From contig JAXMAA010000002.1 of assembly GCA_046350615.1 (NCBI GenBank), positions 213,204 to 277,203 of the forward strand: 64,000 nt of DNA, given 5' to 3'. Positions 1 through 64,000 of the stretch are shown piece after piece. The position numbers were made by a program, and so were the translations under genes. Within the stretch, counting starts at the first letter, position 1; every line of letters starts with the position of its first letter. Below the pieces are notes generated by a model. It was not told the origin of the DNA, searched no databases, and saw only the letters and a program-made list of their open reading frames with translations. The stretch comes from Candidatus Saccharimonadales bacterium (lineage in GTDB: Bacteria; Patescibacteriota; Saccharimonadia; Saccharimonadales; UBA7683).

Positions 1-1
1 T

Positions 2-724
2 CGACATTTGCTTGATTTTATTGACTTGCACTATCCAAATCAGCTGAAAGGTTTGCTCGAGCCACCGTTCCCGGAGATACTTTTGTTAATTGAGTTTGAT
101 GATCTGGGTGGCAGCGTTCAGCAGAAAAAGGTTAAGAAGTTGCTGAAGATACTCGGGCGAGTAACGCAAGATTATCAGGTAACAACCGACTATGATGAGC
201 GCGACGAGCTTTGGAAGATCCGCCATTCCGCTGCGGCGGTTATTGCGCACTCAGAAGGTACTAAAAAAGCACTGCCGATTATTGAAGATGGTATTGTGCC
301 GCAAGAAAACTTTACAAAGTTTATCCACGGTATTTATGCATTGTTTAAAAAATACAATCTTGACGTTGCTGTTTGGGGTCACGCTGGCAATGCAAACGTT
401 CATTTACAGCCGTTCTTAGATTTGAGCAGCGTGGGTGATAGGCAAAAAGTCTTTAAGATTATGGACGAATACTATGATATGGTGCTCCAGCTTGGCGGTT
501 CAACAGCGGCTGAACATAACGACGGCCGCCTGAGAGCGCCTTATTTGCCACAGCTTTATGGGCCTGAGATGTATAAAATATTTGAGGCCACTAAGAAGAT
601 CTTTGATCCACATGGCATCTTAAACCCTGGTGTTAAACTTGGCGTTACTAAAGAGGACCAACTCCGTGAGCTACGACACGAATATAATATGGACCAACTT
701 GGCCATCACCTGCCTCGATCATAA
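2..724 (+). CDS. FAD-linked oxidase C-terminal domain protein (GlcD / D-lactate dehydrogenase family), 5' end cut by window edge
   Basis: Frame is open from the window start to TAA at 722-724. WGHAGNANVHLQPF, AEHNDGRLRAPY and FDPHGILNPG are conserved C-terminal blocks of FAD-linked oxidases. Confidence 0.75.
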   Translation, partial: RHLLDFIDLHYPNQLKGLLEPPFPEILLLIEFDDLGGSVQQKKVKKLLKILGRVTQDYQVTTDYDERDELWKIRHSAAAVIAHSEGTKKALPIIEDGIVPQENFTKFIHGIYALFKKYNLDVAVWGHAGNANVHLQPFLDLSSVGDRQKVFKIMDEYYDMVLQLGGSTAAEHNDGRLRAPYLPQLYGPEMYKIFEATKKIFDPHGILNPGVKLGVTKEDQLRELRHEYNMDQLGHHLPRS

Positions 725-770
725 GACAGTTCTTATTGATGGCGCTGAAAAGTAAACTGAAATCAAAAAC

Positions 771-794
771 AAAAGACCAAAGAATGGTCTTTTG
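771..794. terminator. Bidirectional hairpin terminator between the oxidase gene and the tRNA pair
   Basis: AAAAGACCA-aagaa-TGGTCTTTT, with an A-tract on one side and a T-tract on the other. Confidence 0.5.
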
Positions 795-807
795 TAGTTT
801 ACAAATC

Positions 808-885
808 TGGGGCGAATGATGGGTTTCGAACCCACGACCTTCGGAACCACAACCCGACGCTCTAACCAACTGAGCTACATTCGCC
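808..885 (-). tRNA. tRNA-His (GTG)
   Basis: Hand-folded cloverleaf: G-1 plus acceptor GCGAATG/CATTCGC, anticodon loop TTGTGGT, discriminator C, encoded CCA. Confidence 0.9.
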
Positions 886-888
886 ACA

Positions 889-977
889 TGGTGCACGAGA
901 GAGGACTTGAACCTCCAAGCTCTAAAGCGAGCACTAGCCCCTCAAGCTAGCGTGTTTACCAATTTCACCACTCGTGC
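889..977 (-). tRNA. tRNA-Leu (GAG), class II
   Basis: Acceptor GCACGAG/CTCGTGC, anticodon loop TTGAGGG, long variable arm GCTC..GAGC, T-loop TTCAAGT, encoded CCA. It lies 3 nt upstream of tRNA-His. Confidence 0.9.
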
Positions 978-1632
978 AGGACTGAATAATTGTACCATCT
1001 TGATCTTGAATAATGAAGTCTTCTAACTTCTTTCGTTTGCGTGGTAAAAAGTAGAATCCAGCATGTGAATACATGGCTTCATGCAGCAGGTAACTATCTT
1101 TTTTGGCGTAAGCAAGAATGGATGCTTTTGCATTGTGCCGGATCGACCCGCCTTTTGTGCCAAGGACCCTACAGTTCATCTCCTTAAGGTAGGTGAGAAA
1201 CTCTTTGCTGGCGCTGCAGATACCAATATAATACATAAAGCTATTCTTCCACCTCTGGTCGTGATACGCATACACCGTGCCATCTCCATCAAAAACGCCT
1301 CTTAAAAAATCAGGGTAATAAGCATCAGGAATGCGTAGTGATCCGAGAGTGTGGCTTTTGGCGGGCGTAAGTCCAGCGGCAAGGAGAAAATCGTAATAGG
1401 CAACATCGCTTAATTGAACCCGGTAGCTTTCTTGACCCATGCCATTGAACTTAGGCTTAATTACGAGGTTTTTTTCTAGAGCCTGCGAGAAGTTGGAGAG
1501 CTGAATAGTATCCTTGGAGGTGAGGTCAATATGCCGGCCATCTTTTTGCAGACAGCCATCGCTAGCAATGAGGCCAACAGAGTAAGCGATTGGTCCAGAC
1601 CAAGAATAAGTACGCTTTTTTGCATATCTCAT
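934..1632 (-). CDS. LAGLIDADG-family homing endonuclease (two-motif, free-standing)
   Basis: 232-aa ORF with GLIASDGCL and LRGVFDGDGTV motifs. The last 44 nt and the stop codon lie inside tRNA-Leu(GAG). Confidence 0.8.
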   Translation of the reverse strand: MRYAKKRTYSWSGPIAYSVGLIASDGCLQKDGRHIDLTSKDTIQLSNFSQALEKNLVIKPKFNGMGQESYRVQLSDVAYYDFLLAAGLTPAKSHTLGSLRIPDAYYPDFLRGVFDGDGTVYAYHDQRWKNSFMYYIGICSASKEFLTYLKEMNCRVLGTKGGSIRHNAKASILAYAKKDSYLLHEAMYSHAGFYFLPRKRKKLEDFIIQDQDGTIIQSCTSGEIGKHASLRG

Positions 1633-1655
1633 AGTGTTTAGTATACCAAATATAC

Positions 1656-1684
1656 TTGAATTGTTTCATTTTTTGCTGTATATT
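1656..1684 (+). promoter_or_regulatory. Sigma70-like promoter for tRNA-Val
   Basis: TTGAAT-17 nt-TATATT, ending 15 nt before the mature tRNA 5' end. Confidence 0.5.
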
Positions 1685-1699
1685 GTACGATGTTCATAT

Positions 1700-1776
1700 G
1701 GGTGATTAGCTCAGTTGGCTAGAGCATCTCGTTTACACCGAGAGGGTCGGGGGTTCGAGTCCCTCATCACCCACCA
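1700..1776 (+). tRNA. tRNA-Val (TAC)
   Basis: Acceptor GGGTGAT/ATCACCC, anticodon loop TTTACAC, T-loop TTCGAGT, encoded CCA. Confidence 0.9.
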
Positions 1777-1958
1777 AGTTAAGGATCCTACGAAAGTAGG
1801 ATTTTTAACTTGATGATGGGGCGAGAACCCAACAGCGAAGCTGGGGTTCGATAGCAAGGAGCTCACGCAGAAGCTAGCTTCGAGTAAGTGACGTAGATAT
1901 ACAAAGTAGTCCCTCATCACCCACCAAGTTAAGGATCCTACGAAAGTAGGATTTTTAA
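1758..1958 (+). repeat. 51-bp perfect direct repeat (1758-1808 and 1908-1958) covering the tRNA-Val 3' end plus terminator, separated by 99 bp
   Basis: Identical strings AGTCCCTCATCACCCACCAAGTTAAGGATCCTACGAAAGTAGGATTTTTAA at an offset of exactly 150 bp. Confidence 0.9.
1785..1806 (+). terminator. Intrinsic terminator after tRNA-Val (second identical copy at 1935-1956)
   Basis: ATCCTAC-gaaa-GTAGGAT followed by TTTT. Confidence 0.7.
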
Positions 1959-2077
1959 TTTTCACAGAAGAGCATCACCGTTAGTGGGATTTTAGTTGAT
2001 GAAGCTAGCTCTTGGCTGATTTTTGTAATTTGGTATAGTATAAATTTATAAAGAGAAATAAGGAGAGTTGAGGAACC

Positions 2078-2737
2078 ATGAAGTATAAACATCAAGATCA
2101 GGGTGGCTTTGCAGTAGTCGGTATTATTATCGCTGTTCTTGCAGTGCTTGTAGTTGCAGGTGTGGCGGTGTTTTTCGTTCGTAATAATGCAACGCAGTCA
2201 ACATCGGAAAATGAATCCACAACCGCGTCGTCGTCAAGCCCCGATTTTGCACCAAAGTCAACAGATGGCGCTTCGTACGTGGCTACATTACATGGCACGG
2301 CAGGCGATTCAACAATTGAGGCAACAATTGACTACAACGGGAGGGGTGATAGCCACTATGTCGGCACGGTGAACGGTCAGCCAACCGAAATGTACAAAAT
2401 TGGCAGTGAGTACATCGTATGTAGTGGTGCACAGTGTATTAGCGCTCCAACTACCAGCCAGCCAGCTGGTAGTGGCCAAGCGCAATATAGTGCGGAAGAT
2501 GTTGCTACCTGGAAGAGCGCAGCTACCTATAAAGGTAAGCAAGACTGTCCGGCTGGTAGCTGCAGCGCATGGCAAGTAGCAAAAGATGGGTATACCGGCA
2601 CCATTTTGGTTGCACAGGATGGTCGTGTTAGTCGTACCGTCTGGACGAACGACAGAGGCACTTTCACAATAGATCTCGATTACAAAGAGGTAACAATTGC
2701 ACGCCCAGATAACGTCATGAGTGTACCAGGTAGATAA
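2078..2737 (+). CDS. Membrane-anchored secreted protein, function unknown
   Basis: AGGAG RBS. N-terminal hydrophobic helix (FAVVGIIIAVLAVLVVAGVAVFFV) followed by a Ser/Thr-rich linker. Confidence 0.6.
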   Translation: MKYKHQDQGGFAVVGIIIAVLAVLVVAGVAVFFVRNNATQSTSENESTTASSSSPDFAPKSTDGASYVATLHGTAGDSTIEATIDYNGRGDSHYVGTVNGQPTEMYKIGSEYIVCSGAQCISAPTTSQPAGSGQAQYSAEDVATWKSAATYKGKQDCPAGSCSAWQVAKDGYTGTILVAQDGRVSRTVWTNDRGTFTIDLDYKEVTIARPDNVMSVPGR

Positions 2738-2757
2738 CCAGGGCGCACTAGCCCATA

Positions 2758-2850
2758 TCTCAAAACCCTGTCTGTCATCTGCCGTGGCGGATCCATTGAT
2801 TTACTAGATTCCCGATCGGAGTCGGGAATGATGACCTTGGGGTTTTGAGA
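2758..2850 (+). repeat. Nested inverted-repeat structure (three stems) in an intergenic region
   Basis: TCTCAAAACCC (2758-2768) pairs with GGGTTTTGAGA (2840-2850). GTCATC (2774-2779) pairs with GATGAC (2830-2835). Inner hairpin ATTCCCGA/TCGGGAAT at 2808-2829. Confidence 0.6.
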
Positions 2851-2866
2851 GTCAAGTTGCAAAGTA

Positions 2867-2895
2867 TTGACAAGCATAAGCTTTATTGCTATAAT
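2867..2895 (+). promoter_or_regulatory. Consensus sigma70-type promoter
   Basis: TTGACA-17 nt-TATAAT exact consensus, upstream of the SPFH gene. Confidence 0.6.
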
Positions 2896-3005
2896 TGTAA
2901 TATTCCCTTGCTCGTTATGGGCAAAATTACTCGGCACATTACAAAAAATTAGGTTTGACCGTCTTCTGGTTCTGCTATACTGTAAACAGATATAAAGGAG
3001 GGTTT

Positions 3006-3773
3006 ATGGAGGCATTGGCAGGATTATTCGGGTTAGGGTTTATCTTAGTTATTTTTGTGGGTATCCCACTACTACTGAGTGGTATACGGATTATTAATCA
3101 GTACGAGCGCGGTATTGTGTTTACACTCGGAAAGTTTTCAAGCCTCAGGAACCCAGGGTTGAATATTATTATTCCCATTGTGCAAACAATGCGTAAAGTT
3201 GATGTACGTTCCACGCCGGTTGATGTGCCAAAACAAGAGGTCATTACCAAAGATAACGTAACTGTTGGCGTTGATGCTGTGGTATATTTTCGTGTCATAG
3301 ATCCAGCCAAGGCGGTGCTTGAAACCACAAATTATACCTATGCCACTGCTCAGTTTGCACAGGCGGCGCTCAGAGATGTAGTGGGTAACGTAGAGCTTGA
3401 TGAACTGCTCTCAAAGCGTGAGGAAATTAGTGTGCAGATCAAGACGATTGTTGATTCTCAAACAGATCAGTGGGGGATTGATGTAGAGAACGTCAAGATT
3501 CAGAACATCGAATTGCCGCAAGATATGAAACGCGCCATGGCAAAACAGGCCGAAGCCGAGCGCGAGCGTCGAGCAGTAATTATCAATGCTGAGGGAGAGA
3601 AGGCTGCGGCGCAGCAAGTTGCAGAGGCGGCGGGCATGTTGGCAAAAACTCCTGGTGGCGTTACAATTCGTACTCTACAAACCCTTGAAAAAATATCATC
3701 AGAACCCAGTCAGAAAACGGTTTTTGTTATCCCTTCAGATATTGCTGGGGCTATCAGTAAATTTGTTAAATAA
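3006..3773 (+). CDS. SPFH/band-7 (stomatin-prohibitin) family membrane protein
   Basis: AAAGGAGGG RBS before ATG at 3006. N-terminal TM helix, then YERGIVFTLGKF...VITKDNVTVGVDAVVYFRV, typical of the SPFH domain. Confidence 0.85.
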   Translation: MEALAGLFGLGFILVIFVGIPLLLSGIRIINQYERGIVFTLGKFSSLRNPGLNIIIPIVQTMRKVDVRSTPVDVPKQEVITKDNVTVGVDAVVYFRVIDPAKAVLETTNYTYATAQFAQAALRDVVGNVELDELLSKREEISVQIKTIVDSQTDQWGIDVENVKIQNIELPQDMKRAMAKQAEAERERRAVIINAEGEKAAAQQVAEAAGMLAKTPGGVTIRTLQTLEKISSEPSQKTVFVIPSDIAGAISKFVK

Positions 3774-3816
3774 GGTTGAAAAAAAACCGGCTATCAGATA
3801 TGATATACGGGTTCGC

Positions 3817-3892
3817 GGCTCTTTAGCTCAGTTGGTAGAGCAGAGGCCTGAAGAGCCTTGTGTCCCCAGTTCGAGTCTGGGAGGAGCCACCA
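3817..3892 (+). tRNA. tRNA-Phe (GAA)
   Basis: Acceptor GGCTCTT/AGGAGCC, anticodon loop CTGAAGA, T-loop TTCGAGT, encoded CCA. Confidence 0.92.
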
Positions 3893-3943
3893 CGAACACC
3901 TTGAACACATAGAATTACTGCGATATAATTCACAGGTTCATGC

Positions 3944-4019
3944 GCGGGTATAGCTCAGTTGTTAGAGCGCTTCCTTGCCAAGGAAGAGGCCAGGAGTTAG
4001 AGTCTCCTTACCCGCACCA
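3944..4019 (+). tRNA. tRNA-Gly (GCC)
   Basis: Acceptor GCGGGTA/TACCCGC, anticodon loop TTGCCAA, T-loop TTAGAGT, encoded CCA. Confidence 0.9.
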
Positions 4020-5501
4020 AATATCGGAATTAGAGCCTGAAAGGGCTTTTTTCTTTGTCTCAACAATGGTCTTAAAGGGGTCGTTGAGTATATAAGACAA
4101 CCTTTTGTCCTTCAATTCAATGTTTGAAAGTACATATTCCAACAACTTCTGACGAAGCCCGTCGTCGCTCTCTTTGAATAGCTGTTCTGCTCGCTGTGCC
4201 AAGTCTAACAGATAGGAAGTAGTGACCTGGAAGTTCTTATTATCGCTTGTTAGCAACTTTAGACGGTCATTCAATTCTTGCTGCCGCTTTTCTAAGTCAT
4301 TTGCAATTTCATCATGGAAAGTCTGTGTAATACGTCCTTCAAGTAGGTCATAGTAGATTTTACGCATCTTTTCTTTCATCTTGTCGTATTCAATGCGAGT
4401 TTGCTCTATATTCTGAGTGAAGTAGGTTTGCTGGTCATCATGGCGATTGCGTAGCTCGTTAATGACCTTGCTGAGCCACTCTTCTGGAATATCTATGAAG
4501 CTAATATCAGAATTGATACCATCAACCACAAGACTTTCGGCAGTGTTTGGATTGCTGCATTTATTGTTTGCACAACGTAGGTAGACGGTATGGCGAGCCT
4601 TGAAAGGTGAGACGGCACGACCACATTGACCGCACTTCACAATTTTCTTAAAGGTATAGTCTCTACTGTCATACTTGGTCTTCTCATGCTTACGCTCATC
4701 ACGCACCTGCTGCACCTGATTAAACAATGAGCGGCTAATAAGTGGCTCATATTTATGAGGATAGCGTCTGCCAGCATGAACCATGAAGCCACAATAAAAT
4801 TCGTTGCTTAGTATTCTTTCAAGAAACGCCTTGTTTGGAGCTTTGCTATTGGCAACGTTACTTCGGAAGCCCATCTTACCTAGTTCCTTAGCAATGACGG
4901 CATAGGAAACACCTCTTGCTCTCATCTCAAATGCTTTCACGATGTAGTGGGCTTTTGCGGTATCAACCTCTATTGTTTTATCGGGCTTTTTGTCTGTGCC
5001 GTTGTTAACGTTATTGTAGCCGATAGGTGCACGATGTACCCAAATGCCATCGTTCAGCATCTGCTCAAAACGACGCTTTACATTATCTCTACTGGTATCT
5101 GAGTAGTATTTGGCAAGTAGCATACCAATACCTAATCTAAACAAATCAGTAGCTGGCGAGTTTTTAGTGATGAACAGGTTGTCGGAAGGGAAGTGCATTT
5201 CAATTTTGCCTTCTTCAACGAGCTTACCCATTATCCGTACTTCTCGCTGAGAAGCATCTCTCGTAAATCGGTCAATTTTATCAAAGACCACGATAGCAGG
5301 ATGTTTGAGTGCTGCTATCTTCTCAACTAACTCAGAGAACTTGCGACGAGCGTCTTTATACGCACTCTCATCAAACTCATAGTATTTGGAAGGCAACCCT
5401 TTTTCTTTTGCGTATTGTTCTAGCCTCAGCTTCTGTGCTGGCAAGGCTTTACGCTGTTCAACGTCTGATACTCTTGCGATTAAGATTACTTTTTGTTCCA
5501 T
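4008..5501 (-). CDS. Large serine recombinase (integrase)
   Basis: N-terminal resolvase domain with the catalytic Ser context ILIARVSDVEQ, a recombinase domain, a Zn-ribbon (CGQCGRAVSP...LRCANNKC) and a coiled-coil tail. 497 aa. Confidence 0.9.
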   Translation of the reverse strand: MEQKVILIARVSDVEQRKALPAQKLRLEQYAKEKGLPSKYYEFDESAYKDARRKFSELVEKIAALKHPAIVVFDKIDRFTRDASQREVRIMGKLVEEGKIEMHFPSDNLFITKNSPATDLFRLGIGMLLAKYYSDTSRDNVKRRFEQMLNDGIWVHRAPIGYNNVNNGTDKKPDKTIEVDTAKAHYIVKAFEMRARGVSYAVIAKELGKMGFRSNVANSKAPNKAFLERILSNEFYCGFMVHAGRRYPHKYEPLISRSLFNQVQQVRDERKHEKTKYDSRDYTFKKIVKCGQCGRAVSPFKARHTVYLRCANNKCSNPNTAESLVVDGINSDISFIDIPEEWLSKVINELRNRHDDQQTYFTQNIEQTRIEYDKMKEKMRKIYYDLLEGRITQTFHDEIANDLEKRQQELNDRLKLLTSDNKNFQVTTSYLLDLAQRAEQLFKESDDGLRQKLLEYVLSNIELKDKRLSYILNDPFKTIVETKKKALSGSNSDIWCG

Positions 5502-5527
5502 AGTATTTACTCCTTATTAACTTAACA

Positions 5528-6694
5528 TTACTTAACAGTATTTTCAATGTTTAATAGAAACTCTGACATGCGTGTTGGTGCAAATCGCTGCAAGGCTTCA
5601 TCTATGTGAATAAAGGCAGTGAAGCGATGTGCATCAGGTGCTTTAAGCAGTGGTTTGATGCGATACCATGCTTGTTTGCCATAGCGAGCTTCAAGTGTAT
5701 TCCTTAGACCAACCGCACCTGTCTGGCTGGTAATTAGCAGCCCAGCAACTGCTGCTAATGCAGCTTGTGGGGTCACATCATCGTTTGCTTCTAGGTAGTT
5801 TTGAAAAAGCTCGTACGGCTCTTTTACATCCAGTGCTAACATATCAACGTTTGCAGTTAGCTTATTCCAGTGTTTCAGCAGAACATCTTGGCACAACTTC
5901 TTTTTGAAAAGTGTTTCAAATGTCCATTGCTTTAACTCTGAATAAGCTCGTTTGATTGAGGCTCTACCGACAAAACGAACTTCATACCTGAATACGTCCA
6001 TTGGTCGGTATTCAGATAAACCTTCAAGCAGGTTGAGCTGTATGGAGCTATCTTTTTCTAATGCTCGTTTACTGCTCTTCTTTGCTTTTAAAAGGTCAGC
6101 CATTTTGTCGTAAAAGGCTATATCAAGCGAGTTGGCGTGAATATGCACAACATGACCGTCACGAAAATCAGTCTTCTGAAAGTCATATACTTTACTCACG
6201 TCTAGCTTACCCATCACATTAAGAACCGTCTGACATGACGTATAGTCAAGAAACACAATGTTCTTAGAGGGATGCCACGCCGAAACATTGGCATGAGCAA
6301 GCTGTGGCTTGAAAAACCTACGCCCCAATAACTCTTGCAAGGCATCTTGGAGTGCCGTCAAGAGAGGCTCAAAGTCGCTTTCAACTAACTCATCAAAGTT
6401 ATTACCGAACAACATCTTTGGTGCTGAAAACTCAACTGCTAGCTCAAACTCAACCTTGCCATAACCCTTTACACGCTTGTACATAGTTAGGCGAGGCATG
6501 TACCTGCCTATCTTTGCGTATGTAGGCGAAGGATTAAGGAAGGTTTTACCGTAGCCCCTGCTATTAACGAGCTGTTCAAGCGTCATTGGCGAGAACCTGC
6601 TACCGTCAAACAGCAAGGGGTCATGTACTGGGATGAGCAGTTTTACTGTGTCTACCATAGTTTTCATCACTTCTTTCAAGGCTACTGTCGGCAA
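5528..6694 (-). CDS. Hypothetical protein, possibly a phage/plasmid replication initiator (gpII/CRI-like)
   Basis: 388-aa ORF in the mobile-element context. The resemblance of the N-terminus (DTVKLLIP...) to Rep families is by eye only. Confidence 0.35.
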   Translation of the reverse strand: MPTVALKEVMKTMVDTVKLLIPVHDPLLFDGSRFSPMTLEQLVNSRGYGKTFLNPSPTYAKIGRYMPRLTMYKRVKGYGKVEFELAVEFSAPKMLFGNNFDELVESDFEPLLTALQDALQELLGRRFFKPQLAHANVSAWHPSKNIVFLDYTSCQTVLNVMGKLDVSKVYDFQKTDFRDGHVVHIHANSLDIAFYDKMADLLKAKKSSKRALEKDSSIQLNLLEGLSEYRPMDVFRYEVRFVGRASIKRAYSELKQWTFETLFKKKLCQDVLLKHWNKLTANVDMLALDVKEPYELFQNYLEANDDVTPQAALAAVAGLLITSQTGAVGLRNTLEARYGKQAWYRIKPLLKAPDAHRFTAFIHIDEALQRFAPTRMSEFLLNIENTVK

Positions 6695-6947
6695 ACAGCT
6701 CCCTCATCTTTTCAACGATTGCTTTTTCAATGGCTTGCCCAGCCTCTTTTGTTATCGGATGACAAATGTGCATCTGACGATTACCAACTTTTTTGGTTGG
6801 ATAGACTATACGGTAACCTGTACCATCCAACAGACTATGTAAGCCGATTGAGCCTAGATACAAGCTGCCGTCTATTACACAGCTAGCAAATGCCACTAAA
6901 CTGCCGTTTGTTTTAACAGGCGTTATGTTTACTTCACTTACGACCAT
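6621..6947 (-). CDS. spoVG: SpoVG-family DNA/RNA-binding protein
   Basis: MVVSEVNITPVKTNGSLVAFASCVIDGSLYLGSIGLH...YRIVYPTKK...HICHPITKEAGQAIEKAI follows the SpoVG pattern. The start was chosen at the internal Met. Confidence 0.65.
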   Translation of the reverse strand: MVVSEVNITPVKTNGSLVAFASCVIDGSLYLGSIGLHSLLDGTGYRIVYPTKKVGNRQMHICHPITKEAGQAIEKAIVEKMRELFADSSLERSDENYGRHSKTAHPST

Positions 6948-7012
6948 CTTTTTTACGCTCCTCTGCCGCACGATAACGATTGTTAGCCCATAGCCACAGC
7001 GACATGAGCCAA

Positions 7013-7225
7013 TCAATCAGCTTCCGTAGGGATACTTGGATTATCTGGTAAACCTTTACCATCTTCTTCGCTCCTTTCATTACGTTGTTTTTGCTTCTGT
7101 GCAAAGTCCATCTGAATAAGCACATCAAAGAAACCGACCAAGTTACGAACTGCTGGTTCGCTTAGTTCTTGTAGCGGCTCGTTCGTAGCCTTCTTTTGTT
7201 GGTGATTATTCTGGTTGCCTTCCAC
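7013..7225 (-). CDS. Small hypothetical protein
   Basis: 70-aa ORF co-oriented with its neighbours. No recognisable motif. Confidence 0.3.
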   Translation of the reverse strand: MEGNQNNHQQKKATNEPLQELSEPAVRNLVGFFDVLIQMDFAQKQKQRNERSEEDGKGLPDNPSIPTEAD

Positions 7226-7284
7226 AATATCAATTAAAGAAAATGGCTCATTTAAGCCATTTAAATCTGTGGATAAGTCAGGTT

Positions 7285-8481
7285 TTACAGATTGAGATAT
7301 TCTGGATTTACATAAACCTCAATACCATCTAGAACAAAGAAATTGGGCATCGTGTTGTTGGTATAACGAACGATTTTGTTGTTAAGTTGGTGGATATAAC
7401 TTCTGATTTTTACAATCCAATCTTGCTCATCATCTGCAATTCTTTCGCCAAATGCCTCAAAAATAACTTCTTCAATATCCCAATGCTTTGTGACGCTCTC
7501 AGGTGAACTGAGCAATACACGAGCAAACTGGGTTTGTTTGGAGCTGACACTTACAGAAACCCTGAACTTACCAATCTGAATTGATGAGCTTGTACGCTGA
7601 AAGTGAACTGCTGACGGTGATAGAAGTAACTGACCTTGCTGGTTGTTCTTTGTGAGTATTTGCTTCAATTCTCGTACTTCCTGCTTCAAGTCATTGAAAG
7701 CCAAGAACATACTGGCATTATCTATGAAGCCCACGTTGCCTATGCTACTGACCTGTTGAGTGGTAGCGGTAGCGGTTACACTGTTTTCGTCAGCCGCAAC
7801 GTCTTCAACGGCAAAATCTACCGTTTCGTAATTACCAAACTCAATACTTGCCCGAAGCGAACCAACATCAATTTGCAAACCATGCTTTACACGTTCATGT
7901 GTTGAGTGAAAATCCGCAAACATCGTGCGAGCTATAAAAGGTGCTTGAAAAATATCCTGGATGCTTTTAATTGCGGCTATGATGTTTTGAGTTGGATAGT
8001 TGATTGCTATGGACTTTTGCATAGCAGCAAGAGCCGTAAATTGGTTCTGAGTAAAGATACTGCTCTTGTAAATGGCTTCTATCGCAGGCTTCATGGCTTC
8101 CTGTAAACCAAACGCCCTATCCAATGCAGGCTGCACAGCAAGGGTGGTCTTCTGCAAATCAGATATGACTTTAAGCATGGGCGAAACGTCTATTTTTTGA
8201 AGCGATTGGAAAGCAGGAGATATTTTATATACGCTCTGTATCGCACTGGTGATAGCGGTCATATCATAGTGGCTTCTAACGCTTTCGGCTGCCCTAACAA
8301 GCTGTTTATGAGCTTCGGTTAACTGCTCCTGCTCACGCTTCGTAAGTGTTAAACGGTCTTTTGCACTCAGTTTCTTATATTCGCCGAACGTTAAAGAAGA
8401 ACCTTTGTTTTTAGATTTAATCTCATCAAGGTTTATAACTATTGGCTTATCTGACTGAGTTTTGTCGTCACTTTTCATCAC
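7285..8481 (-). CDS. Hypothetical protein (398 aa)
   Basis: Long uninterrupted ORF in the element. No family recognised. Confidence 0.55.
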   Translation of the reverse strand: MMKSDDKTQSDKPIVINLDEIKSKNKGSSLTFGEYKKLSAKDRLTLTKREQEQLTEAHKQLVRAAESVRSHYDMTAITSAIQSVYKISPAFQSLQKIDVSPMLKVISDLQKTTLAVQPALDRAFGLQEAMKPAIEAIYKSSIFTQNQFTALAAMQKSIAINYPTQNIIAAIKSIQDIFQAPFIARTMFADFHSTHERVKHGLQIDVGSLRASIEFGNYETVDFAVEDVAADENSVTATATTQQVSSIGNVGFIDNASMFLAFNDLKQEVRELKQILTKNNQQGQLLLSPSAVHFQRTSSSIQIGKFRVSVSVSSKQTQFARVLLSSPESVTKHWDIEEVIFEAFGERIADDEQDWIVKIRSYIHQLNNKIVRYTNNTMPNFFVLDGIEVYVNPEYLNL

Positions 8482-8520
8482 TTCACTCTCACGTTTTGTT
8501 AAGTCGTGTATAGTTATAGT

Positions 8521-8712
8521 ATGACACAGGAACAGAGAAAGCAGCCAAAACTACTAACGCTCCGACAGGCGTGTGAGCTGCTGAATTGCCATCCGAACAC
8601 ACTTAGGGCATGGGACAAAAGTGGCTACCTGGTAGCGGTACGGATTGGAACACGCCGTGACAGGCGATACCGCAGAGAAGATGTGATGAAGATTTTAAAG
8701 AAAAATGGCTAG
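8521..8712 (+). CDS. MerR/excisionase-type helix-turn-helix protein (candidate recombination directionality factor)
   Basis: LLTLRQACELLNCHPNTLRAWDKSGYL...RRYRREDV matches the HTH_17/Xis pattern. It is divergent from the recombinase arm. Confidence 0.7.
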   Translation: MTQEQRKQPKLLTLRQACELLNCHPNTLRAWDKSGYLVAVRIGTRRDRRYRREDVMKILKKNG

Positions 8713-9193
8713 CTCAAATCAGGAAGAATTAGACAAGCGAACATCCGCACGTGGCTTATTAAACTATGCGATGGAGTATTACGCTGGGTATGAGCTTATA
8801 CAGAAACAAGAACCAAACATGACACGCTACTTTGCAGTGAAGTATTACCTACTCTGTCATTCACTTGAATTAACCATGAAGGCTTGGTTAAAGCACAAGG
8901 GTGCGAACTACGCAGAAATTAAAAGCATGGGGCATGACCTTGAAAAAATCATGGTAGTTCTACATGACAGGCATGACCTACTCTTCGATGCACCCAGTCA
9001 AGCTATGATTAGCCTTGTAAATCAGCATTATGCAAAGAAGGAGTTTGAGTACGCACTTAGGGGTGCAAAAAGCGTACCTGTAATTACCGACCTTGCACAA
9101 ACAGTTCACTTACTTATCTCAAAAGCTCGCTTTGATATTTTGATGGACGGCGACCCACAAAAGCTAAGGGCAGCAGGCAATGTCGAAAAGTGA
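8705..9193 (+). CDS. HEPN-like domain protein
   Basis: YYLLCHSLELTMKAWLKHKG....IKSMGHDLEKI resembles the HEPN helix pair with the xHDL motif. The 3' end overlaps the next gene by 14 nt. Confidence 0.5.
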   Translation: MASSNQEELDKRTSARGLLNYAMEYYAGYELIQKQEPNMTRYFAVKYYLLCHSLELTMKAWLKHKGANYAEIKSMGHDLEKIMVVLHDRHDLLFDAPSQAMISLVNQHYAKKEFEYALRGAKSVPVITDLAQTVHLLISKARFDILMDGDPQKLRAAGNVEK

Positions 9194-10118
9194 CCCTAAG
9201 ACTGTATGGGAAGCAGGTAAAGATAAGTATTACGAACATTATCGTCTTTCTAAATCTGCAACGTCTGCTGAGCTACGAAAATGGGTTGATGAAGCCTACT
9301 ACAAAAACGGACTTTGCCAATACCTTGATAAGAACTTTACCCATGAACTAAGAGATAACGATTTTTACGCTCGGCTTTGGGAGCTTGAAGTGGCTGAGTG
9401 GTTAGAAAAAACAGGTATTAAAATGTTGCCCACTAACGGCAAGGGATTTGATTTTTGTCTTGAACTGCCAGATGGCAAGAAAATCTGGATTGAAGCCGTC
9501 CTGGCTACCGAGGATGATGAGCTGAAAGAGATACAACGCCAAGCATTACAGTCAGGTGCGGTATTCAATACGCCACGAGAACAGTTTGCACTGAGATATT
9601 CTTCGGTGCTTTTTACTAAGGCGACCAAGATAAAAGAAAAATATCTACAAGATGTTGGTAAAGATGACTTTACCCTAATTGCTGTTTCTGGCTATCCGAT
9701 GAGTATGATGGGTTCAAGCATGGACTTATTTATGCTTGGTATCTTGCCGATTGACTTTCAAGTTGTGCATATCTCAACTGACGGCAAACCACTTGACCCA
9801 AATGTTCCAAGACCAACCCACACCATGAAGCAGTCGTATCAGAAGAAAACTGGTGCATCAGTCAAAAAGGAGTTTTTGTATCCAGGCACTCATTTTCCAT
9901 TTATAGATGGGGTCATGTTCTCAGAAGCCTCAAACCTGCAACAACTACTCGGTACTGGTTCGGCGAGCTTTAACGAAGAAACAAACTGCCCACATATCTT
10001 TGAGAATTATGTGGGCAAGAGTTTGCCAGAAGACTTTACTAAATTTTTCTATTGCCACAGCTTCAAAGACAGTGGCAACATGGCTAGTCTAGAAATGAAA
10101 GAACCTACTGTAAAGTAA
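9180..10118 (+). CDS. Hypothetical protein, possible PD-(D/E)xK-like nuclease fold
   Basis: 312-aa ORF. The segment WELEVAEWLEKTG...GKGFDFCLEL...IWIEAVL resembles an E..D..E core but lacks the canonical Lys. Confidence 0.45.
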   Translation: MSKSDPKTVWEAGKDKYYEHYRLSKSATSAELRKWVDEAYYKNGLCQYLDKNFTHELRDNDFYARLWELEVAEWLEKTGIKMLPTNGKGFDFCLELPDGKKIWIEAVLATEDDELKEIQRQALQSGAVFNTPREQFALRYSSVLFTKATKIKEKYLQDVGKDDFTLIAVSGYPMSMMGSSMDLFMLGILPIDFQVVHISTDGKPLDPNVPRPTHTMKQSYQKKTGASVKKEFLYPGTHFPFIDGVMFSEASNLQQLLGTGSASFNEETNCPHIFENYVGKSLPEDFTKFFYCHSFKDSGNMASLEMKEPTVK

Positions 10119-10653
10119 CTTTTACGCCGCCTGAGAACGCACTGTCATGCAGTTCAGCAGTTGCTGGTGTCTGATCTTTTGGAAGGTCAAAGACGATAGC
10201 ACCCTCAACACTGTTACCTGGATTTATGTCGTTATACCAGCTCGTGCCGTTTGGAGCATTGTAAAGAGTAGCCGTATCATCAGCCGAATACTTTTGACCA
10301 CTCGCATTGAGCAGGTATTGATTGCTGGAAACGAGACTTTGAGCCTGGTCGCCGATATTCTTTACACTTACATTGAGCAAGCAATACTGACCTTGTGCTG
10401 TCTTTGTAAGATATTGGTTAGAGCCAACTGATGTTTTACCACATTCAACACTCTTAACCGTAAACTCAAATTTACCATCATTAGCAGGTTGCCCAACCTT
10501 AGCCGTTTCGGCTTTACTTGATGAACTGCTAGATGAGCTGTTGCTCGTGCTGTTATTTGATTTACTACCGCCCCCTGCCGCCGAGACGATTATTCCGAGA
10601 AGAATAAGACCGCCGATTATTGATAGTATTTTGTGCTTTTTGAACCACTGCAT
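10105..10653 (-). CDS. DUF4352 domain membrane-anchored protein
   Basis: N-terminal TM helix, a Ser-rich linker, then FEFTVKSVECGK...YCLLNVSVKNIGDQAQ...GAIVFDLPKD, typical of DUF4352. Confidence 0.75.
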   Translation of the reverse strand: MQWFKKHKILSIIGGLILLGIIVSAAGGGSKSNNSTSNSSSSSSSSKAETAKVGQPANDGKFEFTVKSVECGKTSVGSNQYLTKTAQGQYCLLNVSVKNIGDQAQSLVSSNQYLLNASGQKYSADDTATLYNAPNGTSWYNDINPGNSVEGAIVFDLPKDQTPATAELHDSAFSGGVKVTLQ

Positions 10654-10712
10654 TTTATAAACTCCTTGTTTAAGTTACCTCTTATCAATATAACTTAACA
10701 ATACTAAAAAAT

Positions 10713-10741
10713 AAACAGTTAGTTTATGTAACTATCTGTTT
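10713..10741 (+). promoter_or_regulatory. Operator-like inverted repeat abutting the -10 box of the XRE gene
   Basis: AAACAGTTAGTT-tatgt-AACTATCTGTTT (11 of 12 positions symmetric), immediately followed by TATAAT at 10741-10746. Confidence 0.5.
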
Positions 10742-10761
10742 ATAATTTCTACCCTTAGTGT

Positions 10762-10989
10762 ATGGGTAATACACAAGAACAAAATATGATGAAAGCCTTT
10801 GGCAAGCGAGTGGCAGAAGTTCGCAAAAGCAAAGGTGTAACTCAACAAGAATTAGCCGAAAGCGTAAACATGAGCGTAGTCGCTATCGCTTATATTGAAA
10901 CTGGTAAGCGATGGGCTAGGCTTGGCACGCTGAGCAAAATTGCTAAAAGTCTTAAAGTTGATGTTGCTGACCTGTTTAAGGGCTTATAA
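10762..10989 (+). CDS. XRE-family helix-turn-helix transcriptional regulator
   Basis: FGKRVAEVRKSKGVTQQELAESVNMSVVAIAYIETGKR is a classic HTH_3 motif. Confidence 0.8.
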   Translation: MGNTQEQNMMKAFGKRVAEVRKSKGVTQQELAESVNMSVVAIAYIETGKRWARLGTLSKIAKSLKVDVADLFKGL

Positions 10990-11128
10990 TACCGTCTGCC
11001 AAAACCGCTTGGTCAAATGAGAGCCGAAAATTCGCTACTTACACGGCGGAGTATAGTTTTTGTGAAACTAAGGGCGACTACCCCCTATCCAATGAGCAAC
11101 AACAATAATTATTTGCTATGATTGAGCT

Positions 11129-11884
11129 ATGAACAAAAACCCGCAGCAATTTTATGATGACTTAGCCGATAGTTATTCGCTTATTTTTCCTGACTGGCAG
11201 GCGGCAGTTGAACGACAAGCTAATGCGATTAGTAATTTAATCAGTCAACCTCCTCTTACAGTCTTGGACTGTTCTTGCGGTATAGGAACACAAGCTATTG
11301 GCTTAGCAAAACTAGGCTATAAAGTTCACGCAACAGATATCAGCCCCAAAGAAGTTGAAAAGGCAAAAGAGGCTTCTAAAAAGATGGGAGTTAATCTCAG
11401 TTTTGGCGTTGCAGATTTTCGTACCCTAGATAGCCAAGTTGAAGGTGAATATGATGTAGTTATCTCGTTTGATAACTCATTGCCGCATCTATTAACCAAC
11501 GAAGATATAGTGAAAGCACTTAATGCTATGAAAGCGAAGCTGGTAGATGGGGGTAAGCTACTCATAAGTATTCGTGATTATGATGTTCTGCTTGAAGAAA
11601 AGCCGAAAGCTACGTTGCCCCAAGTTATGCAGACAGAGAACGGCGAAACAATATATTTTCAAACGTGGCAATGGGATGATAATTTACCAACCTACCAAAC
11701 AAATCTTTTTATCCTTGTGCCTGAAAACGGTAGCTGGAAAGTAACTACTTCTTCAACCACTTACAGGGCATTGAGAAAAAATGAGCTGACTGAGTTGCTG
11801 GAAAAGTCTGGCTATAAAAATGTTGAATGGCTTGAATCACAGCAAAGCGGTTATTATCAGCCGATTGTTACAGCAACTAAATAG
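11129..11884 (+). CDS. Class I SAM-dependent methyltransferase
   Basis: Motif I VLDCSCGIGTQA and an acidic post-I residue (HATDIS). Confidence 0.85.
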   Translation: MNKNPQQFYDDLADSYSLIFPDWQAAVERQANAISNLISQPPLTVLDCSCGIGTQAIGLAKLGYKVHATDISPKEVEKAKEASKKMGVNLSFGVADFRTLDSQVEGEYDVVISFDNSLPHLLTNEDIVKALNAMKAKLVDGGKLLISIRDYDVLLEEKPKATLPQVMQTENGETIYFQTWQWDDNLPTYQTNLFILVPENGSWKVTTSSTTYRALRKNELTELLEKSGYKNVEWLESQQSGYYQPIVTATK

Positions 11885-11934
11885 ATACTATTTTAATAAC
11901 TGGTCAGATAGATTAAAGATGCTAGCTAGATGCC

Positions 11935-12000
11935 TTAGCTTATAATCCTCTTCTGCACTAATAGCTGCCGTTTGAAATACGTCAACTATCCTGCACCATG
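11935..12000 (+). repeat. Copy 1 of a 66-nt conserved intergenic element (candidate sRNA or leader)
   Basis: Ungapped 52/66 identity to 12625-12690 at an offset of exactly 690 bp. It begins with TATAAT and is followed by a hairpin plus T-run. Confidence 0.6.
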
Positions 12001-12003
12001 AAA

Positions 12004-12028
12004 GCTTCAACGTTGTTGATGCTTTTTT
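12004..12028. terminator. Hairpin terminator (bidirectional) between the methyltransferase and kinase genes
   Basis: GCTTCAAC-gtt-GTTGATGC followed by TTTTTT. Confidence 0.5.
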
Positions 12029-12029
12029 A

Positions 12030-12551
12030 TTAGTCTAATTCTTCTAGCTTTTTAATTAACTCATCAATGTCAGTGTCAGGCTTAAATACAACAATTTCCT
12101 CATCACTAGCTGGGTTTTCCCATACCTTATAGACCTTTTCAAGGTTCACAGAGCTTACATCGTGTCGCTGTTTAGTAATCAAGTTATCAGCTCGCCTTTT
12201 CTGGGTTACTTCAAGCGGAATATCTAAATAGATAATGGCAGACCGTACACCTGCTTCCCTGGCTACTCTTCGGAGGTTATCTCGATCTTCTACCGTGTGA
12301 TTGATGTGGTCAAAAACAACAGATTTACCTTTTGCTAGTTCATCTTCTATATCTTGATAGACTATGTCCAGCACTTCATTCCATTCCTCAACATTATCAA
12401 GTTCAGGTACTTGCTCTGGTGGTTTTACTCTTGCCCATGTCCAATCATATGCGAGCAATTTTGCATCAAGCCTATCGGCAACCTTCTGTGCTAACGTTGT
12501 CTTGCCTGAAAATGGCAATCCAAACATAGATACCAATATTGGTTTTTTCAT
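12030..12551 (-). CDS. P-loop kinase / AAA_33-like ATP-binding protein
   Basis: Walker A GLPFSGKTT near the N-terminus. 173 aa. Confidence 0.75.
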   Translation of the reverse strand: MKKPILVSMFGLPFSGKTTLAQKVADRLDAKLLAYDWTWARVKPPEQVPELDNVEEWNEVLDIVYQDIEDELAKGKSVVFDHINHTVEDRDNLRRVAREAGVRSAIIYLDIPLEVTQKRRADNLITKQRHDVSSVNLEKVYKVWENPASDEEIVVFKPDTDIDELIKKLEELD

Positions 12552-12624
12552 AAAGTTATTGTATCAAATCAGGGAATAAGTTAAAGTAGCTCGCCCGATA
12601 GTTGAAATTGTTCAGCAAGATATT

Positions 12625-12690
12625 TTAGTTTATAATCTCCTTGTACATTAGTAGCTGTCGTTTGAAACGAGTCAACTATTCTGCACCAGT
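12625..12690 (+). repeat. Copy 2 of the 66-nt conserved intergenic element
   Basis: See copy 1. TTGTTC-17 nt-TATAAT promoter-like context, upstream of the DUF1428 gene. Confidence 0.6.
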
Positions 12691-12709
12691 AGACTCATTT
12701 TCAAACATT

Positions 12710-12738
12710 AGAGACCATAGAGGTCTCTTCGTGTTTTT
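12710..12738 (+). terminator. Possible leader terminator or attenuator upstream of the DUF1428 gene
   Basis: AGAGACC-ataga-GGTCTCT, then tcgtg and TTTTT. The T-run is offset by 5 nt. Confidence 0.4.
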
Positions 12739-12815
12739 GGACGCCTGGACGCCCCTTTGCCTTCTATTGAGTGGTAGAATTATAGAAGGCGTAATTTTAA
12801 AGAGGAGTGTGTAAA

Positions 12816-13196
12816 ATGGCGAAATATGTTGATGGTTTTGTGCTGGTGGTTCCAAGGGGTAAAGAGACGGAATATCAAAAGATGGCGGAGATGGGGCGAG
12901 ATTCATGGATGAGGCATGGTGCGCTGCAGTACTTCGAATGTCGGGGTGATGATTTGAAGCCGCAAGAGGCGGGTGATGAAAAATCGCGAGCTTTTGATGA
13001 AATGGTTGGTGCGGGCGCAGACGAAAATGTCTGGTTCTCGTTTATTATTTTTGAATCAAAAGAGCATCGGGATGAGGTGAATGCAAAAGTTATGCAAGAA
13101 ATGGGCGAAGCATATGCAGATCAAACTGATTTTGAGATGCCAACCGACATGAAGAAAATGGCATATGGTGGTTTCGAGGTAGCGGTCGAGGGATAA
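12816..13196 (+). CDS. DUF1428 domain protein
   Basis: MAKYVDGFVLVVPRGKETEYQKMAE...FECRGDDL matches the DUF1428 pattern. GAGGAG RBS. Confidence 0.75.
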   Translation: MAKYVDGFVLVVPRGKETEYQKMAEMGRDSWMRHGALQYFECRGDDLKPQEAGDEKSRAFDEMVGAGADENVWFSFIIFESKEHRDEVNAKVMQEMGEAYADQTDFEMPTDMKKMAYGGFEVAVEG

Positions 13197-13275
13197 TTGC
13201 ATGTGCCCGAGCTGCTGTGTAGGTGGCGTATAAAACGGCATTTTTTGGCTTGGGGATTATCCATTGTGGTGGACA

Positions 13276-13304
13276 TTGACAAATGAATATAGATTTGATA
13301 TAAT
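13276..13304 (+). promoter_or_regulatory. Consensus sigma70-type promoter
   Basis: TTGACA-17 nt-TATAAT exact consensus, about 70 nt upstream of the 13374 ORF. Confidence 0.6.
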
Positions 13305-13373
13305 TAGAATATACAGAGACGTTATGGCTGTTGCGACAACTTGGCGTCTTTTATTTTTATCAGAAGGGAATAG

Positions 13374-13994
13374 ATGGCGGGAGAGATTATAGGACAACTT
13401 GCAAATAGTGGTAGTGTATTTGGCGAGCCCGTAAAGCCGCACACTCCCTGGCGACATAGGTACACACAAGCACCTGTGGCTATTGCTAACGGTTCCGAGG
13501 AGGTGCTGAAGCTTATCAGGGATGGAAGAATGAGCGATCCTACACATGTTCGAGATAGTTTACTTGAGGGGAGAATGCCAAGACGGGGTGGTATTATGCA
13601 TCTTGGGCACGAAATATATGCCTCTTGTGACTTGATGGCAGCACAGTTACTGCCACGAGTACTAGAGCTTAACCCAGCGCTAAAATCAGTGGTAGATCCT
13701 GAAACAAAAATGCCGCAAGCCAGTGGCTTGATAGTCCTGACACGCTTTGTGCTTGCGAGATCTGGAGATTGCGAGGCTGTTATTCGGGGCGTGCAGCCAG
13801 TAGCAGAGGCCTTTAACCCAGACGTAGAGCCTTGGAAGGCAGATCATTATGCTCAGCAAGGTCAAAGAGTAACTCAAAATGACCGAGGTATCGCTATCGC
13901 TCAGTTAGATGTTTTAAGTATTGCCGAGGTTGGGCGGCGGCCAGTTATACTTGATCAGCAGGCGGGCTCGGCTACAATCCAGCTTGGCCGGTAG
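13374..13994 (+). CDS. Hypothetical protein (206 aa)
   Basis: An ORF with the consensus promoter above. No family recognised. Confidence 0.5.
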   Translation: MAGEIIGQLANSGSVFGEPVKPHTPWRHRYTQAPVAIANGSEEVLKLIRDGRMSDPTHVRDSLLEGRMPRRGGIMHLGHEIYASCDLMAAQLLPRVLELNPALKSVVDPETKMPQASGLIVLTRFVLARSGDCEAVIRGVQPVAEAFNPDVEPWKADHYAQQGQRVTQNDRGIAIAQLDVLSIAEVGRRPVILDQQAGSATIQLGR

Positions 13995-14025
13995 CACGAT
14001 AGATCTGTTATAATGAAAACCTGAT

Positions 14026-14099
14026 GGCGCCTTGGCCGAGAAGTTAGGCACTGGTCTGCAAAACCAGTTAGACGGGAGCGTTACCCGTAGGTGCCTCCA
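14026..14099 (+). tRNA. tRNA-Cys (GCA) with non-canonical D- and T-loops
   Basis: Acceptor GGCGCCT/AGGTGCC, anticodon loop CTGCAAA, discriminator T (U73), encoded CCA. T-loop is AGCGTTA instead of TTCRANY and the D-loop lacks GG. TGtTATAAT lies 12 nt upstream. Confidence 0.7.
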
Positions 14100-14107
14100 T
14101 TTTCTGT

Positions 14108-14920
14108 ATGAGACAACCAACAATTGGTATTGAGATTGAGCTGCCATGGCAAACTATACTTGCTCGTGTTGATGAAGAAGCTGCACAAATACTTGCTTGT
14201 TCACAAGGGTTTTACTCCCTTGGGCAGTCCGAACGGCTACGAGTTCAGCAAGGATTTGATCTGGTCGATGAGTGCTATAAAGACAAAGTTGCGAGTGTCT
14301 TCGGCGAATCAATCAAAGAGCAGCACGATGGTTACACTGAGTTCGCATTTAGGCCACAGGCTGACCATGAAGTATTGGTAGAGGTTGCCGACACCCTGTA
14401 TCAACAAGGTATCCTGATTGATGATGAGCACTACCCACTTCATGTAACGCTTGGTGGACTCTCTAGCAAGCATGCCTCGTGGCTTATTTTAATGGTAGCG
14501 GAACTGAGCGGAGGCACTACTCAAAAACGTATAACAGAGGTAGGAACATGGTCTCAGAAGGGTGAGGCAGGCATAAGGCAGCGTGGCGCGCGTGAACTTG
14601 ACCTAGGAGCGACTGTTGCCATAGAGATGCGCAGTCTTGTCGCAACTTCTTTTGAGCAGCTCGGGGACACTCTCGAAATTGCTCAATCAGTGGGTGCAGT
14701 GTTGTTGACTGATATGTATAGAGGTGGTCAATCACTGTGCTGGCGAGGACTGAAGGAATACGTATTAACTACGTCAGAAGAGAAGGGCATTGATGCACGA
14801 ACACGCTGGAAAAATCCGCAACGTGACCCTGCTCCCTGGATCTCGTTGGGTAAAGCGGTCGCTGATGTTGATTGGAGTTCCAGACTGCGTGGAGATATAG
14901 TAACTATTCTTCAGGGGTAA
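14108..14920 (+). CDS. Hypothetical protein, possibly GS-like amidoligase family
   Basis: Ordered blocks IGIEIELPW, DGYTEFAFRP, PLHVTLGG and VAIEMRSL resemble the amidoligase (glutamine-synthetase-like) motif series. Confidence 0.5.
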   Translation: MRQPTIGIEIELPWQTILARVDEEAAQILACSQGFYSLGQSERLRVQQGFDLVDECYKDKVASVFGESIKEQHDGYTEFAFRPQADHEVLVEVADTLYQQGILIDDEHYPLHVTLGGLSSKHASWLILMVAELSGGTTQKRITEVGTWSQKGEAGIRQRGARELDLGATVAIEMRSLVATSFEQLGDTLEIAQSVGAVLLTDMYRGGQSLCWRGLKEYVLTTSEEKGIDARTRWKNPQRDPAPWISLGKAVADVDWSSRLRGDIVTILQG

Positions 14921-14951
14921 TGTTCGTGATATTATGGACGGGTATTCACTC

Positions 14952-15039
14952 GGGCGAGTGGCGGAATTGGTATACGCGGTGGACTTAAAATCCGCTGGTT
15001 GAATAAACCTTGAGGGTTCAAGTCCCTCCTCGCCCACCA
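14952..15039 (+). tRNA. tRNA-Leu (TAA), class II
   Basis: Acceptor GGGCGAG/CTCGCCC, anticodon loop CTTAAAA, long variable arm, T-loop TTCAAGT, encoded CCA. Confidence 0.9.
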
Positions 15040-15040
15040 A

Positions 15041-15074
15041 AGAGATTTTCTATGTAAGAGAATCTCTTTTTAGT
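15041..15074 (+). terminator. Intrinsic terminator after tRNA-Leu(TAA)
   Basis: AGAGATTTTC-tatgtaa-GAGAATCTCT followed by TTTT. Confidence 0.7.
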
Positions 15075-15116
15075 TAGAAATGCTATAATGAGTGGTTATT
15101 AAAAGGAGAAAACGTA

Positions 15117-15668
15117 ATGATTCTATTGATAGTTGGTGGTGTAATTGTTCTGCTGCTACTCTTCTTGTGGGCAACTTATAACAGCTTAGTAAAAACAAAT
15201 GTTCGTGTTGAAGAGGCGTGGAGCGACATTACTGTTCAGCTGAAACGTCGGCTTGATTTAATCCCAAATCTGGTTTCAACAGTAAAAGGGTATGCAAAGC
15301 ACGAGGCTGAAACGCTTGAAAAAGTTGTCGGCCAGCGTTCAAATGCAATCGGTGGTTCCGTTAAAGAAACTGCAGAAACCGAAAACATGCTCTCAGGCGC
15401 TTTAAAGAGCCTTTTCGCCGTTGCTGAAAGCTACCCTGATCTCAAGGCAAATCAGAACTTTCTCCAGCTACAAGGAGAACTAGTTGATACCGAAGACAAA
15501 ATTCAGGCCTCAAGACGCTTTTACAACGGCGCTGTTCGAGAACTCAATACCAAAGTACAGGTATTTCCCACCAATATTTTTGCTGGAATGCTTGGCTTTA
15601 AGAAGCGCGAGTTTTTTGAGGTTGAAGACCAGTCTGCGGTTGAAAAACCAGTTGAAGTTAAATTCTAG
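15117..15668 (+). CDS. lemA: LemA family protein
   Basis: N-terminal TM helix plus YNSLV...VEEAWSDITVQLKRRLDLIPNLV...YPDLKANQNF..LQ.EL, diagnostic of LemA. Confidence 0.9.
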   Translation: MILLIVGGVIVLLLLFLWATYNSLVKTNVRVEEAWSDITVQLKRRLDLIPNLVSTVKGYAKHEAETLEKVVGQRSNAIGGSVKETAETENMLSGALKSLFAVAESYPDLKANQNFLQLQGELVDTEDKIQASRRFYNGAVRELNTKVQVFPTNIFAGMLGFKKREFFEVEDQSAVEKPVEVKF

Positions 15669-15689
15669 GGCACGTATAACGAATAATGT

Positions 15690-16080
15690 ATGACGTGTAA
15701 CGCTAGGGCTGCTGAAAAGATCACTGCTTTTAAACAGCTTCATTCGTGGCAAAAAGCCCGTGAACTCTCAACGTTTATTTATAAAGTAACAAAACAATTT
15801 CCATCAGAGGAGCGACGGCTTTCAGTTCAAATTAGACGTTCGGTCGTATCTTGCTGCCGCTAACATTGCTGAAGGTTTCTCGAGACGTGGAAGTAAAGAC
15901 AAGATTCAGTTTTACTCGATAAGCCTCGGCTCATTGACCGAAACACTCAGTCACGCATATATTGCCATCGACCTAGGCTTTATATTAGGGGAAGAACTAG
16001 CTATGATAGAGCAAGATGTAGAGACGTTGCACAAAATGATTAATGGTCTAATAAAAAATGCACCAGAAAGGAATACGTAA
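15690..16080 (+). pseudogene. Four-helix-bundle (23S rRNA IVS / S23-like) protein gene with a +1 frameshift
   Basis: Frame 1 gives MTCNARAAEKITAFKQLHSWQKARELS...QIRRSVVSCCR*. The family consensus continues in another frame from 15856 (AANIAEGFSRRGSKDKIQFYSISLGSLTE...LIKNAPERNT*). Confidence 0.7.
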
Positions 16081-16111
16081 TACGTTATTCGTAATACGTC
16101 ATACAAACGAT

Positions 16112-16990
16112 ATGTATTCTCAGGTAGCCGCTAATAAACGCAAAACCATACTAATTATGAGTTTATTTGTTCTCATCATTGGTCTAGTTGGCTATGCGTA
16201 TGGGCTGTATGTTGGAGATTTTAAAAGTCTCTATATGGTGTTTGGATTTGCGGCATCCTATAGTCTTATCAGCTACTTCGCCTCATCACGAATTGCCTTG
16301 GCGGTGAATGGTGCGAAAGAAATTCAAAAGCAAGATGATCCACGGCTATACCGAATTGTTGAAAATTTAAGTATTACTACTGGTATGCCAATGCCCAGGG
16401 TCTATATTATCAACGACCCCGCAGCCAACGCTTTCGCAACCGGACGCGACCCAAAGCATGCCTCGGTGGCGGCTACAACTGGTATTTTGGAACTCCTTGA
16501 CGATAACGAGCTTGAAGGTGTGATGGCGCACGAGATGGGGCATGTACAAAACTACGATATCCGTGTGATGATGGTGGTTTTTGCTTGTGTCTCCGTCATC
16601 GGTTTAATGAGTGACTTCCTATTGCGGATAATGTGGTTTGGCGGACGTGATGACGACGAGGGTGGCAGCCCGATCGCACTACTGCTGGCTTTGGTTTTGG
16701 CGATCATTGCCCCTATTGTGGCTACTCTGGTGCAGCTTGCTGTTTCACGCCGACGTGAATTTCTGGCTGATGCGACCGGAGCGCTGACAACGCGCTATCC
16801 AGAAGGCCTGGCCTCTGCTCTTCGGAAAATAGGGCAAAATGGCTCAGTATTGCGACGTCAAAATAGTTCAACTGCCCACTTCTTTTTTGCCAATCCACTC
16901 AAAAACCGCAGCTTTGCAAAACTCTTTAGCACGCACCCACCAACTGAAGAACGTATAGCCAAGCTCGAAAAGATGAGTGGGGAGCTGTAG
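16112..16990 (+). CDS. htpX: M48-family zinc metalloprotease HtpX
   Basis: TM helices plus HEMGH (AHEMGHVQNYD) and the C-terminal EFLADA...HPPTEERI. The start was chosen at MYSQVAANKRKT rather than inside the upstream repeat. Confidence 0.9.
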   Translation: MYSQVAANKRKTILIMSLFVLIIGLVGYAYGLYVGDFKSLYMVFGFAASYSLISYFASSRIALAVNGAKEIQKQDDPRLYRIVENLSITTGMPMPRVYIINDPAANAFATGRDPKHASVAATTGILELLDDNELEGVMAHEMGHVQNYDIRVMMVVFACVSVIGLMSDFLLRIMWFGGRDDDEGGSPIALLLALVLAIIAPIVATLVQLAVSRRREFLADATGALTTRYPEGLASALRKIGQNGSVLRRQNSSTAHFFFANPLKNRSFAKLFSTHPPTEERIAKLEKMSGEL

Positions 16991-16992
16991 AC

Positions 16993-20677
<3,685 letters not shown>

Positions 20678-20699
20678 TGATGTAACCTCGTACAATAAC

Positions 20700-21407
20700 G
20701 TGGTTATGCTCAAAAATAAACAAACAACCCTTCTCTGCTTTTCGCCACCCATCATGATCGCGACGTTTTTAATTGAGATTGTTTTGATGTTGGCAACAAT
20801 CGCCACGAGAAGGCTCAATAAGGCCGGAAAACTCATCGCGGTTTCGTTATTTTCCTTAGCATTCTTTCAACTCTGCGAATACTTTGTGTGCGGTGGGCTT
20901 GGTGCGGATGCTGCGCTGTGGTCGCGTCTTGGATTTATTGCAATAACCACATTGCCACCACTTGGGATGCATATCATTCATGAAATTGCAGGAAAAAAGT
21001 CAAAGTGGTTGGTATGGATATCATATGCAACAATGGCTGCGTTCATAGTTTTGTTTGGGTTTAGTGAAAACGCCTTTACAAATCATCAATGCGTGAGTAA
21101 CTATGTTATATTCCATCTGGGTGCCGCAGTTGGCTACGTGTATTCGGCGTATTATTACGGAATACTACTCCTCGGCATATATGTGGCAATGAATCTTGCT
21201 CGCAAAACCAAAAAGAAAGTACACAAAGAGGCGCTGTACGGTATGACGGTTGGCTATCTGACATTCTTACTACCTACAGCTATCGCTAACACTATCAAGC
21301 CTGAAACCATGGCCGGTATTCCTTCAATTATGTGCGGTTTCGCGGTCGTACACGCACTAATCTTATTTAGCTACGTACTACCACGGGTATCAAAAATCCG
21401 AAAATAA
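20700..21407 (+). CDS. Polytopic membrane protein, function unknown
   Basis: About seven hydrophobic segments. No motif recognised. Confidence 0.6.
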   Translation: MVMLKNKQTTLLCFSPPIMIATFLIEIVLMLATIATRRLNKAGKLIAVSLFSLAFFQLCEYFVCGGLGADAALWSRLGFIAITTLPPLGMHIIHEIAGKKSKWLVWISYATMAAFIVLFGFSENAFTNHQCVSNYVIFHLGAAVGYVYSAYYYGILLLGIYVAMNLARKTKKKVHKEALYGMTVGYLTFLLPTAIANTIKPETMAGIPSIMCGFAVVHALILFSYVLPRVSKIRK

Positions 21408-21503
21408 ACTGCTAAATTTTTTGAACTCCCATCCCCCTTATGCTAAACTAAACCCAATCACCACACCAACTCCCCAGATAACTTTACAACAAAGAGGGGA
21501 CCA

Positions 21504-24089
21504 ATGAAACGAACAGTTAAACAACTACTCTTACTGCCTGCCACAGGCTTTTTTACCAATCGATCTTCCGGATCTCATTCTGCCCAATCTTTCGCTCCCT
21601 CACTTCTACTTCTGCTCACCACTCTCGCCTTCGGTATTCTCAGTGCCCCCACCACCACTCTCCCTGTCCACGCCGCCGACACCGACTTCTCTGACGGTAT
21701 CACCGTAGACTCTACCCTCGACACTCCAGACGACAACATTGGAGACGGTATCTGTGATGATGGAGCAGGCAACTGTACGCTTCGTGCTGCCATTGAAGAG
21801 GCTAACTCAGACCCAGATCACACCACCATCCTCTTCAACATCACCGGCACTCCAGACTTCACCAACAACTCTCAACCAGGCTACACCATAGCCCCACAAT
21901 CATCTCTCCCGGCCATCACCGAACAAGTCACCATAGACGGCTACAGCCAACCAGGAGCCCAAGCAAACACTGCTCCAGCCCCGCAACCGCTTAACGGAAC
22001 GTTGTTGGTGGAGTTGGATGGCGACGAAGACGGCGATAGTAATGGACTTTGGTATGCCCTGAAATTTGAGGGCAATAGTGATCAGAGCGAAACGAGAGGC
22101 CTGTCTATATATGGAACAGTTGAGGCCATACAAATATATTCAGGAGAGGTGGCTATACGAGGAAACTATGTTGGTCCAGACGCCACCGGCATGATAGAGA
22201 GAGGTAACTGCGTGGGAGTCACGGGGTCTAATGCCGGAGGTAGTGGCATACACACTTCTGCGGGGGCTAAGATCGGTGGTACTAATCCTGAAGATAGAAA
22301 TATTATCTCCGGAAACTCCAAGCCATACAATGGCTGTAATTGGGCAAGTGGAGGCTATCCAGATAACGCCTGGGTAATCCAGGGTAATTATGTAGGTGTG
22401 GCCGCAGATGGACTTACCGCAATGCCCAATAGCAGCACAGGAGGGTCGGGGGCATTTTCTATTGATGATACCGTTGGGGTAATCGTGGGCGGCTCAAGCG
22501 TAGCCGCTACAAATATAATATCTGGGAACTTAAGTCATGGGCTGGCGCCAGTTGCTGCAGACAATCTCACTATCAGGAATAACTATATTGGTGTTGGGTA
22601 TGATGGGATTACGTCTATTCCTAACGGAACAGCAGGTATTGGCGGGGCTGGAATCACTCTTGGTCAAGTTACAAACGCCGCAATAGAGGATAACATAATC
22701 TCGAATAACGGCGGAGACGGTTTATATTTCAACGAGTGTCACGGTGTTATTATTCAAGGTAATACCATTCAAGGTAATTTAACTTCCGGAATAAGTGTTG
22801 GTCCGGATTCTTATGACATTTTGATAGGTGGAACTACATTGGCAGATTCTAATAATATATCCAATAATACCGAACAAGGCATCGAGTCTCGCGACACCCC
22901 ATATGATCATCGCATATTCTCTATAATCGGTAACTCAATTCATAGTAACGGGGATTTAGGCATAGCATTAAGCTATGACTCTCCTCTGACTAACGATCCC
23001 CTCGACGCCGACACTGGCTCCAACGACCTCCTCAACTTTCCCCGTTGGACAGACATGGAAGAAGTAAGTGGCAACACTACTATCGATTACCAACTCGATG
23101 TACCAGCCGGAGACTACCGTATCGAGTTCTTCTCTAATACTACCCCAGATCCTTCCGGATACGGTGAAGGAGAGGAATACTTGGGCTTTCAGAACGTAAC
23201 CTCGGTAGGTTCCGGAGAACAAACCTTCTCTTATACCCTCACTGGCACCACTGGCGTAACCAACCTTGCCATGACCACTACAGAAATCGATGGCTCAACC
23301 CCATCTGGCTTTGGGGCGACGAGTGAGTTTGGGGATTATCTCTCTATCCCACCACCTGACCCCGTCGTAGATATCTCCATAACCAACACACTCACCAATC
23401 CCCAAGACGTGGCTCCAGGTGCCACTCTCAACTATGCGCTTCAGTACACTAATAACGGCCCAGACGACCTGGATTTAACACAATTCTATTTCGGTAACGA
23501 GGCATTCTTGTGGTATGTGATCCATCCAGATTTAACGGCTGCAGATCTTGGTGGCCCTGGTCCATTCCCAGGCACCAGCATTATCTCCGACGCCGGCAAC
23601 CCTGATGTTGGCTGTCTGTGGGCTCCGAACGGCCATGGAACGTTTTTTGGTGCTCTAACACACCAAGATTATGGTGTCATCGCCTGTTTCTATGCAGGCC
23701 CACTCACATCTCTCCCTGCCGGAGATAGCCTAAACCTTGCGTTTAACTTTACGCTCAGTAACGACTCTGAACTTACCTTCGGAACTTATGCGATCGGCAG
23801 CCCCATACCTACAGACCCGGATTATCCTGAGGCACTGGTAGCTCTTATAACTAGCGGTAGCATGGTTACTGCAGTAACCAACAATCCCGGTATTAACAAC
23901 TTTGCAGCAGCCATCTACCCAATCCCTCAAGAGTCAGAAGAAGAGCAGAGTAGCGATAACTCAGCAGTAAGTTCAGGTTCCAGCCTGGCAGCTAGTGGCG
24001 TTGCCATCATGCTTCCGCTCTTCGCTAGCCTTATACTCCTGGTATTTGGCTTCGCGGCGTTCAAGAAGCGGCAGCGTATACTGCTGTAA
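21504..24089 (+). CDS. Secreted CSLREA-domain right-handed beta-helix surface protein with a DUF11-like repeat and a C-terminal membrane anchor
   Basis: Signal-like N-terminus, GNCTLRAAIEEAN (CSLREA), many I.GN.I.-type beta-helix turns, ISITNT...GATLNYALQYTNNGPDD, and a C-terminal hydrophobic helix plus KKRQR. Confidence 0.75.
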   Translation: MKRTVKQLLLLPATGFFTNRSSGSHSAQSFAPSLLLLLTTLAFGILSAPTTTLPVHAADTDFSDGITVDSTLDTPDDNIGDGICDDGAGNCTLRAAIEEANSDPDHTTILFNITGTPDFTNNSQPGYTIAPQSSLPAITEQVTIDGYSQPGAQANTAPAPQPLNGTLLVELDGDEDGDSNGLWYALKFEGNSDQSETRGLSIYGTVEAIQIYSGEVAIRGNYVGPDATGMIERGNCVGVTGSNAGGSGIHTSAGAKIGGTNPEDRNIISGNSKPYNGCNWASGGYPDNAWVIQGNYVGVAADGLTAMPNSSTGGSGAFSIDDTVGVIVGGSSVAATNIISGNLSHGLAPVAADNLTIRNNYIGVGYDGITSIPNGTAGIGGAGITLGQVTNAAIEDNIISNNGGDGLYFNECHGVIIQGNTIQGNLTSGISVGPDSYDILIGGTTLADSNNISNNTEQGIESRDTPYDHRIFSIIGNSIHSNGDLGIALSYDSPLTNDPLDADTGSNDLLNFPRWTDMEEVSGNTTIDYQLDVPAGDYRIEFFSNTTPDPSGYGEGEEYLGFQNVTSVGSGEQTFSYTLTGTTGVTNLAMTTTEIDGSTPSGFGATSEFGDYLSIPPPDPVVDISITNTLTNPQDVAPGATLNYALQYTNNGPDDLDLTQFYFGNEAFLWYVIHPDLTAADLGGPGPFPGTSIISDAGNPDVGCLWAPNGHGTFFGALTHQDYGVIACFYAGPLTSLPAGDSLNLAFNFTLSNDSELTFGTYAIGSPIPTDPDYPEALVALITSGSMVTAVTNNPGINNFAAAIYPIPQESEEEQSSDNSAVSSGSSLAASGVAIMLPLFASLILLVFGFAAFKKRQRILL

Positions 24090-24193
24090 GTACGCGTAGT
24101 TATAAAGGGTCGGTAAGCGCGGTTAATGCCTTGGTTGTATTGGACCGCGCGAATCGATAGCAACCCAACCCAATCCAATTAAGATTGAAGTGA

Positions 24194-24586
24194 CTAGCGG
24201 CTCAGTTTTTGGAAGAAGGTATTAAGCTGCTTTTCAGTGTAAGTGCTCTCTAGTTTATCAGTGCGATTTTTCAGCAGGCTTGCTCCAGAAGATACGAGCG
24301 TAATAATCAGTAATACTAAGAGGGCTACTTTCGCGAGCTGAGGCGAGCTGTCTTTTTTAAGACCAATCAAAGCGAGCACAATACTTGCTATAAAGAGTAC
24401 TGCCGCTACGCCAATTCCAACCTGCAAAATGGGACGTAAGTAGGCGAGGCCCAGCGTGATGTCGATATGATTGGGGTTATTTCGTTTCAGAAAAAACTCG
24501 GTGGCCGCACCCGCTAAGATGCTCAGCGGCACCATCAAGGCCGTGGTGACGAGAGCGAATGTTCCAAATTTTTGCTTCATACGCAT
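24194..24586 (-). CDS. Small polytopic membrane protein
   Basis: The start is taken at the internal MRMKQKF. Four hydrophobic segments. Divergent from the giant kinase gene. Confidence 0.5.
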   Translation of the reverse strand: MRMKQKFGTFALVTTALMVPLSILAGAATEFFLKRNNPNHIDITLGLAYLRPILQVGIGVAAVLFIASIVLALIGLKKDSSPQLAKVALLVLLIITLVSSGASLLKNRTDKLESTYTEKQLNTFFQKLSR

Positions 24587-24649
24587 ATTGTAGCATGGCT
24601 TAAGCACTAGCATAAAATACAACAAACACCTATACTTAAGATAAGCGTT

Positions 24650-27600
24650 ATGATGAAAAGTTTGAGGGTAAAACACTATAGTTACTTGTTAACAGCCGTG
24701 CTTTTAGTGGTTACCAGTCTCGCGAATATCGTTATAAACCTCAGAGCTGCACAGGCAGAAGTCGGCGGTGTTACTATAACTAGCCCTGTCGAGAGCCAAG
24801 AAATCACTCAGCAGACTCGGCAGATCACCGGCACAGCACCCGCCCTCAAGCAAATAGCGGTGTTTGATGGCGATAGTAAAATTGGCTCAACTACAAGTTC
24901 TGGCTCGGGGGCGTGGTCGCTTGCATGGGAAGACCCGACTCCGGGGCAACACCGATTACGAGCAGTCTTGGTTGAGGGGCAGTACTTCATGGCAAATACG
25001 GTTGGCGCAAATGCCGCACAATCATTTGATCTCAACAGCGGTCAGGATCAGCTTGGCTTTCGCGCGGGTTTCTCAGGGAGCGATGCGGTGGTCTATGATT
25101 CTACGCTTCAGAAAAGTTTCGTTGTGAATCGAAGTGCCGGAACTATCTCTCAGGTAGACCCACTTTCTAAAGAGGTTGAAAGTAGCTTTACATACAGCAG
25201 CAGCCTGGTTGACGGTGCTATTATGCAGGGTGATAGCGAAAGTGCAGCGATCCTGCAAGCGACTCGTTGTGATCTTGGCCAGAGTCTTCGATCGCTATGT
25301 GCCTACACCTACGACCAAACCAACCACAGACTGTACATGCTCGATTTTAAAACCCTGTATGTTATTAATGTGCAATCTAAGACCGTCGAGGCAAGCATTG
25401 ATGTAGGCTTTCCTGATGCAGGCTTAGGCTTTCATGATGTAGCCACGAGTGCCGAGTATAAGCTTTATATCGATCCTCAGCGCAACTACCTCTATATCTA
25501 CCACGACATCGTTCACTATGAAAGCTGGTACGGTGAATACGATGATTATAATCCAGAAAATAATAAAATCATCCGCGTTAATTTACAGTCAAATACCATT
25601 GATAGTAGCTGGAGTTTTAGCGGTAGTTCTGTCGTTGTGAGTGCAGATAACGATGTGTTTGTAGCCCAGGTGTCGCAAGAAGAGACTCAAAATATCTATA
25701 TTCAGCGTGGAGGAGCAGGGGAACTGAGCAAGTTAGAACTTAGTACCCAGGATTGTAATAAACGGGCAGCGCAGTTGGCGTTAAGTAATAACGACAACTA
25801 TCTATACGCAGCCTGCACCGATGCCTCAGATCAAAAAAAGACGGTCGTTATTAACCCGGACGATGGCGCTGTTATTAGTAGTTTTGAACGAGAAGGTAAG
25901 TTTATAACGCTTCATAATCTCACTACCCAATGGCTACTCTCTGGTGAGGCGGCTACTGGGGGTATGAGAGTACTCGATACACAGTCTAATACAGAGGCTA
26001 ATGCGATCCAAGGTATAGCGGGTGTCAGGCAAGAACGATCCGTAGTTATTGATGCTAACTCGAAAAAACTATACTTTGCAACGGTTGATACTCCAAATGC
26101 TCAAAATCACCTGTATGCGGTTGACCTAGAGACTAGTGGCGTTGAAGAAGACCGAACCTATCCAACCACTGCCTTTAAAGGTGTCCGTTCGGCTACGCAA
26201 ACTGGCCTAGACCAGTACATGTTTCTTCCGGTACAGCCGGACGATCAGCTAGGGAGTATTAATCTCGGCAATGGTTCACGTCAGGTTATTACGGATGGCG
26301 TTGGGGTCGCAGCCCATCTTGTATATGCAAGAAACAGGGGGAAGCTATACACTCTTGGCAATAGCGACACTGGCATCGATGTCTCCAATGCACTTTCCGG
26401 CGAATTCGAAGGACGCATCAACCTACCAGATGCTTATACGCTAGGCAGTGGTGTGCTCTCGCCCGACGAATCTGTCCTGTATGTTTCAGCGACAAATTAC
26501 ACTGACTCGCTCCGAATATTTGCAATTAATACCGACACGCTTCAAGTCATGCGAATATATGATGCTGCCGACCAGTATGCCACAACGGATAGATCCGCTT
26601 TACTCGGAAGGCTTTCACTTGGTGGCAATATGCTTGCGTTCTTGTTTCATAGCAAGCTCTTTTTATTTAACTTGCAGAGCGGGGCCTTGCAGCAACGTGA
26701 TTGGGTTTTTCAGGCTGATCAAGCGGAAGAGGGAAGATGGACAATGACCGAATCGTCCCCTTCGGCGTTGCAAGCCCTCGATCTAAATAGTGATGGTACT
26801 GAGCTGCTCATACTTAAGGCTGGTGACTACCTCGTAAAGCTATCTGTAGACGATCTGAATACCGAACTATCGCCAATTGAAGCCCCGCAGCAGCGGCTAA
26901 TGGAGATCGGCGCCGAAGTGACTGCGGATGGTAGATCAGCAATTACCTCAGTTAAATGGGGTCCTAGCGGCAGCATATTCATCGGTGCTGGACACACTTA
27001 CAAAGAGTCCTTCGGTTACTCAAAGCTATACCAGATAGAACAGGGCGGACTTTTAAGGTCGATTGATCTTATATCAGACCGTATCTCTGGCTCAATCAGT
27101 ATATGCTTTCCATATGATATTGAATTACTTCCAGATGCACCATATGCCGAGGCCCTCAGTTCATGCATGTCGTCAACCTCAGCAGGGGACGGCAAAGATA
27201 TAAAACTGTCGCTTTACTTAGACACCGTCGATCTACAATCGAATGTAACTGTGTTTTCTAAAGCGATGTCAATGACAACCGAATCTATAGCCACGGGCAC
27301 TGATAGTTCTGACTATATCATCGCCACTAAGCAATACCCATATGGCGTTCAGACAAATGTTCAGGTTGCAGCAACCACACGGAGGGTTATTGTTAAAGCC
27401 GATGCCGTGACCATAACCGCACCCTCAGAAGGCGAAAACGTTAACCAAGGCATGCATACTATTACTGGTACCGCCCCTCCCGGTGCACAAGTTGCTGTAT
27501 TGGTGGACCAGGTTGCTATAGGTACGGCGCAATCGGATACATACGGTGCTTGGAGTCTTGAATATAATTTTGCAGCTACTAAGACCTACGAGATTGTTGC

Positions 27601-30349
27601 TACTTCTACTAAGCCAGATCAAGACTTGCTCTATCTGCCACAGTTTGGGATCGATTTTCAGGGTAAAATTAACCTATTCTCAGCCAATACGAGTAAGGTG
27701 GTGAAAACTATACAACTACCAAATAATCAGGTAAGTCTGAATGCCAAAGTGAGTAAAGACGGTGAACGGCTTCTTGTGTTGTCAATGACTGCTAGCAATA
27801 ATTCACGAGCCTACCTGCTCACCTACGGCATTACAAGCGGCGAGCTACTGAGTTCAGTACAGCTCGGCTCACCACCTTCTGACACACCATTCTTGAACGG
27901 GATTTTTTCGAGTGACGAAACATCAGTATTCCTATTAAATACATCTGAAGTCACAGACGAGAATCCAGACGATGATGTACGGCCATATGTAGGTACTCTC
28001 TCGAAAATCGATAGCCAAACAGGCCAAGTTTTAGGGTCGTATCAAGTCGAGTATGAAGCTAGCAATAATGAGAGTGACTTTTTTTCACAGATGTCCATTG
28101 CTGAGGGCATCAATACTGTTGTAGCTAACCTCGGAACGCAAGCGCTGACGTTTAATTTCCAGACTGGTGAAACCGGCTCTTTCCCAAGCCCTACCAGCAA
28201 CCAATTCTTTTCCAAAATTCTTTATGATGATCAAAATAGTAGAATTATATTAGCACTAGTTAATGCTGATGACTTCACCTCTACTGTTGGGGCATTGTCT
28301 CCGGATAGTGGCAGCCCAGCCTGGACGGTCGAACTTCCTAACACCTTGTTGCTCAGAGCTGGTAGAATCGCTTCCGATCAACAGAGCCTTTACCTCGTTG
28401 GCTTTAGGTCGGCAAGTACTGCAACGCCTCAGTACGATATTTATAAGTTTAATCTTGCAGATGGTTCATATCAAACCTACTCACCACAGCTAACCGAATC
28501 CCTACAAAGCGTGCTTGGTGAAGCCATTAACGCACAGTTCCTCATGCCTGTCAGTATGCATATTTCTGCAGATCAAAAGTCCATGTACACCATCAATCAT
28601 ATGAGCTTAAATTTTGAGCAAGGCAATGGTAATAGCGTACCCGCCATTGGCTACGGCTTTGGCTCAAGCCCAACGGCAAAAGAACTAGGCGCTATCAAAA
28701 ACGTTAGCCCGCTCGATCTATACTCAATTAACTTACAAGACGACTTTGTAGCTCATGTCCCTGGTCTAGTTTTGCAGGCCACACGATCTGTACTTGTTAC
28801 TCAAAACGGTGGAGCGACCAATAACCAGCCAAGCACCCCGATGACACCAAGTATTCAGCCCCCGTTTATAGTCTCCACTACACAGCCAGTCACTCAACAA
28901 ACACAGCCGCCAGCTGGTTCAAGCACCTCGACTCCAAAGCCGTCAGAGATTGAAGCAAAACCTGTCGTAAGTTCTCTTCAAAAAGCCGCTCTTAAGAAAG
29001 CAGAAAAGGATTTACTTTCGCCTAGCCTCTTTGCTGTTGCACAAATAAACACCAAACGGCTATTCGCCAAACTCCCCTTGCCAGCTATCAAGTCAGTGCC
29101 CTACATCCTCTACCTAGCCCTACTTTCCTTGGCCGGCTACTATCTGTACCAAACCCAGAAGCAACTACGTCGAGAAGAACGAGTGCGGGTAATCCTAAAA
29201 CGACAGCAGGTTTTGACTGAAGAAAAGCGAAACTTCCTGGAGCTCACTAGCCATTATCTTCGTACGCCGTTAACTTACATTCGTTCAGGTGCAGAAATGT
29301 CGTCCCGTAAAACAGGTAATGAGCAGCTCGCTGCTGATATGTCTCAAGCTGTCAATCATCTCTCGCTCTTTATCGAATCGTTAATTGAAGAAGCCGGCAC
29401 CGAAAAAAATCAAGAAGCCCTGAAAGAAGTAAAAATAAAGTCACCGCTGCTTTCCCGAAACTTCTTGCTTCCAACTCTTGGCCTGGTCGGTGCGTCAGGG
29501 ATATTCTACCTACTTGCCAGCGGGCTGGCCGGTATCACTTTTGCAAGCACCGCCTACTTTACTCACGTGGTGTTGACCATTCTTATAATTCGCTTGTTTT
29601 ATGGCATGCTTAAAAATCACCGTCTGGTGCTGGCTGAAAAGAATCAAATGAGTGCTATTTTGAAGGCCGAACGAGAGCTTGATCACGCTCGGTCCAAGTT
29701 GCTTGAAGATGCGGGCGAGCAGCTGAAAACTCGTACCGATCATATCTCTGGTCTAAGCACGCAACTCACAGACGATGATACGAGCAAAAAGATCATTCAG
29801 CAGGGTGTAGAACGTCTGCAAGAGCTTTCCCGCGCATTCCGTTTAGTCTGTAAGCTTGAGGCCCAGGCCTTGGTGCCACAAATGAAACCGGTTACCGCCG
29901 AAGCCTTGGCTTCTGAGGTGATTGAGCCATTTAAAGATCAGTTGGCTGAAAAGAAGTTGACACTTAACGTTACCGGCTTTACTGAAAACGTAATTCTAAC
30001 TACTAACAAACCTCTAGCTCAACTAACCCTCCGGTCTCTGATTGAAAACGCGATTCAAGCGAGTGAAGTCGGCGATGCTTTAGTAGTAAAGTGTCTGCAT
30101 AGTGATGGCCATACTGCCTTCCAGGTAATCGACCACGGTGAAGGTATTCCAAAAGAAAAGATAGCACAACTATTCAAGCCATTCGTTCGAGTTGGTCCAG
30201 TCACCACCTTCAACCGCGAAGGCATTGGCCTCAGTCTCTTCCTCGATCGCCTGATTATGCACTCCCTGGGTGGCGAGGTTGAAATTATGAGTAAGTTTGA
30301 GCAAGGCACCGTGGCGACGCTCACCTTTGCTACTGAAACAGCTCAGTAA
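24650..30349 (+). CDS. Giant (1899 aa) sensor histidine kinase with Ig-like and beta-propeller-repeat ectodomain
   Basis: Signal/TM N-terminus, two Ig-like modules (VTITSP..ITGTAP, VTITAP..ITGTAPPGA) and YVTN-like repeats. TM near aa 1481, H-box SHYLRTPLTYI, a TM hairpin, and a C-terminal HATPase_c (ENAIQAS...DHGEGIP...GIGLSL). Confidence 0.85.
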   Translation: MMKSLRVKHYSYLLTAVLLVVTSLANIVINLRAAQAEVGGVTITSPVESQEITQQTRQITGTAPALKQIAVFDGDSKIGSTTSSGSGAWSLAWEDPTPGQHRLRAVLVEGQYFMANTVGANAAQSFDLNSGQDQLGFRAGFSGSDAVVYDSTLQKSFVVNRSAGTISQVDPLSKEVESSFTYSSSLVDGAIMQGDSESAAILQATRCDLGQSLRSLCAYTYDQTNHRLYMLDFKTLYVINVQSKTVEASIDVGFPDAGLGFHDVATSAEYKLYIDPQRNYLYIYHDIVHYESWYGEYDDYNPENNKIIRVNLQSNTIDSSWSFSGSSVVVSADNDVFVAQVSQEETQNIYIQRGGAGELSKLELSTQDCNKRAAQLALSNNDNYLYAACTDASDQKKTVVINPDDGAVISSFEREGKFITLHNLTTQWLLSGEAATGGMRVLDTQSNTEANAIQGIAGVRQERSVVIDANSKKLYFATVDTPNAQNHLYAVDLETSGVEEDRTYPTTAFKGVRSATQTGLDQYMFLPVQPDDQLGSINLGNGSRQVITDGVGVAAHLVYARNRGKLYTLGNSDTGIDVSNALSGEFEGRINLPDAYTLGSGVLSPDESVLYVSATNYTDSLRIFAINTDTLQVMRIYDAADQYATTDRSALLGRLSLGGNMLAFLFHSKLFLFNLQSGALQQRDWVFQADQAEEGRWTMTESSPSALQALDLNSDGTELLILKAGDYLVKLSVDDLNTELSPIEAPQQRLMEIGAEVTADGRSAITSVKWGPSGSIFIGAGHTYKESFGYSKLYQIEQGGLLRSIDLISDRISGSISICFPYDIELLPDAPYAEALSSCMSSTSAGDGKDIKLSLYLDTVDLQSNVTVFSKAMSMTTESIATGTDSSDYIIATKQYPYGVQTNVQVAATTRRVIVKADAVTITAPSEGENVNQGMHTITGTAPPGAQVAVLVDQVAIGTAQSDTYGAWSLEYNFAATKTYEIVATSTKPDQDLLYLPQFGIDFQGKINLFSANTSKVVKTIQLPNNQVSLNAKVSKDGERLLVLSMTASNNSRAYLLTYGITSGELLSSVQLGSPPSDTPFLNGIFSSDETSVFLLNTSEVTDENPDDDVRPYVGTLSKIDSQTGQVLGSYQVEYEASNNESDFFSQMSIAEGINTVVANLGTQALTFNFQTGETGSFPSPTSNQFFSKILYDDQNSRIILALVNADDFTSTVGALSPDSGSPAWTVELPNTLLLRAGRIASDQQSLYLVGFRSASTATPQYDIYKFNLADGSYQTYSPQLTESLQSVLGEAINAQFLMPVSMHISADQKSMYTINHMSLNFEQGNGNSVPAIGYGFGSSPTAKELGAIKNVSPLDLYSINLQDDFVAHVPGLVLQATRSVLVTQNGGATNNQPSTPMTPSIQPPFIVSTTQPVTQQTQPPAGSSTSTPKPSEIEAKPVVSSLQKAALKKAEKDLLSPSLFAVAQINTKRLFAKLPLPAIKSVPYILYLALLSLAGYYLYQTQKQLRREERVRVILKRQQVLTEEKRNFLELTSHYLRTPLTYIRSGAEMSSRKTGNEQLAADMSQAVNHLSLFIESLIEEAGTEKNQEALKEVKIKSPLLSRNFLLPTLGLVGASGIFYLLASGLAGITFASTAYFTHVVLTILIIRLFYGMLKNHRLVLAEKNQMSAILKAERELDHARSKLLEDAGEQLKTRTDHISGLSTQLTDDDTSKKIIQQGVERLQELSRAFRLVCKLEAQALVPQMKPVTAEALASEVIEPFKDQLAEKKLTLNVTGFTENVILTTNKPLAQLTLRSLIENAIQASEVGDALVVKCLHSDGHTAFQVIDHGEGIPKEKIAQLFKPFVRVGPVTTFNREGIGLSLFLDRLIMHSLGGEVEIMSKFEQGTVATLTFATETAQ

Positions 30350-30384
30350 TCTGATACAATAACTATGCAGTTTAGTCTGCATAT

Positions 30385-30461
30385 GGGGATATAGCTCAGT
30401 TGATTAGAGCGCTGCCATGGCATGGCAGAGGTCCAGGGTTTGAGCCCCTGTATCTCCACCA
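30385..30461 (+). tRNA. tRNA-Ala (GGC)
   Basis: Acceptor GGGGATA/TATCTCC with G3:U70, anticodon loop ATGGCAT, encoded CCA. Confidence 0.92.
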
Positions 30462-30471
30462 AATATTTGTT

Positions 30472-31221
30472 ATGCAAATTGTTGTTAACGATCTTCTTAC
30501 GCAGTACGAAAAGCAGGGTAGTGGGCCGGTTGCACTCTTTCTGCACGGCTGGGGAGATACTACTGCTACCTTTAATTCACTGGTTAACGAACTAAAAGCA
30601 GATTTTACCTGTATCTCGCTTGATCTGCCAGGATTTGGCGGCAGCCAGGTTCCACCTAGTAGTTGGGGACTACCAGATTACGCCGAATTTACACAGAATT
30701 TTGTTGAAAAGTTAGACTTAAAACCTAAAGTTACTTTCGGTCATTCTAACGGCGGCGGCATTTTAATATACGCTCTTGCTCACCAACTGGTAAATCCAGA
30801 AAAACTTATTCTACTGGCTTCAGCTGGCATCAGAAGCGAAGATTCACTAAAAAAAGTTTTGTATAAAGTTATCGCTAAAATTGGCAAGCAGTTCACCAAA
30901 TTATTACCGCGAAAAACTCAGCAAAAATTACGCACCAAACTGTACCAAACCGCCGGTTCCGACATTTTAATTTCCCCCGAACTTGAAGAAACCTTTAAAA
31001 AAGTGGTTGGTTATGATGTGCAAAATGAGGCTAAGCAAATAAATCAACCAACGCTGCTTATCTATGCTAAAGATGATGCCGCTACACCGGTACGATATGG
31101 TGAAACATTTAAAGATCTCATTAAGAATTCTCAACTCCATGTTTTACCTGATGGCGGGCATTTCGTACACCAGAGTAAACCGACAGAAGTTATAAAATTA
31201 ATGCGAGATTTTCTGCAATGA
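30472..31221 (+). CDS. Alpha/beta-fold hydrolase
   Basis: HGWGD oxyanion region, nucleophile elbow GHSNGG, C-terminal DGGHF. The start was moved to MQIVVN to clear tRNA-Ala. Confidence 0.8.
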   Translation: MQIVVNDLLTQYEKQGSGPVALFLHGWGDTTATFNSLVNELKADFTCISLDLPGFGGSQVPPSSWGLPDYAEFTQNFVEKLDLKPKVTFGHSNGGGILIYALAHQLVNPEKLILLASAGIRSEDSLKKVLYKVIAKIGKQFTKLLPRKTQQKLRTKLYQTAGSDILISPELEETFKKVVGYDVQNEAKQINQPTLLIYAKDDAATPVRYGETFKDLIKNSQLHVLPDGGHFVHQSKPTEVIKLMRDFLQ

Positions 31222-32642
31222 TTAACTTACTAAGCTGGTACCATCCTAAATTACCAATCTACTTAGTGTACATGTTGCAGCAGGTTAATTACCGTGCACC
31301 AAAATTTATAGAGTGGCTCAGTCGTAACCCAAATCTACGCCGGGTAATGCACCGTAAAACACTCGATATGACTAAAGCGGCCCGACTACTACTAGTTTTC
31401 AGCTACGCTACTGTATTGATATCACTTGTAATTGCGCTGCTACTGATAGTTTTAAGTAGCAACCTCGTGCTACAAGGTCTTGGTGTGGTGTTGTTAATTT
31501 TAACACCGTATGTCGGTGGTTTTTTACTAACGGCCGCGGTATACACGGGTCATATTTTCATCGCTGCACCGAAAGAAAAGCAAATGATGACGGAGAGCGA
31601 ACGGATTTTTTCAGTTCACCCGGCCGTAAAGATTGGCGTGGCCGGCAGTTATGGCAAAACTACCTTTAAAGAAATTATTAACACGGTCCTGAGCGAAAAG
31701 TTCAAAACCGCCGTCACGCCCGGTAATATGAACACGCCCATCGCCCACGCCCGCTTTGCTAGCAAGCTTGATGGCGACGAAGAAGTTTTAATCTTAGAAT
31801 ACGGCGAAGAATATCCTGGCGATACCAAGCGTTTTATAGCTACGACTAAACCTGATCACGCGGTACTATTAGGATTAGCACCCAATCATCTGGATTATTA
31901 CAAAACACTCGATGCTCTAGCGGCCGATCTGCTTGAGCTACGAAGTCTCGGTTCTGAAAAACTGCTTATTAACGGCGAATCAGCACTACTCGCTAAATAT
32001 CTAGATAAAAACGATATCGTTGTTACCAGCAAACAAGCAGGTGATTGGCGTATTTCTGATATATCTGTTGAGCTTACTGGCACCTCTTTCGTCATGACTA
32101 GCAAATCGCAGAAGCTATTTTTAAAAAGCGGTTTGCTGGGTCGTCACCACGTGACGCCACTGGCAATGGCAGCTTTATTAGCCCACCAATTAGGGCTTAG
32201 CAAAAAGCAAATTGAAGACGGCGTAGCTAAAACTACTGCCTTTGAACACCGGATGCAGCCGCGTCATATAAGCGGAGCCACAATTTTAGACGATACCTAT
32301 AACGGTAATATCGAAGGCATCTTAGCGGGCCTAGAGCTTCTAAAAGAGCTGAACGCTAAGCGTAAAATTTATGTTACACCTGGTCTGGTTGACCAAGGGG
32401 AAGAGACCGAAGCCGTTCATCATCAAATTGCTAAGAAACTGTTCGATGTTAAGCCCGATCTTATTGTATTGATGCGAAATAGCGCCACGGCAATTATCGA
32501 AGATGCTCTAGCTAAACTCAATTACCAAGGAATGGTACAAATTGAAGAGGATCCACTAAATTTCTACACCAATATTGACAAGGTGATTGCGGCTGGCGAC
32601 CTTATTATGATGCAAAATGACTGGACCGATAATTACAATTAA
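31218..32642 (+). CDS. murF: Mur ligase family protein, MurF-like, with an N-terminal transmembrane region
   Basis: P-loop GVAGSYGKTT, DDTYNGN and a C-terminal TPGLVDQGEE..H. It sits upstream of ddl. The first ~115 aa carry hydrophobic helices instead of the usual N-domain. Confidence 0.7.
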   Translation: MINLLSWYHPKLPIYLVYMLQQVNYRAPKFIEWLSRNPNLRRVMHRKTLDMTKAARLLLVFSYATVLISLVIALLLIVLSSNLVLQGLGVVLLILTPYVGGFLLTAAVYTGHIFIAAPKEKQMMTESERIFSVHPAVKIGVAGSYGKTTFKEIINTVLSEKFKTAVTPGNMNTPIAHARFASKLDGDEEVLILEYGEEYPGDTKRFIATTKPDHAVLLGLAPNHLDYYKTLDALAADLLELRSLGSEKLLINGESALLAKYLDKNDIVVTSKQAGDWRISDISVELTGTSFVMTSKSQKLFLKSGLLGRHHVTPLAMAALLAHQLGLSKKQIEDGVAKTTAFEHRMQPRHISGATILDDTYNGNIEGILAGLELLKELNAKRKIYVTPGLVDQGEETEAVHHQIAKKLFDVKPDLIVLMRNSATAIIEDALAKLNYQGMVQIEEDPLNFYTNIDKVIAAGDLIMMQNDWTDNYN

Positions 32643-32690
32643 ACACAGTTAATTGTAGATAGTAATTATAATCATGCTAAAATAATAAGC

Positions 32691-33866
32691 ATGAAAACAA
32701 TCGCTGTTATCTTTGGGGGGCAATCAACCGAGCACGACGTGTCAATCGTCACCGCACTAGCTAGTGTTATTAAACCTTTAGAGTTAGCTGGTGGCTATCA
32801 AATAGAGCCAGTCTACATAGCAAAAGACGGTTCGTGGTATTGGGATCAAAAGCTTAAAGATATCAAACTGTTTCAAAGTGGTGAAATTGAAGAGTTCATG
32901 CAAAAGGCTCCCAAAATTCATCTGCTTTTTGATAATGGTCTTACCCTAGTAAAATCAAGTCAGTTCGCCGGACGTAAACAGTATAAAAAAATCGATATCG
33001 TCTTCCCGGCCATGCATGGCACACATGGTGAAGATGGCGAACTAATGGGCGTTTTAGAAATGGCGGGCGTGCCGTATGTAGGATGCGGCGTTGCAGCAAG
33101 TGCTGTTGCCATGGATAAGGTTTTGGCTAAGCAAGTTACGCAAAGTTTCGGATTGCCAAGTACGCCGTGGATGTGGTTGCGAGCAGAGGAGTTGCGGAGT
33201 CCAGCTGCAGCCCTTAAAAAGTGCGAAAGCTTAAAATATCCACTCTTTGTTAAACCTGCGAGACTCGGTTCTAGTATAGGTATCACGCGGGTAACAGAGA
33301 AAGCGCAGCTGATGAATGCGCTCGAAGTCGCGGCTCACTATGACGATAAAATTATTGTTGAACAAGGTGTTCAAAATCTAATTGAAGTGACGCTGCCAAT
33401 TATGGGCAATACCGAGCCAAAGCCAGCACTTTTAGAACAGCCACTCCTTAAAAGCGAAGATTTCTTTGATTTTGAGACTAAGTATATGCAGGGCGGTAAA
33501 AAAGGTGGTAAAAAAGGCGGCAAAAAAGGTGGTGGCAAAGCGGGTGCGCAAGGCTATAGCCAACTACCCGCTGATCTTCCCAAAGATCTTTATCAAAAGG
33601 CAGAAACTCTCGGGCTGGAGGTTTATAGAGCCGTTGGTTGCGAAGGTATTGCTCGGGTAGACATGCTTATAGATTCCAAAACCAAAGAGGTATTCTTTAA
33701 TGAGATTAATCCACTACCGGGCGGTCTGTACGAACATAATTGGCGAGCAGCAGGCGTATCAAGCGTCAATCTTGTGACCAATCTAGTTAATTATGCGCTA
33801 CAACGTGCCGCTCATAAGCAACAACGCACAACTGTATTCAATACCAACTACCTCAAACAGTTCTAG
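32691..33866 (+). CDS. ddl: D-alanine--D-alanine ligase
   Basis: FGGQSTEHDVS, HGTHGEDGELMGVLE, an ATP-grasp core and C-terminal EINPLPG. It contains a GGKKGGKKGGKKGGGK insert. Confidence 0.9.
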   Translation: MKTIAVIFGGQSTEHDVSIVTALASVIKPLELAGGYQIEPVYIAKDGSWYWDQKLKDIKLFQSGEIEEFMQKAPKIHLLFDNGLTLVKSSQFAGRKQYKKIDIVFPAMHGTHGEDGELMGVLEMAGVPYVGCGVAASAVAMDKVLAKQVTQSFGLPSTPWMWLRAEELRSPAAALKKCESLKYPLFVKPARLGSSIGITRVTEKAQLMNALEVAAHYDDKIIVEQGVQNLIEVTLPIMGNTEPKPALLEQPLLKSEDFFDFETKYMQGGKKGGKKGGKKGGGKAGAQGYSQLPADLPKDLYQKAETLGLEVYRAVGCEGIARVDMLIDSKTKEVFFNEINPLPGGLYEHNWRAAGVSSVNLVTNLVNYALQRAAHKQQRTTVFNTNYLKQF

Positions 33867-33871
33867 TTCGC

Positions 33872-34657
33872 ATGAGCACTCAAGCAATAAGTCCGGAAGA
33901 AAAAGAGCGGCTTGCAGGTATACGACTTTACAAAACTGCAGACTTGATTTCATATCGAGACGAGACCCAGTTTAGCAATGCTGATATGGAGGCTGAAATG
34001 GCTCGTGTGTACGAGGCCACCGCTATCGAACGAAAATGGTGCAAAGACCTAACACCGTTTGAAACTGATAGTGAAATCTTAGAGGCTGCCGAGAAGGGGC
34101 GGCTGGTGCGTGTGCAGCCAGATATCGGCATTATGCCAATCCAACGGCTGGTTGACTATACGCCGGAAAGAGCAAATCCGGAGCATAAATGGCACTACTC
34201 ACCACCCTTCCTTAAGCCGGAAGCGTGGCGGGCACTGCAATTCATAGGAGTCGCATTTAACAGAATACAAGTTGAAGATCGAGCAGAGCCTTTTCTGTTT
34301 TTGCCAGTAACCTCATTAACGCGCGGCAATGCGTATCAAAGCCGGCTGACCACTAAAAAAGGTAGAAAAGTCGCAATAGATACCAACAATACAGGTGATC
34401 GAAGCAGCCATGAATGTGGGCTAGCTTTTGATATTGATGGCGGCGGCTTGTATCGGTATGACCCAGTGCAGCGAGTGGTTACCTCTATAAATCCTCGCAC
34501 CAAAGCTTTTGATGCCGAAGCCGAGTTAGTAGCGCATGCACGCGAAGACTTACGGGGAATACTCGACTTTCTAAAAGATCGAGGGGATATCAATTACGTC
34601 GAAGAAGTGCCAGGTACAAAAGAATGGTGCTTCCATATCTGCGCCCGACCAGAGTAA
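33872..34657 (+). CDS. LAS-superfamily (M15, VanX/VanY-like) zinc D-Ala-D-Ala peptidase candidate
   Basis: SSHECGLAFDID matches SxHxxGxAxD, and the C-terminal EWCFH supplies the last His ligand. Confidence 0.6.
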   Translation: MSTQAISPEEKERLAGIRLYKTADLISYRDETQFSNADMEAEMARVYEATAIERKWCKDLTPFETDSEILEAAEKGRLVRVQPDIGIMPIQRLVDYTPERANPEHKWHYSPPFLKPEAWRALQFIGVAFNRIQVEDRAEPFLFLPVTSLTRGNAYQSRLTTKKGRKVAIDTNNTGDRSSHECGLAFDIDGGGLYRYDPVQRVVTSINPRTKAFDAEAELVAHAREDLRGILDFLKDRGDINYVEEVPGTKEWCFHICARPE

Positions 34658-34707
34658 AGGTAATATTCAGTCGAAGCAACTTGGGCAAAATATCAACAAA
34701 TAGACCC

Positions 34708-35139
34708 TCAGCTAGCTTGCGAAGCGTTGATGTTATTAAGCTGATTACCAACTCTCAGTAACTCACTAGCGAGTGTGGGTAAGTGCTTTGTCCGGATTCC
34801 TAAAAGAATCCCCATTTGCAAAAAATATGAGTGCCCAGCGTGCACACCTGTCGGCAGCTGATGATGGAATGCTTCGTCCATGATTTGGAATATCGGTTCT
34901 TGTAACGTCATGCCAACTTGGTTGATATGGTGTATCTTGGCCAACTGTCTCGCGCAGGTGCGGGCTGGAAAGCCTGCCGCAAGATCAGATGTGCGTATAA
35001 CAGAGTTCAAGTGCTTTGTCGTTGCAGCAATACGAAGCCCTTGGTGGCTTTCTGCAAGCTGAAGCGTAAATGCTTTATACGTAGTGGCCCGCTGCCAGTG
35101 ACTCCTGCTGAGTAGCTGTTGGATGGTAAGAACAGGCAA
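34708..35139 (-). CDS. Hypothetical ORF (possibly the 3' part of a frameshifted gene)
   Basis: 143-aa ORF overlapping the upstream ORF by 65 nt in another frame. No motif recognised. Confidence 0.3.
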   Translation of the reverse strand: MPVLTIQQLLSRSHWQRATTYKAFTLQLAESHQGLRIAATTKHLNSVIRTSDLAAGFPARTCARQLAKIHHINQVGMTLQEPIFQIMDEAFHHQLPTGVHAGHSYFLQMGILLGIRTKHLPTLASELLRVGNQLNNINASQAS

Positions 35140-35626
35140 TTGGGCTACTAGCTAGACTTTCCTGAGTGAAGAAGCTTCTAATTTCAGGATGTGTTTCTTC
35201 AATAAGGCCCGCTATCCTAATGATAAGTTCGGCTGATTTTTGATGAATATCGCGAAAACGAGTCTCTAGCACTGCAACTTCAGGCGGCACTGCCCCCCAT
35301 CCAAACTCATTATGACTCCGATTGACTGCAGCAAGCCAGCCACGTGTATAATGAAAATATTCTTTTGGATCATCAACAAGCACCAAGCCCTCAGCTCGTT
35401 GCAGAGCGCTAACTTGGAAACTCCGATTCGTGTAGCCGTCTGGCTTACCAATACCTGCGGTATTCGTACGATACTTATGCCATTCCAGCTGCTCGTCTCT
35501 CGATCGATCAAGTTCATCGAGCTGTTTGCATTCGCCAGTGGCACCATCAGCTTTCAAGATTACCGGGTAACATTGCCCGCATAGTGCTCGGGTCGGGGTC
35601 TGGATATGACTGTGTGAAACGAGCAT
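35075..35626 (-). CDS. Hypothetical ORF (possibly the 5' part of a frameshifted gene)
   Basis: 183-aa ORF. No motif recognised. Confidence 0.35.
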   Translation of the reverse strand: MLVSHSHIQTPTRALCGQCYPVILKADGATGECKQLDELDRSRDEQLEWHKYRTNTAGIGKPDGYTNRSFQVSALQRAEGLVLVDDPKEYFHYTRGWLAAVNRSHNEFGWGAVPPEVAVLETRFRDIHQKSAELIIRIAGLIEETHPEIRSFFTQESLASSPIACSYHPTATQQESLAAGHYV

Positions 35627-35878
35627 ATGCTTCTACTGCCATAACCAATCAGTCTTCAGAGATGTAATAGGGCATCTCGGCGTAGCCTTGTTCGTGATTT
35701 GCTGCACAAAACCGTCTCCCTCAAACGTTGTTTGCACGTGTTGTTGTGTCGTAGGCTGCGCCTCGGCCATATAATACCCTCCTGTTCACTTCTGTAACTC
35801 AATGCTAGCAGCGAAGTATTTGGTGTGCAAGTACTAGAGCTGTATTCTGTATAGTTTCCATCTGTTACAATAGAATTC

Positions 35879-38800
35879 ATGAAACGATATAATCCGAAAG
35901 AAATTGAGCCGAAGTGGCAGCAGACGTGGGAAAAGTCTGGTATCTACCGAGCAACCGAAGATTCTGATAAGCCAAAACGCTACGTTCTGGAATATTTTCC
36001 GTATCCAAGCGGTGCGGCCATGCACGTTGGTCATGTGCGCAATTACACTATTGGCGATGCGACTGCTCGCTTTCATCGCATGCAGGGTGAGAACGTGTTG
36101 CATCCAATGGGCTGGGATAGTTTTGGCTTACCCGCAGAGAATTATGCAATTAAAAATAACATCAGCCCGGCTCAGGCGATTGCTGAAAATACCGCAAAAT
36201 TCAAACAGCAGTTGACCCAAATGGGCTTCAGTTACGATTGGTCGAGAGAGATCGACAGCTCGTATCCCGAATATTATCGCTGGACACAATGGTTCTTCAA
36301 ACTTTTGTTCGACCGTGGTTTGGCGTACCAAAAAGATAGCCTCCAGTGGTGGTGCGAAACCGATAAAACCGTGCTCGCTAACGAACAGGTTGAGGCAGGT
36401 AAGTGCTGGCGCTGTGGTAATTCGGTAATAAAAAAGCCGCTCAAGCAGTGGTTCTTCAAGATCACCGATTACGCCGATCGCCTCGCAGATGATCTTGAAA
36501 AGCTCGATTGGTCAGATTCCATCAAAGCCATGCAGCGCAACTGGATCGGCAAAAGCAAAGGTGCCGAAATCAGCTTCCGTGTTTGTCATCCTGAGCCTGC
36601 CGAAGGATCTGGTAAAAATGCTCGCAGCTACATTATGGGTCAGAAAAATATCACCGAAGAAGACATAAGAGGAATCGGCGGCATAGTCGATAAGGTTACT
36701 GATTCTGGGTCTCTCTGTGCTACATTCCCAAAAAGTGCTACACAGCAATTTGAAGCTCTGATTACAGAAAAAATGGAGCCAGGTTTCTGGAATGAATATA
36801 TCGGCGATGAAATAGTGTTTATTTTTAAGCATAAAGATGGCCGTATTGAGCGGTTCATCCTCTCAGAGGAAACGAATGACGCTATTCGTAAGCTTGGCAA
36901 TGCGTTTAATAATCAAGAAGACGATCCGTGTGTGCGCGTGGAGGACTGGCTTAATAATAATGAATGGTATAAAGATTGCATCCTGAATCAAGTTCAGGAT
37001 GACGGTAAACCTATCATCAGGGTTTTCACAACTCGACCTGACACTCTGTTTGGGGCGACGTTTATGGTTTTGGCTCCAGAACATGAGTTAGTGCAGAAAA
37101 TTACTACTAAAGATCAAAAAGCAGCCGTTGAAACCTACATTAAGCAAGCACAGGCAAAATCCGATGTTGAGCGGCAAGAGACTGACCGTGAAAAGACAGG
37201 AGTTTTCACTGGAGCATATGCGATCAATCCAGTAAATGATGAAAAAATCCCTGTTTGGATTGCCGATTATGTGTTAACCGGCTACGGTACCGGCGCAATT
37301 ATGGCTGTGCCAGCACAGGATGAGCGCGACAACGAATTTGCCAAGAAATTTGATTTGCCAATAATTCAAGTGGTAGAACCGTTGTATATTCAAACTACTG
37401 AACCTGGCAAAGTCCGATCTGATCAGCCATTTGTGGAGCGTCAGGCCATTACGGCAATTGTTAAACATTGGTCGGAAGAAAAATATCTTGGTCTCAAATG
37501 GAAAAAGGTAGACTGGGATACATTCATAACCGGTGGAGTTGAAGAAGGTCAAACTCCGGAAGAAGCCGCTGCCAGGGAGATTAAAGAAGAGACAGGCTAC
37601 TTACATGCCAAGTTAGTGAAACGACTCTCCAATACGCACGCCCAATTCTTCCATGTGCCGAAAGACCAAAATCGTTTTGCGCATTTTAGCGATTTTTATT
37701 TTGAGCTTGAGGACGATATCCGAGAAGAAATGGCTGACGAAGAAAGGCAAACTCACGATATTGTGTGGTTGAGTAAGGAAGAGATGGAGAACTTTCGTCT
37801 TCCAGAATCGCATCGTTTTATTTGGAATGAATTACAAAACGGCAATCAGCTATTTGTGGGCGAGGGTGTTCTTGCAAATTCAGGAGATTACAGCGGTCTA
37901 AGTTCAAGCGAGGCTCGCGAGAAGATCGTGGCTGATCTTGCTGTAAAAGGTGTAGCGGAAGAAAAAGTTAATTACAAAATTCGCGATTGGTTGATTTCTC
38001 GGCAGCGCTACTGGGGTGCTCCAATTCCAATTATTCACTGCGAAGAAGACGGGCCTGTGGCGGTGCCGGAAGAACAGCTTCCGGTCAAGTTGCCTGAGCT
38101 GACCAACTTTCAGCCAACCGGCAACGGAAGTGCTTTAGCGGGTGCAACAGATTGGATTAACACGATCTGTCCAAAATGCGGCGGTCCGGCTCAGCGTGAA
38201 ACCGATACCATGGATGGCTTCGCCTGCTCTAGCTGGTACTTCCTAAGATTTGCCGATCCGCACAATAACGAAGCACCATTTAGCAAAGAAAAAGCCAAGT
38301 TCTGGTTGCCAGTAGATGACTACATTGGCGGGGCAGAACATGCAGTGATGCATCTTTTGTACGCGCGTATGTGGACCAAGGTACTGTTTGATGAAGGCCT
38401 GATTGAATTTGACGAGCCATTTAAGGCACTCAGAAACCACGGCATGATTCTAGCGCCAGATGGTCGCAAGATGAGTAAAAGTTGGGGTAATGTAATTTCT
38501 CCAGATGAAATTATTGAGCAGGGTTACGGGGCTGATGCAATTCGTTTGATGGAGCTTTTCATTGGGCCGTGGAACCAAGAGGCGGCCTGGAGCGTAGAGG
38601 GCATGGGCGGCTGTTTCAAGTTCTTACAGCGTGTCTGGACGTTGGCGCAGGAATTTATTGAATCAGAAGCAAGCAACGACCAATCATCAACGACTAACGA
38701 CCAGCTTATCCGTGTCACTCACCAAACCATCAAAAAAGTTTCCGAAGATCTGCACACTATGGGCTTTAACACCGCTATCGCCTCTTTGATGGCCATGACG

Positions 38801-39184
38801 AACGAGCTCTACAAAATTAAATCAGAGGATAGTTTTGCCGATGTTGAAAATTGGGGAATTGCACTAAAAACACTCACGCAGCTACTGGCTCCGTTTGCTC
38901 CGCATATTTCCGAGGAACTGTGGTCAGATCTTGGTGAAGACGGTTCGGTACACACCTCTGGCTGGCCAACTCCCAATGAAACATATCTGCAATCAGAAAC
39001 TATGAAGATAGCCGTGCAGGTTAACGGTAAGGTTAGAGCCACTATTGAGCTTGCAGCTGACGCCCCGGAGAATACTGTTACCGAGACTGCAAAGCAAAAT
39101 GAAAAAGTTGCCACATATCTCAGTGGCAGCCAGCTCAAAAAATCAATTTATATTCCAGGTAAGATAATCAATTTCGTAATCTAA
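35879..39184 (+). CDS. leuS: Leucyl-tRNA synthetase, unusually long (1101 aa) with two large insertions
   Basis: HVGHVRNY (HIGH), TTRPDTLFGATF editing domain, RQRYWGAPIPI and KMSKS are all present and in order. Confidence 0.95.
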   Translation: MKRYNPKEIEPKWQQTWEKSGIYRATEDSDKPKRYVLEYFPYPSGAAMHVGHVRNYTIGDATARFHRMQGENVLHPMGWDSFGLPAENYAIKNNISPAQAIAENTAKFKQQLTQMGFSYDWSREIDSSYPEYYRWTQWFFKLLFDRGLAYQKDSLQWWCETDKTVLANEQVEAGKCWRCGNSVIKKPLKQWFFKITDYADRLADDLEKLDWSDSIKAMQRNWIGKSKGAEISFRVCHPEPAEGSGKNARSYIMGQKNITEEDIRGIGGIVDKVTDSGSLCATFPKSATQQFEALITEKMEPGFWNEYIGDEIVFIFKHKDGRIERFILSEETNDAIRKLGNAFNNQEDDPCVRVEDWLNNNEWYKDCILNQVQDDGKPIIRVFTTRPDTLFGATFMVLAPEHELVQKITTKDQKAAVETYIKQAQAKSDVERQETDREKTGVFTGAYAINPVNDEKIPVWIADYVLTGYGTGAIMAVPAQDERDNEFAKKFDLPIIQVVEPLYIQTTEPGKVRSDQPFVERQAITAIVKHWSEEKYLGLKWKKVDWDTFITGGVEEGQTPEEAAAREIKEETGYLHAKLVKRLSNTHAQFFHVPKDQNRFAHFSDFYFELEDDIREEMADEERQTHDIVWLSKEEMENFRLPESHRFIWNELQNGNQLFVGEGVLANSGDYSGLSSSEAREKIVADLAVKGVAEEKVNYKIRDWLISRQRYWGAPIPIIHCEEDGPVAVPEEQLPVKLPELTNFQPTGNGSALAGATDWINTICPKCGGPAQRETDTMDGFACSSWYFLRFADPHNNEAPFSKEKAKFWLPVDDYIGGAEHAVMHLLYARMWTKVLFDEGLIEFDEPFKALRNHGMILAPDGRKMSKSWGNVISPDEIIEQGYGADAIRLMELFIGPWNQEAAWSVEGMGGCFKFLQRVWTLAQEFIESEASNDQSSTTNDQLIRVTHQTIKKVSEDLHTMGFNTAIASLMAMTNELYKIKSEDSFADVENWGIALKTLTQLLAPFAPHISEELWSDLGEDGSVHTSGWPTPNETYLQSETMKIAVQVNGKVRATIELAADAPENTVTETAKQNEKVATYLSGSQLKKSIYIPGKIINFVI
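36585..37003 (+). repeat. Inverted-repeat-bounded insertion inside leuS (in-frame, translated)
   Basis: GTCATCCTGA at 36585-36594 and TCAGGATGAC at 36994-37003. Both ends match the units of the 44536-44601 element. Confidence 0.6.
37382..37858 (+). other. Nudix-fold domain inserted within LeuS (aa ~502-660)
   Basis: Nudix box GGVEEGQTPEEAAAREIKEETGY at 37532-37600 (REUxEExGU intact, first Glu replaced by Gln). It is flanked by LeuRS blocks VPAQDERDNEFA and GVLANSGDYSGL. Confidence 0.75.
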
Positions 39185-39197
39185 TGCTGCACGGTGG

Positions 39198-39530
39198 TTA
39201 CTCGCCGGGGCTGGTATTTCTGGCTGGTGGTTCACCAATGAGTTCCGCAAATGTGCCGGTGAATGTTCCAATTGCCCCCAGAGACTTGGCGATAATGGCT
39301 CGAGCCGCTCTCCCCGCTTTAGTTGAAACGGGAGTTTCAGCGGCAGTCTGAGCAAGTTCACCAGGGAGAAGCAGTGCAAATCGTATGCTCCAATGAGCTA
39401 ACTCTTTGACAGACTGTGATAACGGAGGCTTCGATTGTTCCGGCCGTAATTGAATGACTTGGCAGGATGCGGCTTCTTCTGCCTGTTCTCGGGGATGCCC
39501 ATCGACACCGAACGGATTATGTGTATCCAT
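39198..39530 (-). CDS. Hypothetical protein (110 aa)
   Basis: ORF with TATAAT immediately upstream. Competing overlapping ORF at 39143-39379. No motif recognised. Confidence 0.35.
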   Translation of the reverse strand: MDTHNPFGVDGHPREQAEEAASCQVIQLRPEQSKPPLSQSVKELAHWSIRFALLLPGELAQTAAETPVSTKAGRAARAIIAKSLGAIGTFTGTFAELIGEPPARNTSPGE

Positions 39531-39673
39531 ATTTTTATTATATCAAATCTGTATTAATTTGTCAATAGTACGTGGTTCAGGTAGATCGGTGATGCGGTTG
39601 AGATTGTGGGCAAAATGCGCTATAGTATCTATCAACACCGTTAATAAATGCCTAAAAAGGAGCACTTTTTAAG

Positions 39674-39817
39674 ATGGGTAAGCCTAAGAAACAAACTAGT
39701 AAGCGTAAAACCGGGCTGCGACGTAGCCACTTGGTATTGAAGCTCGCACGAGCCGTTAATAGCAAGAGTCCAATCAAAGCGTATACAACAAAGCGCGAAA
39801 GCGGTAAAAAGAGTTAG
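39674..39817 (+). CDS. rpmF: 50S ribosomal protein L32 (47 aa, below the ORF-track cutoff)
   Basis: AAGGAG RBS. MGKPKKQTSKRKTGLRRSH matches the L32 N-terminal signature (PKxxTSKxxxxxRRxH). Confidence 0.8.
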   Translation: MGKPKKQTSKRKTGLRRSHLVLKLARAVNSKSPIKAYTTKRESGKKS

Positions 39818-39882
39818 TAGTTTGTAGTTCATAGTTTATGGCTATGGCTGCAGATTAAAGATTAGTAGAAAAAATGAAACTG

Positions 39883-39910
39883 CTATCAACTATCAACTAT
39901 CAACTATCAA
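39883..39910 (+). repeat. Tandem heptamer CTATCAA x4
   Basis: Four exact head-to-tail copies, 22 nt upstream of the nusB GTG start. Confidence 0.9.
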
Positions 39911-39931
39911 CAAACATGTCGGAGGCAGGTC

Positions 39932-40387
39932 GTGGCCTCTAATCGGCATCTCGGAAGAATAGTCGCCTTGCAAGCTCTGTATGAGTTTGATTTTAGAAGT
40001 CGTTCTGGTGACGCCACTGTTGATATAGAGGAGATAATTGAACGTAACCTGGGGCGCTACAAAGATACAATTGAGGATCTTGCCTTCGTTGAAAAACTTA
40101 TTCGGGGTGTTGCCTCAAACTTTGCCCAGCTTGATGAAAAACTGCAACCACTTGCTCCGGAGTGGCCGTTGGCTCAGATATCACGGATTGATCACGCTAT
40201 ATTGCGACAGTCACTGTATGAACTTTTTGATATGCCAGAGGCAAAAATCCCTTCAAAAGTTACGATTAACGAGGCGGTCGAGCTTGCTAAGAGCTTCGGA
40301 GCTGAAAATTCCAGCAAGTTTATCAACGGGGTGCTTGGCTCCGCTTGGCGGCAAGCGCATCCTGAAGAGGCTGGAGAGAAAAAATGA
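39932..40387 (+). CDS. nusB: Transcription antitermination factor NusB
   Basis: GTG start with a GGAGG RBS. RIVALQALYEFDF...INEAVELAK.FG...KFINGVLG is the NusB pattern. Confidence 0.85.
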   Translation: MASNRHLGRIVALQALYEFDFRSRSGDATVDIEEIIERNLGRYKDTIEDLAFVEKLIRGVASNFAQLDEKLQPLAPEWPLAQISRIDHAILRQSLYELFDMPEAKIPSKVTINEAVELAKSFGAENSSKFINGVLGSAWRQAHPEEAGEKK

Positions 40388-40878
40388 AATCACCGCAGCC
40401 TTTCAATAAGTTTAAAAAGTACTTCAAGCGCAAGCCTGCCATTCAAGATATCTTGCGTGAGACTACGGCTGGCGGCGTTGTGTTCCGCCGAAACAAGAAA
40501 GGCGAAGTAGAGATCTTGCTTACGCAGGATGCCAAAGATCGTTGGACTATCGCCAAAGGCCATATTGAGCCCGGCGAAACGCCGCGTCAAACTGCAGAGC
40601 GCGAAATTCAGGAAGAAACCGGCCTGAAGGAAATGAAAGTATTAAACCACCTTGGCAAAACGCAGTTTCGCTATCGTCGCCAGAACAGTCTAGTGCTGAT
40701 GACTATGCATATCTTTTTGGTAAAGGCGCTGGGTGATACTGATGACTTGACGAAAGAAGAATGGATGAATGGCATCGGCTGGTTTCCGTTTAATAAAGCA
40801 CTCGATATGGTTGAATATGAGGGTATTGAAAAATTAATGCTTTTGGCGAGCAAGCAAATTAGACAGCAAAAACTATAA
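40384..40878 (+). CDS. NUDIX hydrolase
   Basis: Canonical Nudix box GHIEPGETPRQTAEREIQEETGL. Confidence 0.85.
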   Translation: MKSPQPFNKFKKYFKRKPAIQDILRETTAGGVVFRRNKKGEVEILLTQDAKDRWTIAKGHIEPGETPRQTAEREIQEETGLKEMKVLNHLGKTQFRYRRQNSLVLMTMHIFLVKALGDTDDLTKEEWMNGIGWFPFNKALDMVEYEGIEKLMLLASKQIRQQKL

Positions 40879-40956
40879 GAAAGGAGATAGATTACTGATT
40901 TAAGGTTATTGCAACACCCTATAATCCATAATCACTAATCTATAATCAATCAAAAC

Positions 40957-41661
40957 ATGAAAATAGATCACACACCGTTTCAGGATTTTGCCAAGCAAGC
41001 TTTCGGGTTTGGTTTTAAAGATCCCGATCTTTTAGTAATGGCTTTTACGCACCGAAGTTACGTTAACGAGCACAAAAAAAGTACCGATGGCCATAATGAG
41101 CGGCTTGAATTTCTTGGTGATGCCGTATTAGAGTTGGTTGTAACTGAATTTCTTTATACGCAATACGAGGAGCCAGAGGGTATTTTGACCAACTGGCGCA
41201 GTGCTTTGGTCCGCACTGAAAGTATTGGTGCGGCTGCAGCAAAGCTAAGTTTTGAGACTATGCTGCGGCTTTCGCGCGGTGAAAAACGCGGCAGCGAACG
41301 AGCCCGGCAGCAGATATTGGCCAACAGTTTTGAAGCAGTAATTGGCGCAATTTATCTTGATCAAGGCTATGAGCCAGCTAAAAAGTTCATAACCGATAAT
41401 ATTATTGCTACCTTACCGCAGATTTTAGAAACTGGCAGCTGGCGTGATCCAAAAAGCTATCTACAAGAAGTCGCACAGGAAAAAGACGGGCACACACCAG
41501 TGTACAAAGTACTCTCAGAGGACGGCCCAGATCATGACAAAATTTTTACTCTCGGTGTTTTTATCGGCTCGCAGCTGCGAGGTTCGGGTAGCGGAAGCTC
41601 CAAACAATCCGCTCAGCAGAAAGCGGCCGAAGAGGCTCTGAAATACTACGACGCTGACTAA
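40957..41661 (+). CDS. rnc: Ribonuclease III
   Basis: Signature NERLEFLGDAVLE plus a C-terminal dsRBD (PKSYLQE...F...G.G.SKQSAQQKAAEEAL). Confidence 0.92.
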   Translation: MKIDHTPFQDFAKQAFGFGFKDPDLLVMAFTHRSYVNEHKKSTDGHNERLEFLGDAVLELVVTEFLYTQYEEPEGILTNWRSALVRTESIGAAAAKLSFETMLRLSRGEKRGSERARQQILANSFEAVIGAIYLDQGYEPAKKFITDNIIATLPQILETGSWRDPKSYLQEVAQEKDGHTPVYKVLSEDGPDHDKIFTLGVFIGSQLRGSGSGSSKQSAQQKAAEEALKYYDAD

Positions 41662-41676
41662 TGCTATAATTACACT

Positions 41677-41919
41677 ATGAATACCGAGACTGTAGCCACC
41701 AATGAAACAGAAGTTTTGCTTGACCGTAGCGGCGAGCCCATAAGCGGTATTGGTAGGCTCGATCAAGTACTTGGTGCCAAGGCAACAGAGGAGTTCTTTC
41801 AAGAGAGGGATCAAAGACATCAATTTCTTTATGCTCATGCCGTGGCGCGATGGACTCGCGGCGAGAGGCCGTATCGATCACGAGCTAGACGCCATAAGCC
41901 TCGACAAGCCCAAGATTGA
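41677..41919 (+). CDS. Hypothetical small protein (uncertain)
   Basis: 80-aa ORF. Overlapping antisense ORFs of similar size exist. No motif recognised. Confidence 0.3.
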   Translation: MNTETVATNETEVLLDRSGEPISGIGRLDQVLGAKATEEFFQERDQRHQFLYAHAVARWTRGERPYRSRARRHKPRQAQD

Positions 41920-41999
41920 CATTAGGGGTCAGTATCTGTATAATTTCTCAAGATTGTTTCATTAACTTATAAGTAGTGAAGAAAAGGGAGTATTTTTAG

Positions 42000-42467
42000 A
42001 TGTTAGCAATTCGAATGCAGAGAACTGGTCGTAAAGGTTACCCAACGTATCGGGTGATTGTACAAGAGGCTCATCGCCAGCCAACAAGTGGTAAGGTGGT
42101 TGCTAATTTAGGAAGTTATAATCCGCATACAAAAGAAACCTCTCTTGATAAAGAAAAGGTAGCTACTTTTTTGAAGAATGGTGCACAGCCATCTGATCGT
42201 GTTGTAAAGCTTTTGCAGGCTGAAAAGGTTGCGTTGCCAGCTTGGGTAAAAGTTACCTCTGATAAAAAGCAGAAGACCATTAAAAATGTTGAAAAACTTC
42301 GCCGCAATCAACCGAAGGATGAAGTTGCAGAAGCTCGTGCCGAAGAAGCTGCTCCAGAAGCAGTCCCGGCTGAAACCGCTGTCGAAGAAACCCCAGCTAC
42401 TGAAGCGCCCGTAGAAGAGACTAAGACTTCAGCCGAAGACAAAGCCTCTGACGATAAAAAAGCCTAA
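42000..42467 (+). CDS. rpsP: 30S ribosomal protein S16 with an acidic/Ala-rich C-terminal extension
   Basis: MLAIRMQRTGRKGYPTYRVIV...LGSYNP is the S16 signature. Confidence 0.9.
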   Translation: MLAIRMQRTGRKGYPTYRVIVQEAHRQPTSGKVVANLGSYNPHTKETSLDKEKVATFLKNGAQPSDRVVKLLQAEKVALPAWVKVTSDKKQKTIKNVEKLRRNQPKDEVAEARAEEAAPEAVPAETAVEETPATEAPVEETKTSAEDKASDDKKA

Positions 42468-42599
42468 AACCGTTACAAAGAGCAGTCCAAAGTGTGCTGT
42501 AAATTACGGCACGCTTTTGCTGCTAATTACAAACTATCAACTAAGAACGCCAACCTGCTATACTAAAAGCACAAACGTAAATGAGAAGAGGAGACAGAT

Positions 42600-43055
42600 A
42601 TGTCAGCAAGCATTGACCAGCAATTTGTAGAGTTTGTAGTAAAGGCCTTAGTTGGAAACCCTGATGCGGTTGTAGTGGAGCGAACGATTGATGAAAAAGG
42701 TGTGTTGCTTGAACTTACGGTTGATCCGGAAGATCTCGGCCGTGTCATCGGTAAGCGCGGCGGAACGGCTCAGAGTATTCGAACACTGCTTCGTGCACTG
42801 GGTACCAAGAACGAGGCTCGTTACAACTTGAAGATAGTTGACACCGATGGCGGGAGCGGCGCTACCCAAAGCCGTCCGCAAGACGACACCTCATCAGATG
42901 ACGGTGCCAACGATACTACAGCAGTAGATGAACCAGCTGAAAACCCTGTGGAAGAAGTTACCGATGAACCTGTGGAAAACAGTGAAGAAGAAGTATCAGA
43001 TTACGAAAAAAAGCATCGAAATGACCTTGCGGATCTTGATGATATCGATATATAA
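42600..43055 (+). CDS. KH-domain RNA-binding protein (YlqC/UPF0109-like) with an acidic tail
   Basis: LELTVDPEDLGRVIGKRGGTAQSIRTLL contains the GxxG KH motif. Conserved position after rpsP. Confidence 0.8.
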   Translation: MSASIDQQFVEFVVKALVGNPDAVVVERTIDEKGVLLELTVDPEDLGRVIGKRGGTAQSIRTLLRALGTKNEARYNLKIVDTDGGSGATQSRPQDDTSSDDGANDTTAVDEPAENPVEEVTDEPVENSEEEVSDYEKKHRNDLADLDDIDI

Positions 43056-43154
43056 TACTTATGTTCACCACGAAAAGGTAACATACAAAGATAAAATAAA
43101 AACTTCAAAAGCTCGCTTGCGAGTCTGAGAAATCAGAGAGCTTTATATGTGTTA

Positions 43155-43186
43155 AAAATACCCTGCATCAACAGGGTATTTTTAGT
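43155..43186. terminator. Bidirectional intrinsic terminator
   Basis: AAAATACCCTG-catcaa-CAGGGTATTTT with flanking A- and T-tracts. Confidence 0.65.
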
Positions 43187-43333
43187 TTCACTTTTCGCCG
43201 TTTTCGGCTCATCAGTATAACCTACAGTTATAGAAGTGTTTTGAACAAGGGAGCTGCAGGGGGTGGTGCCGGGGGTATCGAATCGTCTGATGACGGTTGA
43301 TGGTTCTTCCCCCGGCACACCTCTGTTGTTCGG

Positions 43334-43762
43334 TCATGCCACCTGGCGCAGGTTGGCGTGGCCACTGCCTTCGTTGTTGGCGATGACCACGATCAAGTAC
43401 TGCGCGAGGGCGGTGATCGGCAGCAGCAGCAGCGGGATGCTCCAGGCCGCCCAGACCAACGAGTCGTACTTGGGCTGGACGGAATCGGTGATCATCGCGA
43501 CGATGACCGACCCCGGGATCAGCCACAAGAAGAATGCCGAGGCTGCGTGGTAGAAGATCAGCCACTTATCGTCACTCCGGACGATGATGGCGTTCGTGGT
43601 CGTGAACGCCACGGCGATCACCGATACGACGCTGAGGGTGAGCCAGTTCATCCAGGGCATCCCGTTGTTGAACGGGTCGATCATCGCCACGACGGCGGCG
43701 ATGACGACGGCGGTGCCGCTGAGGACCAGACCACAGATGGTGACGCGGATGTCGTTGCGCAT
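43334..43762 (-). CDS. High-GC polytopic membrane protein of unknown function (probable horizontal acquisition)
   Basis: Start MRNDIRV with a GGGAGA RBS and four hydrophobic segments. Local G+C is 39/60 and 37/60 in two counted lines, versus 21/60 and 26/60 in the flanks. Confidence 0.65.
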   Translation of the reverse strand: MRNDIRVTICGLVLSGTAVVIAAVVAMIDPFNNGMPWMNWLTLSVVSVIAVAFTTTNAIIVRSDDKWLIFYHAASAFFLWLIPGSVIVAMITDSVQPKYDSLVWAAWSIPLLLLPITALAQYLIVVIANNEGSGHANLRQVA

Positions 43763-43866
43763 TACTTCTTCTCCCTTGTTCGTGTGCGATCCTTTGGGGG
43801 GTTCCAAAAGATCAATATATATATCACTAATTGAAAATAAAGTCAATACCTGTTATGCTGTAACAG

Positions 43867-44505
43867 ATGAAGATTCAAATTATCACTTTGTTCCCGGAAA
43901 TGTTTGAGGGGGTTTTTAAGACCTCAATGCTCTGGAAGGCGGCGAAAGATGGTATTGTTGAGTATTCTTGTGTGAATTTGCGTGAGTTTGGGCTAGGTCC
44001 ACGCAAGCAGGTTGACGATACGCCGTATGGTGGTGGCGATGGTATGGTTTTAATGATCGAGCCGTTAATGAGGGCCGTTGAGGCCGCGAAAAAGAACGAT
44101 CCTGAGGCAAAAGTACTCCTTATGACGCCAAGAGGTGTGTCCTGGAGGCAATCGAAGGCAAAACAATATGCTGCCGATGGCAAAGGTTTAATTATCATCT
44201 GTGGGCGATATGAGGGCTACGACGAGCGGATTGTAGAGGTGGTTGACGAGCAGGTTTGCATTGGCAACTACGTACTGACAGGTGGTGAGATTCCAGCCAT
44301 GATTGTAACAGATAGCATCGTGCGGCTGCTCCCGGGTGTGCTCGGGGGTGAAACTTCAGCCGAGATAGAGAGCTTTTACGAAGATGACGCATCAATTGAG
44401 GCGCCACAATATACACGACCAGCCGATTTCCGAGGTATGCAAGTGCCAAAAACACTTCTCAGTGGCAACCACGCTGAAATCGAAAAGTGGCGCAAAGAAA
44501 ACTGA
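43867..44505 (+). CDS. trmD: tRNA (guanine37-N1)-methyltransferase
   Basis: IITLFPEMF...DDTPYGGGDGMVL...ICGRYEGYDERI...GNYVLTGGE is the TrmD pattern. Confidence 0.92.
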   Translation: MKIQIITLFPEMFEGVFKTSMLWKAAKDGIVEYSCVNLREFGLGPRKQVDDTPYGGGDGMVLMIEPLMRAVEAAKKNDPEAKVLLMTPRGVSWRQSKAKQYAADGKGLIIICGRYEGYDERIVEVVDEQVCIGNYVLTGGEIPAMIVTDSIVRLLPGVLGGETSAEIESFYEDDASIEAPQYTRPADFRGMQVPKTLLSGNHAEIEKWRKEN

Positions 44506-44535
44506 CCCACCTACACTTCACAAAATAACCTTGGG

Positions 44536-44601
44536 GTCATCCTGAACTTGTTTCAGGATCTGACTAAGCTAGGTTGGATCCTGAAACAAGTTCAGGATGA
44601 C
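44536..44601. repeat. Compound palindromic element: two exact inverted 25-bp units separated by 16 bp
   Basis: GTCATCCTGAACTTGTTTCAGGATC (44536-44560) and its exact reverse complement (44577-44601). Each unit is itself an 8-bp-stem hairpin. Confidence 0.9.
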
Positions 44602-44758
44602 GAAGTGAGGATGGTTCGGGCAAGAAAATCAGCATTAAACAGCTTTTATGATATAGTTTTGTATTATTATATCTCCTGAAGGTGGCGAAATGAGCGTGCT
44701 TAGAGCGGCTTATGAGTGGGGTGGCGCAAAAATATATTTCATGCTATAATATACGTTA

Positions 44759-45556
44759 ATGACAGATTTTGAGCGAGCGGAAGGTGCCCCAGAATGTTTA
44801 GAGCAAGTATTAGAGCGTGCTTTGAATTCATCTCTAGCGGTTGCAAGCGAAGTTCTTGGAGAAACGGCACTCAATTGTCGTATTGTCTACAGTAGTGATG
44901 AACGTGATATAGCATTTCCAGCACGCTATGATCCGAGACGTGATGGTATCATCATACATCCAATATCATTCGAAGGATTTTTGGAGGAGTGCAAGGCTCA
45001 ATATCCAGACCTGCTTGATATTGACTTTGCTAAAGTTCACATAGCTGGCTGATTAATACCAGGCTTGCTTGCGCAAGAAGTCAATCCTCGCGACAAGGAA
45101 ACAGTAACAAAACTACTAGATCACCTAACGAGTACTGACACATTGAGTAAGATGGTTAATGACCACGATAGTGAGCTTGGGATAGATGTGTGGTCAATAC
45201 TTAGAGAAGTTTTGTTTGTAAAAGATGAGGATAATATTGGCAAGATTAACGCACTGCGACTTGCAGTGGGTGCACTGGTTTATGGTGAGGATCAGTCTAC
45301 GGATCTGCATGTACGTACGAGAGACACAATCGACTTCAGTAGGCGCATTACTAAAACCTTTCAAGAAGGATTGCGTGGTTTGCGGAGTGATCTTGAGCGA
45401 TATATCAAGGGCTCCACCATTCTGGGCGTTGATGAGGTAGCTGCTCGAGAGCAATTTCTGAGTGGCGTCTCGGTACTAGAGATAGCCGCAGCGTTTCCGA
45501 TGCAAATTGAAGAAATAGCATTTATAACCGGCTTGGTTAAAAAAAGTAGCCTCTAG
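44759..45556 (+). pseudogene. Hypothetical 265-codon reading frame interrupted by a single in-frame TGA (45050-45052)
   Basis: ORFs 44759-45052 and 45065-45556 are in the same frame (offset 306 nt) and separated only by TGA plus four codons. Confidence 0.45.
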
Positions 45557-45568
45557 GGCTACTTTTTA
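45541..45568 (+). terminator. Intrinsic terminator overlapping the stop codon
   Basis: AAAAAGTAGCC-tctag-GGCTACTTTTT. Confidence 0.6.
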
Positions 45569-45732
45569 ATATAAATAGTTGTTGTGGTGGAGGCTCATCC
45601 ACAGGAAATTTTTTGTTTGATTTTTATTTTTTCCTTAGAGCTTGAGTTAATAGTAGCAATCACATAAGCAGTTTGTAAAGGCTTTTTTACCATTTTCGCC
45701 ATCTTTTTTTAAATACGCTACAGGTGGTGTAC

Positions 45733-46284
45733 CTACGCTATTGCTGGTGCACTAATTGTAGGCTCTATGGTACCGCAAGCTAGGCGAGGACCGCCGCTAT
45801 GGCCAGAGCCGGATTCTCCAGGAGTATGCGGATCAGGGTTGCCGTGAATCATAATTGAGGTGCCCTCAGGGGCGGAACTTTTCCCTAGTAACGAGACGGG
45901 CCCGTCTGAAAGTGTTACCCGGGTAGTAATGGCTTCAAGCGTGCCGTTGCCATCTTCATCAATTACAATCTGAGGGAGATCGCCGGCGTGATAGCCATGA
46001 TTGGCATCGGGATCAGTGTTGCCGCTGGGGCCGGGATCAAAATGTCCCCCTGCACACTTAAAGCCATCACAATCACAAGCAGCCTTTTCATGAAAATGAA
46101 CCGCATGCTCTCCGGGCGTGAGTACAGATGGATCACCGCTTAGTTCAAGCTTAATATGTACGTACACACCGGTACCGACGGTGTATTCGGTGAGCGTTGC
46201 CGTACCCGTTACATCTGGTCCAGCCACCATAGCGGTGGCCCGGCCGGTTACTCGCTTATCGTCGGCTTGTAATTGTAGTTGCAT
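45733..46284 (-). CDS. sodC: Cu/Zn superoxide dismutase family protein
   Basis: HAVHFHEKAAC...GGHFDP...HGYHAGDLPQI...GNP contains the SodC copper and zinc ligand pattern. No obvious signal peptide. Confidence 0.8.
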   Translation of the reverse strand: MQLQLQADDKRVTGRATAMVAGPDVTGTATLTEYTVGTGVYVHIKLELSGDPSVLTPGEHAVHFHEKAACDCDGFKCAGGHFDPGPSGNTDPDANHGYHAGDLPQIVIDEDGNGTLEAITTRVTLSDGPVSLLGKSSAPEGTSIMIHGNPDPHTPGESGSGHSGGPRLACGTIEPTISAPAIA

Positions 46285-46328
46285 GCAATCCCCCTCCTTA
46301 ACCTTCTTATTTTATCACGTCCTTGGTA

Positions 46329-47258
46329 CTATGGCGCTGTTGGGTAAATGATGTCAAAGATAGTTTGCGCAATCTGACGGATGAGGGCTACTCGACTTTG
46401 ATAATTTGAGCCATCAGAGGCTCCACCTTTGGTATAGATCACTACCACAATAGGACGGTTTTGGTAATCGATGATTGCAGCATCGTGCAAGCGATCTTCC
46501 AGCTGGCCGTATTTATGGTACAAAACGGCACCATCGGGTATCACTTGGGGAATCATAGCTTCATTATTGGTCTGCTGCATATACGAGAGTAGCAGGGTAG
46601 TATTATCTTCGCTCAGAAGTGTTCGCTGATAAAGCTTTTGTAGCAACAATGCCTCGTCACTAGCGGTGATAATATTATTTTTTGCTTGGTATGACTGAAT
46701 TCCAATTGATCGAGCATAATTTTCGATAGTTGCGTATGTGAGGTTTGTGTTGAGTGCAGACCAAGAGTCGTTATTACTCTGATTAATCATTTGTTTCAGG
46801 TGCTGTTTTGCGGTCATGCTGCCAATTGTTTGCGAGAGGCTACGCTTTTGTTTTTGCACCTGATCGAGATAAGTAACGGCCGTGAGTACTTTGGTCGTGC
46901 TTGCTCCGGCAAAGTTATCTTGAAATCCGTACGATGCCTTAGTGTTAGAGGTAATATCGGCAATGGCAACAGAAATGTCAAGGTCGTCGTGCTCTGCAAT
47001 AATTGCTTCAACTTGTTGGCTGAGTTGATCCCAAGTGGTAGTAGCAATTGGTTCAACCTTTACGGCTACTTTCGGTTTTTCAATAGTGGCAGCGGTGACT
47101 CTGGGCGTAGCATCGTGTTGTTGTTTGAATATACTCTTGCCAAACACTGCACCGCCTGCAAGCAAGATGGCAAATAGAAACAGCCTACCAAAATGGTGAT
47201 GTTTTCGAGGCTGTATCGTCTGATAGCGTGGTTGATAGTTTCGATACCGATCAATCAT
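46329..47258 (-). CDS. Class-A beta-lactamase-fold serine hydrolase, membrane-anchored
   Basis: N-terminal TM helix plus SxxK (GASTTKV), an SxN-like motif (SNND) and KGG (TKGGAS). Confidence 0.7.
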   Translation of the reverse strand: MIDRYRNYQPRYQTIQPRKHHHFGRLFLFAILLAGGAVFGKSIFKQQHDATPRVTAATIEKPKVAVKVEPIATTTWDQLSQQVEAIIAEHDDLDISVAIADITSNTKASYGFQDNFAGASTTKVLTAVTYLDQVQKQKRSLSQTIGSMTAKQHLKQMINQSNNDSWSALNTNLTYATIENYARSIGIQSYQAKNNIITASDEALLLQKLYQRTLLSEDNTTLLLSYMQQTNNEAMIPQVIPDGAVLYHKYGQLEDRLHDAAIIDYQNRPIVVVIYTKGGASDGSNYQSRVALIRQIAQTIFDIIYPTAP

Positions 47259-47357
47259 TATACCTATTATATCGTGTTATTACTGTGAATTTACTGAAAG
47301 GCGTATAATAAAGAAGTAGCAGCTGATACTCAAATGTACAAAGGGAGGTAGCATACT

Positions 47358-47636
47358 ATGTCATTCCAAGCGTATTTAGATAATATCGAAGCCAAAACTG
47401 GCAGAACACCGCAGCAGTTGATCGACGAGGCTACTAAGAAAGGCTTTGGCAAAGAGACTAAGGCCGGTGAAATCATTGAGTGGCTAGCTGAAGATTATGA
47501 TTTAGGCCGAGGACATGCTATGGCGGTTGTTTACATTGTAAAAAATGGCGCCCAAATTTCCGATAAACATGTTAATTCTGGTGGAACGCATAGTGACCCG
47601 AGCGACGTGTTAGAACTCGGCGGACGCGACTCATGA
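47358..47636 (+). CDS. DUF4287 domain protein
   Basis: MSFQAYLDNIEAKTGRTPQQLIDEA...GHAMAVV pattern. Confidence 0.7.
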   Translation: MSFQAYLDNIEAKTGRTPQQLIDEATKKGFGKETKAGEIIEWLAEDYDLGRGHAMAVVYIVKNGAQISDKHVNSGGTHSDPSDVLELGGRDS

Positions 47637-47899
47637 GTAAATCGCAGCCGATCGAGGACATAGTAGCCGGTTGGGATAGTTACCCACGACCAATGGATGG
47701 ACAAAGATTCCGTCACTATAAGGGTGGTGAATATATAATCGTTGCAACTGGTTTTATGGAAGAGACAGAAATTCCAGCTGTTGTGTATAGGTCATTGACT
47801 AAAGGCATCATTTGGGTGAGGTCTGCCAAAAACTTTTTTGAAGAAGTTGAACACCACGATGTCTTGCGGCCCAGATTTTTAAGAGTAAAGGAGGAGTAA
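47633..47899 (+). CDS. DUF1653 domain protein
   Basis: YRHYKGGEYIIV...VVYRSL...WVRSAKNFFEEV pattern. ATGA overlap with the upstream gene. Confidence 0.7.
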   Translation: MSKSQPIEDIVAGWDSYPRPMDGQRFRHYKGGEYIIVATGFMEETEIPAVVYRSLTKGIIWVRSAKNFFEEVEHHDVLRPRFLRVKEE

Positions 47900-47900
47900 T

Positions 47901-48803
47901 ATGCAAAAAATAACCCCGAACTTATGGTGTGATGGTAACGCACGCGAGATGGCGGACTTTTATCTTTCAATCTTTCCTAGCAGTAAAATTACTGGTGGTA
48001 GCAAGTATCCTGCCAATGCATCAGAAGGCTTAGCCGATTTTCAACTTGAGCTAGCCGGTAAAGATCTTACAATTGATCTCAAACTAGCTGGCCATGATTT
48101 TACGCTTATCAACGCTGGTCCAGAGTTTAAGCCAACCGCTGCCAACTCATTTTTTGTAAACTTCAACTCCAAAGAAGATCCCGAGGCGCGCCAACACCTT
48201 GAGCATGTTTGGGAGAAACTTGCTGAGGGTGGAGCCGTGCTCATGGAGTTACAGAAGTATCCCTTCAGTGATTACTATGGTTGGGTTCAAGATAAATATG
48301 GATATAGCTGGCAGTTGATGCTGCTCGAGCCACAAGTTGAGTTCGCTTGCATTATGCCAGGCTTACTGTTTGCAAACGGCGTACAAAATAAGGCTCAGGA
48401 AGCGCTCGAGTTTTATAGCTCTGTATTCAAAGGCTCCCAGGTTGGCTATGTTTCGAAGTATCAAGAAGATACCGGTCCAGCCAAGGCTGACGTATCGGTA
48501 GCCTACGGCGATGTTGAACTGGCGCCAAGGGAGTGGTTTGCCGTCATGGATAGCGGTATCGAACAAAATGTCACATTTAACGAAGCCGTCTCCTATGTAA
48601 TTACTTGTAAAGATCAGCAAGAGGTCGATTACTTTTGGGAAAAGCTTTCAAGCGTATCTGAATCTGAACAATGCGGTTGGTGCAAAGACAGGTACGGTGT
48701 CAGCTGGCAGATTGTGCCAGAAAATATGGGAGAACTTATGCAAAAGCCAAATGCCTTCAAGACTTTAATGAGCCAACACAAAATCGTGATTGCCGAGTAC
48801 TGA
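47901..48803 (+). CDS. Two-domain VOC/PhnB-like (3-demethylubiquinone methyltransferase-like) protein
   Basis: ITPNLWCDGNAREMADFYLSIF... and a second FANG..QEALEFYSSVF repeat, with C-terminal DRYGVSWQI. Confidence 0.7.
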   Translation: MQKITPNLWCDGNAREMADFYLSIFPSSKITGGSKYPANASEGLADFQLELAGKDLTIDLKLAGHDFTLINAGPEFKPTAANSFFVNFNSKEDPEARQHLEHVWEKLAEGGAVLMELQKYPFSDYYGWVQDKYGYSWQLMLLEPQVEFACIMPGLLFANGVQNKAQEALEFYSSVFKGSQVGYVSKYQEDTGPAKADVSVAYGDVELAPREWFAVMDSGIEQNVTFNEAVSYVITCKDQQEVDYFWEKLSSVSESEQCGWCKDRYGVSWQIVPENMGELMQKPNAFKTLMSQHKIVIAEY

Positions 48804-48857
48804 GCGGCTGTGGTGTATTATATGTAGAAATGTAAGTTCATATTAAGAAAGGCTAAG

Positions 48858-49496
48858 ATGAAAAAATATCTACCATTTATTATTATCGCAGTTATAGCGA
48901 TTGCCGGGATTGGTTATGCCCTAACTCGGGATAAAGGTAACTCAAAGAGTGCTGAGAATGGCGGTATCTCGAGTAATGAGAAATCGGCTAATAAATATTC
49001 AGATGCTTGTAAAGTATTTACCACAGAAGATCTAGCTGTAGCGCTCGGTGGTACTTATGCTGAGGGTGAAGAAGGCATTGCTGCTAATACCGCCGCCCCT
49101 GGTAGTGATAACTACGATGATCTCAAAGGTTCTGCCTGTGAGTTCGACCAAGTCGATGATGGTACAACGGCTGGCATGACCGCTGCGCTTAACTTTAGTA
49201 TCAATGTGAATAACTACGCTAGTAGCGATGATGCCGACAAGTTTATGAAAGACCTGCACGATCCGCAAACAGCAGAAGGACAGGAGGCGCTAGCAGGTGA
49301 ACCCGTAGACGTTGCAGGGGTTGGAGATCAAGCCTTCTTCCCAAGAATCAGCACTGCAGCGGGTACGGATGAAAAGACCGAAGCACTCTACGTTCGTCTT
49401 GGCAAGCAAATTATTGTTCTCAACGCTACCAGACTCAACGGTGTTGATCGCCCTGCGGTTCAGGCGAGCCTTACAAAGCTTGCTCAAAAGCTTTAA
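48858..49496 (+). CDS. Membrane-anchored or lipoprotein-like secreted protein, unknown function
   Basis: The N-terminal hydrophobic helix is followed by a polar domain. Confidence 0.55.
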   Translation: MKKYLPFIIIAVIAIAGIGYALTRDKGNSKSAENGGISSNEKSANKYSDACKVFTTEDLAVALGGTYAEGEEGIAANTAAPGSDNYDDLKGSACEFDQVDDGTTAGMTAALNFSINVNNYASSDDADKFMKDLHDPQTAEGQEALAGEPVDVAGVGDQAFFPRISTAAGTDEKTEALYVRLGKQIIVLNATRLNGVDRPAVQASLTKLAQKL

Positions 49497-49557
49497 GTTC
49501 CGTTTTTTCTGAGCATGGCGAGCTTGGGTTATACTTGTAGAGTACTAAGGAGGGTCT

Positions 49558-49983
49558 ATGGCAAAACAAGTGTATATTAATCTTCCAGTAAATGATCTGG
49601 AAAGGTCTACTAAATTTTACGAGGCGCTGGGCTTTACGAAAAATCCAACATTTTCGGATGAGAATGCCAGTGCATTGATGTGGTCTGAAGAGATTGTCTT
49701 TATGTTACTGACTCGCGATTTCTATCAAAAGTTTTTGGGCAGTAAAACCATAGCCCATACGTTAACCAGCAATGCTGCTCTCATAGCACTCACACTTGAT
49801 TCTAAAGAAGCGGTGCAGAAATTTGCTGATACGGCCAAAGCTAACGGTGGTGATTATTTTGTAGCAGATCCAAATAAGGATCTTGATTTCATGTTTGGCT
49901 ACGAGGTGCTGGACCCAGATGGCAATCAACTTGAACCTGTCTGGATGGATCCAAATTTTGATCCGCAAAGCCACAGCGAATAG
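49558..49983 (+). CDS. VOC (glyoxalase/bleomycin-resistance fold) family protein
   Basis: YINLPVNDLERSTKFYEALGF is the typical first beta-alpha-beta unit. AAGGAGG RBS. Confidence 0.7.
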   Translation: MAKQVYINLPVNDLERSTKFYEALGFTKNPTFSDENASALMWSEEIVFMLLTRDFYQKFLGSKTIAHTLTSNAALIALTLDSKEAVQKFADTAKANGGDYFVADPNKDLDFMFGYEVLDPDGNQLEPVWMDPNFDPQSHSE

Positions 49984-49986
49984 AGG

Positions 49987-50349
49987 ATGTCAAAGCTGCG
50001 TGTAAAAAGAGTCTACGATGAGCCATCAAGTGCAGATGGGTATCGGGTGCTGGTTGATCGGTTGTGGCCACGCGGGGTGAGCAAAGAACGCGCTCAGCTC
50101 GATGCGTGGAACAAAGATCTCGCGCCCTCCGCCAAGCTACGAAAATGGTTCAATCACGACCCCGAAAAGTTTACCGAATTTTCTGCTCAATACGAGGCAG
50201 AGCTTTCTGAAAATAAAGCGATCGCTGCGTTTTTGGCCACGATTAAAACTCTCAAAACCGTAACGCTGCTATATGGCGCAAAAGATCCACAGATAAATCA
50301 CGCGGTAGTACTGCAGCGGTTTCTGCAAAGTAAGAGCAAGGAGCGTTAA
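49987..50349 (+). CDS. DUF488 (YeaO-like) family protein
   Basis: [28 protein letters not shown]...LAPS..LRKWF.HDP.KF pattern. Confidence 0.8.
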
Positions 50350-50350
50350 C

Positions 50351-50701
50351 ATGGCACAACATCGTATTTACAAAATGAGTTTCGCAAGGGTGTATCCGTT
50401 ATACGTACAAAAGGCTGCGAAAAAGGGGCGCACCAAGACAGGGGTTGATGAAATTATTCGTTGGCTTACTGGCTATAGCCAGCAGCAACTCGAGCTCTGT
50501 ATTACAAATGAGGTCAACTTAGAAGAGTTTTTCAACCAGGCGCCAACTTTGAACCCTTCCAGAAAACGTATCACTGGTGTAATTTGCGGCGTGCGCATAG
50601 AAGAAATTACCGATCCACTTATGAAAGAGGTGCGCTATCTCGATAAACTTATCGACGAACTCGCCAAGGGCAAACCAATGGAGCAGATTCTGCGAACGTA
50701 G
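50351..50701 (+). CDS. DUF2200 domain protein
   Basis: [37 protein letters not shown] pattern. Confidence 0.75.
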
Positions 50702-50720
50702 GTATTGATACAATAGTGTC

Positions 50721-51143
50721 ATGAGTAGCACAATCAAAACCAGAGTGAACGATGCGAGCGTCGAAGATTTTATCAATCAAGTTGAAGGTGACGTGAAGCG
50801 AGCGGATGGCTTTAAACTGCTTGAGATGTATCAAAAAACGACCGGTGAAACGCCAAAAATGTGGGGCAGCAGCATGATAGGTTTTGGGCAGTATCACTAT
50901 AAATCTGAGAGGAGCCAGCAAGAAGGTGATTGGCCACTCGCTGCGTTTTCACCCCGAAAACAAAATCTCACGCTCTACGTCATGTCCGATCTGCACGATT
51001 ACAGCGATTTACTGAAAGATCTCGGCAAGCACAAAACCAGCAAAGCCTGTCTTTACATCAATAAGCTCGCTGATATAGATTTGGAAGTTCTTGAAAGACT
51101 AATCAAAGTTTCATATCTCGACGCCAAGGAGGACCTTCTGTAG
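50721..51143 (+). CDS. DUF1801 (YdhG-like) domain protein
   Basis: VEDFINQVEGDVKRADGFKLLEM....MWGSSMIGFGQYHYK pattern. Confidence 0.75.
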   Translation: MSSTIKTRVNDASVEDFINQVEGDVKRADGFKLLEMYQKTTGETPKMWGSSMIGFGQYHYKSERSQQEGDWPLAAFSPRKQNLTLYVMSDLHDYSDLLKDLGKHKTSKACLYINKLADIDLEVLERLIKVSYLDAKEDLL

Positions 51144-51248
51144 CTGGATATTTCAACTAGAGTTACTGAAATTTATTAAAAAACTCCCGGAGGAGTCACG
51201 TGCTGCTTGGTATTTGGCTGGGGTTAGTGGGCGCGTTTCAGGAGGAAT

Positions 51249-51605
51249 TTAAAATTCTTGGTGCTCAGTTTCAATGGTATTGAAATACTCTTTTGTGAAT
51301 TCTAATGCTCGTTCAACAGAAAAGCTTTTGCAAGTATATAAAACTGTCGAGAAGAACTTCTCATTGGTCCAAACATATAATGAAATACCCGAGTCTATTA
51401 AAGGAACAAAGGCGTCAAATCCTTGATTCTCTTCTTTGCCATCGCCGTCAGGTGAGTGAACGATCGGGTCGCCATAGGTTCTAAGGTTGAGTTCAGCAGC
51501 TAGATTTAAAAGATAATCGCACACATCTTGCTCATCCATTGTTCTGTCATAGGTTGCTTCGATGAGTAAACGCTGTCGAACTATTTTTGGTGCTAAGTCT
51601 TTCAT
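51249..51605 (-). CDS. S-adenosylmethionine decarboxylase-like (AdoMet_dc fold) protein, cleavage motif not conserved
   Basis: GFDAFVPLIDSGISLYVWTNE...VLYTCKSF parallels the G..a...L.ESHisiHTwPE...D.ftC layout but lacks ES-S. Confidence 0.45.
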   Translation of the reverse strand: MKDLAPKIVRQRLLIEATYDRTMDEQDVCDYLLNLAAELNLRTYGDPIVHSPDGDGKEENQGFDAFVPLIDSGISLYVWTNEKFFSTVLYTCKSFSVERALEFTKEYFNTIETEHQEF

Positions 51606-51762
51606 GAACTTATTGTAACAAAAAAGAGGCGAGCTGCCTCTTGAAGGTCATGGCTGGGGCGAAGGTTCCTTAATAGAACTTTTTCCATCCAGGAAGATGA
51701 TCCAATTGTCGATGTTGATGAGATCCGAGAATTACTTGATGAGGAGATCAGGGAGGGTGATA

Positions 51763-52203
51763 ATGAATAATTCAGCTCTCTTTGATAATAATACGTTCTA
51801 TAAAGCATTTGAGCGCGATTTAAGGCGTGCTAGGCAATCGGTAATCATAGAAAGCCCCTTCATCACCAGAAGAAGAATGGAGCACCTCTTACCGCTACTT
51901 ACAAAGTTGCGCCGCAAGGGTGTGCACATCGTAGTTAATACCAGAAACCCAGAGGAACATAACGAAGAATATTCTATCCAGGCAGAAGATGCAGTAGCGG
52001 CAATGCAGGATATTGGCATAAAAGTGCTCTACACAGTTAAACATCACCGTAAACTAGCCATAATTGATGAAGAAATACTTTGGGAGGGTAGCTTAAACAT
52101 TCTCTCTCAAGGAGATAGTTGCGAGATTATGAGACGAACAAGTTCAAGTGAGCTAGTGAGGGAAATGAAAAACTTTATAGCATTGGACGATTACAAATGG
52201 TAA
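51763..52203 (+). CDS. Single-HKD phospholipase-D-superfamily nuclease (Nuc-like), paralogue 1
   Basis: HKD motif HHRKLAIID followed by GSLN. GGGAGGG RBS. Confidence 0.8.
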   Translation: MNNSALFDNNTFYKAFERDLRRARQSVIIESPFITRRRMEHLLPLLTKLRRKGVHIVVNTRNPEEHNEEYSIQAEDAVAAMQDIGIKVLYTVKHHRKLAIIDEEILWEGSLNILSQGDSCEIMRRTSSSELVREMKNFIALDDYKW

Positions 52204-52219
52204 GGAAAGCAAATCTATT

Positions 52220-52531
52220 TTACTTATAGTTGTACTCGAGGTTCACAGCACCAGTCACACCAAAGAACCAGACTAGAATGCAAGTTGCCAATACAGCCAA
52301 AACTGCTACGGCAATATACTTAACTTTCGTGTCTTTGGTTGTGATAAAAGCGTATAGGGCTAGCACTAATGCAGGCCAAAGCGCATACGAATTTGGAGCA
52401 CCTTGAAAGTTTTGTTTCAAATTCTGTACAAGCTCAAAAGTCTTAATAAGCACTAAAGCTGCCAGCACAGTGCTAGCTCCTACAGCCAAAATTACCTTGT
52501 TTTCACTTCGATTATTTTTCTTCTTCGCCAT
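52220..52531 (-). CDS. Small membrane protein
   Basis: AAGGAG RBS before MAKKKNN. Three hydrophobic segments. Confidence 0.5.
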   Translation of the reverse strand: MAKKKNNRSENKVILAVGASTVLAALVLIKTFELVQNLKQNFQGAPNSYALWPALVLALYAFITTKDTKVKYIAVAVLAVLATCILVWFFGVTGAVNLEYNYK

Positions 52532-52640
52532 GACTAGATACTCCTTGTATATTGTGTACATTTCAACCTGCGATAATATTAGCATAAACACTACTATTAT
52601 GCCTACGTGGTGCAATCGCAAATAGTGGTATAATTTCTAC

Positions 52641-52790
52641 ATGAATAAGTTAGTAGTATTATTACTTGTTATCGCTGCATCAATTAATATAGCTTTGGCT
52701 ATTAGCGGGGCATCTTACTGGAATCTCATTGCTGCTGTATTGTTTGCAGGCTCTGCCTTTGCGATCTATAAATCTTTGAGAAGCAAGTAG
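52641..52790 (+). CDS. Small membrane protein (49 aa, below the ORF-track cutoff)
   Basis: MNKLVVLLLVIAASINIALAISGASYWNLIAAVLFAGSAFAIYKSLRSK. Its stop abuts the next ATG. Confidence 0.35.
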   Translation: MNKLVVLLLVIAASINIALAISGASYWNLIAAVLFAGSAFAIYKSLRSK

Positions 52791-53087
52791 ATGGCGCTCA
52801 GAGGTAAACGATCAAGGCTATACGTAAGGACTTTAGTGATCCTAACGGTAGCTATTCTTGCGGCTGGGGCAGGTACAAAGATTACTTACCCATGCTCGCC
52901 TAGCAATGTTCCGGCAGGTGAATCGGTAAACAACTGTATCTCGTTTGAAAAGGCAATAATGCACCCGGCTGACCTTATAATCAATAAACAAGACAGTCTA
53001 ATGCACTTTGTTAGTATTTTTGTACTGGTTTCGCTTCTACTTCTCGCACTATCTATAGCGATTACTAAATACCGTCGCAATAGCTGA
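52791..53087 (+). CDS. Small membrane protein
   Basis: 98-aa ORF with N- and C-terminal hydrophobic helices. Confidence 0.45.
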   Translation: MALRGKRSRLYVRTLVILTVAILAAGAGTKITYPCSPSNVPAGESVNNCISFEKAIMHPADLIINKQDSLMHFVSIFVLVSLLLLALSIAITKYRRNS

Positions 53088-53101
53088 TTTTAACCTACAG
53101 G

Positions 53102-53359
53102 TTAACCACCGGATTGCCCCTTACCAGAAAGCATCTGGAATAATATATACACACCAAGAACGAACACAAATAAGATAACGCATGGTATCCAAAAACCATT
53201 CTGTATACTCCAAACTACTCTTGGCCAATATCCGCATGGCATGTAATCAATTCCAGATGTGCCACACTCTGGATGAGATAAGAGATTTGCTAGAAGAAAT
53301 AGTGTAGTGACGGCAACTGTAACTATTGAAGTTGCAGTAATGATTCGCTTAATTTTCAT
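53102..53359 (-). CDS. Small membrane protein
   Basis: 85-aa ORF with two hydrophobic helices. Confidence 0.45.
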   Translation of the reverse strand: MKIKRIITATSIVTVAVTTLFLLANLLSHPECGTSGIDYMPCGYWPRVVWSIQNGFWIPCVILFVFVLGVYILFQMLSGKGQSGG

Positions 53360-53399
53360 AACTCTATCTTAACAGAAGCAGGTACTAAGGTCATAAAAA

Positions 53400-53419
53400 C
53401 GGGGAGAAGGGATTCGAAC
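53400..53419 (-). other. tRNA 3'-end-like fragment (T-loop plus acceptor strand, Pro-like), possible att remnant
   Basis: The minus strand reads GTTCGAATCCCTTCTCCCCG. There is no matching 5' half or CCA nearby. Confidence 0.35.
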
Positions 53420-53616
53420 TTTTTCTGATCTGTTAGTTTGTATATATCTGAAATAGTTGTGATATATGTGAAATAACCAAACTTTTTACAGATCAAAAAT
53501 CGAATGTCTAAATTGGCTGGGGCTCGAGTTCCTTAAGATAACTTTTTTTCAGCAAGAGGATGATCCATTAGTAGACATTGAGGAGATACGAGAGCTACTC
53601 GACAAGGAGAGTAGCA

Positions 53617-54057
53617 ATGAATAACTCTGAGCTCTTCGATAGCGATAGCTTCTATAAGGCGTTTGAGCGTGATTTGAGAAGTGCTAAGCACTCGGTAATT
53701 ATTGAGAGCCCCTTCATCACAAGCAGAAGGATGGAGTATTTATTACCGATACTCATTAAGCTACGTCGTAATGGTGTTCGAGTAGTGGTTAATACCCGTG
53801 ACCCAAAAGAGCATAACGAGGAATATGCTATTCAGGCAGAAGATGTGATAGCTACAATGCAAGAAATAGGCGTTAAGGTACTCTATACCGTCAAACACCA
53901 CCGAAAGCTTGCCATAATTGACGGCGAGATTCTTTGGGAGGGTAGTTTGAATATCCTATCTCAAGGGGATAGTTGTGAAGTTATGAGGCGCACAGTATCA
54001 ACTAGTCTTGCCTGGCAGATGATTTGCTTCACGAAACTTAATAAAATTGCGTATTAG
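53617..54057 (+). CDS. Single-HKD phospholipase-D-superfamily nuclease (Nuc-like), paralogue 2
   Basis: Same HKD/GSLN motifs. About 77% identity to paralogue 1 over the first 60 aa (counted), 1854 bp downstream of it. Confidence 0.8.
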   Translation: MNNSELFDSDSFYKAFERDLRSAKHSVIIESPFITSRRMEYLLPILIKLRRNGVRVVVNTRDPKEHNEEYAIQAEDVIATMQEIGVKVLYTVKHHRKLAIIDGEILWEGSLNILSQGDSCEVMRRTVSTSLAWQMICFTKLNKIAY

Positions 54058-54258
54058 TTATTCAGGAAAGTCGCTGATGTTGATATCAAGTATCTTAGAT
54101 AACTTTTTAATGGTCGGATAGGAGGGTTGCTGGATACCTTGCTCAATCTTGGCGATGGTATTGGAGTGAACACCGACTTTCTTAGCAAGCTCAGTTTGAG
54201 TCAAGCCTTTGGCGACTCGGGCATCTTTAACTAGTTTTGCTGATGACTTATTACTCAT
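54058..54258 (-). CDS. XRE-family helix-turn-helix regulator
   Basis: AKGLTQTELAKKVGVHSNTIAKIEQG is a classic HTH_3 motif. Confidence 0.8.
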   Translation of the reverse strand: MSNKSSAKLVKDARVAKGLTQTELAKKVGVHSNTIAKIEQGIQQPSYPTIKKLSKILDINISDFPE

Positions 54259-54369
54259 AGGATTCTTATCTATATTGTATCATTTTAAGCTTTTGGCTAC
54301 CTCTATAACAAAAATAGCTCGCACCCTCTCGCAAGACGTACAAGCTATTTCTACCTTAGAAGTAGCATA

Positions 54370-54789
54370 TTAGGCAGCAGGCAACTCTTCGACTGTTGGT
54401 GGTGGCATTGCAAACGGATCACCGTGATATTCAACACCGTCAATATCGGGCGTGTCGCCAATCACAATACAGACTGCTTTATGAAAACCAAGTTCGTTGT
54501 ACATAAAGTATGCATTGTAGTCATCACTCATGATGAGCTTGCCGCCTTTGGCATAGGTATGAAGCGCTGGTGGCACATCGTCTCGTGCTTTTGCTTCAAA
54601 GTAAGCCCGGTACTGCGAGTTTATGTCTGGCTTGTAGTCTGAGTAGGGCTTAATGGCGTCCATCTCGGCCATAGCCATCTGGCAAGTTATCTCTCCAGTA
54701 TAGGCTTTCTTGAGAAGTTCAATTAGGCGAGCATCCCTTGGTTCAGTATCATCCGTAAAGTCGGCGTTTTGTATGTCGGATAGTTTCAT
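54370..54789 (-). CDS. Hypothetical protein (139 aa)
   Basis: An ORF upstream of the XRE gene on the same strand. No motif recognised. Confidence 0.5.
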   Translation of the reverse strand: MKLSDIQNADFTDDTEPRDARLIELLKKAYTGEITCQMAMAEMDAIKPYSDYKPDINSQYRAYFEAKARDDVPPALHTYAKGGKLIMSDDYNAYFMYNELGFHKAVCIVIGDTPDIDGVEYHGDPFAMPPPTVEELPAA

Positions 54790-54793
54790 GGAT

Positions 54794-55200
54794 CTATTTT
54801 AACACTTCACTGGAGCTTAAGTGCTCATGAACCACGCGCCAACTACCATTAATGCGCCTCAGTACGTTCGTACCTTGTCCGACATAAGTCTGTCGCTTTC
54901 CATCAACCTCACCATCCGATGTAAAGGTGTAAGAACATGCCGATACCCAGTAATTCCTTGCTACCCAGGTAACGTCTGAAATGGAGTATTTTTCGTCCTT
55001 GATATGTGCCCATGTTTCCTCAAATGCTTTCCGGATAGAACTGTTTGCCTTCATGTTTTTTTCCATCCGTAAACCAGTACTGAGCATTGTCAACGATAAG
55101 AGGGTCTACATTATTAAAGTCACGACTTGTTGGAAGCTTTCGTAGGCTTCCAAAAGGTATCTAGCTCGTATTGAAGCTCAAGCCGATCATCAATAGTAAC
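54794..55200 (-). pseudogene. NTF2-like (SnoaL/DUF4440-type) gene, frameshifted at a 7-nt homopolymer
   Basis: The C-terminal 86 aa (MKANSSIRKAFEETW...GSWRVVHEHLS) are in one frame. The N-terminal part (RDFNNVDPLIVDNAQYWFTDGKK) is in another, switching at T7/A7 (55056-55062). Confidence 0.5.
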
Positions 55201-55424
55201 GGCTTCGCCTTTCTTGATGCAGGGCGACATCGCCACCTCTTTCGTGGTCAATGTAAGTACCCAGGTTGTCGTTATGGTTTACATACCGTTCAGGCTCTGG
55301 GAATAAGAATATCTTGCCATGAAACGAGTGCGTCCACTCCACTCGCCATCGGGTAGAGCATCAAACTCAGTCTGTGTTAATTCTTTCAGAAGTTATATGG
55401 AACGACTAGTTCACCCTTTTGAAA

Positions 55425-56111
55425 TCACGATTGGCAATGAACGCCCTTACCAACCAGGTTGCCTTTGCCAATAGTTACATCATTCATTTCGGCCCTCAAC
55501 GTCTTTTCTATGTCATCGAGCTTGCTTACTGTGTGAGTTGCATCAGAGTTAGTACTATCAAGTGAGAAAAAGATACTTTTCATACCCGCAGCTTTGGCAG
55601 CTTCAATGTCACTAGCGCTGTCACCAACGTACACCGCTTCATCTGCTTTAACCCCCAGCCTTTCGATAGCCAGTTCTAACGGTTCAGGATGTGGCTTCGG
55701 ATTCTTGTAGTCTTCAAACGAAACCACAACATCAAATAGGTGCTCTATTTCCTTGGCTGAGAATATGTCATCAACGCCAACTCGAATACGACTCGTGACG
55801 ATAGCTAAACGATACTTCTCATGAAGCTCTTCGAGGATACCTTCAAGCCTGTCATGAAATTCGAACAGGCTCGAGTCGCGCAAGCTACTGTCATGGCCTA
55901 GTTTAAAAATACGTTGAATCTCTTGCTCATCATCGGTTCCAGTTAACTTTGCGATAGTTTGACGCATGGGTAAGTGAAAACAGTCAAGGACTTGTTCGCG
56001 CGTTATATTAGGGTAGCCGGCTTTAGCCAGTAATTTTTGAAAAAATGCTACGTTTGAATTGCGTGAGTCAACAAGCACACCATCAACATCAAAGATAACA
56101 GCTTTAAGCAT
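55425..56111 (-). CDS. HAD-IA family hydrolase (phosphatase)
   Basis: Motif I VIFDVDGVLVDS, motif II VTSR, and motif IV GDSASD. Confidence 0.85.
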   Translation of the reverse strand: MLKAVIFDVDGVLVDSRNSNVAFFQKLLAKAGYPNITREQVLDCFHLPMRQTIAKLTGTDDEQEIQRIFKLGHDSSLRDSSLFEFHDRLEGILEELHEKYRLAIVTSRIRVGVDDIFSAKEIEHLFDVVVSFEDYKNPKPHPEPLELAIERLGVKADEAVYVGDSASDIEAAKAAGMKSIFFSLDSTNSDATHTVSKLDDIEKTLRAEMNDVTIGKGNLVGKGVHCQS

Positions 56112-56634
56112 GCAGAACTCCAAGGGTTTTCATATCTTTAGCCAGGGAAGGAACATATTTACCAGGATTGGCTTTAAGATCAGTAGTGAGCTTATCGAGC
56201 GGAACCCACTCGTACGCCTCTACTTCTTCCTCTTGGATTTTGACAGTTATTTCGTTTTTATTAACTTCAGCGAGATACCACTGGACAAAATACTTGTGAG
56301 TACCGTCGTCGGTATATTCTTTAGGGCCCCTAGTGAGCTTTAGGTCGGTGAGGCCAATTTCTTCTTCAATCTCATGAACAATATTTCGATCATAGTCTTC
56401 TCCTTCTTCGATCGTGCCTGAAGCAGCCGCCATCCATTTCCCTGGGTCATTATGCTTTGCCCACTTTCGCTGTGTCATTAACACGTCACCAGTATCTATA
56501 TCAGTGAGCCACAATGCTGACACCTGGTAAATATCTTCATACCGTAAGTCAGCATAGTTTTTAAGGCCAATCGGATTATCTTGCTGGTCTACGATAACAA
56601 CTTGGGCGCTCATGATGCTAAACCTCAAACTCAA
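56104..56634 (-). CDS. NUDIX hydrolase (IDI-like layout)
   Basis: Nudix box GTIEEGEDYDRNIVHEIEEEIGL, with Arg replaced by His. Confidence 0.8.
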   Translation of the reverse strand: MSLRFSIMSAQVVIVDQQDNPIGLKNYADLRYEDIYQVSALWLTDIDTGDVLMTQRKWAKHNDPGKWMAAASGTIEEGEDYDRNIVHEIEEEIGLTDLKLTRGPKEYTDDGTHKYFVQWYLAEVNKNEITVKIQEEEVEAYEWVPLDKLTTDLKANPGKYVPSLAKDMKTLGVLHA

Positions 56635-57358
56635 TTAGTAAGGGCAGGTGATCAGAATATTCGGTATCAACAACTCTTGCACTAGCAACTTCGACCTTGT
56701 CATTTACAAAAGCATAGTCAAGGCGCCAATTTAGCCGGTCTTCCTCAAATCCTTGATAGGAAAACGGTTTAATAGTCCACGTTTTCTCGTCATTTGCAGG
56801 CCCGGCATTCTTCAGTACTTTCTCGATCGACTGAATAGTGTATGAACCCGGCGTAGCATTAAGATCACCTGTAAAAATGAAGGGTAGCGTAGGTTTTTTA
56901 AGTTCAGCAACAAGCTTATCAGTTTCGGCTTTCTTTGGATCTGTAACTTCAAATCGGTGCGTATAAGACATGTGTGCTGTCCCAACCACTAATTCTCGTT
57001 CCTCTACCCTAAGAGTGACTTCTACGTATTCGCGATACTCATCGTCGTAGCCCCCATCACCCTTTGGCTCGTTGACCCACACACGGCGCTTATTACCAAT
57101 TGGAAATCGAGAAAATATACCGTTTGCCAAGCTAAGCTCTTGGCCTTCAAGCTCTCGCAGGGGAATCAGCGGCGCATAATGTTCGTAGCCTAGAGTGCTA
57201 GCGATATGCTCAATAGTGTTCTTTATTTCTTGGTCAGGATGATTGACGGTCAGCTCCTGTAGGCAAACTATATCTGGGTTGAGCCGTTTGATCTCATTAG
57301 CAATGTTTCGAATGTCTTCTTTATACCAAATGTTCCATTGTAGGATTGAAATACTCAT
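56618..57358 (-). CDS. Endonuclease/exonuclease/phosphatase (EEP) family protein
   Basis: ILQWNIW...PDIVCLQE...GDLN...SDHLPL motif series. Confidence 0.85.
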   Translation of the reverse strand: MSISILQWNIWYKEDIRNIANEIKRLNPDIVCLQELTVNHPDQEIKNTIEHIASTLGYEHYAPLIPLRELEGQELSLANGIFSRFPIGNKRRVWVNEPKGDGGYDDEYREYVEVTLRVEERELVVGTAHMSYTHRFEVTDPKKAETDKLVAELKKPTLPFIFTGDLNATPGSYTIQSIEKVLKNAGPANDEKTWTIKPFSYQGFEEDRLNWRLDYAFVNDKVEVASARVVDTEYSDHLPLLIEFEV

Positions 57359-57831
57359 AGTGATACTTCCGTTCTTACATCTATGTAGTGACCGTCCTTT
57401 TCACCATCGTCATTCATCCAAACTTTCATTGGCACGGCTTTGAATAGTCTGACCGGCCCCGACTCACTAAAAGCAGCGGGATCCCAAAATGGTGTTGGCC
57501 GCCTACTCTTTAACGTTTCATAGGCATGCTGAATCTCTTCTGGATCACTTAATTGCTTAGCCTTAGCCTGCACATAGACGCCTTCGCCTGTTCCCGGTGG
57601 CACTGTTGAGTCATAGATTACCAAAAACACATTCTCGTTATTACGAATATTCTGGGCTTTCTGGCTGTCTATGTGAGTACCCCAGAAAAAGTTGTAATCG
57701 TCATCAAAAGCAGAGTAGACAGGTGAGTTCCAAGGCATACCCTCTGGCGTGACACTGGCTATCGTAATATAGTCAATTCGCTCAATTATCTCTTTAGCTC
57801 GTTTGGATAAATCTTTAGTCATCTTTAACAC
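57355..57831 (-). CDS. Pyridoxamine 5'-phosphate oxidase-fold family protein
   Basis: ITIASVTPEGMPWNSPVY...FFWGT...SQKAQNIRNNENV pattern. Confidence 0.75.
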   Translation of the reverse strand: MLKMTKDLSKRAKEIIERIDYITIASVTPEGMPWNSPVYSAFDDDYNFFWGTHIDSQKAQNIRNNENVFLVIYDSTVPPGTGEGVYVQAKAKQLSDPEEIQHAYETLKSRRPTPFWDPAAFSESGPVRLFKAVPMKVWMNDDGEKDGHYIDVRTEVSL

Positions 57832-59403
57832 CTGAATCAGTAAGGTATGATCTTAAGACCTCTATCGACTCTTTAAGCTTTTCTTCAAAATTGGATTTTT
57901 TATTCTGCGGATAATGAATGCAATTGCGAACGAATGTAGGCAAAGTGACTTTTGCGTTTTCATCATTTGGTCTACTTGTGTCTTTGAAGCTCTTCGGCAA
58001 GCTTTTCACTTGATTGAAATACTGCTCGTCAAAAGGGCGTATACCAATCGAATCAATATGTTTTGTCGTGTCTTCTTCCTGGGAGTTTTTTTGTTGTATG
58101 AACGTGTCTCGGAGCTTATCGTACAATTCGTTATGGTATTGCTCATCAAGCACATCGAACACCTCGTAAGATACCTCAGCATATGTCGTTTGCTTATTAT
58201 CAAACTGACTAATTATTGTTTGCTCCTCGTTATTATCATCTTTCTTTTTCTCAACCCTGTGATATCTACCCAAGTCTTTCTTATCAATCATATAGTTTGA
58301 ATGAGTAGCAAAGAAGACTACGTTGTTCTTGTCGTTGTTAGTAATATTAACCAGCTGCATTAGTAAATATTCCTGAGCCTTGGGATGTAGGTGTGTCTCC
58401 GGTTCATCCAATAGCAGTATGGTATTATGAAGCTCCTCATTTCTATTCTCTGCTGCCACGGTTAGCAGGAATGAAACAAACTGCTTGAACCCATCACTAC
58501 GCATATCTGATGTTTGCGCCTTCCCGCGTGCACCGACGTCTTTAACGTGGAAATGGATATTACCCCCCATAATCTTAAAAGTGACCTCGATAGGATGATT
58601 GGGCCATGCTGATTTAATATGCGCAGTAACCTTCTCGCCAAGTTCATTTTCAAGGTATTCGCACTCAGTACTATCGGATTGCGAATCATTAAGTTTCTGA
58701 GCTATTTGGTCTTGCTGTATAGCTGCTAACCGAAAACAATTTTTGAGTGGAATTGAGATATTAGGATCAGCAATAAATTGCTCTATGTTAATGGGCTTGG
58801 ATATGAGATACCTATCTTCAGCAGTCCAGAAAATAGTTTTGTGAGCACCACTATCAACTAATTCATCAAATTCGTCCTTATTGGGGACTTCAATTTGCTG
58901 ATCACCATCAAAAACATTAACTGAATAGGCAGCCTCTTGGTCTGGGCCAGAGAAGCTAATCTCATAGTTTACAGATAGTTCTGCTGGGAGTTTCACGCTT
59001 GTTTTCGTTGGTGGCTTTGTTTTTTGTGCCTCTGTATCGGCGGGTTGTTGAGGCACTGGATCACCAGGCTCCTCTATGGGTGTCTGATCCGCCTCGGGTT
59101 CGGCCTCAACCTCAGTTTTGGCCAGAACATCGTAAAAAGATTGGTCGTCTTTCTTAGTGGCTTTATAACGGTAAGTAATGCCGACTTCTGTACCTTTGAC
59201 TCTAAATTCATTTGATAGGAGCAGCTTTGCACCGGAAACATCAACAGACCGTCCTTCAAGCCAATAGCCTTGAGAATAGAAGATTTTCAGCCTCGTTAAT
59301 ACCTATAAAACCATATGCGAAACTCTTATCATCTCTCTCTGTTAAATCAAAAGAAATTTTTAATACTCCGATAGTTTTCTACCGTAATTCTCTGGAGTAT
59401 CAT
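57815..59403 (-). pseudogene. ABC/OLD-type (AAA_15-like) ATPase gene, N-terminus disrupted and P-loop lost
   Basis: The intact 3' ORF has the signature SDGFKQ, Walker B ILLLDEPETHLH and an H-loop ATHS. The 5' end is MILQRITVENYRSIKNFF* (from 59403), then frameshifts. The P-loop position reads GINEAENLL with no GK[ST]. Confidence 0.65.
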
Positions 59404-59409
59404 TACCGA

Positions 59410-60566
59410 TTTCCTTTTGCTCTATTAATACGTACAGAAGCATCTCACAGTTTTTCTTTTTCTGTTGCGCCTTTACTCCAAGCGGATACATGATCGGCAT
59501 CCATATCGTTAAGCGACCATATTTTGTCGCCTTGTTGGCATCATGACCAATCGCACAATAGGAACAGTTCGATACACCCTTTGCTTCGGCAGCCTTTGTC
59601 TGTTCCGCATACACTACTTTTAGTTGGTTCATCAAAAGCAGCGCACATTTAGCAGTTTAGTGTCTTTTGATCCGCCTAAGATATATTCAAATACACCCCG
59701 GCGATCTTTAACTTCGTAGTCACCAGAAGCTTGTGCACTTCGGCAGACACTCCTTTGGGGTCATAGGATTCTTCGTGGTAAGCCTCATACAGTCGACCCC
59801 AATCCAGGCCTTTCATTTCACTCTCAGCATCAGTGAAGACGCTTGATATCAGTCAATGATCTTTGTAAAATGAGTTTTCAACTCAGTGATGTCAGTGTCG
59901 TGTCGATGTTTACTCGTAGTTATCAGCACCTGACTGGCCAGTTAAGAGCACACTCTAAGTAGGCTTGTCTCTTTACATCTCCAGAGATATAGGCACTCCA
60001 TTTCTGAACAAGTGAATTTTGACCCTATTACTAAACTCTTCTCTGGCAAGAGTTACAAAAGTACCTGAGTAGACAGCATTTAATATCTCTTGTTCGGTTA
60101 GTGGCACGCCGGCAATGTTTATTGTTCTAAACCAATCCTTGATTTCCGGCTCATCACCTTCACAAACGTAAATGAGTAGAGGCGTTTCTAGTATTTTCTT
60201 TTGCAAAGTCTCGGCCATGCCACTATAGAATTGCTCATGTCCATTTGCGTCAATCCACGGGAATTTACCCCCAATGAATCGTCCAATACTAGTGATGCGT
60301 TGCTGGCCATCAAGAACCTCATAACTATCTTCACCAGTCTTGTTGAAGTAGAGAAGGCCTATAGGATAGCCCTTGATGATACTGTCGATCACAGCAACAT
60401 CTCTTTTGCCATCTGCATAAATGTAGTTGCGTTGATACTCTGGCTGAATTGTGAGCTTGCCACTTAACCCAAAAAGTCCCTTACCTTCATATTCGTTATA
60501 TTCAAATCCACTGACAATATCAGCGATGGTCTTTCCCGTTTCTTTTGCCCACAGAGTAGAAATCAT
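59410..60566 (-). pseudogene. DUF262 (ParB-like, DGQQR) plus HNH GmrSD-type endonuclease gene, multiply frameshifted
   Basis: The N-terminal 197 aa are intact ([16 protein letters not shown]). Downstream pieces lie in at least 4 frames: DWGRLYEAYHEE, DYEVKDRRGVFEYILGGSKDTKLLNVR, MDADHVSAWSKGGAT, NCEML. Confidence 0.7.
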
Positions 60567-61695
60567 GCCGCAACCTTTCGATGTTTAATAAATAACTTCT
60601 TAAAAGTCTCCTTGCCATTCACGTATGTACTGCGCCCGTAAATACCGTCGGGATCCTGTCCTATACCACGGTTAGCTCCAAGAATTTCGAACTGTTCCGA
60701 AGAATACTTGTCCATAAAACTAATCGGAACCCCCATAACTCCATCATAGTCACTGGGAATTGCGTCCACGTATGGAACATCAATCGCATCATAATTATCA
60801 TACTGATCGTACGATGATTTACCCTGCATTTTCTTATTAAACTTAAGGTTGTCCGCCATACTCATTAGACTGAGTGGCTGGTGCCTTCGACCGTGATCTA
60901 AATTAGTGTACCAACGTACACCTTGGACTCGCGTAATATAGACTTTTCTACCTTGTTCGTTGACTTTGATTTCACGCACTTGATCTGGGTTCGCAATTGC
61001 TTCAGGGATTTCGTAGAACATTGCACCACCGTTTACTTTTGCGTTGTTACCGAGCCACAACTTATTGGCCTTTATCATGGGAAAGATTTCTTTATAGGTA
61101 ATTGCATTCATATTGCCGATTACCAAGAACTTTTATTCAAATAATTGACTCATGTATTCACGGAATAGGCTGAAGGCGGATTTGTTACTACGATATCGGA
61201 CTGCTTTAGCAGCTCAATACACTCAGCGCTTCGAAAATCACCATCACCTTCTAGCGGATGCCATTCATTATGTTTATTAGACTTTAGTTGTTCAGCAATA
61301 TCCTGAAGACTAAACGATCCATCACCATTAATATCGCCAACTTCGTTAATAATGAACTTATTGGCAGTCACCTTAGGTCTACCCTTATCTGGTTCAAGTG
61401 TTTTATCATCGCCGAACAAGCCAAGTTTCGTATTAGCAACTGGAGAGGGCTTATAACTAGTGGTAATGAGGCTTTTTAGGCCTAAGCGTCTAAAGTTGAG
61501 AACAAAATAACGGAAGAAATTACTCTCGAATGGGTCATCACAGTTACAATACACAACCTTACCCTTGAAGGTATCCTTGTCATATTCAATATAGGCTTCA
61601 ATTTCCTTTTGAATATCAGAAAACTGAGTGTAAAACTCATCGTTCTTTGTATTCTTTGCACTGTTAAGATTATTATTAGCCATATTACATAACAT
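60563..61695 (-). pseudogene. EcoRI-methylase-like N6-adenine DNA methyltransferase gene with a frameshift and a nonsense codon
   Basis: DEFYTQ...VVYCNCDDP...IVVTNPP, then a 1-nt loss in the NPPF codon context (NPPSAYSVNT* versus the shifted FSLFREYMSQLFE*), then KFLVIGNMNAITYKEIF continues. ATGA coupling to the DUF262 gene. Confidence 0.7.
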
Positions 61696-61874
61696 TGTAG
61701 CTTAATTACCTCGGGTATTGAAGGTGAAAACTATCCGAGCATGGATAAATATTCGCTTGTAACCGTATTTACTCCAGTACATTAAGGAGTGATAATGCTT
61801 ATGCTATAAAATAATACTTGCTTTTTTGCAAATCTTTGATCTATCATAAAAGCACAACATCAACGGAGGGTCAA

Positions 61875-62219
61875 ATGATCAGAAGGTCCACACCAAATAA
61901 AATCGTTACGTTTATAGTAACACTGGGTCTGCCACTTGTGCTAACGCAACCAGCATACGCGGCAACGGCGGGGGTAAGTAACGTCGAAAACTTTATTAGA
62001 AGTATAATCACGGTCTTTGCAGGACTAGCCGGTCTCGTAGCGACCGGTTTTTTAGTTGCAGGGGGCTTTATTTACATTACCAGCTCAGGCAATCCAGAAC
62101 ACCTCGATCGCGGTAAGCGCACTATTACCTATGCACTGATTGGTCTAGCTATCACAATCGGGGCGTTTGTGATTAGCCAAATTGTGACCACACTCGCGAC
62201 CAACGCCTTCGGAGGGTAG
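61875..62219 (+). CDS. T4SS pilin-like protein (VirB2/TrbC-like)
   Basis: GGAGGG RBS, a signal peptide ending AYAATA, and two TM helices flanking SSGNPEHLDRGKR. Confidence 0.7.
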   Translation: MIRRSTPNKIVTFIVTLGLPLVLTQPAYAATAGVSNVENFIRSIITVFAGLAGLVATGFLVAGGFIYITSSGNPEHLDRGKRTITYALIGLAITIGAFVISQIVTTLATNAFGG

Positions 62220-62222
62220 ATC

Positions 62223-63689
62223 ATGCTGAGCTTCGCGCACACGGGTCTGTCGCTCCTGGCAGACACGTCTGGTGCTATCTCAGTAATGCGCGACTACATC
62301 CGGCCAACCATCCAAATGCTGGCTGGGCTAGCTTCGATTGCCTGCACCCTCTTCTTAGTGCACGGTGGGTATCTCTACATGACCAGTCGAGGCAACCCTG
62401 AATCGCTTGAAACTGCTAAGCGCGTGGTTCGCAATGCTCTGATCGGCTTGGTTATCGTTCTTGGAGCGATGACCCTCACAACTATTCTTTCTGGCGCGTA
62501 TGGAAACCCTTCAAATGTAGGTGGTGCAAATCTACCTAACCTCCAAGCTATCCAGCCACAAGATGCCGGTAGCGGCTTGGTCGAGGTGCTCATTAAAGCC
62601 GTGACGGGTTTCTTAAATAACATTATTCAAACCATCGGTGCGCCGTTCCTCTCAGCACTAGACTTCTTTACTAAGGGAACGCCCCTCATGGCGCAGAACC
62701 CTGGCGTGTTTAATCTGTGGCTCGCCGTGGTTGGCATTACTGACGTACTGTTTATCCTAATTGTGGCGCTGCTGGGTTTCCACGTCATGAGTGCTGCTAG
62801 CCTTGGCCTAGATGAAATTGAGTTTAAGCACCTCCTGCCGCGAATAGGCCTGGCGTTCTTACTCGTAAATACCTCAATCTTTGTCATCGACTTCGTGATA
62901 GAACTGTCTAATGTACTGATTAACGCCATTACTAAAGTGACGGGTGCAACCTCGGTCTGGGTAACACTGACGGCAGTTGTGAAAGAAAGCGGTGGTCAAA
63001 GTGCCGCAGCTCTGCTGGTCATGATAGCCTTCCTAATCTTCTCAGTGATTCTTTTGATCTACTATGTTGGCCGCTTGGTCGTCCTATTCCTCGGTGCTGT
63101 CCTCTCGCCATTAGTTATTGGCTTATCACTCCTGCCAAGTTTTCGAGACTTCTCGGTAACCGCAGCTAGAACGTACGTTACAACCATATTCGTGCTATTC
63201 GTGCATGTGGTTACGCTCGAACTTGCAGCCACACTATTTGTCGGCTTATCTGCCACGGATGGCAATAACGGCCTCCCAAATGTCCTCATGTCGATGGTGA
63301 TAGGCCTGGCTACGGTGCTAACCCTTCTTAAAACCCAAGGTGTCATGATGCAATTTGGCTATGTCAGTTTAGGAGCTCGTAACGCCCGTAAGCTCGGCAG
63401 CCAGTTCATGAACGGTGTCAGCTACCTTACCGGCAAGGGTCAAGCAGCCGTCTCAAGTGTCAGTAGTAAAGCCAGCAGTGGTGCAGCAGCAGCAAGTAGC
63501 AAATCCACTCGCACTACCACTCAAACAAACACTGGCTACAAACAACCAAAAAATATGAACACTCAGGCCAAGACCAGTACCCAGCGTAAACGACCGGAAA
63601 CTGGCACCACCATTGAAGCACCGAAAGTAACACCTAGAAGCGAGGCAACTAACGCCAAGCTAGCGAAATCTAAGAAGGAGGAGAAATAA
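62223..63689 (+). CDS. Fusion of a second pilin-like module with a VirB6/TrbL-like polytopic membrane domain and a Ser/Thr/Lys-rich tail
   Basis: The N-terminal ~95 aa parallel the pilin (TSRGNPESLETAKRVVRNALIGLVI versus SSGNPEHLDRGKRTITYALIGLAI). At least five further TM segments follow. Confidence 0.65.
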   Translation: MLSFAHTGLSLLADTSGAISVMRDYIRPTIQMLAGLASIACTLFLVHGGYLYMTSRGNPESLETAKRVVRNALIGLVIVLGAMTLTTILSGAYGNPSNVGGANLPNLQAIQPQDAGSGLVEVLIKAVTGFLNNIIQTIGAPFLSALDFFTKGTPLMAQNPGVFNLWLAVVGITDVLFILIVALLGFHVMSAASLGLDEIEFKHLLPRIGLAFLLVNTSIFVIDFVIELSNVLINAITKVTGATSVWVTLTAVVKESGGQSAAALLVMIAFLIFSVILLIYYVGRLVVLFLGAVLSPLVIGLSLLPSFRDFSVTAARTYVTTIFVLFVHVVTLELAATLFVGLSATDGNNGLPNVLMSMVIGLATVLTLLKTQGVMMQFGYVSLGARNARKLGSQFMNGVSYLTGKGQAAVSSVSSKASSGAAAASSKSTRTTTQTNTGYKQPKNMNTQAKTSTQRKRPETGTTIEAPKVTPRSEATNAKLAKSKKEEK

Positions 63690-63690
63690 C

Positions 63691-64000
63691 ATGAAAGCAA
63701 CTGTCGTTCCAGCTCAAGTAACTACTATTGAAGACCGGATCATGGGGAACCTTGGTTTCTCGCAACTCGCCCTGTTTGTCGTACCCGTGTTTGTCGGCGC
63801 AGGTTTGTTCATTATCTTGCCACCTGTCATGCACGGCAGCCCGTATAAGTACCTGGTAGCCATTCTGATCGGCGTTATCTGCGATGTCTTGGCTATCCGT
63901 ATCAAGGGCAAGATTATCTTGCTCTGGCTGGTGACCATTCTGCGCTACAACCTCAGACCAAAGTATTACTTATTTAAGAAGAATACAGTCATGTATCGCG
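63691..64000 (+). CDS. PrgI-family (VirB3-like) T4SS membrane protein, 3' end cut by window edge
   Basis: AAGGAGGAG RBS. MKATVVPAQVTTIEDRIMGNLGFSQLALF matches the PrgI N-terminal pattern. The frame is open to the window end. Confidence 0.6.
   Translation, partial: MKATVVPAQVTTIEDRIMGNLGFSQLALFVVPVFVGAGLFIILPPVMHGSPYKYLVAILIGVICDVLAIRIKGKIILLWLVTILRYNLRPKYYLFKKNTVMYR

Follow-up and report, generated by a model that had tools for sequence, protein, structure and literature searches.

Gene content downstream of a tRNA-Gly(GCC) gene

The window analysed here is a 64-kb stretch of a Saccharibacteria chromosome, an assignment made from its Band_7 relatives. Close to its left end, a host tRNA-Gly(GCC) gene is followed by a large serine recombinase (LSR) gene, further genes and two terminal repeats, before host synteny (DUF1428) picks up again at about 12770. 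The GC content is 0.40-0.43 within the element and 0.45-0.49 outside. The features are:

3944-4019 (+): host tRNA-Gly(GCC) (ARAGORN; Rfam tRNA, 71.9 bits), intact after integration; B arm of attL
4014-4019: attL core GCACCA, the sole block common to attL, attR, attP and attB (junction comparison)
4020-4057 (+): element P' arm; the same or a homologous sequence follows GCACCA in the tRNA-free attP contigs L082-L086
4008-5501 (-): LSR, integrated truncated form of 497 aa ending in DIWCG and a stop (Pfam, PHROG)
5528-6694 (-): candidate rolling-circle replication initiator, 388 aa, distant G2P/Phage_CRI relative (AF2, BFVD, Pfam of relatives)
6621-7016 (-): SpoVG-like nucleic-acid-binding protein (Pfam SpoVG, 5.7e-9); gene callers use a 108-aa form
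7013-7225 (-): 70-aa conserved core protein; copies in L016, L061 and L081 occupy the corresponding position and are 49-59% identical
7285-8481 (-): 398-aa protein, variable in position; 52% identical copy in L016
8506-8712 (+): small HTH_17/MerR-type DNA-binding protein (Pfam 2.2e-11; excisionase PHROGs), divergent from the core operon
8705-10118 (+): two cargo genes, 162 aa (8705-9193) and 312 aa (9180-10118), both missing from the sister contig L086
10105-10653 (-): membrane-anchored DUF4352 protein (Pfam 9.1e-30; phrog_806, 1e-35)
10713-10741: palindrome AAACAGTTAGTT-N5-AACTATCTGTTT, read from the sequence, 11/12 matched
10762-10989 (+): XRE-family (HTH_3) regulator (Pfam 8e-14)
11129-11884 (+): SAM-dependent methyltransferase, last cargo gene (Pfam Methyltransf_25, 5.6e-17; PADLOC mad2, 2.6e-20)
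11897-11998 (-): inner attR, P arm with the detached LSR tail WCRIVDVFQTAAISAEEDYKLRHLASIFNLSDQLLK and a stop; ends in GCACCA (11993-11998)
11999-12586 (-): appended segment of 0.6 kb; hairpin terminator at 12000-12030, AAA_33 kinase-like gene at 12030-12551
12587-12688 (-): outer attR, P arm with another copy of the tail codons (WCRIVDSFQTTATNVQGDYKLKYLAEQFQLSGELL and a stop); GCACCA core at 12683-12688
12689-12738 (+): host B' flank with the original tRNA terminator (hairpin 12710-12728 and a T-run to 12738)

The initial annotation had described a 497-aa LSR ending within the last 12 nt of the tRNA, and this was borne out by the TAA stop at 4008-4010 and by matches in Pfam (Resolvase 3e-15, Recombinase 8.9e-14, zinc ribbon 1.8e-4) and PHROGs (phrog_95 integrase, 6e-61). 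Degeneracy of the recombinase, which had been considered as well, is not seen on alignment: homologues keep R10, S12, Q16, the DKIDRFTRD motif and four cysteines of the zinc ribbon without, or almost without, exception. The AF2 model of the homologue P0004 comprises catalytic, recombinase, zinc-ribbon and coiled-coil domains, with the tail modelled at low confidence (pLDDT 40-51). A PDB search returned nothing past the resolvase-like N-terminus (E 3.5e-4), and the best NCBIfam match, CcrA (1.5e-16), is far below the cutoff. Since the same 12-nt overlap recurs at tRNA-Gly in L016, L061 and L067, whose elements carry 77-86% identical LSRs, it is not due to chance.

The 388-aa protein, whose real start is probably Met10 (6667) or later, had been called Rep-like. 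It reaches no Pfam model itself; among 42 divergent relatives, 11 match Phage_CRI (best 5.8e-7). Its AF2 model (pLDDT 81.6) yielded BFVD fold matches with E-values down to 4e-8 at modest TM-scores of about 0.42; Inoviridae G2P is the only named one, the other top matches being unnamed viral proteins. Invariant in the family are Tyr195 in FYDK, a candidate nicking residue, and the acidic residues D15, E102 and E238. The family comprises 1033 clusters at 50% identity, and all members with an organism named by the source come from Saccharibacteria or Patescibacteria. Based on these relatives and fold matches, we propose a putative, previously unnamed G2P-related Rep family that is widespread in Saccharibacteria. 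No replication origin or nick site was identified in the element. Profile searches, which had also been advised for the 398-aa protein, gave no family match for the latter in Pfam, PHROGs or NCBIfam.

Pfam likewise recovered the annotated SpoVG homologue, the divergent Xis-like protein (HTH_17/MerR), DUF4352 and XRE (HTH_3). The supposed HEPN-like pair (162 and 312 aa) had to be given up, as no HEPN match appeared even at E ≤ 5; the 312-aa protein weakly resembles the defence candidates PD-T7-1 and PD-T7-5. The palindromic operator postulated near XRE corresponds to the palindrome between the DUF4352 and XRE genes, which remains a candidate operator upstream of XRE. As expected from the initial annotation, no capsid, terminase or conjugation families were found in Pfam, PHROG and NCBIfam searches of the element, and no relatives turned up among viruses, plasmids or conjugative systems.

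The core operon, consisting of the genes for the 398-aa protein, the 70-aa protein, SpoVG, Rep and LSR, is conserved, and the SpoVG-like gene is also present in L016, L061, L081 and L086. The HTH_17 protein, a candidate excision (directionality) factor or regulator, is 78-89% identical in L061 and L081. In L086, a 536-aa protein stands in place of the 398-aa protein and the DUF4352 region is 93% identical at the DNA level, while the non-core half of this 95%-identical sister is wholly different (Ldh_2, DAO, PNP). On this comparison, we regard the non-core half as exchangeable cargo made up of regulators, a membrane protein, a methyltransferase and defence-like genes.

Attachment sites and the divided recombinase gene

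Following the suggestion of a comparison with empty tRNA-Gly sites, element-free sites were found in L004, L069 and L077, which allowed attB, attL and attR to be defined. The attB of L069 reads ...CCCGCACCA|ATAAAATTGCCCCAG, the attP of L082 ...CTGCACCA|AACATTTGAATTATGAGCC, the attL of L067 tRNA|AATGTTTGAATTATGAGCC and the attR of L067 ...CTGCACCA|ATAAAATTGCCCCAG. Sequence alignment thereby demonstrates a matching attB/attP/attL/attR set from empty and occupied sites in other species. Identity among the four is restricted to GCACCA(A), the final tRNA bases, which places the crossover within these last six bases (GCACCA) and not, as previously assumed, just 3' of the tRNA. A symmetry scan gave CA at 4015-4016 as the best dyad centre of the attL core, with a weak signal, and these are probably the 2-bp crossover. 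The end of the LSR frame had been considered host-derived; the host can account for no more than its last three codons and the stop.

The recombinase frame does read through a hairpin (4032-4049) and a T-run ending by 4057, as described earlier. This hairpin is, however, not the tRNA's own terminator: it belongs to the P' arm, which is unchanged in the tRNA-free attP contigs, and the host's original terminator now lies past the right junction (12710-12738). Read on the minus strand, the P' arm encodes the LSR linker ...KKKALSGSNSDI. The hairpin was flagged as terminator-like. Across homologues, the stem sequences vary and the pairing is always kept, and we interpret hairpin and T-run as a replacement tRNA terminator dual-coded with the recombinase linker.

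The initial annotation had let the element run to 10989 and left its right end unresolved. Two attR-type junctions were detected, at 11998 and 12688, each with a repeat of about 102 nt whose minus strand prolongs the LSR frame by 33-35 codons; attP therefore sits within the LSR gene. The inner copy shares 85% identity with the L086 tail and the outer copy 79%, by which we take the inner attR to be the right end that belongs to the present element. The intervening segment (11999-12586) is read as a remnant or integrase-less mini-element of an earlier integration, and comparable segments of 0.5-1.4 kb occur in L066, L039, L072, L010 and L040. By these junctions, the element proper covers 4020-11998 (7,979 bp), and the appended 690-bp remnant stretches it to 12688.

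The pattern of substitutions and stops identifies the tail as coding: its reading frame contains no stop in 16 copies of 34 codons, whereas the two alternative frames contain 49 and 73, and differences per site amount to 0.40/0.33/0.49 at codon positions 1/2/3. Among 39 species with tRNA-Gly(GCC), 12 carry a total of 14 tail fragments, all downstream of that tRNA in the correct orientation and none elsewhere; the 64-kb window holds only the two copies. In L061, no tail fragment was found within 9 kb of the tRNA.

Joining the LSR of the window to its tail produces a 529-aa open reading frame. Database homologues of 530-538 aa with the same tail (P0004, P0009, P0013, P0044, P0084) are encoded on contigs without the tRNA, and the unsplit gene is found in L086 and five further contigs. 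The circular junction that had been sought in metagenomes is present in L086, where an exact terminal overlap of 55 nt closes a 10,006-bp circle, although head-to-tail chromosomal tandem copies could look alike. This contig encodes a 529-aa LSR with the predicted attP and is 95% identical to window positions 4014-7153; the right side of its attP is identical to that of the window attL. The window's own attB and attP had no match in JGI metagenome contigs. Most database LSR homologues end in WCG and a stop or continue into the antisense tRNA, which marks truncation, at the level of sequence, as the normal integrated state across the whole clade. At the same tRNA, LSRs of distant clades (L037, L003) cross the junction in a different frame, so the split-gene design is a trait of this clade and not of all LSRs at tRNAs.

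A probable integrative plasmid-like element and its alternatives

Based on its anatomy, the att quartet, the LSR gene in its split form and its unsplit form on a circle, and the kinship of the Rep, all of which the sequence comparisons demonstrate, the locus most likely represents a plasmid-like element that is integrated in the Saccharibacteria chromosome and probably still mobile, with a free circle, a split LSR and a G2P-like Rep. We class it as a plasmid-like integrative element of the rolling-circle type whose integrase is split. The original view of a serine-recombinase element at tRNA-Gly, possibly small and plasmid-like, is thereby upheld, its content resembling that of a plasmid more than that of a phage. 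In its free form, the element would be a circle with attP in the 3' part of its own LSR gene, at a distance of 34 codons from the stop. The full-length 529-aa LSR would recombine attP with attB, the 3' end of tRNA-Gly(GCC), leaving the tRNA intact and supplying a new downstream hairpin terminator. Because attP lies within the gene, this would cut the enzyme to a tail-less 497 aa with its stop inside the tRNA, the 33-35 tail codons being left at the far end as attR. As the integrated copy can make only the 497-aa enzyme, excision would have to be performed by this isoform. The conserved HTH_17 protein would presumably serve as its directionality factor, and excision would restore the full-length gene. 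The excised circle would then be copied by rolling-circle replication started by the 388-aa protein, and a route of cell-to-cell transfer is presumed.

A less probable but still conceivable reading is an integrative mobilizable element, in which the G2P/Rep_trans-like protein acts mainly as a conjugative relaxase, as MOB_T does in Firmicutes ICEs, and transfer is carried by the chromosomal type IV secretion system (T4SS) found in most Patescibacteria; this would be compatible with rolling-circle replication. Size, LSR and the absence of transfer genes fit such elements, and one relative of the 388-aa protein gives a match at E 0.026 to Pfam Rep_trans, to which the MOB_T relaxases belong. Furthermore, P0001, a 98%-identical LSR, adjoins a tRNA-Gly whose T-arm differs in sequence, and this suggests that the element has recently passed from one host to another. 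However, the Rep_trans match is single and weak, neither a MOB family nor a coupling protein nor an oriT came to light, and the Patescibacteria T4SS is thought to be co-opted to non-conjugative roles (PMC12102498, PMC12857230). Moreover, transformation could move the element, because Saccharibacteria are naturally competent.

We consider it improbable that the locus is an immobile relic with an inactive truncated recombinase and repeats that are fossils of past integrations. The integrated LSR does lack its natural C-terminus, decayed elements occupy this site elsewhere (in L067 the LSR is reduced to a stub of 107 aa, and orphan tail fragments are numerous), and the window itself bears the remnant at 11999-12688. 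Against this, every core ORF is intact, with 95% identity to the circular-assembling sister, the catalytic residues are conserved, both junctions are intact and truncation is normal for the clade. Least probable of all is a viral nature, in which the locus would be a prophage or a phage satellite akin to filamentous viruses or micro-viruses (ssDNA, with a G2P-like Rep) and its virion genes would be too divergent to recognise or supplied by a helper. The G2P fold match and a genome size like that of inoviruses speak for this reading, and the XRE/HTH regulators as well as DUF4352, with its weak superinfection-exclusion PHROG matches, are prophage-like, but the element has no Zot/pI-type morphogenesis ATPase, small hydrophobic coat protein, capsid or terminase, its Rep and LSR families have no relatives in IMG/VR or INPHARED, and complete replacement of the non-core half between sisters is the behaviour of cargo and not of structural genes.

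Comparison with known integration systems

The LSR of the plasmid-like element shares the Resolvase-Recombinase-zinc ribbon order and coiled-coil insertion with those of phiC31, Bxb1, TP901-1, A118, SPbeta, CcrA/B and TndX, as well as short att sites with a tiny identity core instead of long direct repeats and a small accessory DNA-binding gene close by. It differs from these phage and ICE enzymes in its very remote sequence, in its target, the 3' end of a tRNA gene, and in the position of attP inside the integrase ORF, because of which integration alters the protein. The 388-aa protein resembles G2P (Phage_CRI) of filamentous phages and pT181-type Rep_trans proteins in fold, weak profile similarity and an invariant Tyr with an invariant acidic set, whereas it stays below every Pfam threshold and its family is linked to the LSR and not to virion genes.

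Firmicutes IMEs combine serine integrases with RCR-type (Rep_trans/MOB_T) relaxases and undergo tandem accretion with CIMEs. Like the present element, they measure 5-18 kb and carry an integrase, an RCR-family nickase and variable cargo without a transfer apparatus, and the internal att-like junction and integrase-less flanked segment at 11999-12688 resemble accretion and CIMEs. In contrast, our element has a G2P-like Rep with no recognised MOB family, resides in another phylum and is only putatively mobilised. In mycobacteriophage integration-dependent immunity, the repressor gene contains attP and its product loses a C-terminal degradation tag on integration. There, too, site-specific integration is a switch that changes a protein C-terminus, but it is the repressor that is altered, by a tyrosine integrase, whereas here it is the LSR, and its tail ends (ELL, LLK, NLI, LLY, NIN) are neither tag-like nor conserved.

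To our knowledge, no LSR with a split design based on attP in its ORF has been known, and none was found in the literature on serine recombinases and integrases, including LSRs at tRNA genes. Close parallels are the SSV1-type archaeal integrases and intP/intX of Myxococcus phage Mx8, which have attP within int and are split or given a new tail on insertion into a tRNA gene. They share with our element the attP in the integrase coding sequence, the tRNA target and different proteins encoded by the integrated and free forms. However, these are tyrosine recombinases with long tRNA-identical cores, whereas the element described here uses a serine recombinase and a core of 6-7 nt, detaches only the last 33-35 codons and resides in a CPR bacterium.

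Recombinase gene, attachment sites and split reading frame

The analysis of the element and its insertion site rests on the following features:

3944-4019 (+): tRNA-Gly(GCC), called by ARAGORN and Rfam (71.9 bits)
4008-5501 (-): large serine recombinase (LSR), 497 aa
4014-4019: GCACCA core of attL
4020-4057: P' arm, the element side of attL
4032-4057: hairpin and T-run, crossed by the LSR ORF
5528-6694 (-): p388, a Rep-like protein of 388 aa
8506-8712 (+): HTH_17, a small MerR-type protein
11897-11998: inner 102-nt block (inner attR)
11999-12688: segment with a hairpin, an AAA_33 kinase-like gene and a tail
12587-12688: outer 102-nt block (outer attR)
12710-12738: hairpin terminator
from ~12770: host synteny (DUF1428)

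Judged by its domains and conserved residues, the ORF at 4008-5501 is a large serine recombinase. It matches the Pfam families Resolvase (PF00239, 3e-15) and Recombinase (PF07508, 8.9e-14) as well as the phrog_95 integrase (6e-61), and its zinc ribbon (PF13408, 1.8e-4) scores 22.3 bits, slightly under the cutoff of 25.3. Among 40 homologues, R10 and Q16 are invariant, S12, D13, D74, D77, R78, R81 and D82 as well as the zinc-ribbon residues C291, C294, C311 and C316 are nearly so, and the motifs R-V-S-D-x-x-Q and DKIDRFTRD are kept. Long paired helices appear at 341-420 in the AF2 model. An exact-protein look-up returned no record of the window protein, and sequence searches of the PDB with the LSR and p388 gave nothing useful. 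The protein ends ...SNSDIWCG*, and since its stop codon TAA (complement of TTA at 4008-4010) is placed in the T-arm of tRNA-Gly, both genes overlap by exactly 12 nt.

A search for attR as a second copy of the tRNA 3' end further downstream found none, which fits a serine recombinase. The true attR was identified via a 102-nt direct repeat, whose two copies are 73% identical and both end CTGCACCA, in combination with homology to L067, a related genome with a decayed copy of the element; the 3' end of tRNA-Gly reads CCCGCACCA. In L067, the homologous block also has the end ...CTGCACCA, after which comes ATAAAATTGCCCCAG..., the sequence found directly 3' of tRNA-Gly in the unoccupied genome L069. 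The junctions lie at 4019/4020 (attL) and at 11998/11999 and 12688/12689 (attR), with the hairpin terminator and host synteny beyond the outer copy. Four LSR contigs without the tRNA (L082-L085) read ...GTCAACTATGCTGCACCA|AACATTTGAATTATGAGCCGAAAGGCTCTTTTTCTTTG, which is the 102-nt block fused to the exact post-tRNA sequence of occupied sites. The full quartet of attB, attP, attL and attR comes from L069, L067 and L082 as well as from the window in combination with the sister contig L086, which assembles as a circle. Its sole shared block is GCACCA(A), which places the crossover inside the last six tRNA bases, 4014-4019. From the quartet it also follows that the post-tRNA hairpin is element DNA and that the earlier terminator of the tRNA now lies past attR. 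For the window element, attP is predicted as CAACTATCCTGCACCA|AATATCGGAATTAG and attB as TTACCCGCACCA|TGAAAGC or |GTAGACTC; scans of JGI metagenomes gave 0 matches to either of these junctions. In a scan for dyad symmetry, the best centre of both attP and attB was the CA of G-CA-CCA (4015-4016), a weak signal of 9-12/24 compared to ~6 expected.

The initial annotation had taken this terminator-like hairpin for the tRNA's own, and a host origin of it is rejected because the same hairpin is present in the tRNA-free attP contigs. The P' arm is part of the recombination site, its minus strand encodes the LSR linker KKKALSGSNSDI, and its plus strand is predicted to form the hairpin and U-run now terminating tRNA-Gly. 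In relatives the stems vary (GAGCC/GGCTC, GGGTC/GACCC, AGAGCC/GGGCTT and CCCCAGCC/GTTGGGG), yet all variants pair, at -9.7 to -16.8 kcal/mol, and the TTTTTCTTTG run is kept in all of them. A single stretch of DNA thus combines protein linker, recombination half-site and tRNA terminator. The L042 locus, a candidate for a hairpin-bearing empty site, was reread as a 42-nt P'-arm scar.

On the minus strand, the 102-nt blocks extend the LSR frame after ...IWC with RIVDSFQTTATNVQGDYKLKYLAEQFQLSGELL* and RIVDVFQTAAISAEEDYKLRHLASIFNLSDQLLK*, and joining 12688 to 4020 yields an LSR ORF of 529 aa. The C-termini of 516 database LSR homologues fall into three types.

C-termini among the database LSR homologues
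Type 1: ...WCG*, stop inside the tRNA
Type 2: ...WCG(Y/L)(R/G)DSNPGPLPWQGSAL..., ORF continuing through the antisense tRNA where the host T-loop has no in-frame stop
Type 3: unsplit, 530-538 aa, with the same tail (P0004, P0009, P0013, P0044, P0084)

Across 16 copies of the tail with 34 codons each, there were 0 in-frame stops, while the two alternative frames contained 49 and 73. Per-site differences were 0.40 at the first, 0.33 at the second and 0.49 at the third codon position. By these two measures, the tail is under coding selection. Its consensus reads WC(R/K)I(V/A)D-F(Q/L)T-x8-(Y/F)KL(K/R)-L---F(N/G)LS--L, and AF2 models it in the unsplit LSR as two helices of low confidence (pLDDT 40-51), without docking information.

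Extent of the element, empty sites and distribution

The sister L086 (ENA ERZ28660125, 10,061 bp) has an exact terminal overlap of 55 nt, giving a 10,006-bp circle without a tRNA, around which the LSR reads as 529 aa and ends ...DIWCKIVDVFQTAAINAQEDYKLKHLAEQFNLSSELI*. The circular junction that the initial annotation had proposed to look for therefore exists in a sister of the window element, where a head-to-tail tandem array would assemble alike.

Identity of L086 to parts of the window
4014-7153 (LSR through 70-aa protein): 95%
10106-11125 (DUF4352 and XRE): 93%
Inner tail: 85%
Outer tail: 79%

Because the inner tail is closer to L086 than the outer one, the comparison indicates 4020-11998 (7,979 bp) as the current element. 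The adjoining 11999-12688 is either what remains of a previous occupant or a flanked segment lacking an integrase. Integrase-less segments of 0.5-1.4 kb with GCACCA and a tail-coding block at their ends were found in L066 (15834-16525), L039 (11337-11903), L072 (12009-12589) and L010 (9321-11209), and a comparable short segment in L040. They could be deletion remnants or units mobilised in trans.

Another contig, L081 (JGI 3300056802 Ga0558084_0000348, 84,119 bp; locus 1-11733), carries an unsplit LSR of 532 aa 134 bp from the contig end, with cargo comprising an N6_N4 methylase, a ResIII helicase, a weak HEPN gene and DUF2779. This arrangement may stem from a tandem array, from a large plasmid or from an assembly that passed through the circular form.

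Relatives of the flanking Band_7 protein (64-86% identical) were found in 80 species-representative genomes, nearly all of them Saccharibacteria MAGs. The GC content is 0.40-0.43 over 4001-13000 compared to 0.45-0.49 on either side, and in related genomes the content downstream of the tRNA-Phe and tRNA-Gly pair is variable. L016, L061 and the decayed copy in L067 encode LSRs 77-86% identical to that of the window, keep the stop-in-tRNA overlap and share the gene order LSR, 388-aa protein, SpoVG and 70-aa protein. Empty sites, which had been expected if the locus is mobile, do occur: L004, L069 and L077, for example, have no such element.

Twelve of the 39 sampled species with tRNA-Gly(GCC) contain tail fragments, 14 in total. 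Every one is oriented as expected and lies 0.5-6 kb downstream of this tRNA, with no fragment elsewhere; the two intact elements in L016 and L061 bring the species with traces to 14/39. Other LSR clades, only 22-27% identical to the window LSR, are convergent on tRNA-Gly, Cys, Phe, Leu-GAG and Leu-CAG.

Loci of other-clade LSRs
L037: 14774-16386
L003: 7225-8834
L034: 10731-12391
L074: 10820-12426
L012: 3080-4524
L019: 3992-5439
L066 (outside the overlap test): 25-1203

The ORF enters the antisense tRNA in 5 of the 6 tested, the exception being L012, where it stops 47 nt short of the tRNA. At tRNA-Gly, the LSRs of L037 and L003 use a junction frame different from that of the window clade, so that the tail fragment beside the L037 LSR is probably from a different, older element. 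Taken together, tRNA 3' ends appear to be recurrent sites of serine integrases in the phylum.

Several further observations concern this and neighbouring loci. P0001, a 98% identical LSR of 542 aa, adjoins a tRNA-Gly with the canonical GGTTCGAATCC T-loop, where the window has GAGTTAGAGTC; this would imply recent movement among hosts with different tRNA-Gly sequences. P0087 extends into another antisense tRNA, one with the end ...CCTGCCA, and this implies a changed target within the LSR family. In L040, about 70 nt of post-tRNA flank occur twice, at 11831-11900 after tRNA-Gly and at 12851-12920 after a tail fragment, for which a simple attP x attB integration gives no explanation. Partial tRNA-Gly copies, antisense and sense, lie 50-250 nt downstream of the gene in L067 (19860-19959, including a 27-nt exact tRNA-Gly 3' end), L069 (6440-6510) and L077 (12824-12857), and likewise downstream of tRNA-Gly in L047 and L040; these copies are possible traces of another element at this hotspot, one of the tyrosine-integrase type. 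Elsewhere in the window, a LAGLIDADG_3 ORF (934-1632, minus strand, 232 aa) extends 44 nt into tRNA-Leu(GAG) (889-977) on the same strand, a pairing also seen in the Saccharibacteria L015 (7503-8239) and L032 (5183-5934), with 43-46% identity. A tRNA-Cys(GCA) at 14026-14099 is called by ARAGORN, without an Rfam report at the gathering score, and is syntenic in several relatives. GC content falls to 0.38-0.40 at 52000-54000 and 61000-62000, and GC skew changes sign near 54 kb.

Conserved core, cargo and the p388 family

The core comprises, on one strand, a large variable protein, the 70-aa protein, SpoVG, Rep and LSR, with HTH_17 divergent, and is kept in L016, L061, L081 and L086. The remaining half varies even among sisters with 95% identity: in the window it consists of a methyltransferase, a kinase and two genes of unknown function, in L086 of Ldh_2, DAO, UPF0020 and PNP, and in L081 a methylase is found together with a HEPN gene and a ResIII helicase. 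Among the cargo named in the initial annotation, Pfam bore out SpoVG, HTH_17/MerR, DUF4352 and XRE, and the palindrome upstream of the XRE gene is present; the "HEPN-like pair" received no Pfam support. A by-eye assignment of the 398-aa protein as an OmpR-type winged helix was likewise dropped, with no Pfam support even at E<=5. Searches of the element against Pfam, PHROG and NCBIfam revealed no virion, packaging or conjugation genes. The conserved core and the variable other half fit the pattern of a rolling-circle plasmid that integrates, or of an IME-like element, whose cargo is exchangeable.

p388 had no match in Pfam, PHROG, NCBIfam or PADLOC, including PF05144 and PF02486 at the gathering score. 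Its AF2 model, built with 38 homologues, is confident (pLDDT 81.6). Foldseek against the PDB gave nothing significant apart from weak TBP-like noise, whereas a viral structure library returned eight matches with E<1e-3 (best 4e-8, probability 1.0, TM 0.42), the sole named one being the Inoviridae replication-associated protein G2P. A profile search of 1.84 billion representatives yielded 1033 clusters (defined at 50% identity) at E<=1e-3, nearly all of ~370-390 aa. Pfam Phage_CRI (PF05144, which covers the N-terminal domain of G2P) was matched by 11 of 42 divergent relatives, with a best E of 5.8e-7, and Rep_trans (PF02486) by one, at E 0.026. Among the invariant residues are Y195 and K197 of FYDK as well as the acidic D15, E102 and E238, a pattern that fits a tyrosine nickase. 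An HUH motif (HVVHIH) was discarded as hallmark, as H184 and H186 vary across the broader family. Fold comparison and distant homology together lead us to call p388 a putative, distant G2P-like rolling-circle initiator, no filed member of G2P / Phage_CRI. Scans of IMG/VR with p388, its alignment A1 and the LSR alignment A3 found no relatives, and tblastn of p388 against PLSDB and INPHARED gave no match. The family fills a blank in protein annotation.

Proposed cycle and comparison with known systems

The anatomy of the element, its junction set, the split and unsplit gene forms and the sister assembling as a circle are all direct observations, and a cycle can be proposed on top of them. The 529-aa LSR made from the circle would integrate it at GCACCA. 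As an integrated copy can yield the 497-aa LSR only, this form would have to excise the element, probably together with the conserved HTH_17 protein, a candidate directionality factor for excision; the serine integrase of phiRv1 has a directionality factor of the excisionase type. The circle would then be replicated by the G2P-like p388. The tail might aid attP binding, inhibit excision or have no effect.

A more far-reaching joint reading, which we consider unlikely, is that splitting upon integration acts as a built-in directionality switch, the 529-aa form integrating and made by the circle only, the 497-aa form excising and made by the chromosome only, and that the p388 family is the "missing" nickase/relaxase of Patescibacteria. 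If it were true, the p388 family would tie these elements to the near-universal, relaxase-less type IV secretion system of the phylum, the main self-mobile DNA of Saccharibacteria would be defined, and LSR, attP and attB at tRNA-Gly would form a ready integration vector. Whether T4SSs of Patescibacteria ever transfer DNA is an open question (PMC12102498), on which the p388 family bears as a candidate.

Hardly any mobile elements have been described from the candidate phyla radiation, and tools for the genetics of these bacteria are scarce; in the literature searched, we found no description of integrative elements of Saccharibacteria, and tRNA-linked LSR elements were mentioned only as a small minority of Prochlorococcus integrative elements. 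The compact, fully delimited system of recombinase, ~50-bp attP and attB in a conserved tRNA is a possible integrating vector for naturally competent, cultivable Saccharibacteria, and its free and integrated isoforms offer a natural experiment on C-terminal extensions and serine-integrase directionality.

Each part of the element is of a known kind: the integrase is a serine integrase, the Rep is of the rolling-circle type and the layout resembles that of an IME. In contrast to inoviruses (filamentous prophages), it lacks a recognisable pI/Zot-type morphogenesis ATPase or small hydrophobic major coat protein, as no ORF within 4008-12688 matched either in Pfam, PHROG or NCBIfam. An IME combines an integrase with its own relaxase or oriT, lacks mating-pore genes and is transferred by a helper T4SS; in the window element the integrase is present, T4SS genes are absent, and a relaxase role of p388 is a possibility. 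Among tyrosine integrases, those of SSV1 type and of Mx8 are known to have attP within their own gene, and a serine integrase of this design, with its own attP in the gene, was not described in the literature searched. The likeness to these split-integrase elements lies in the attP within the integrase ORF and in integration partitioning or retailing the gene; however, the recombinase is a tyrosine recombinase there and a serine recombinase here, and the window element is no member of that group.
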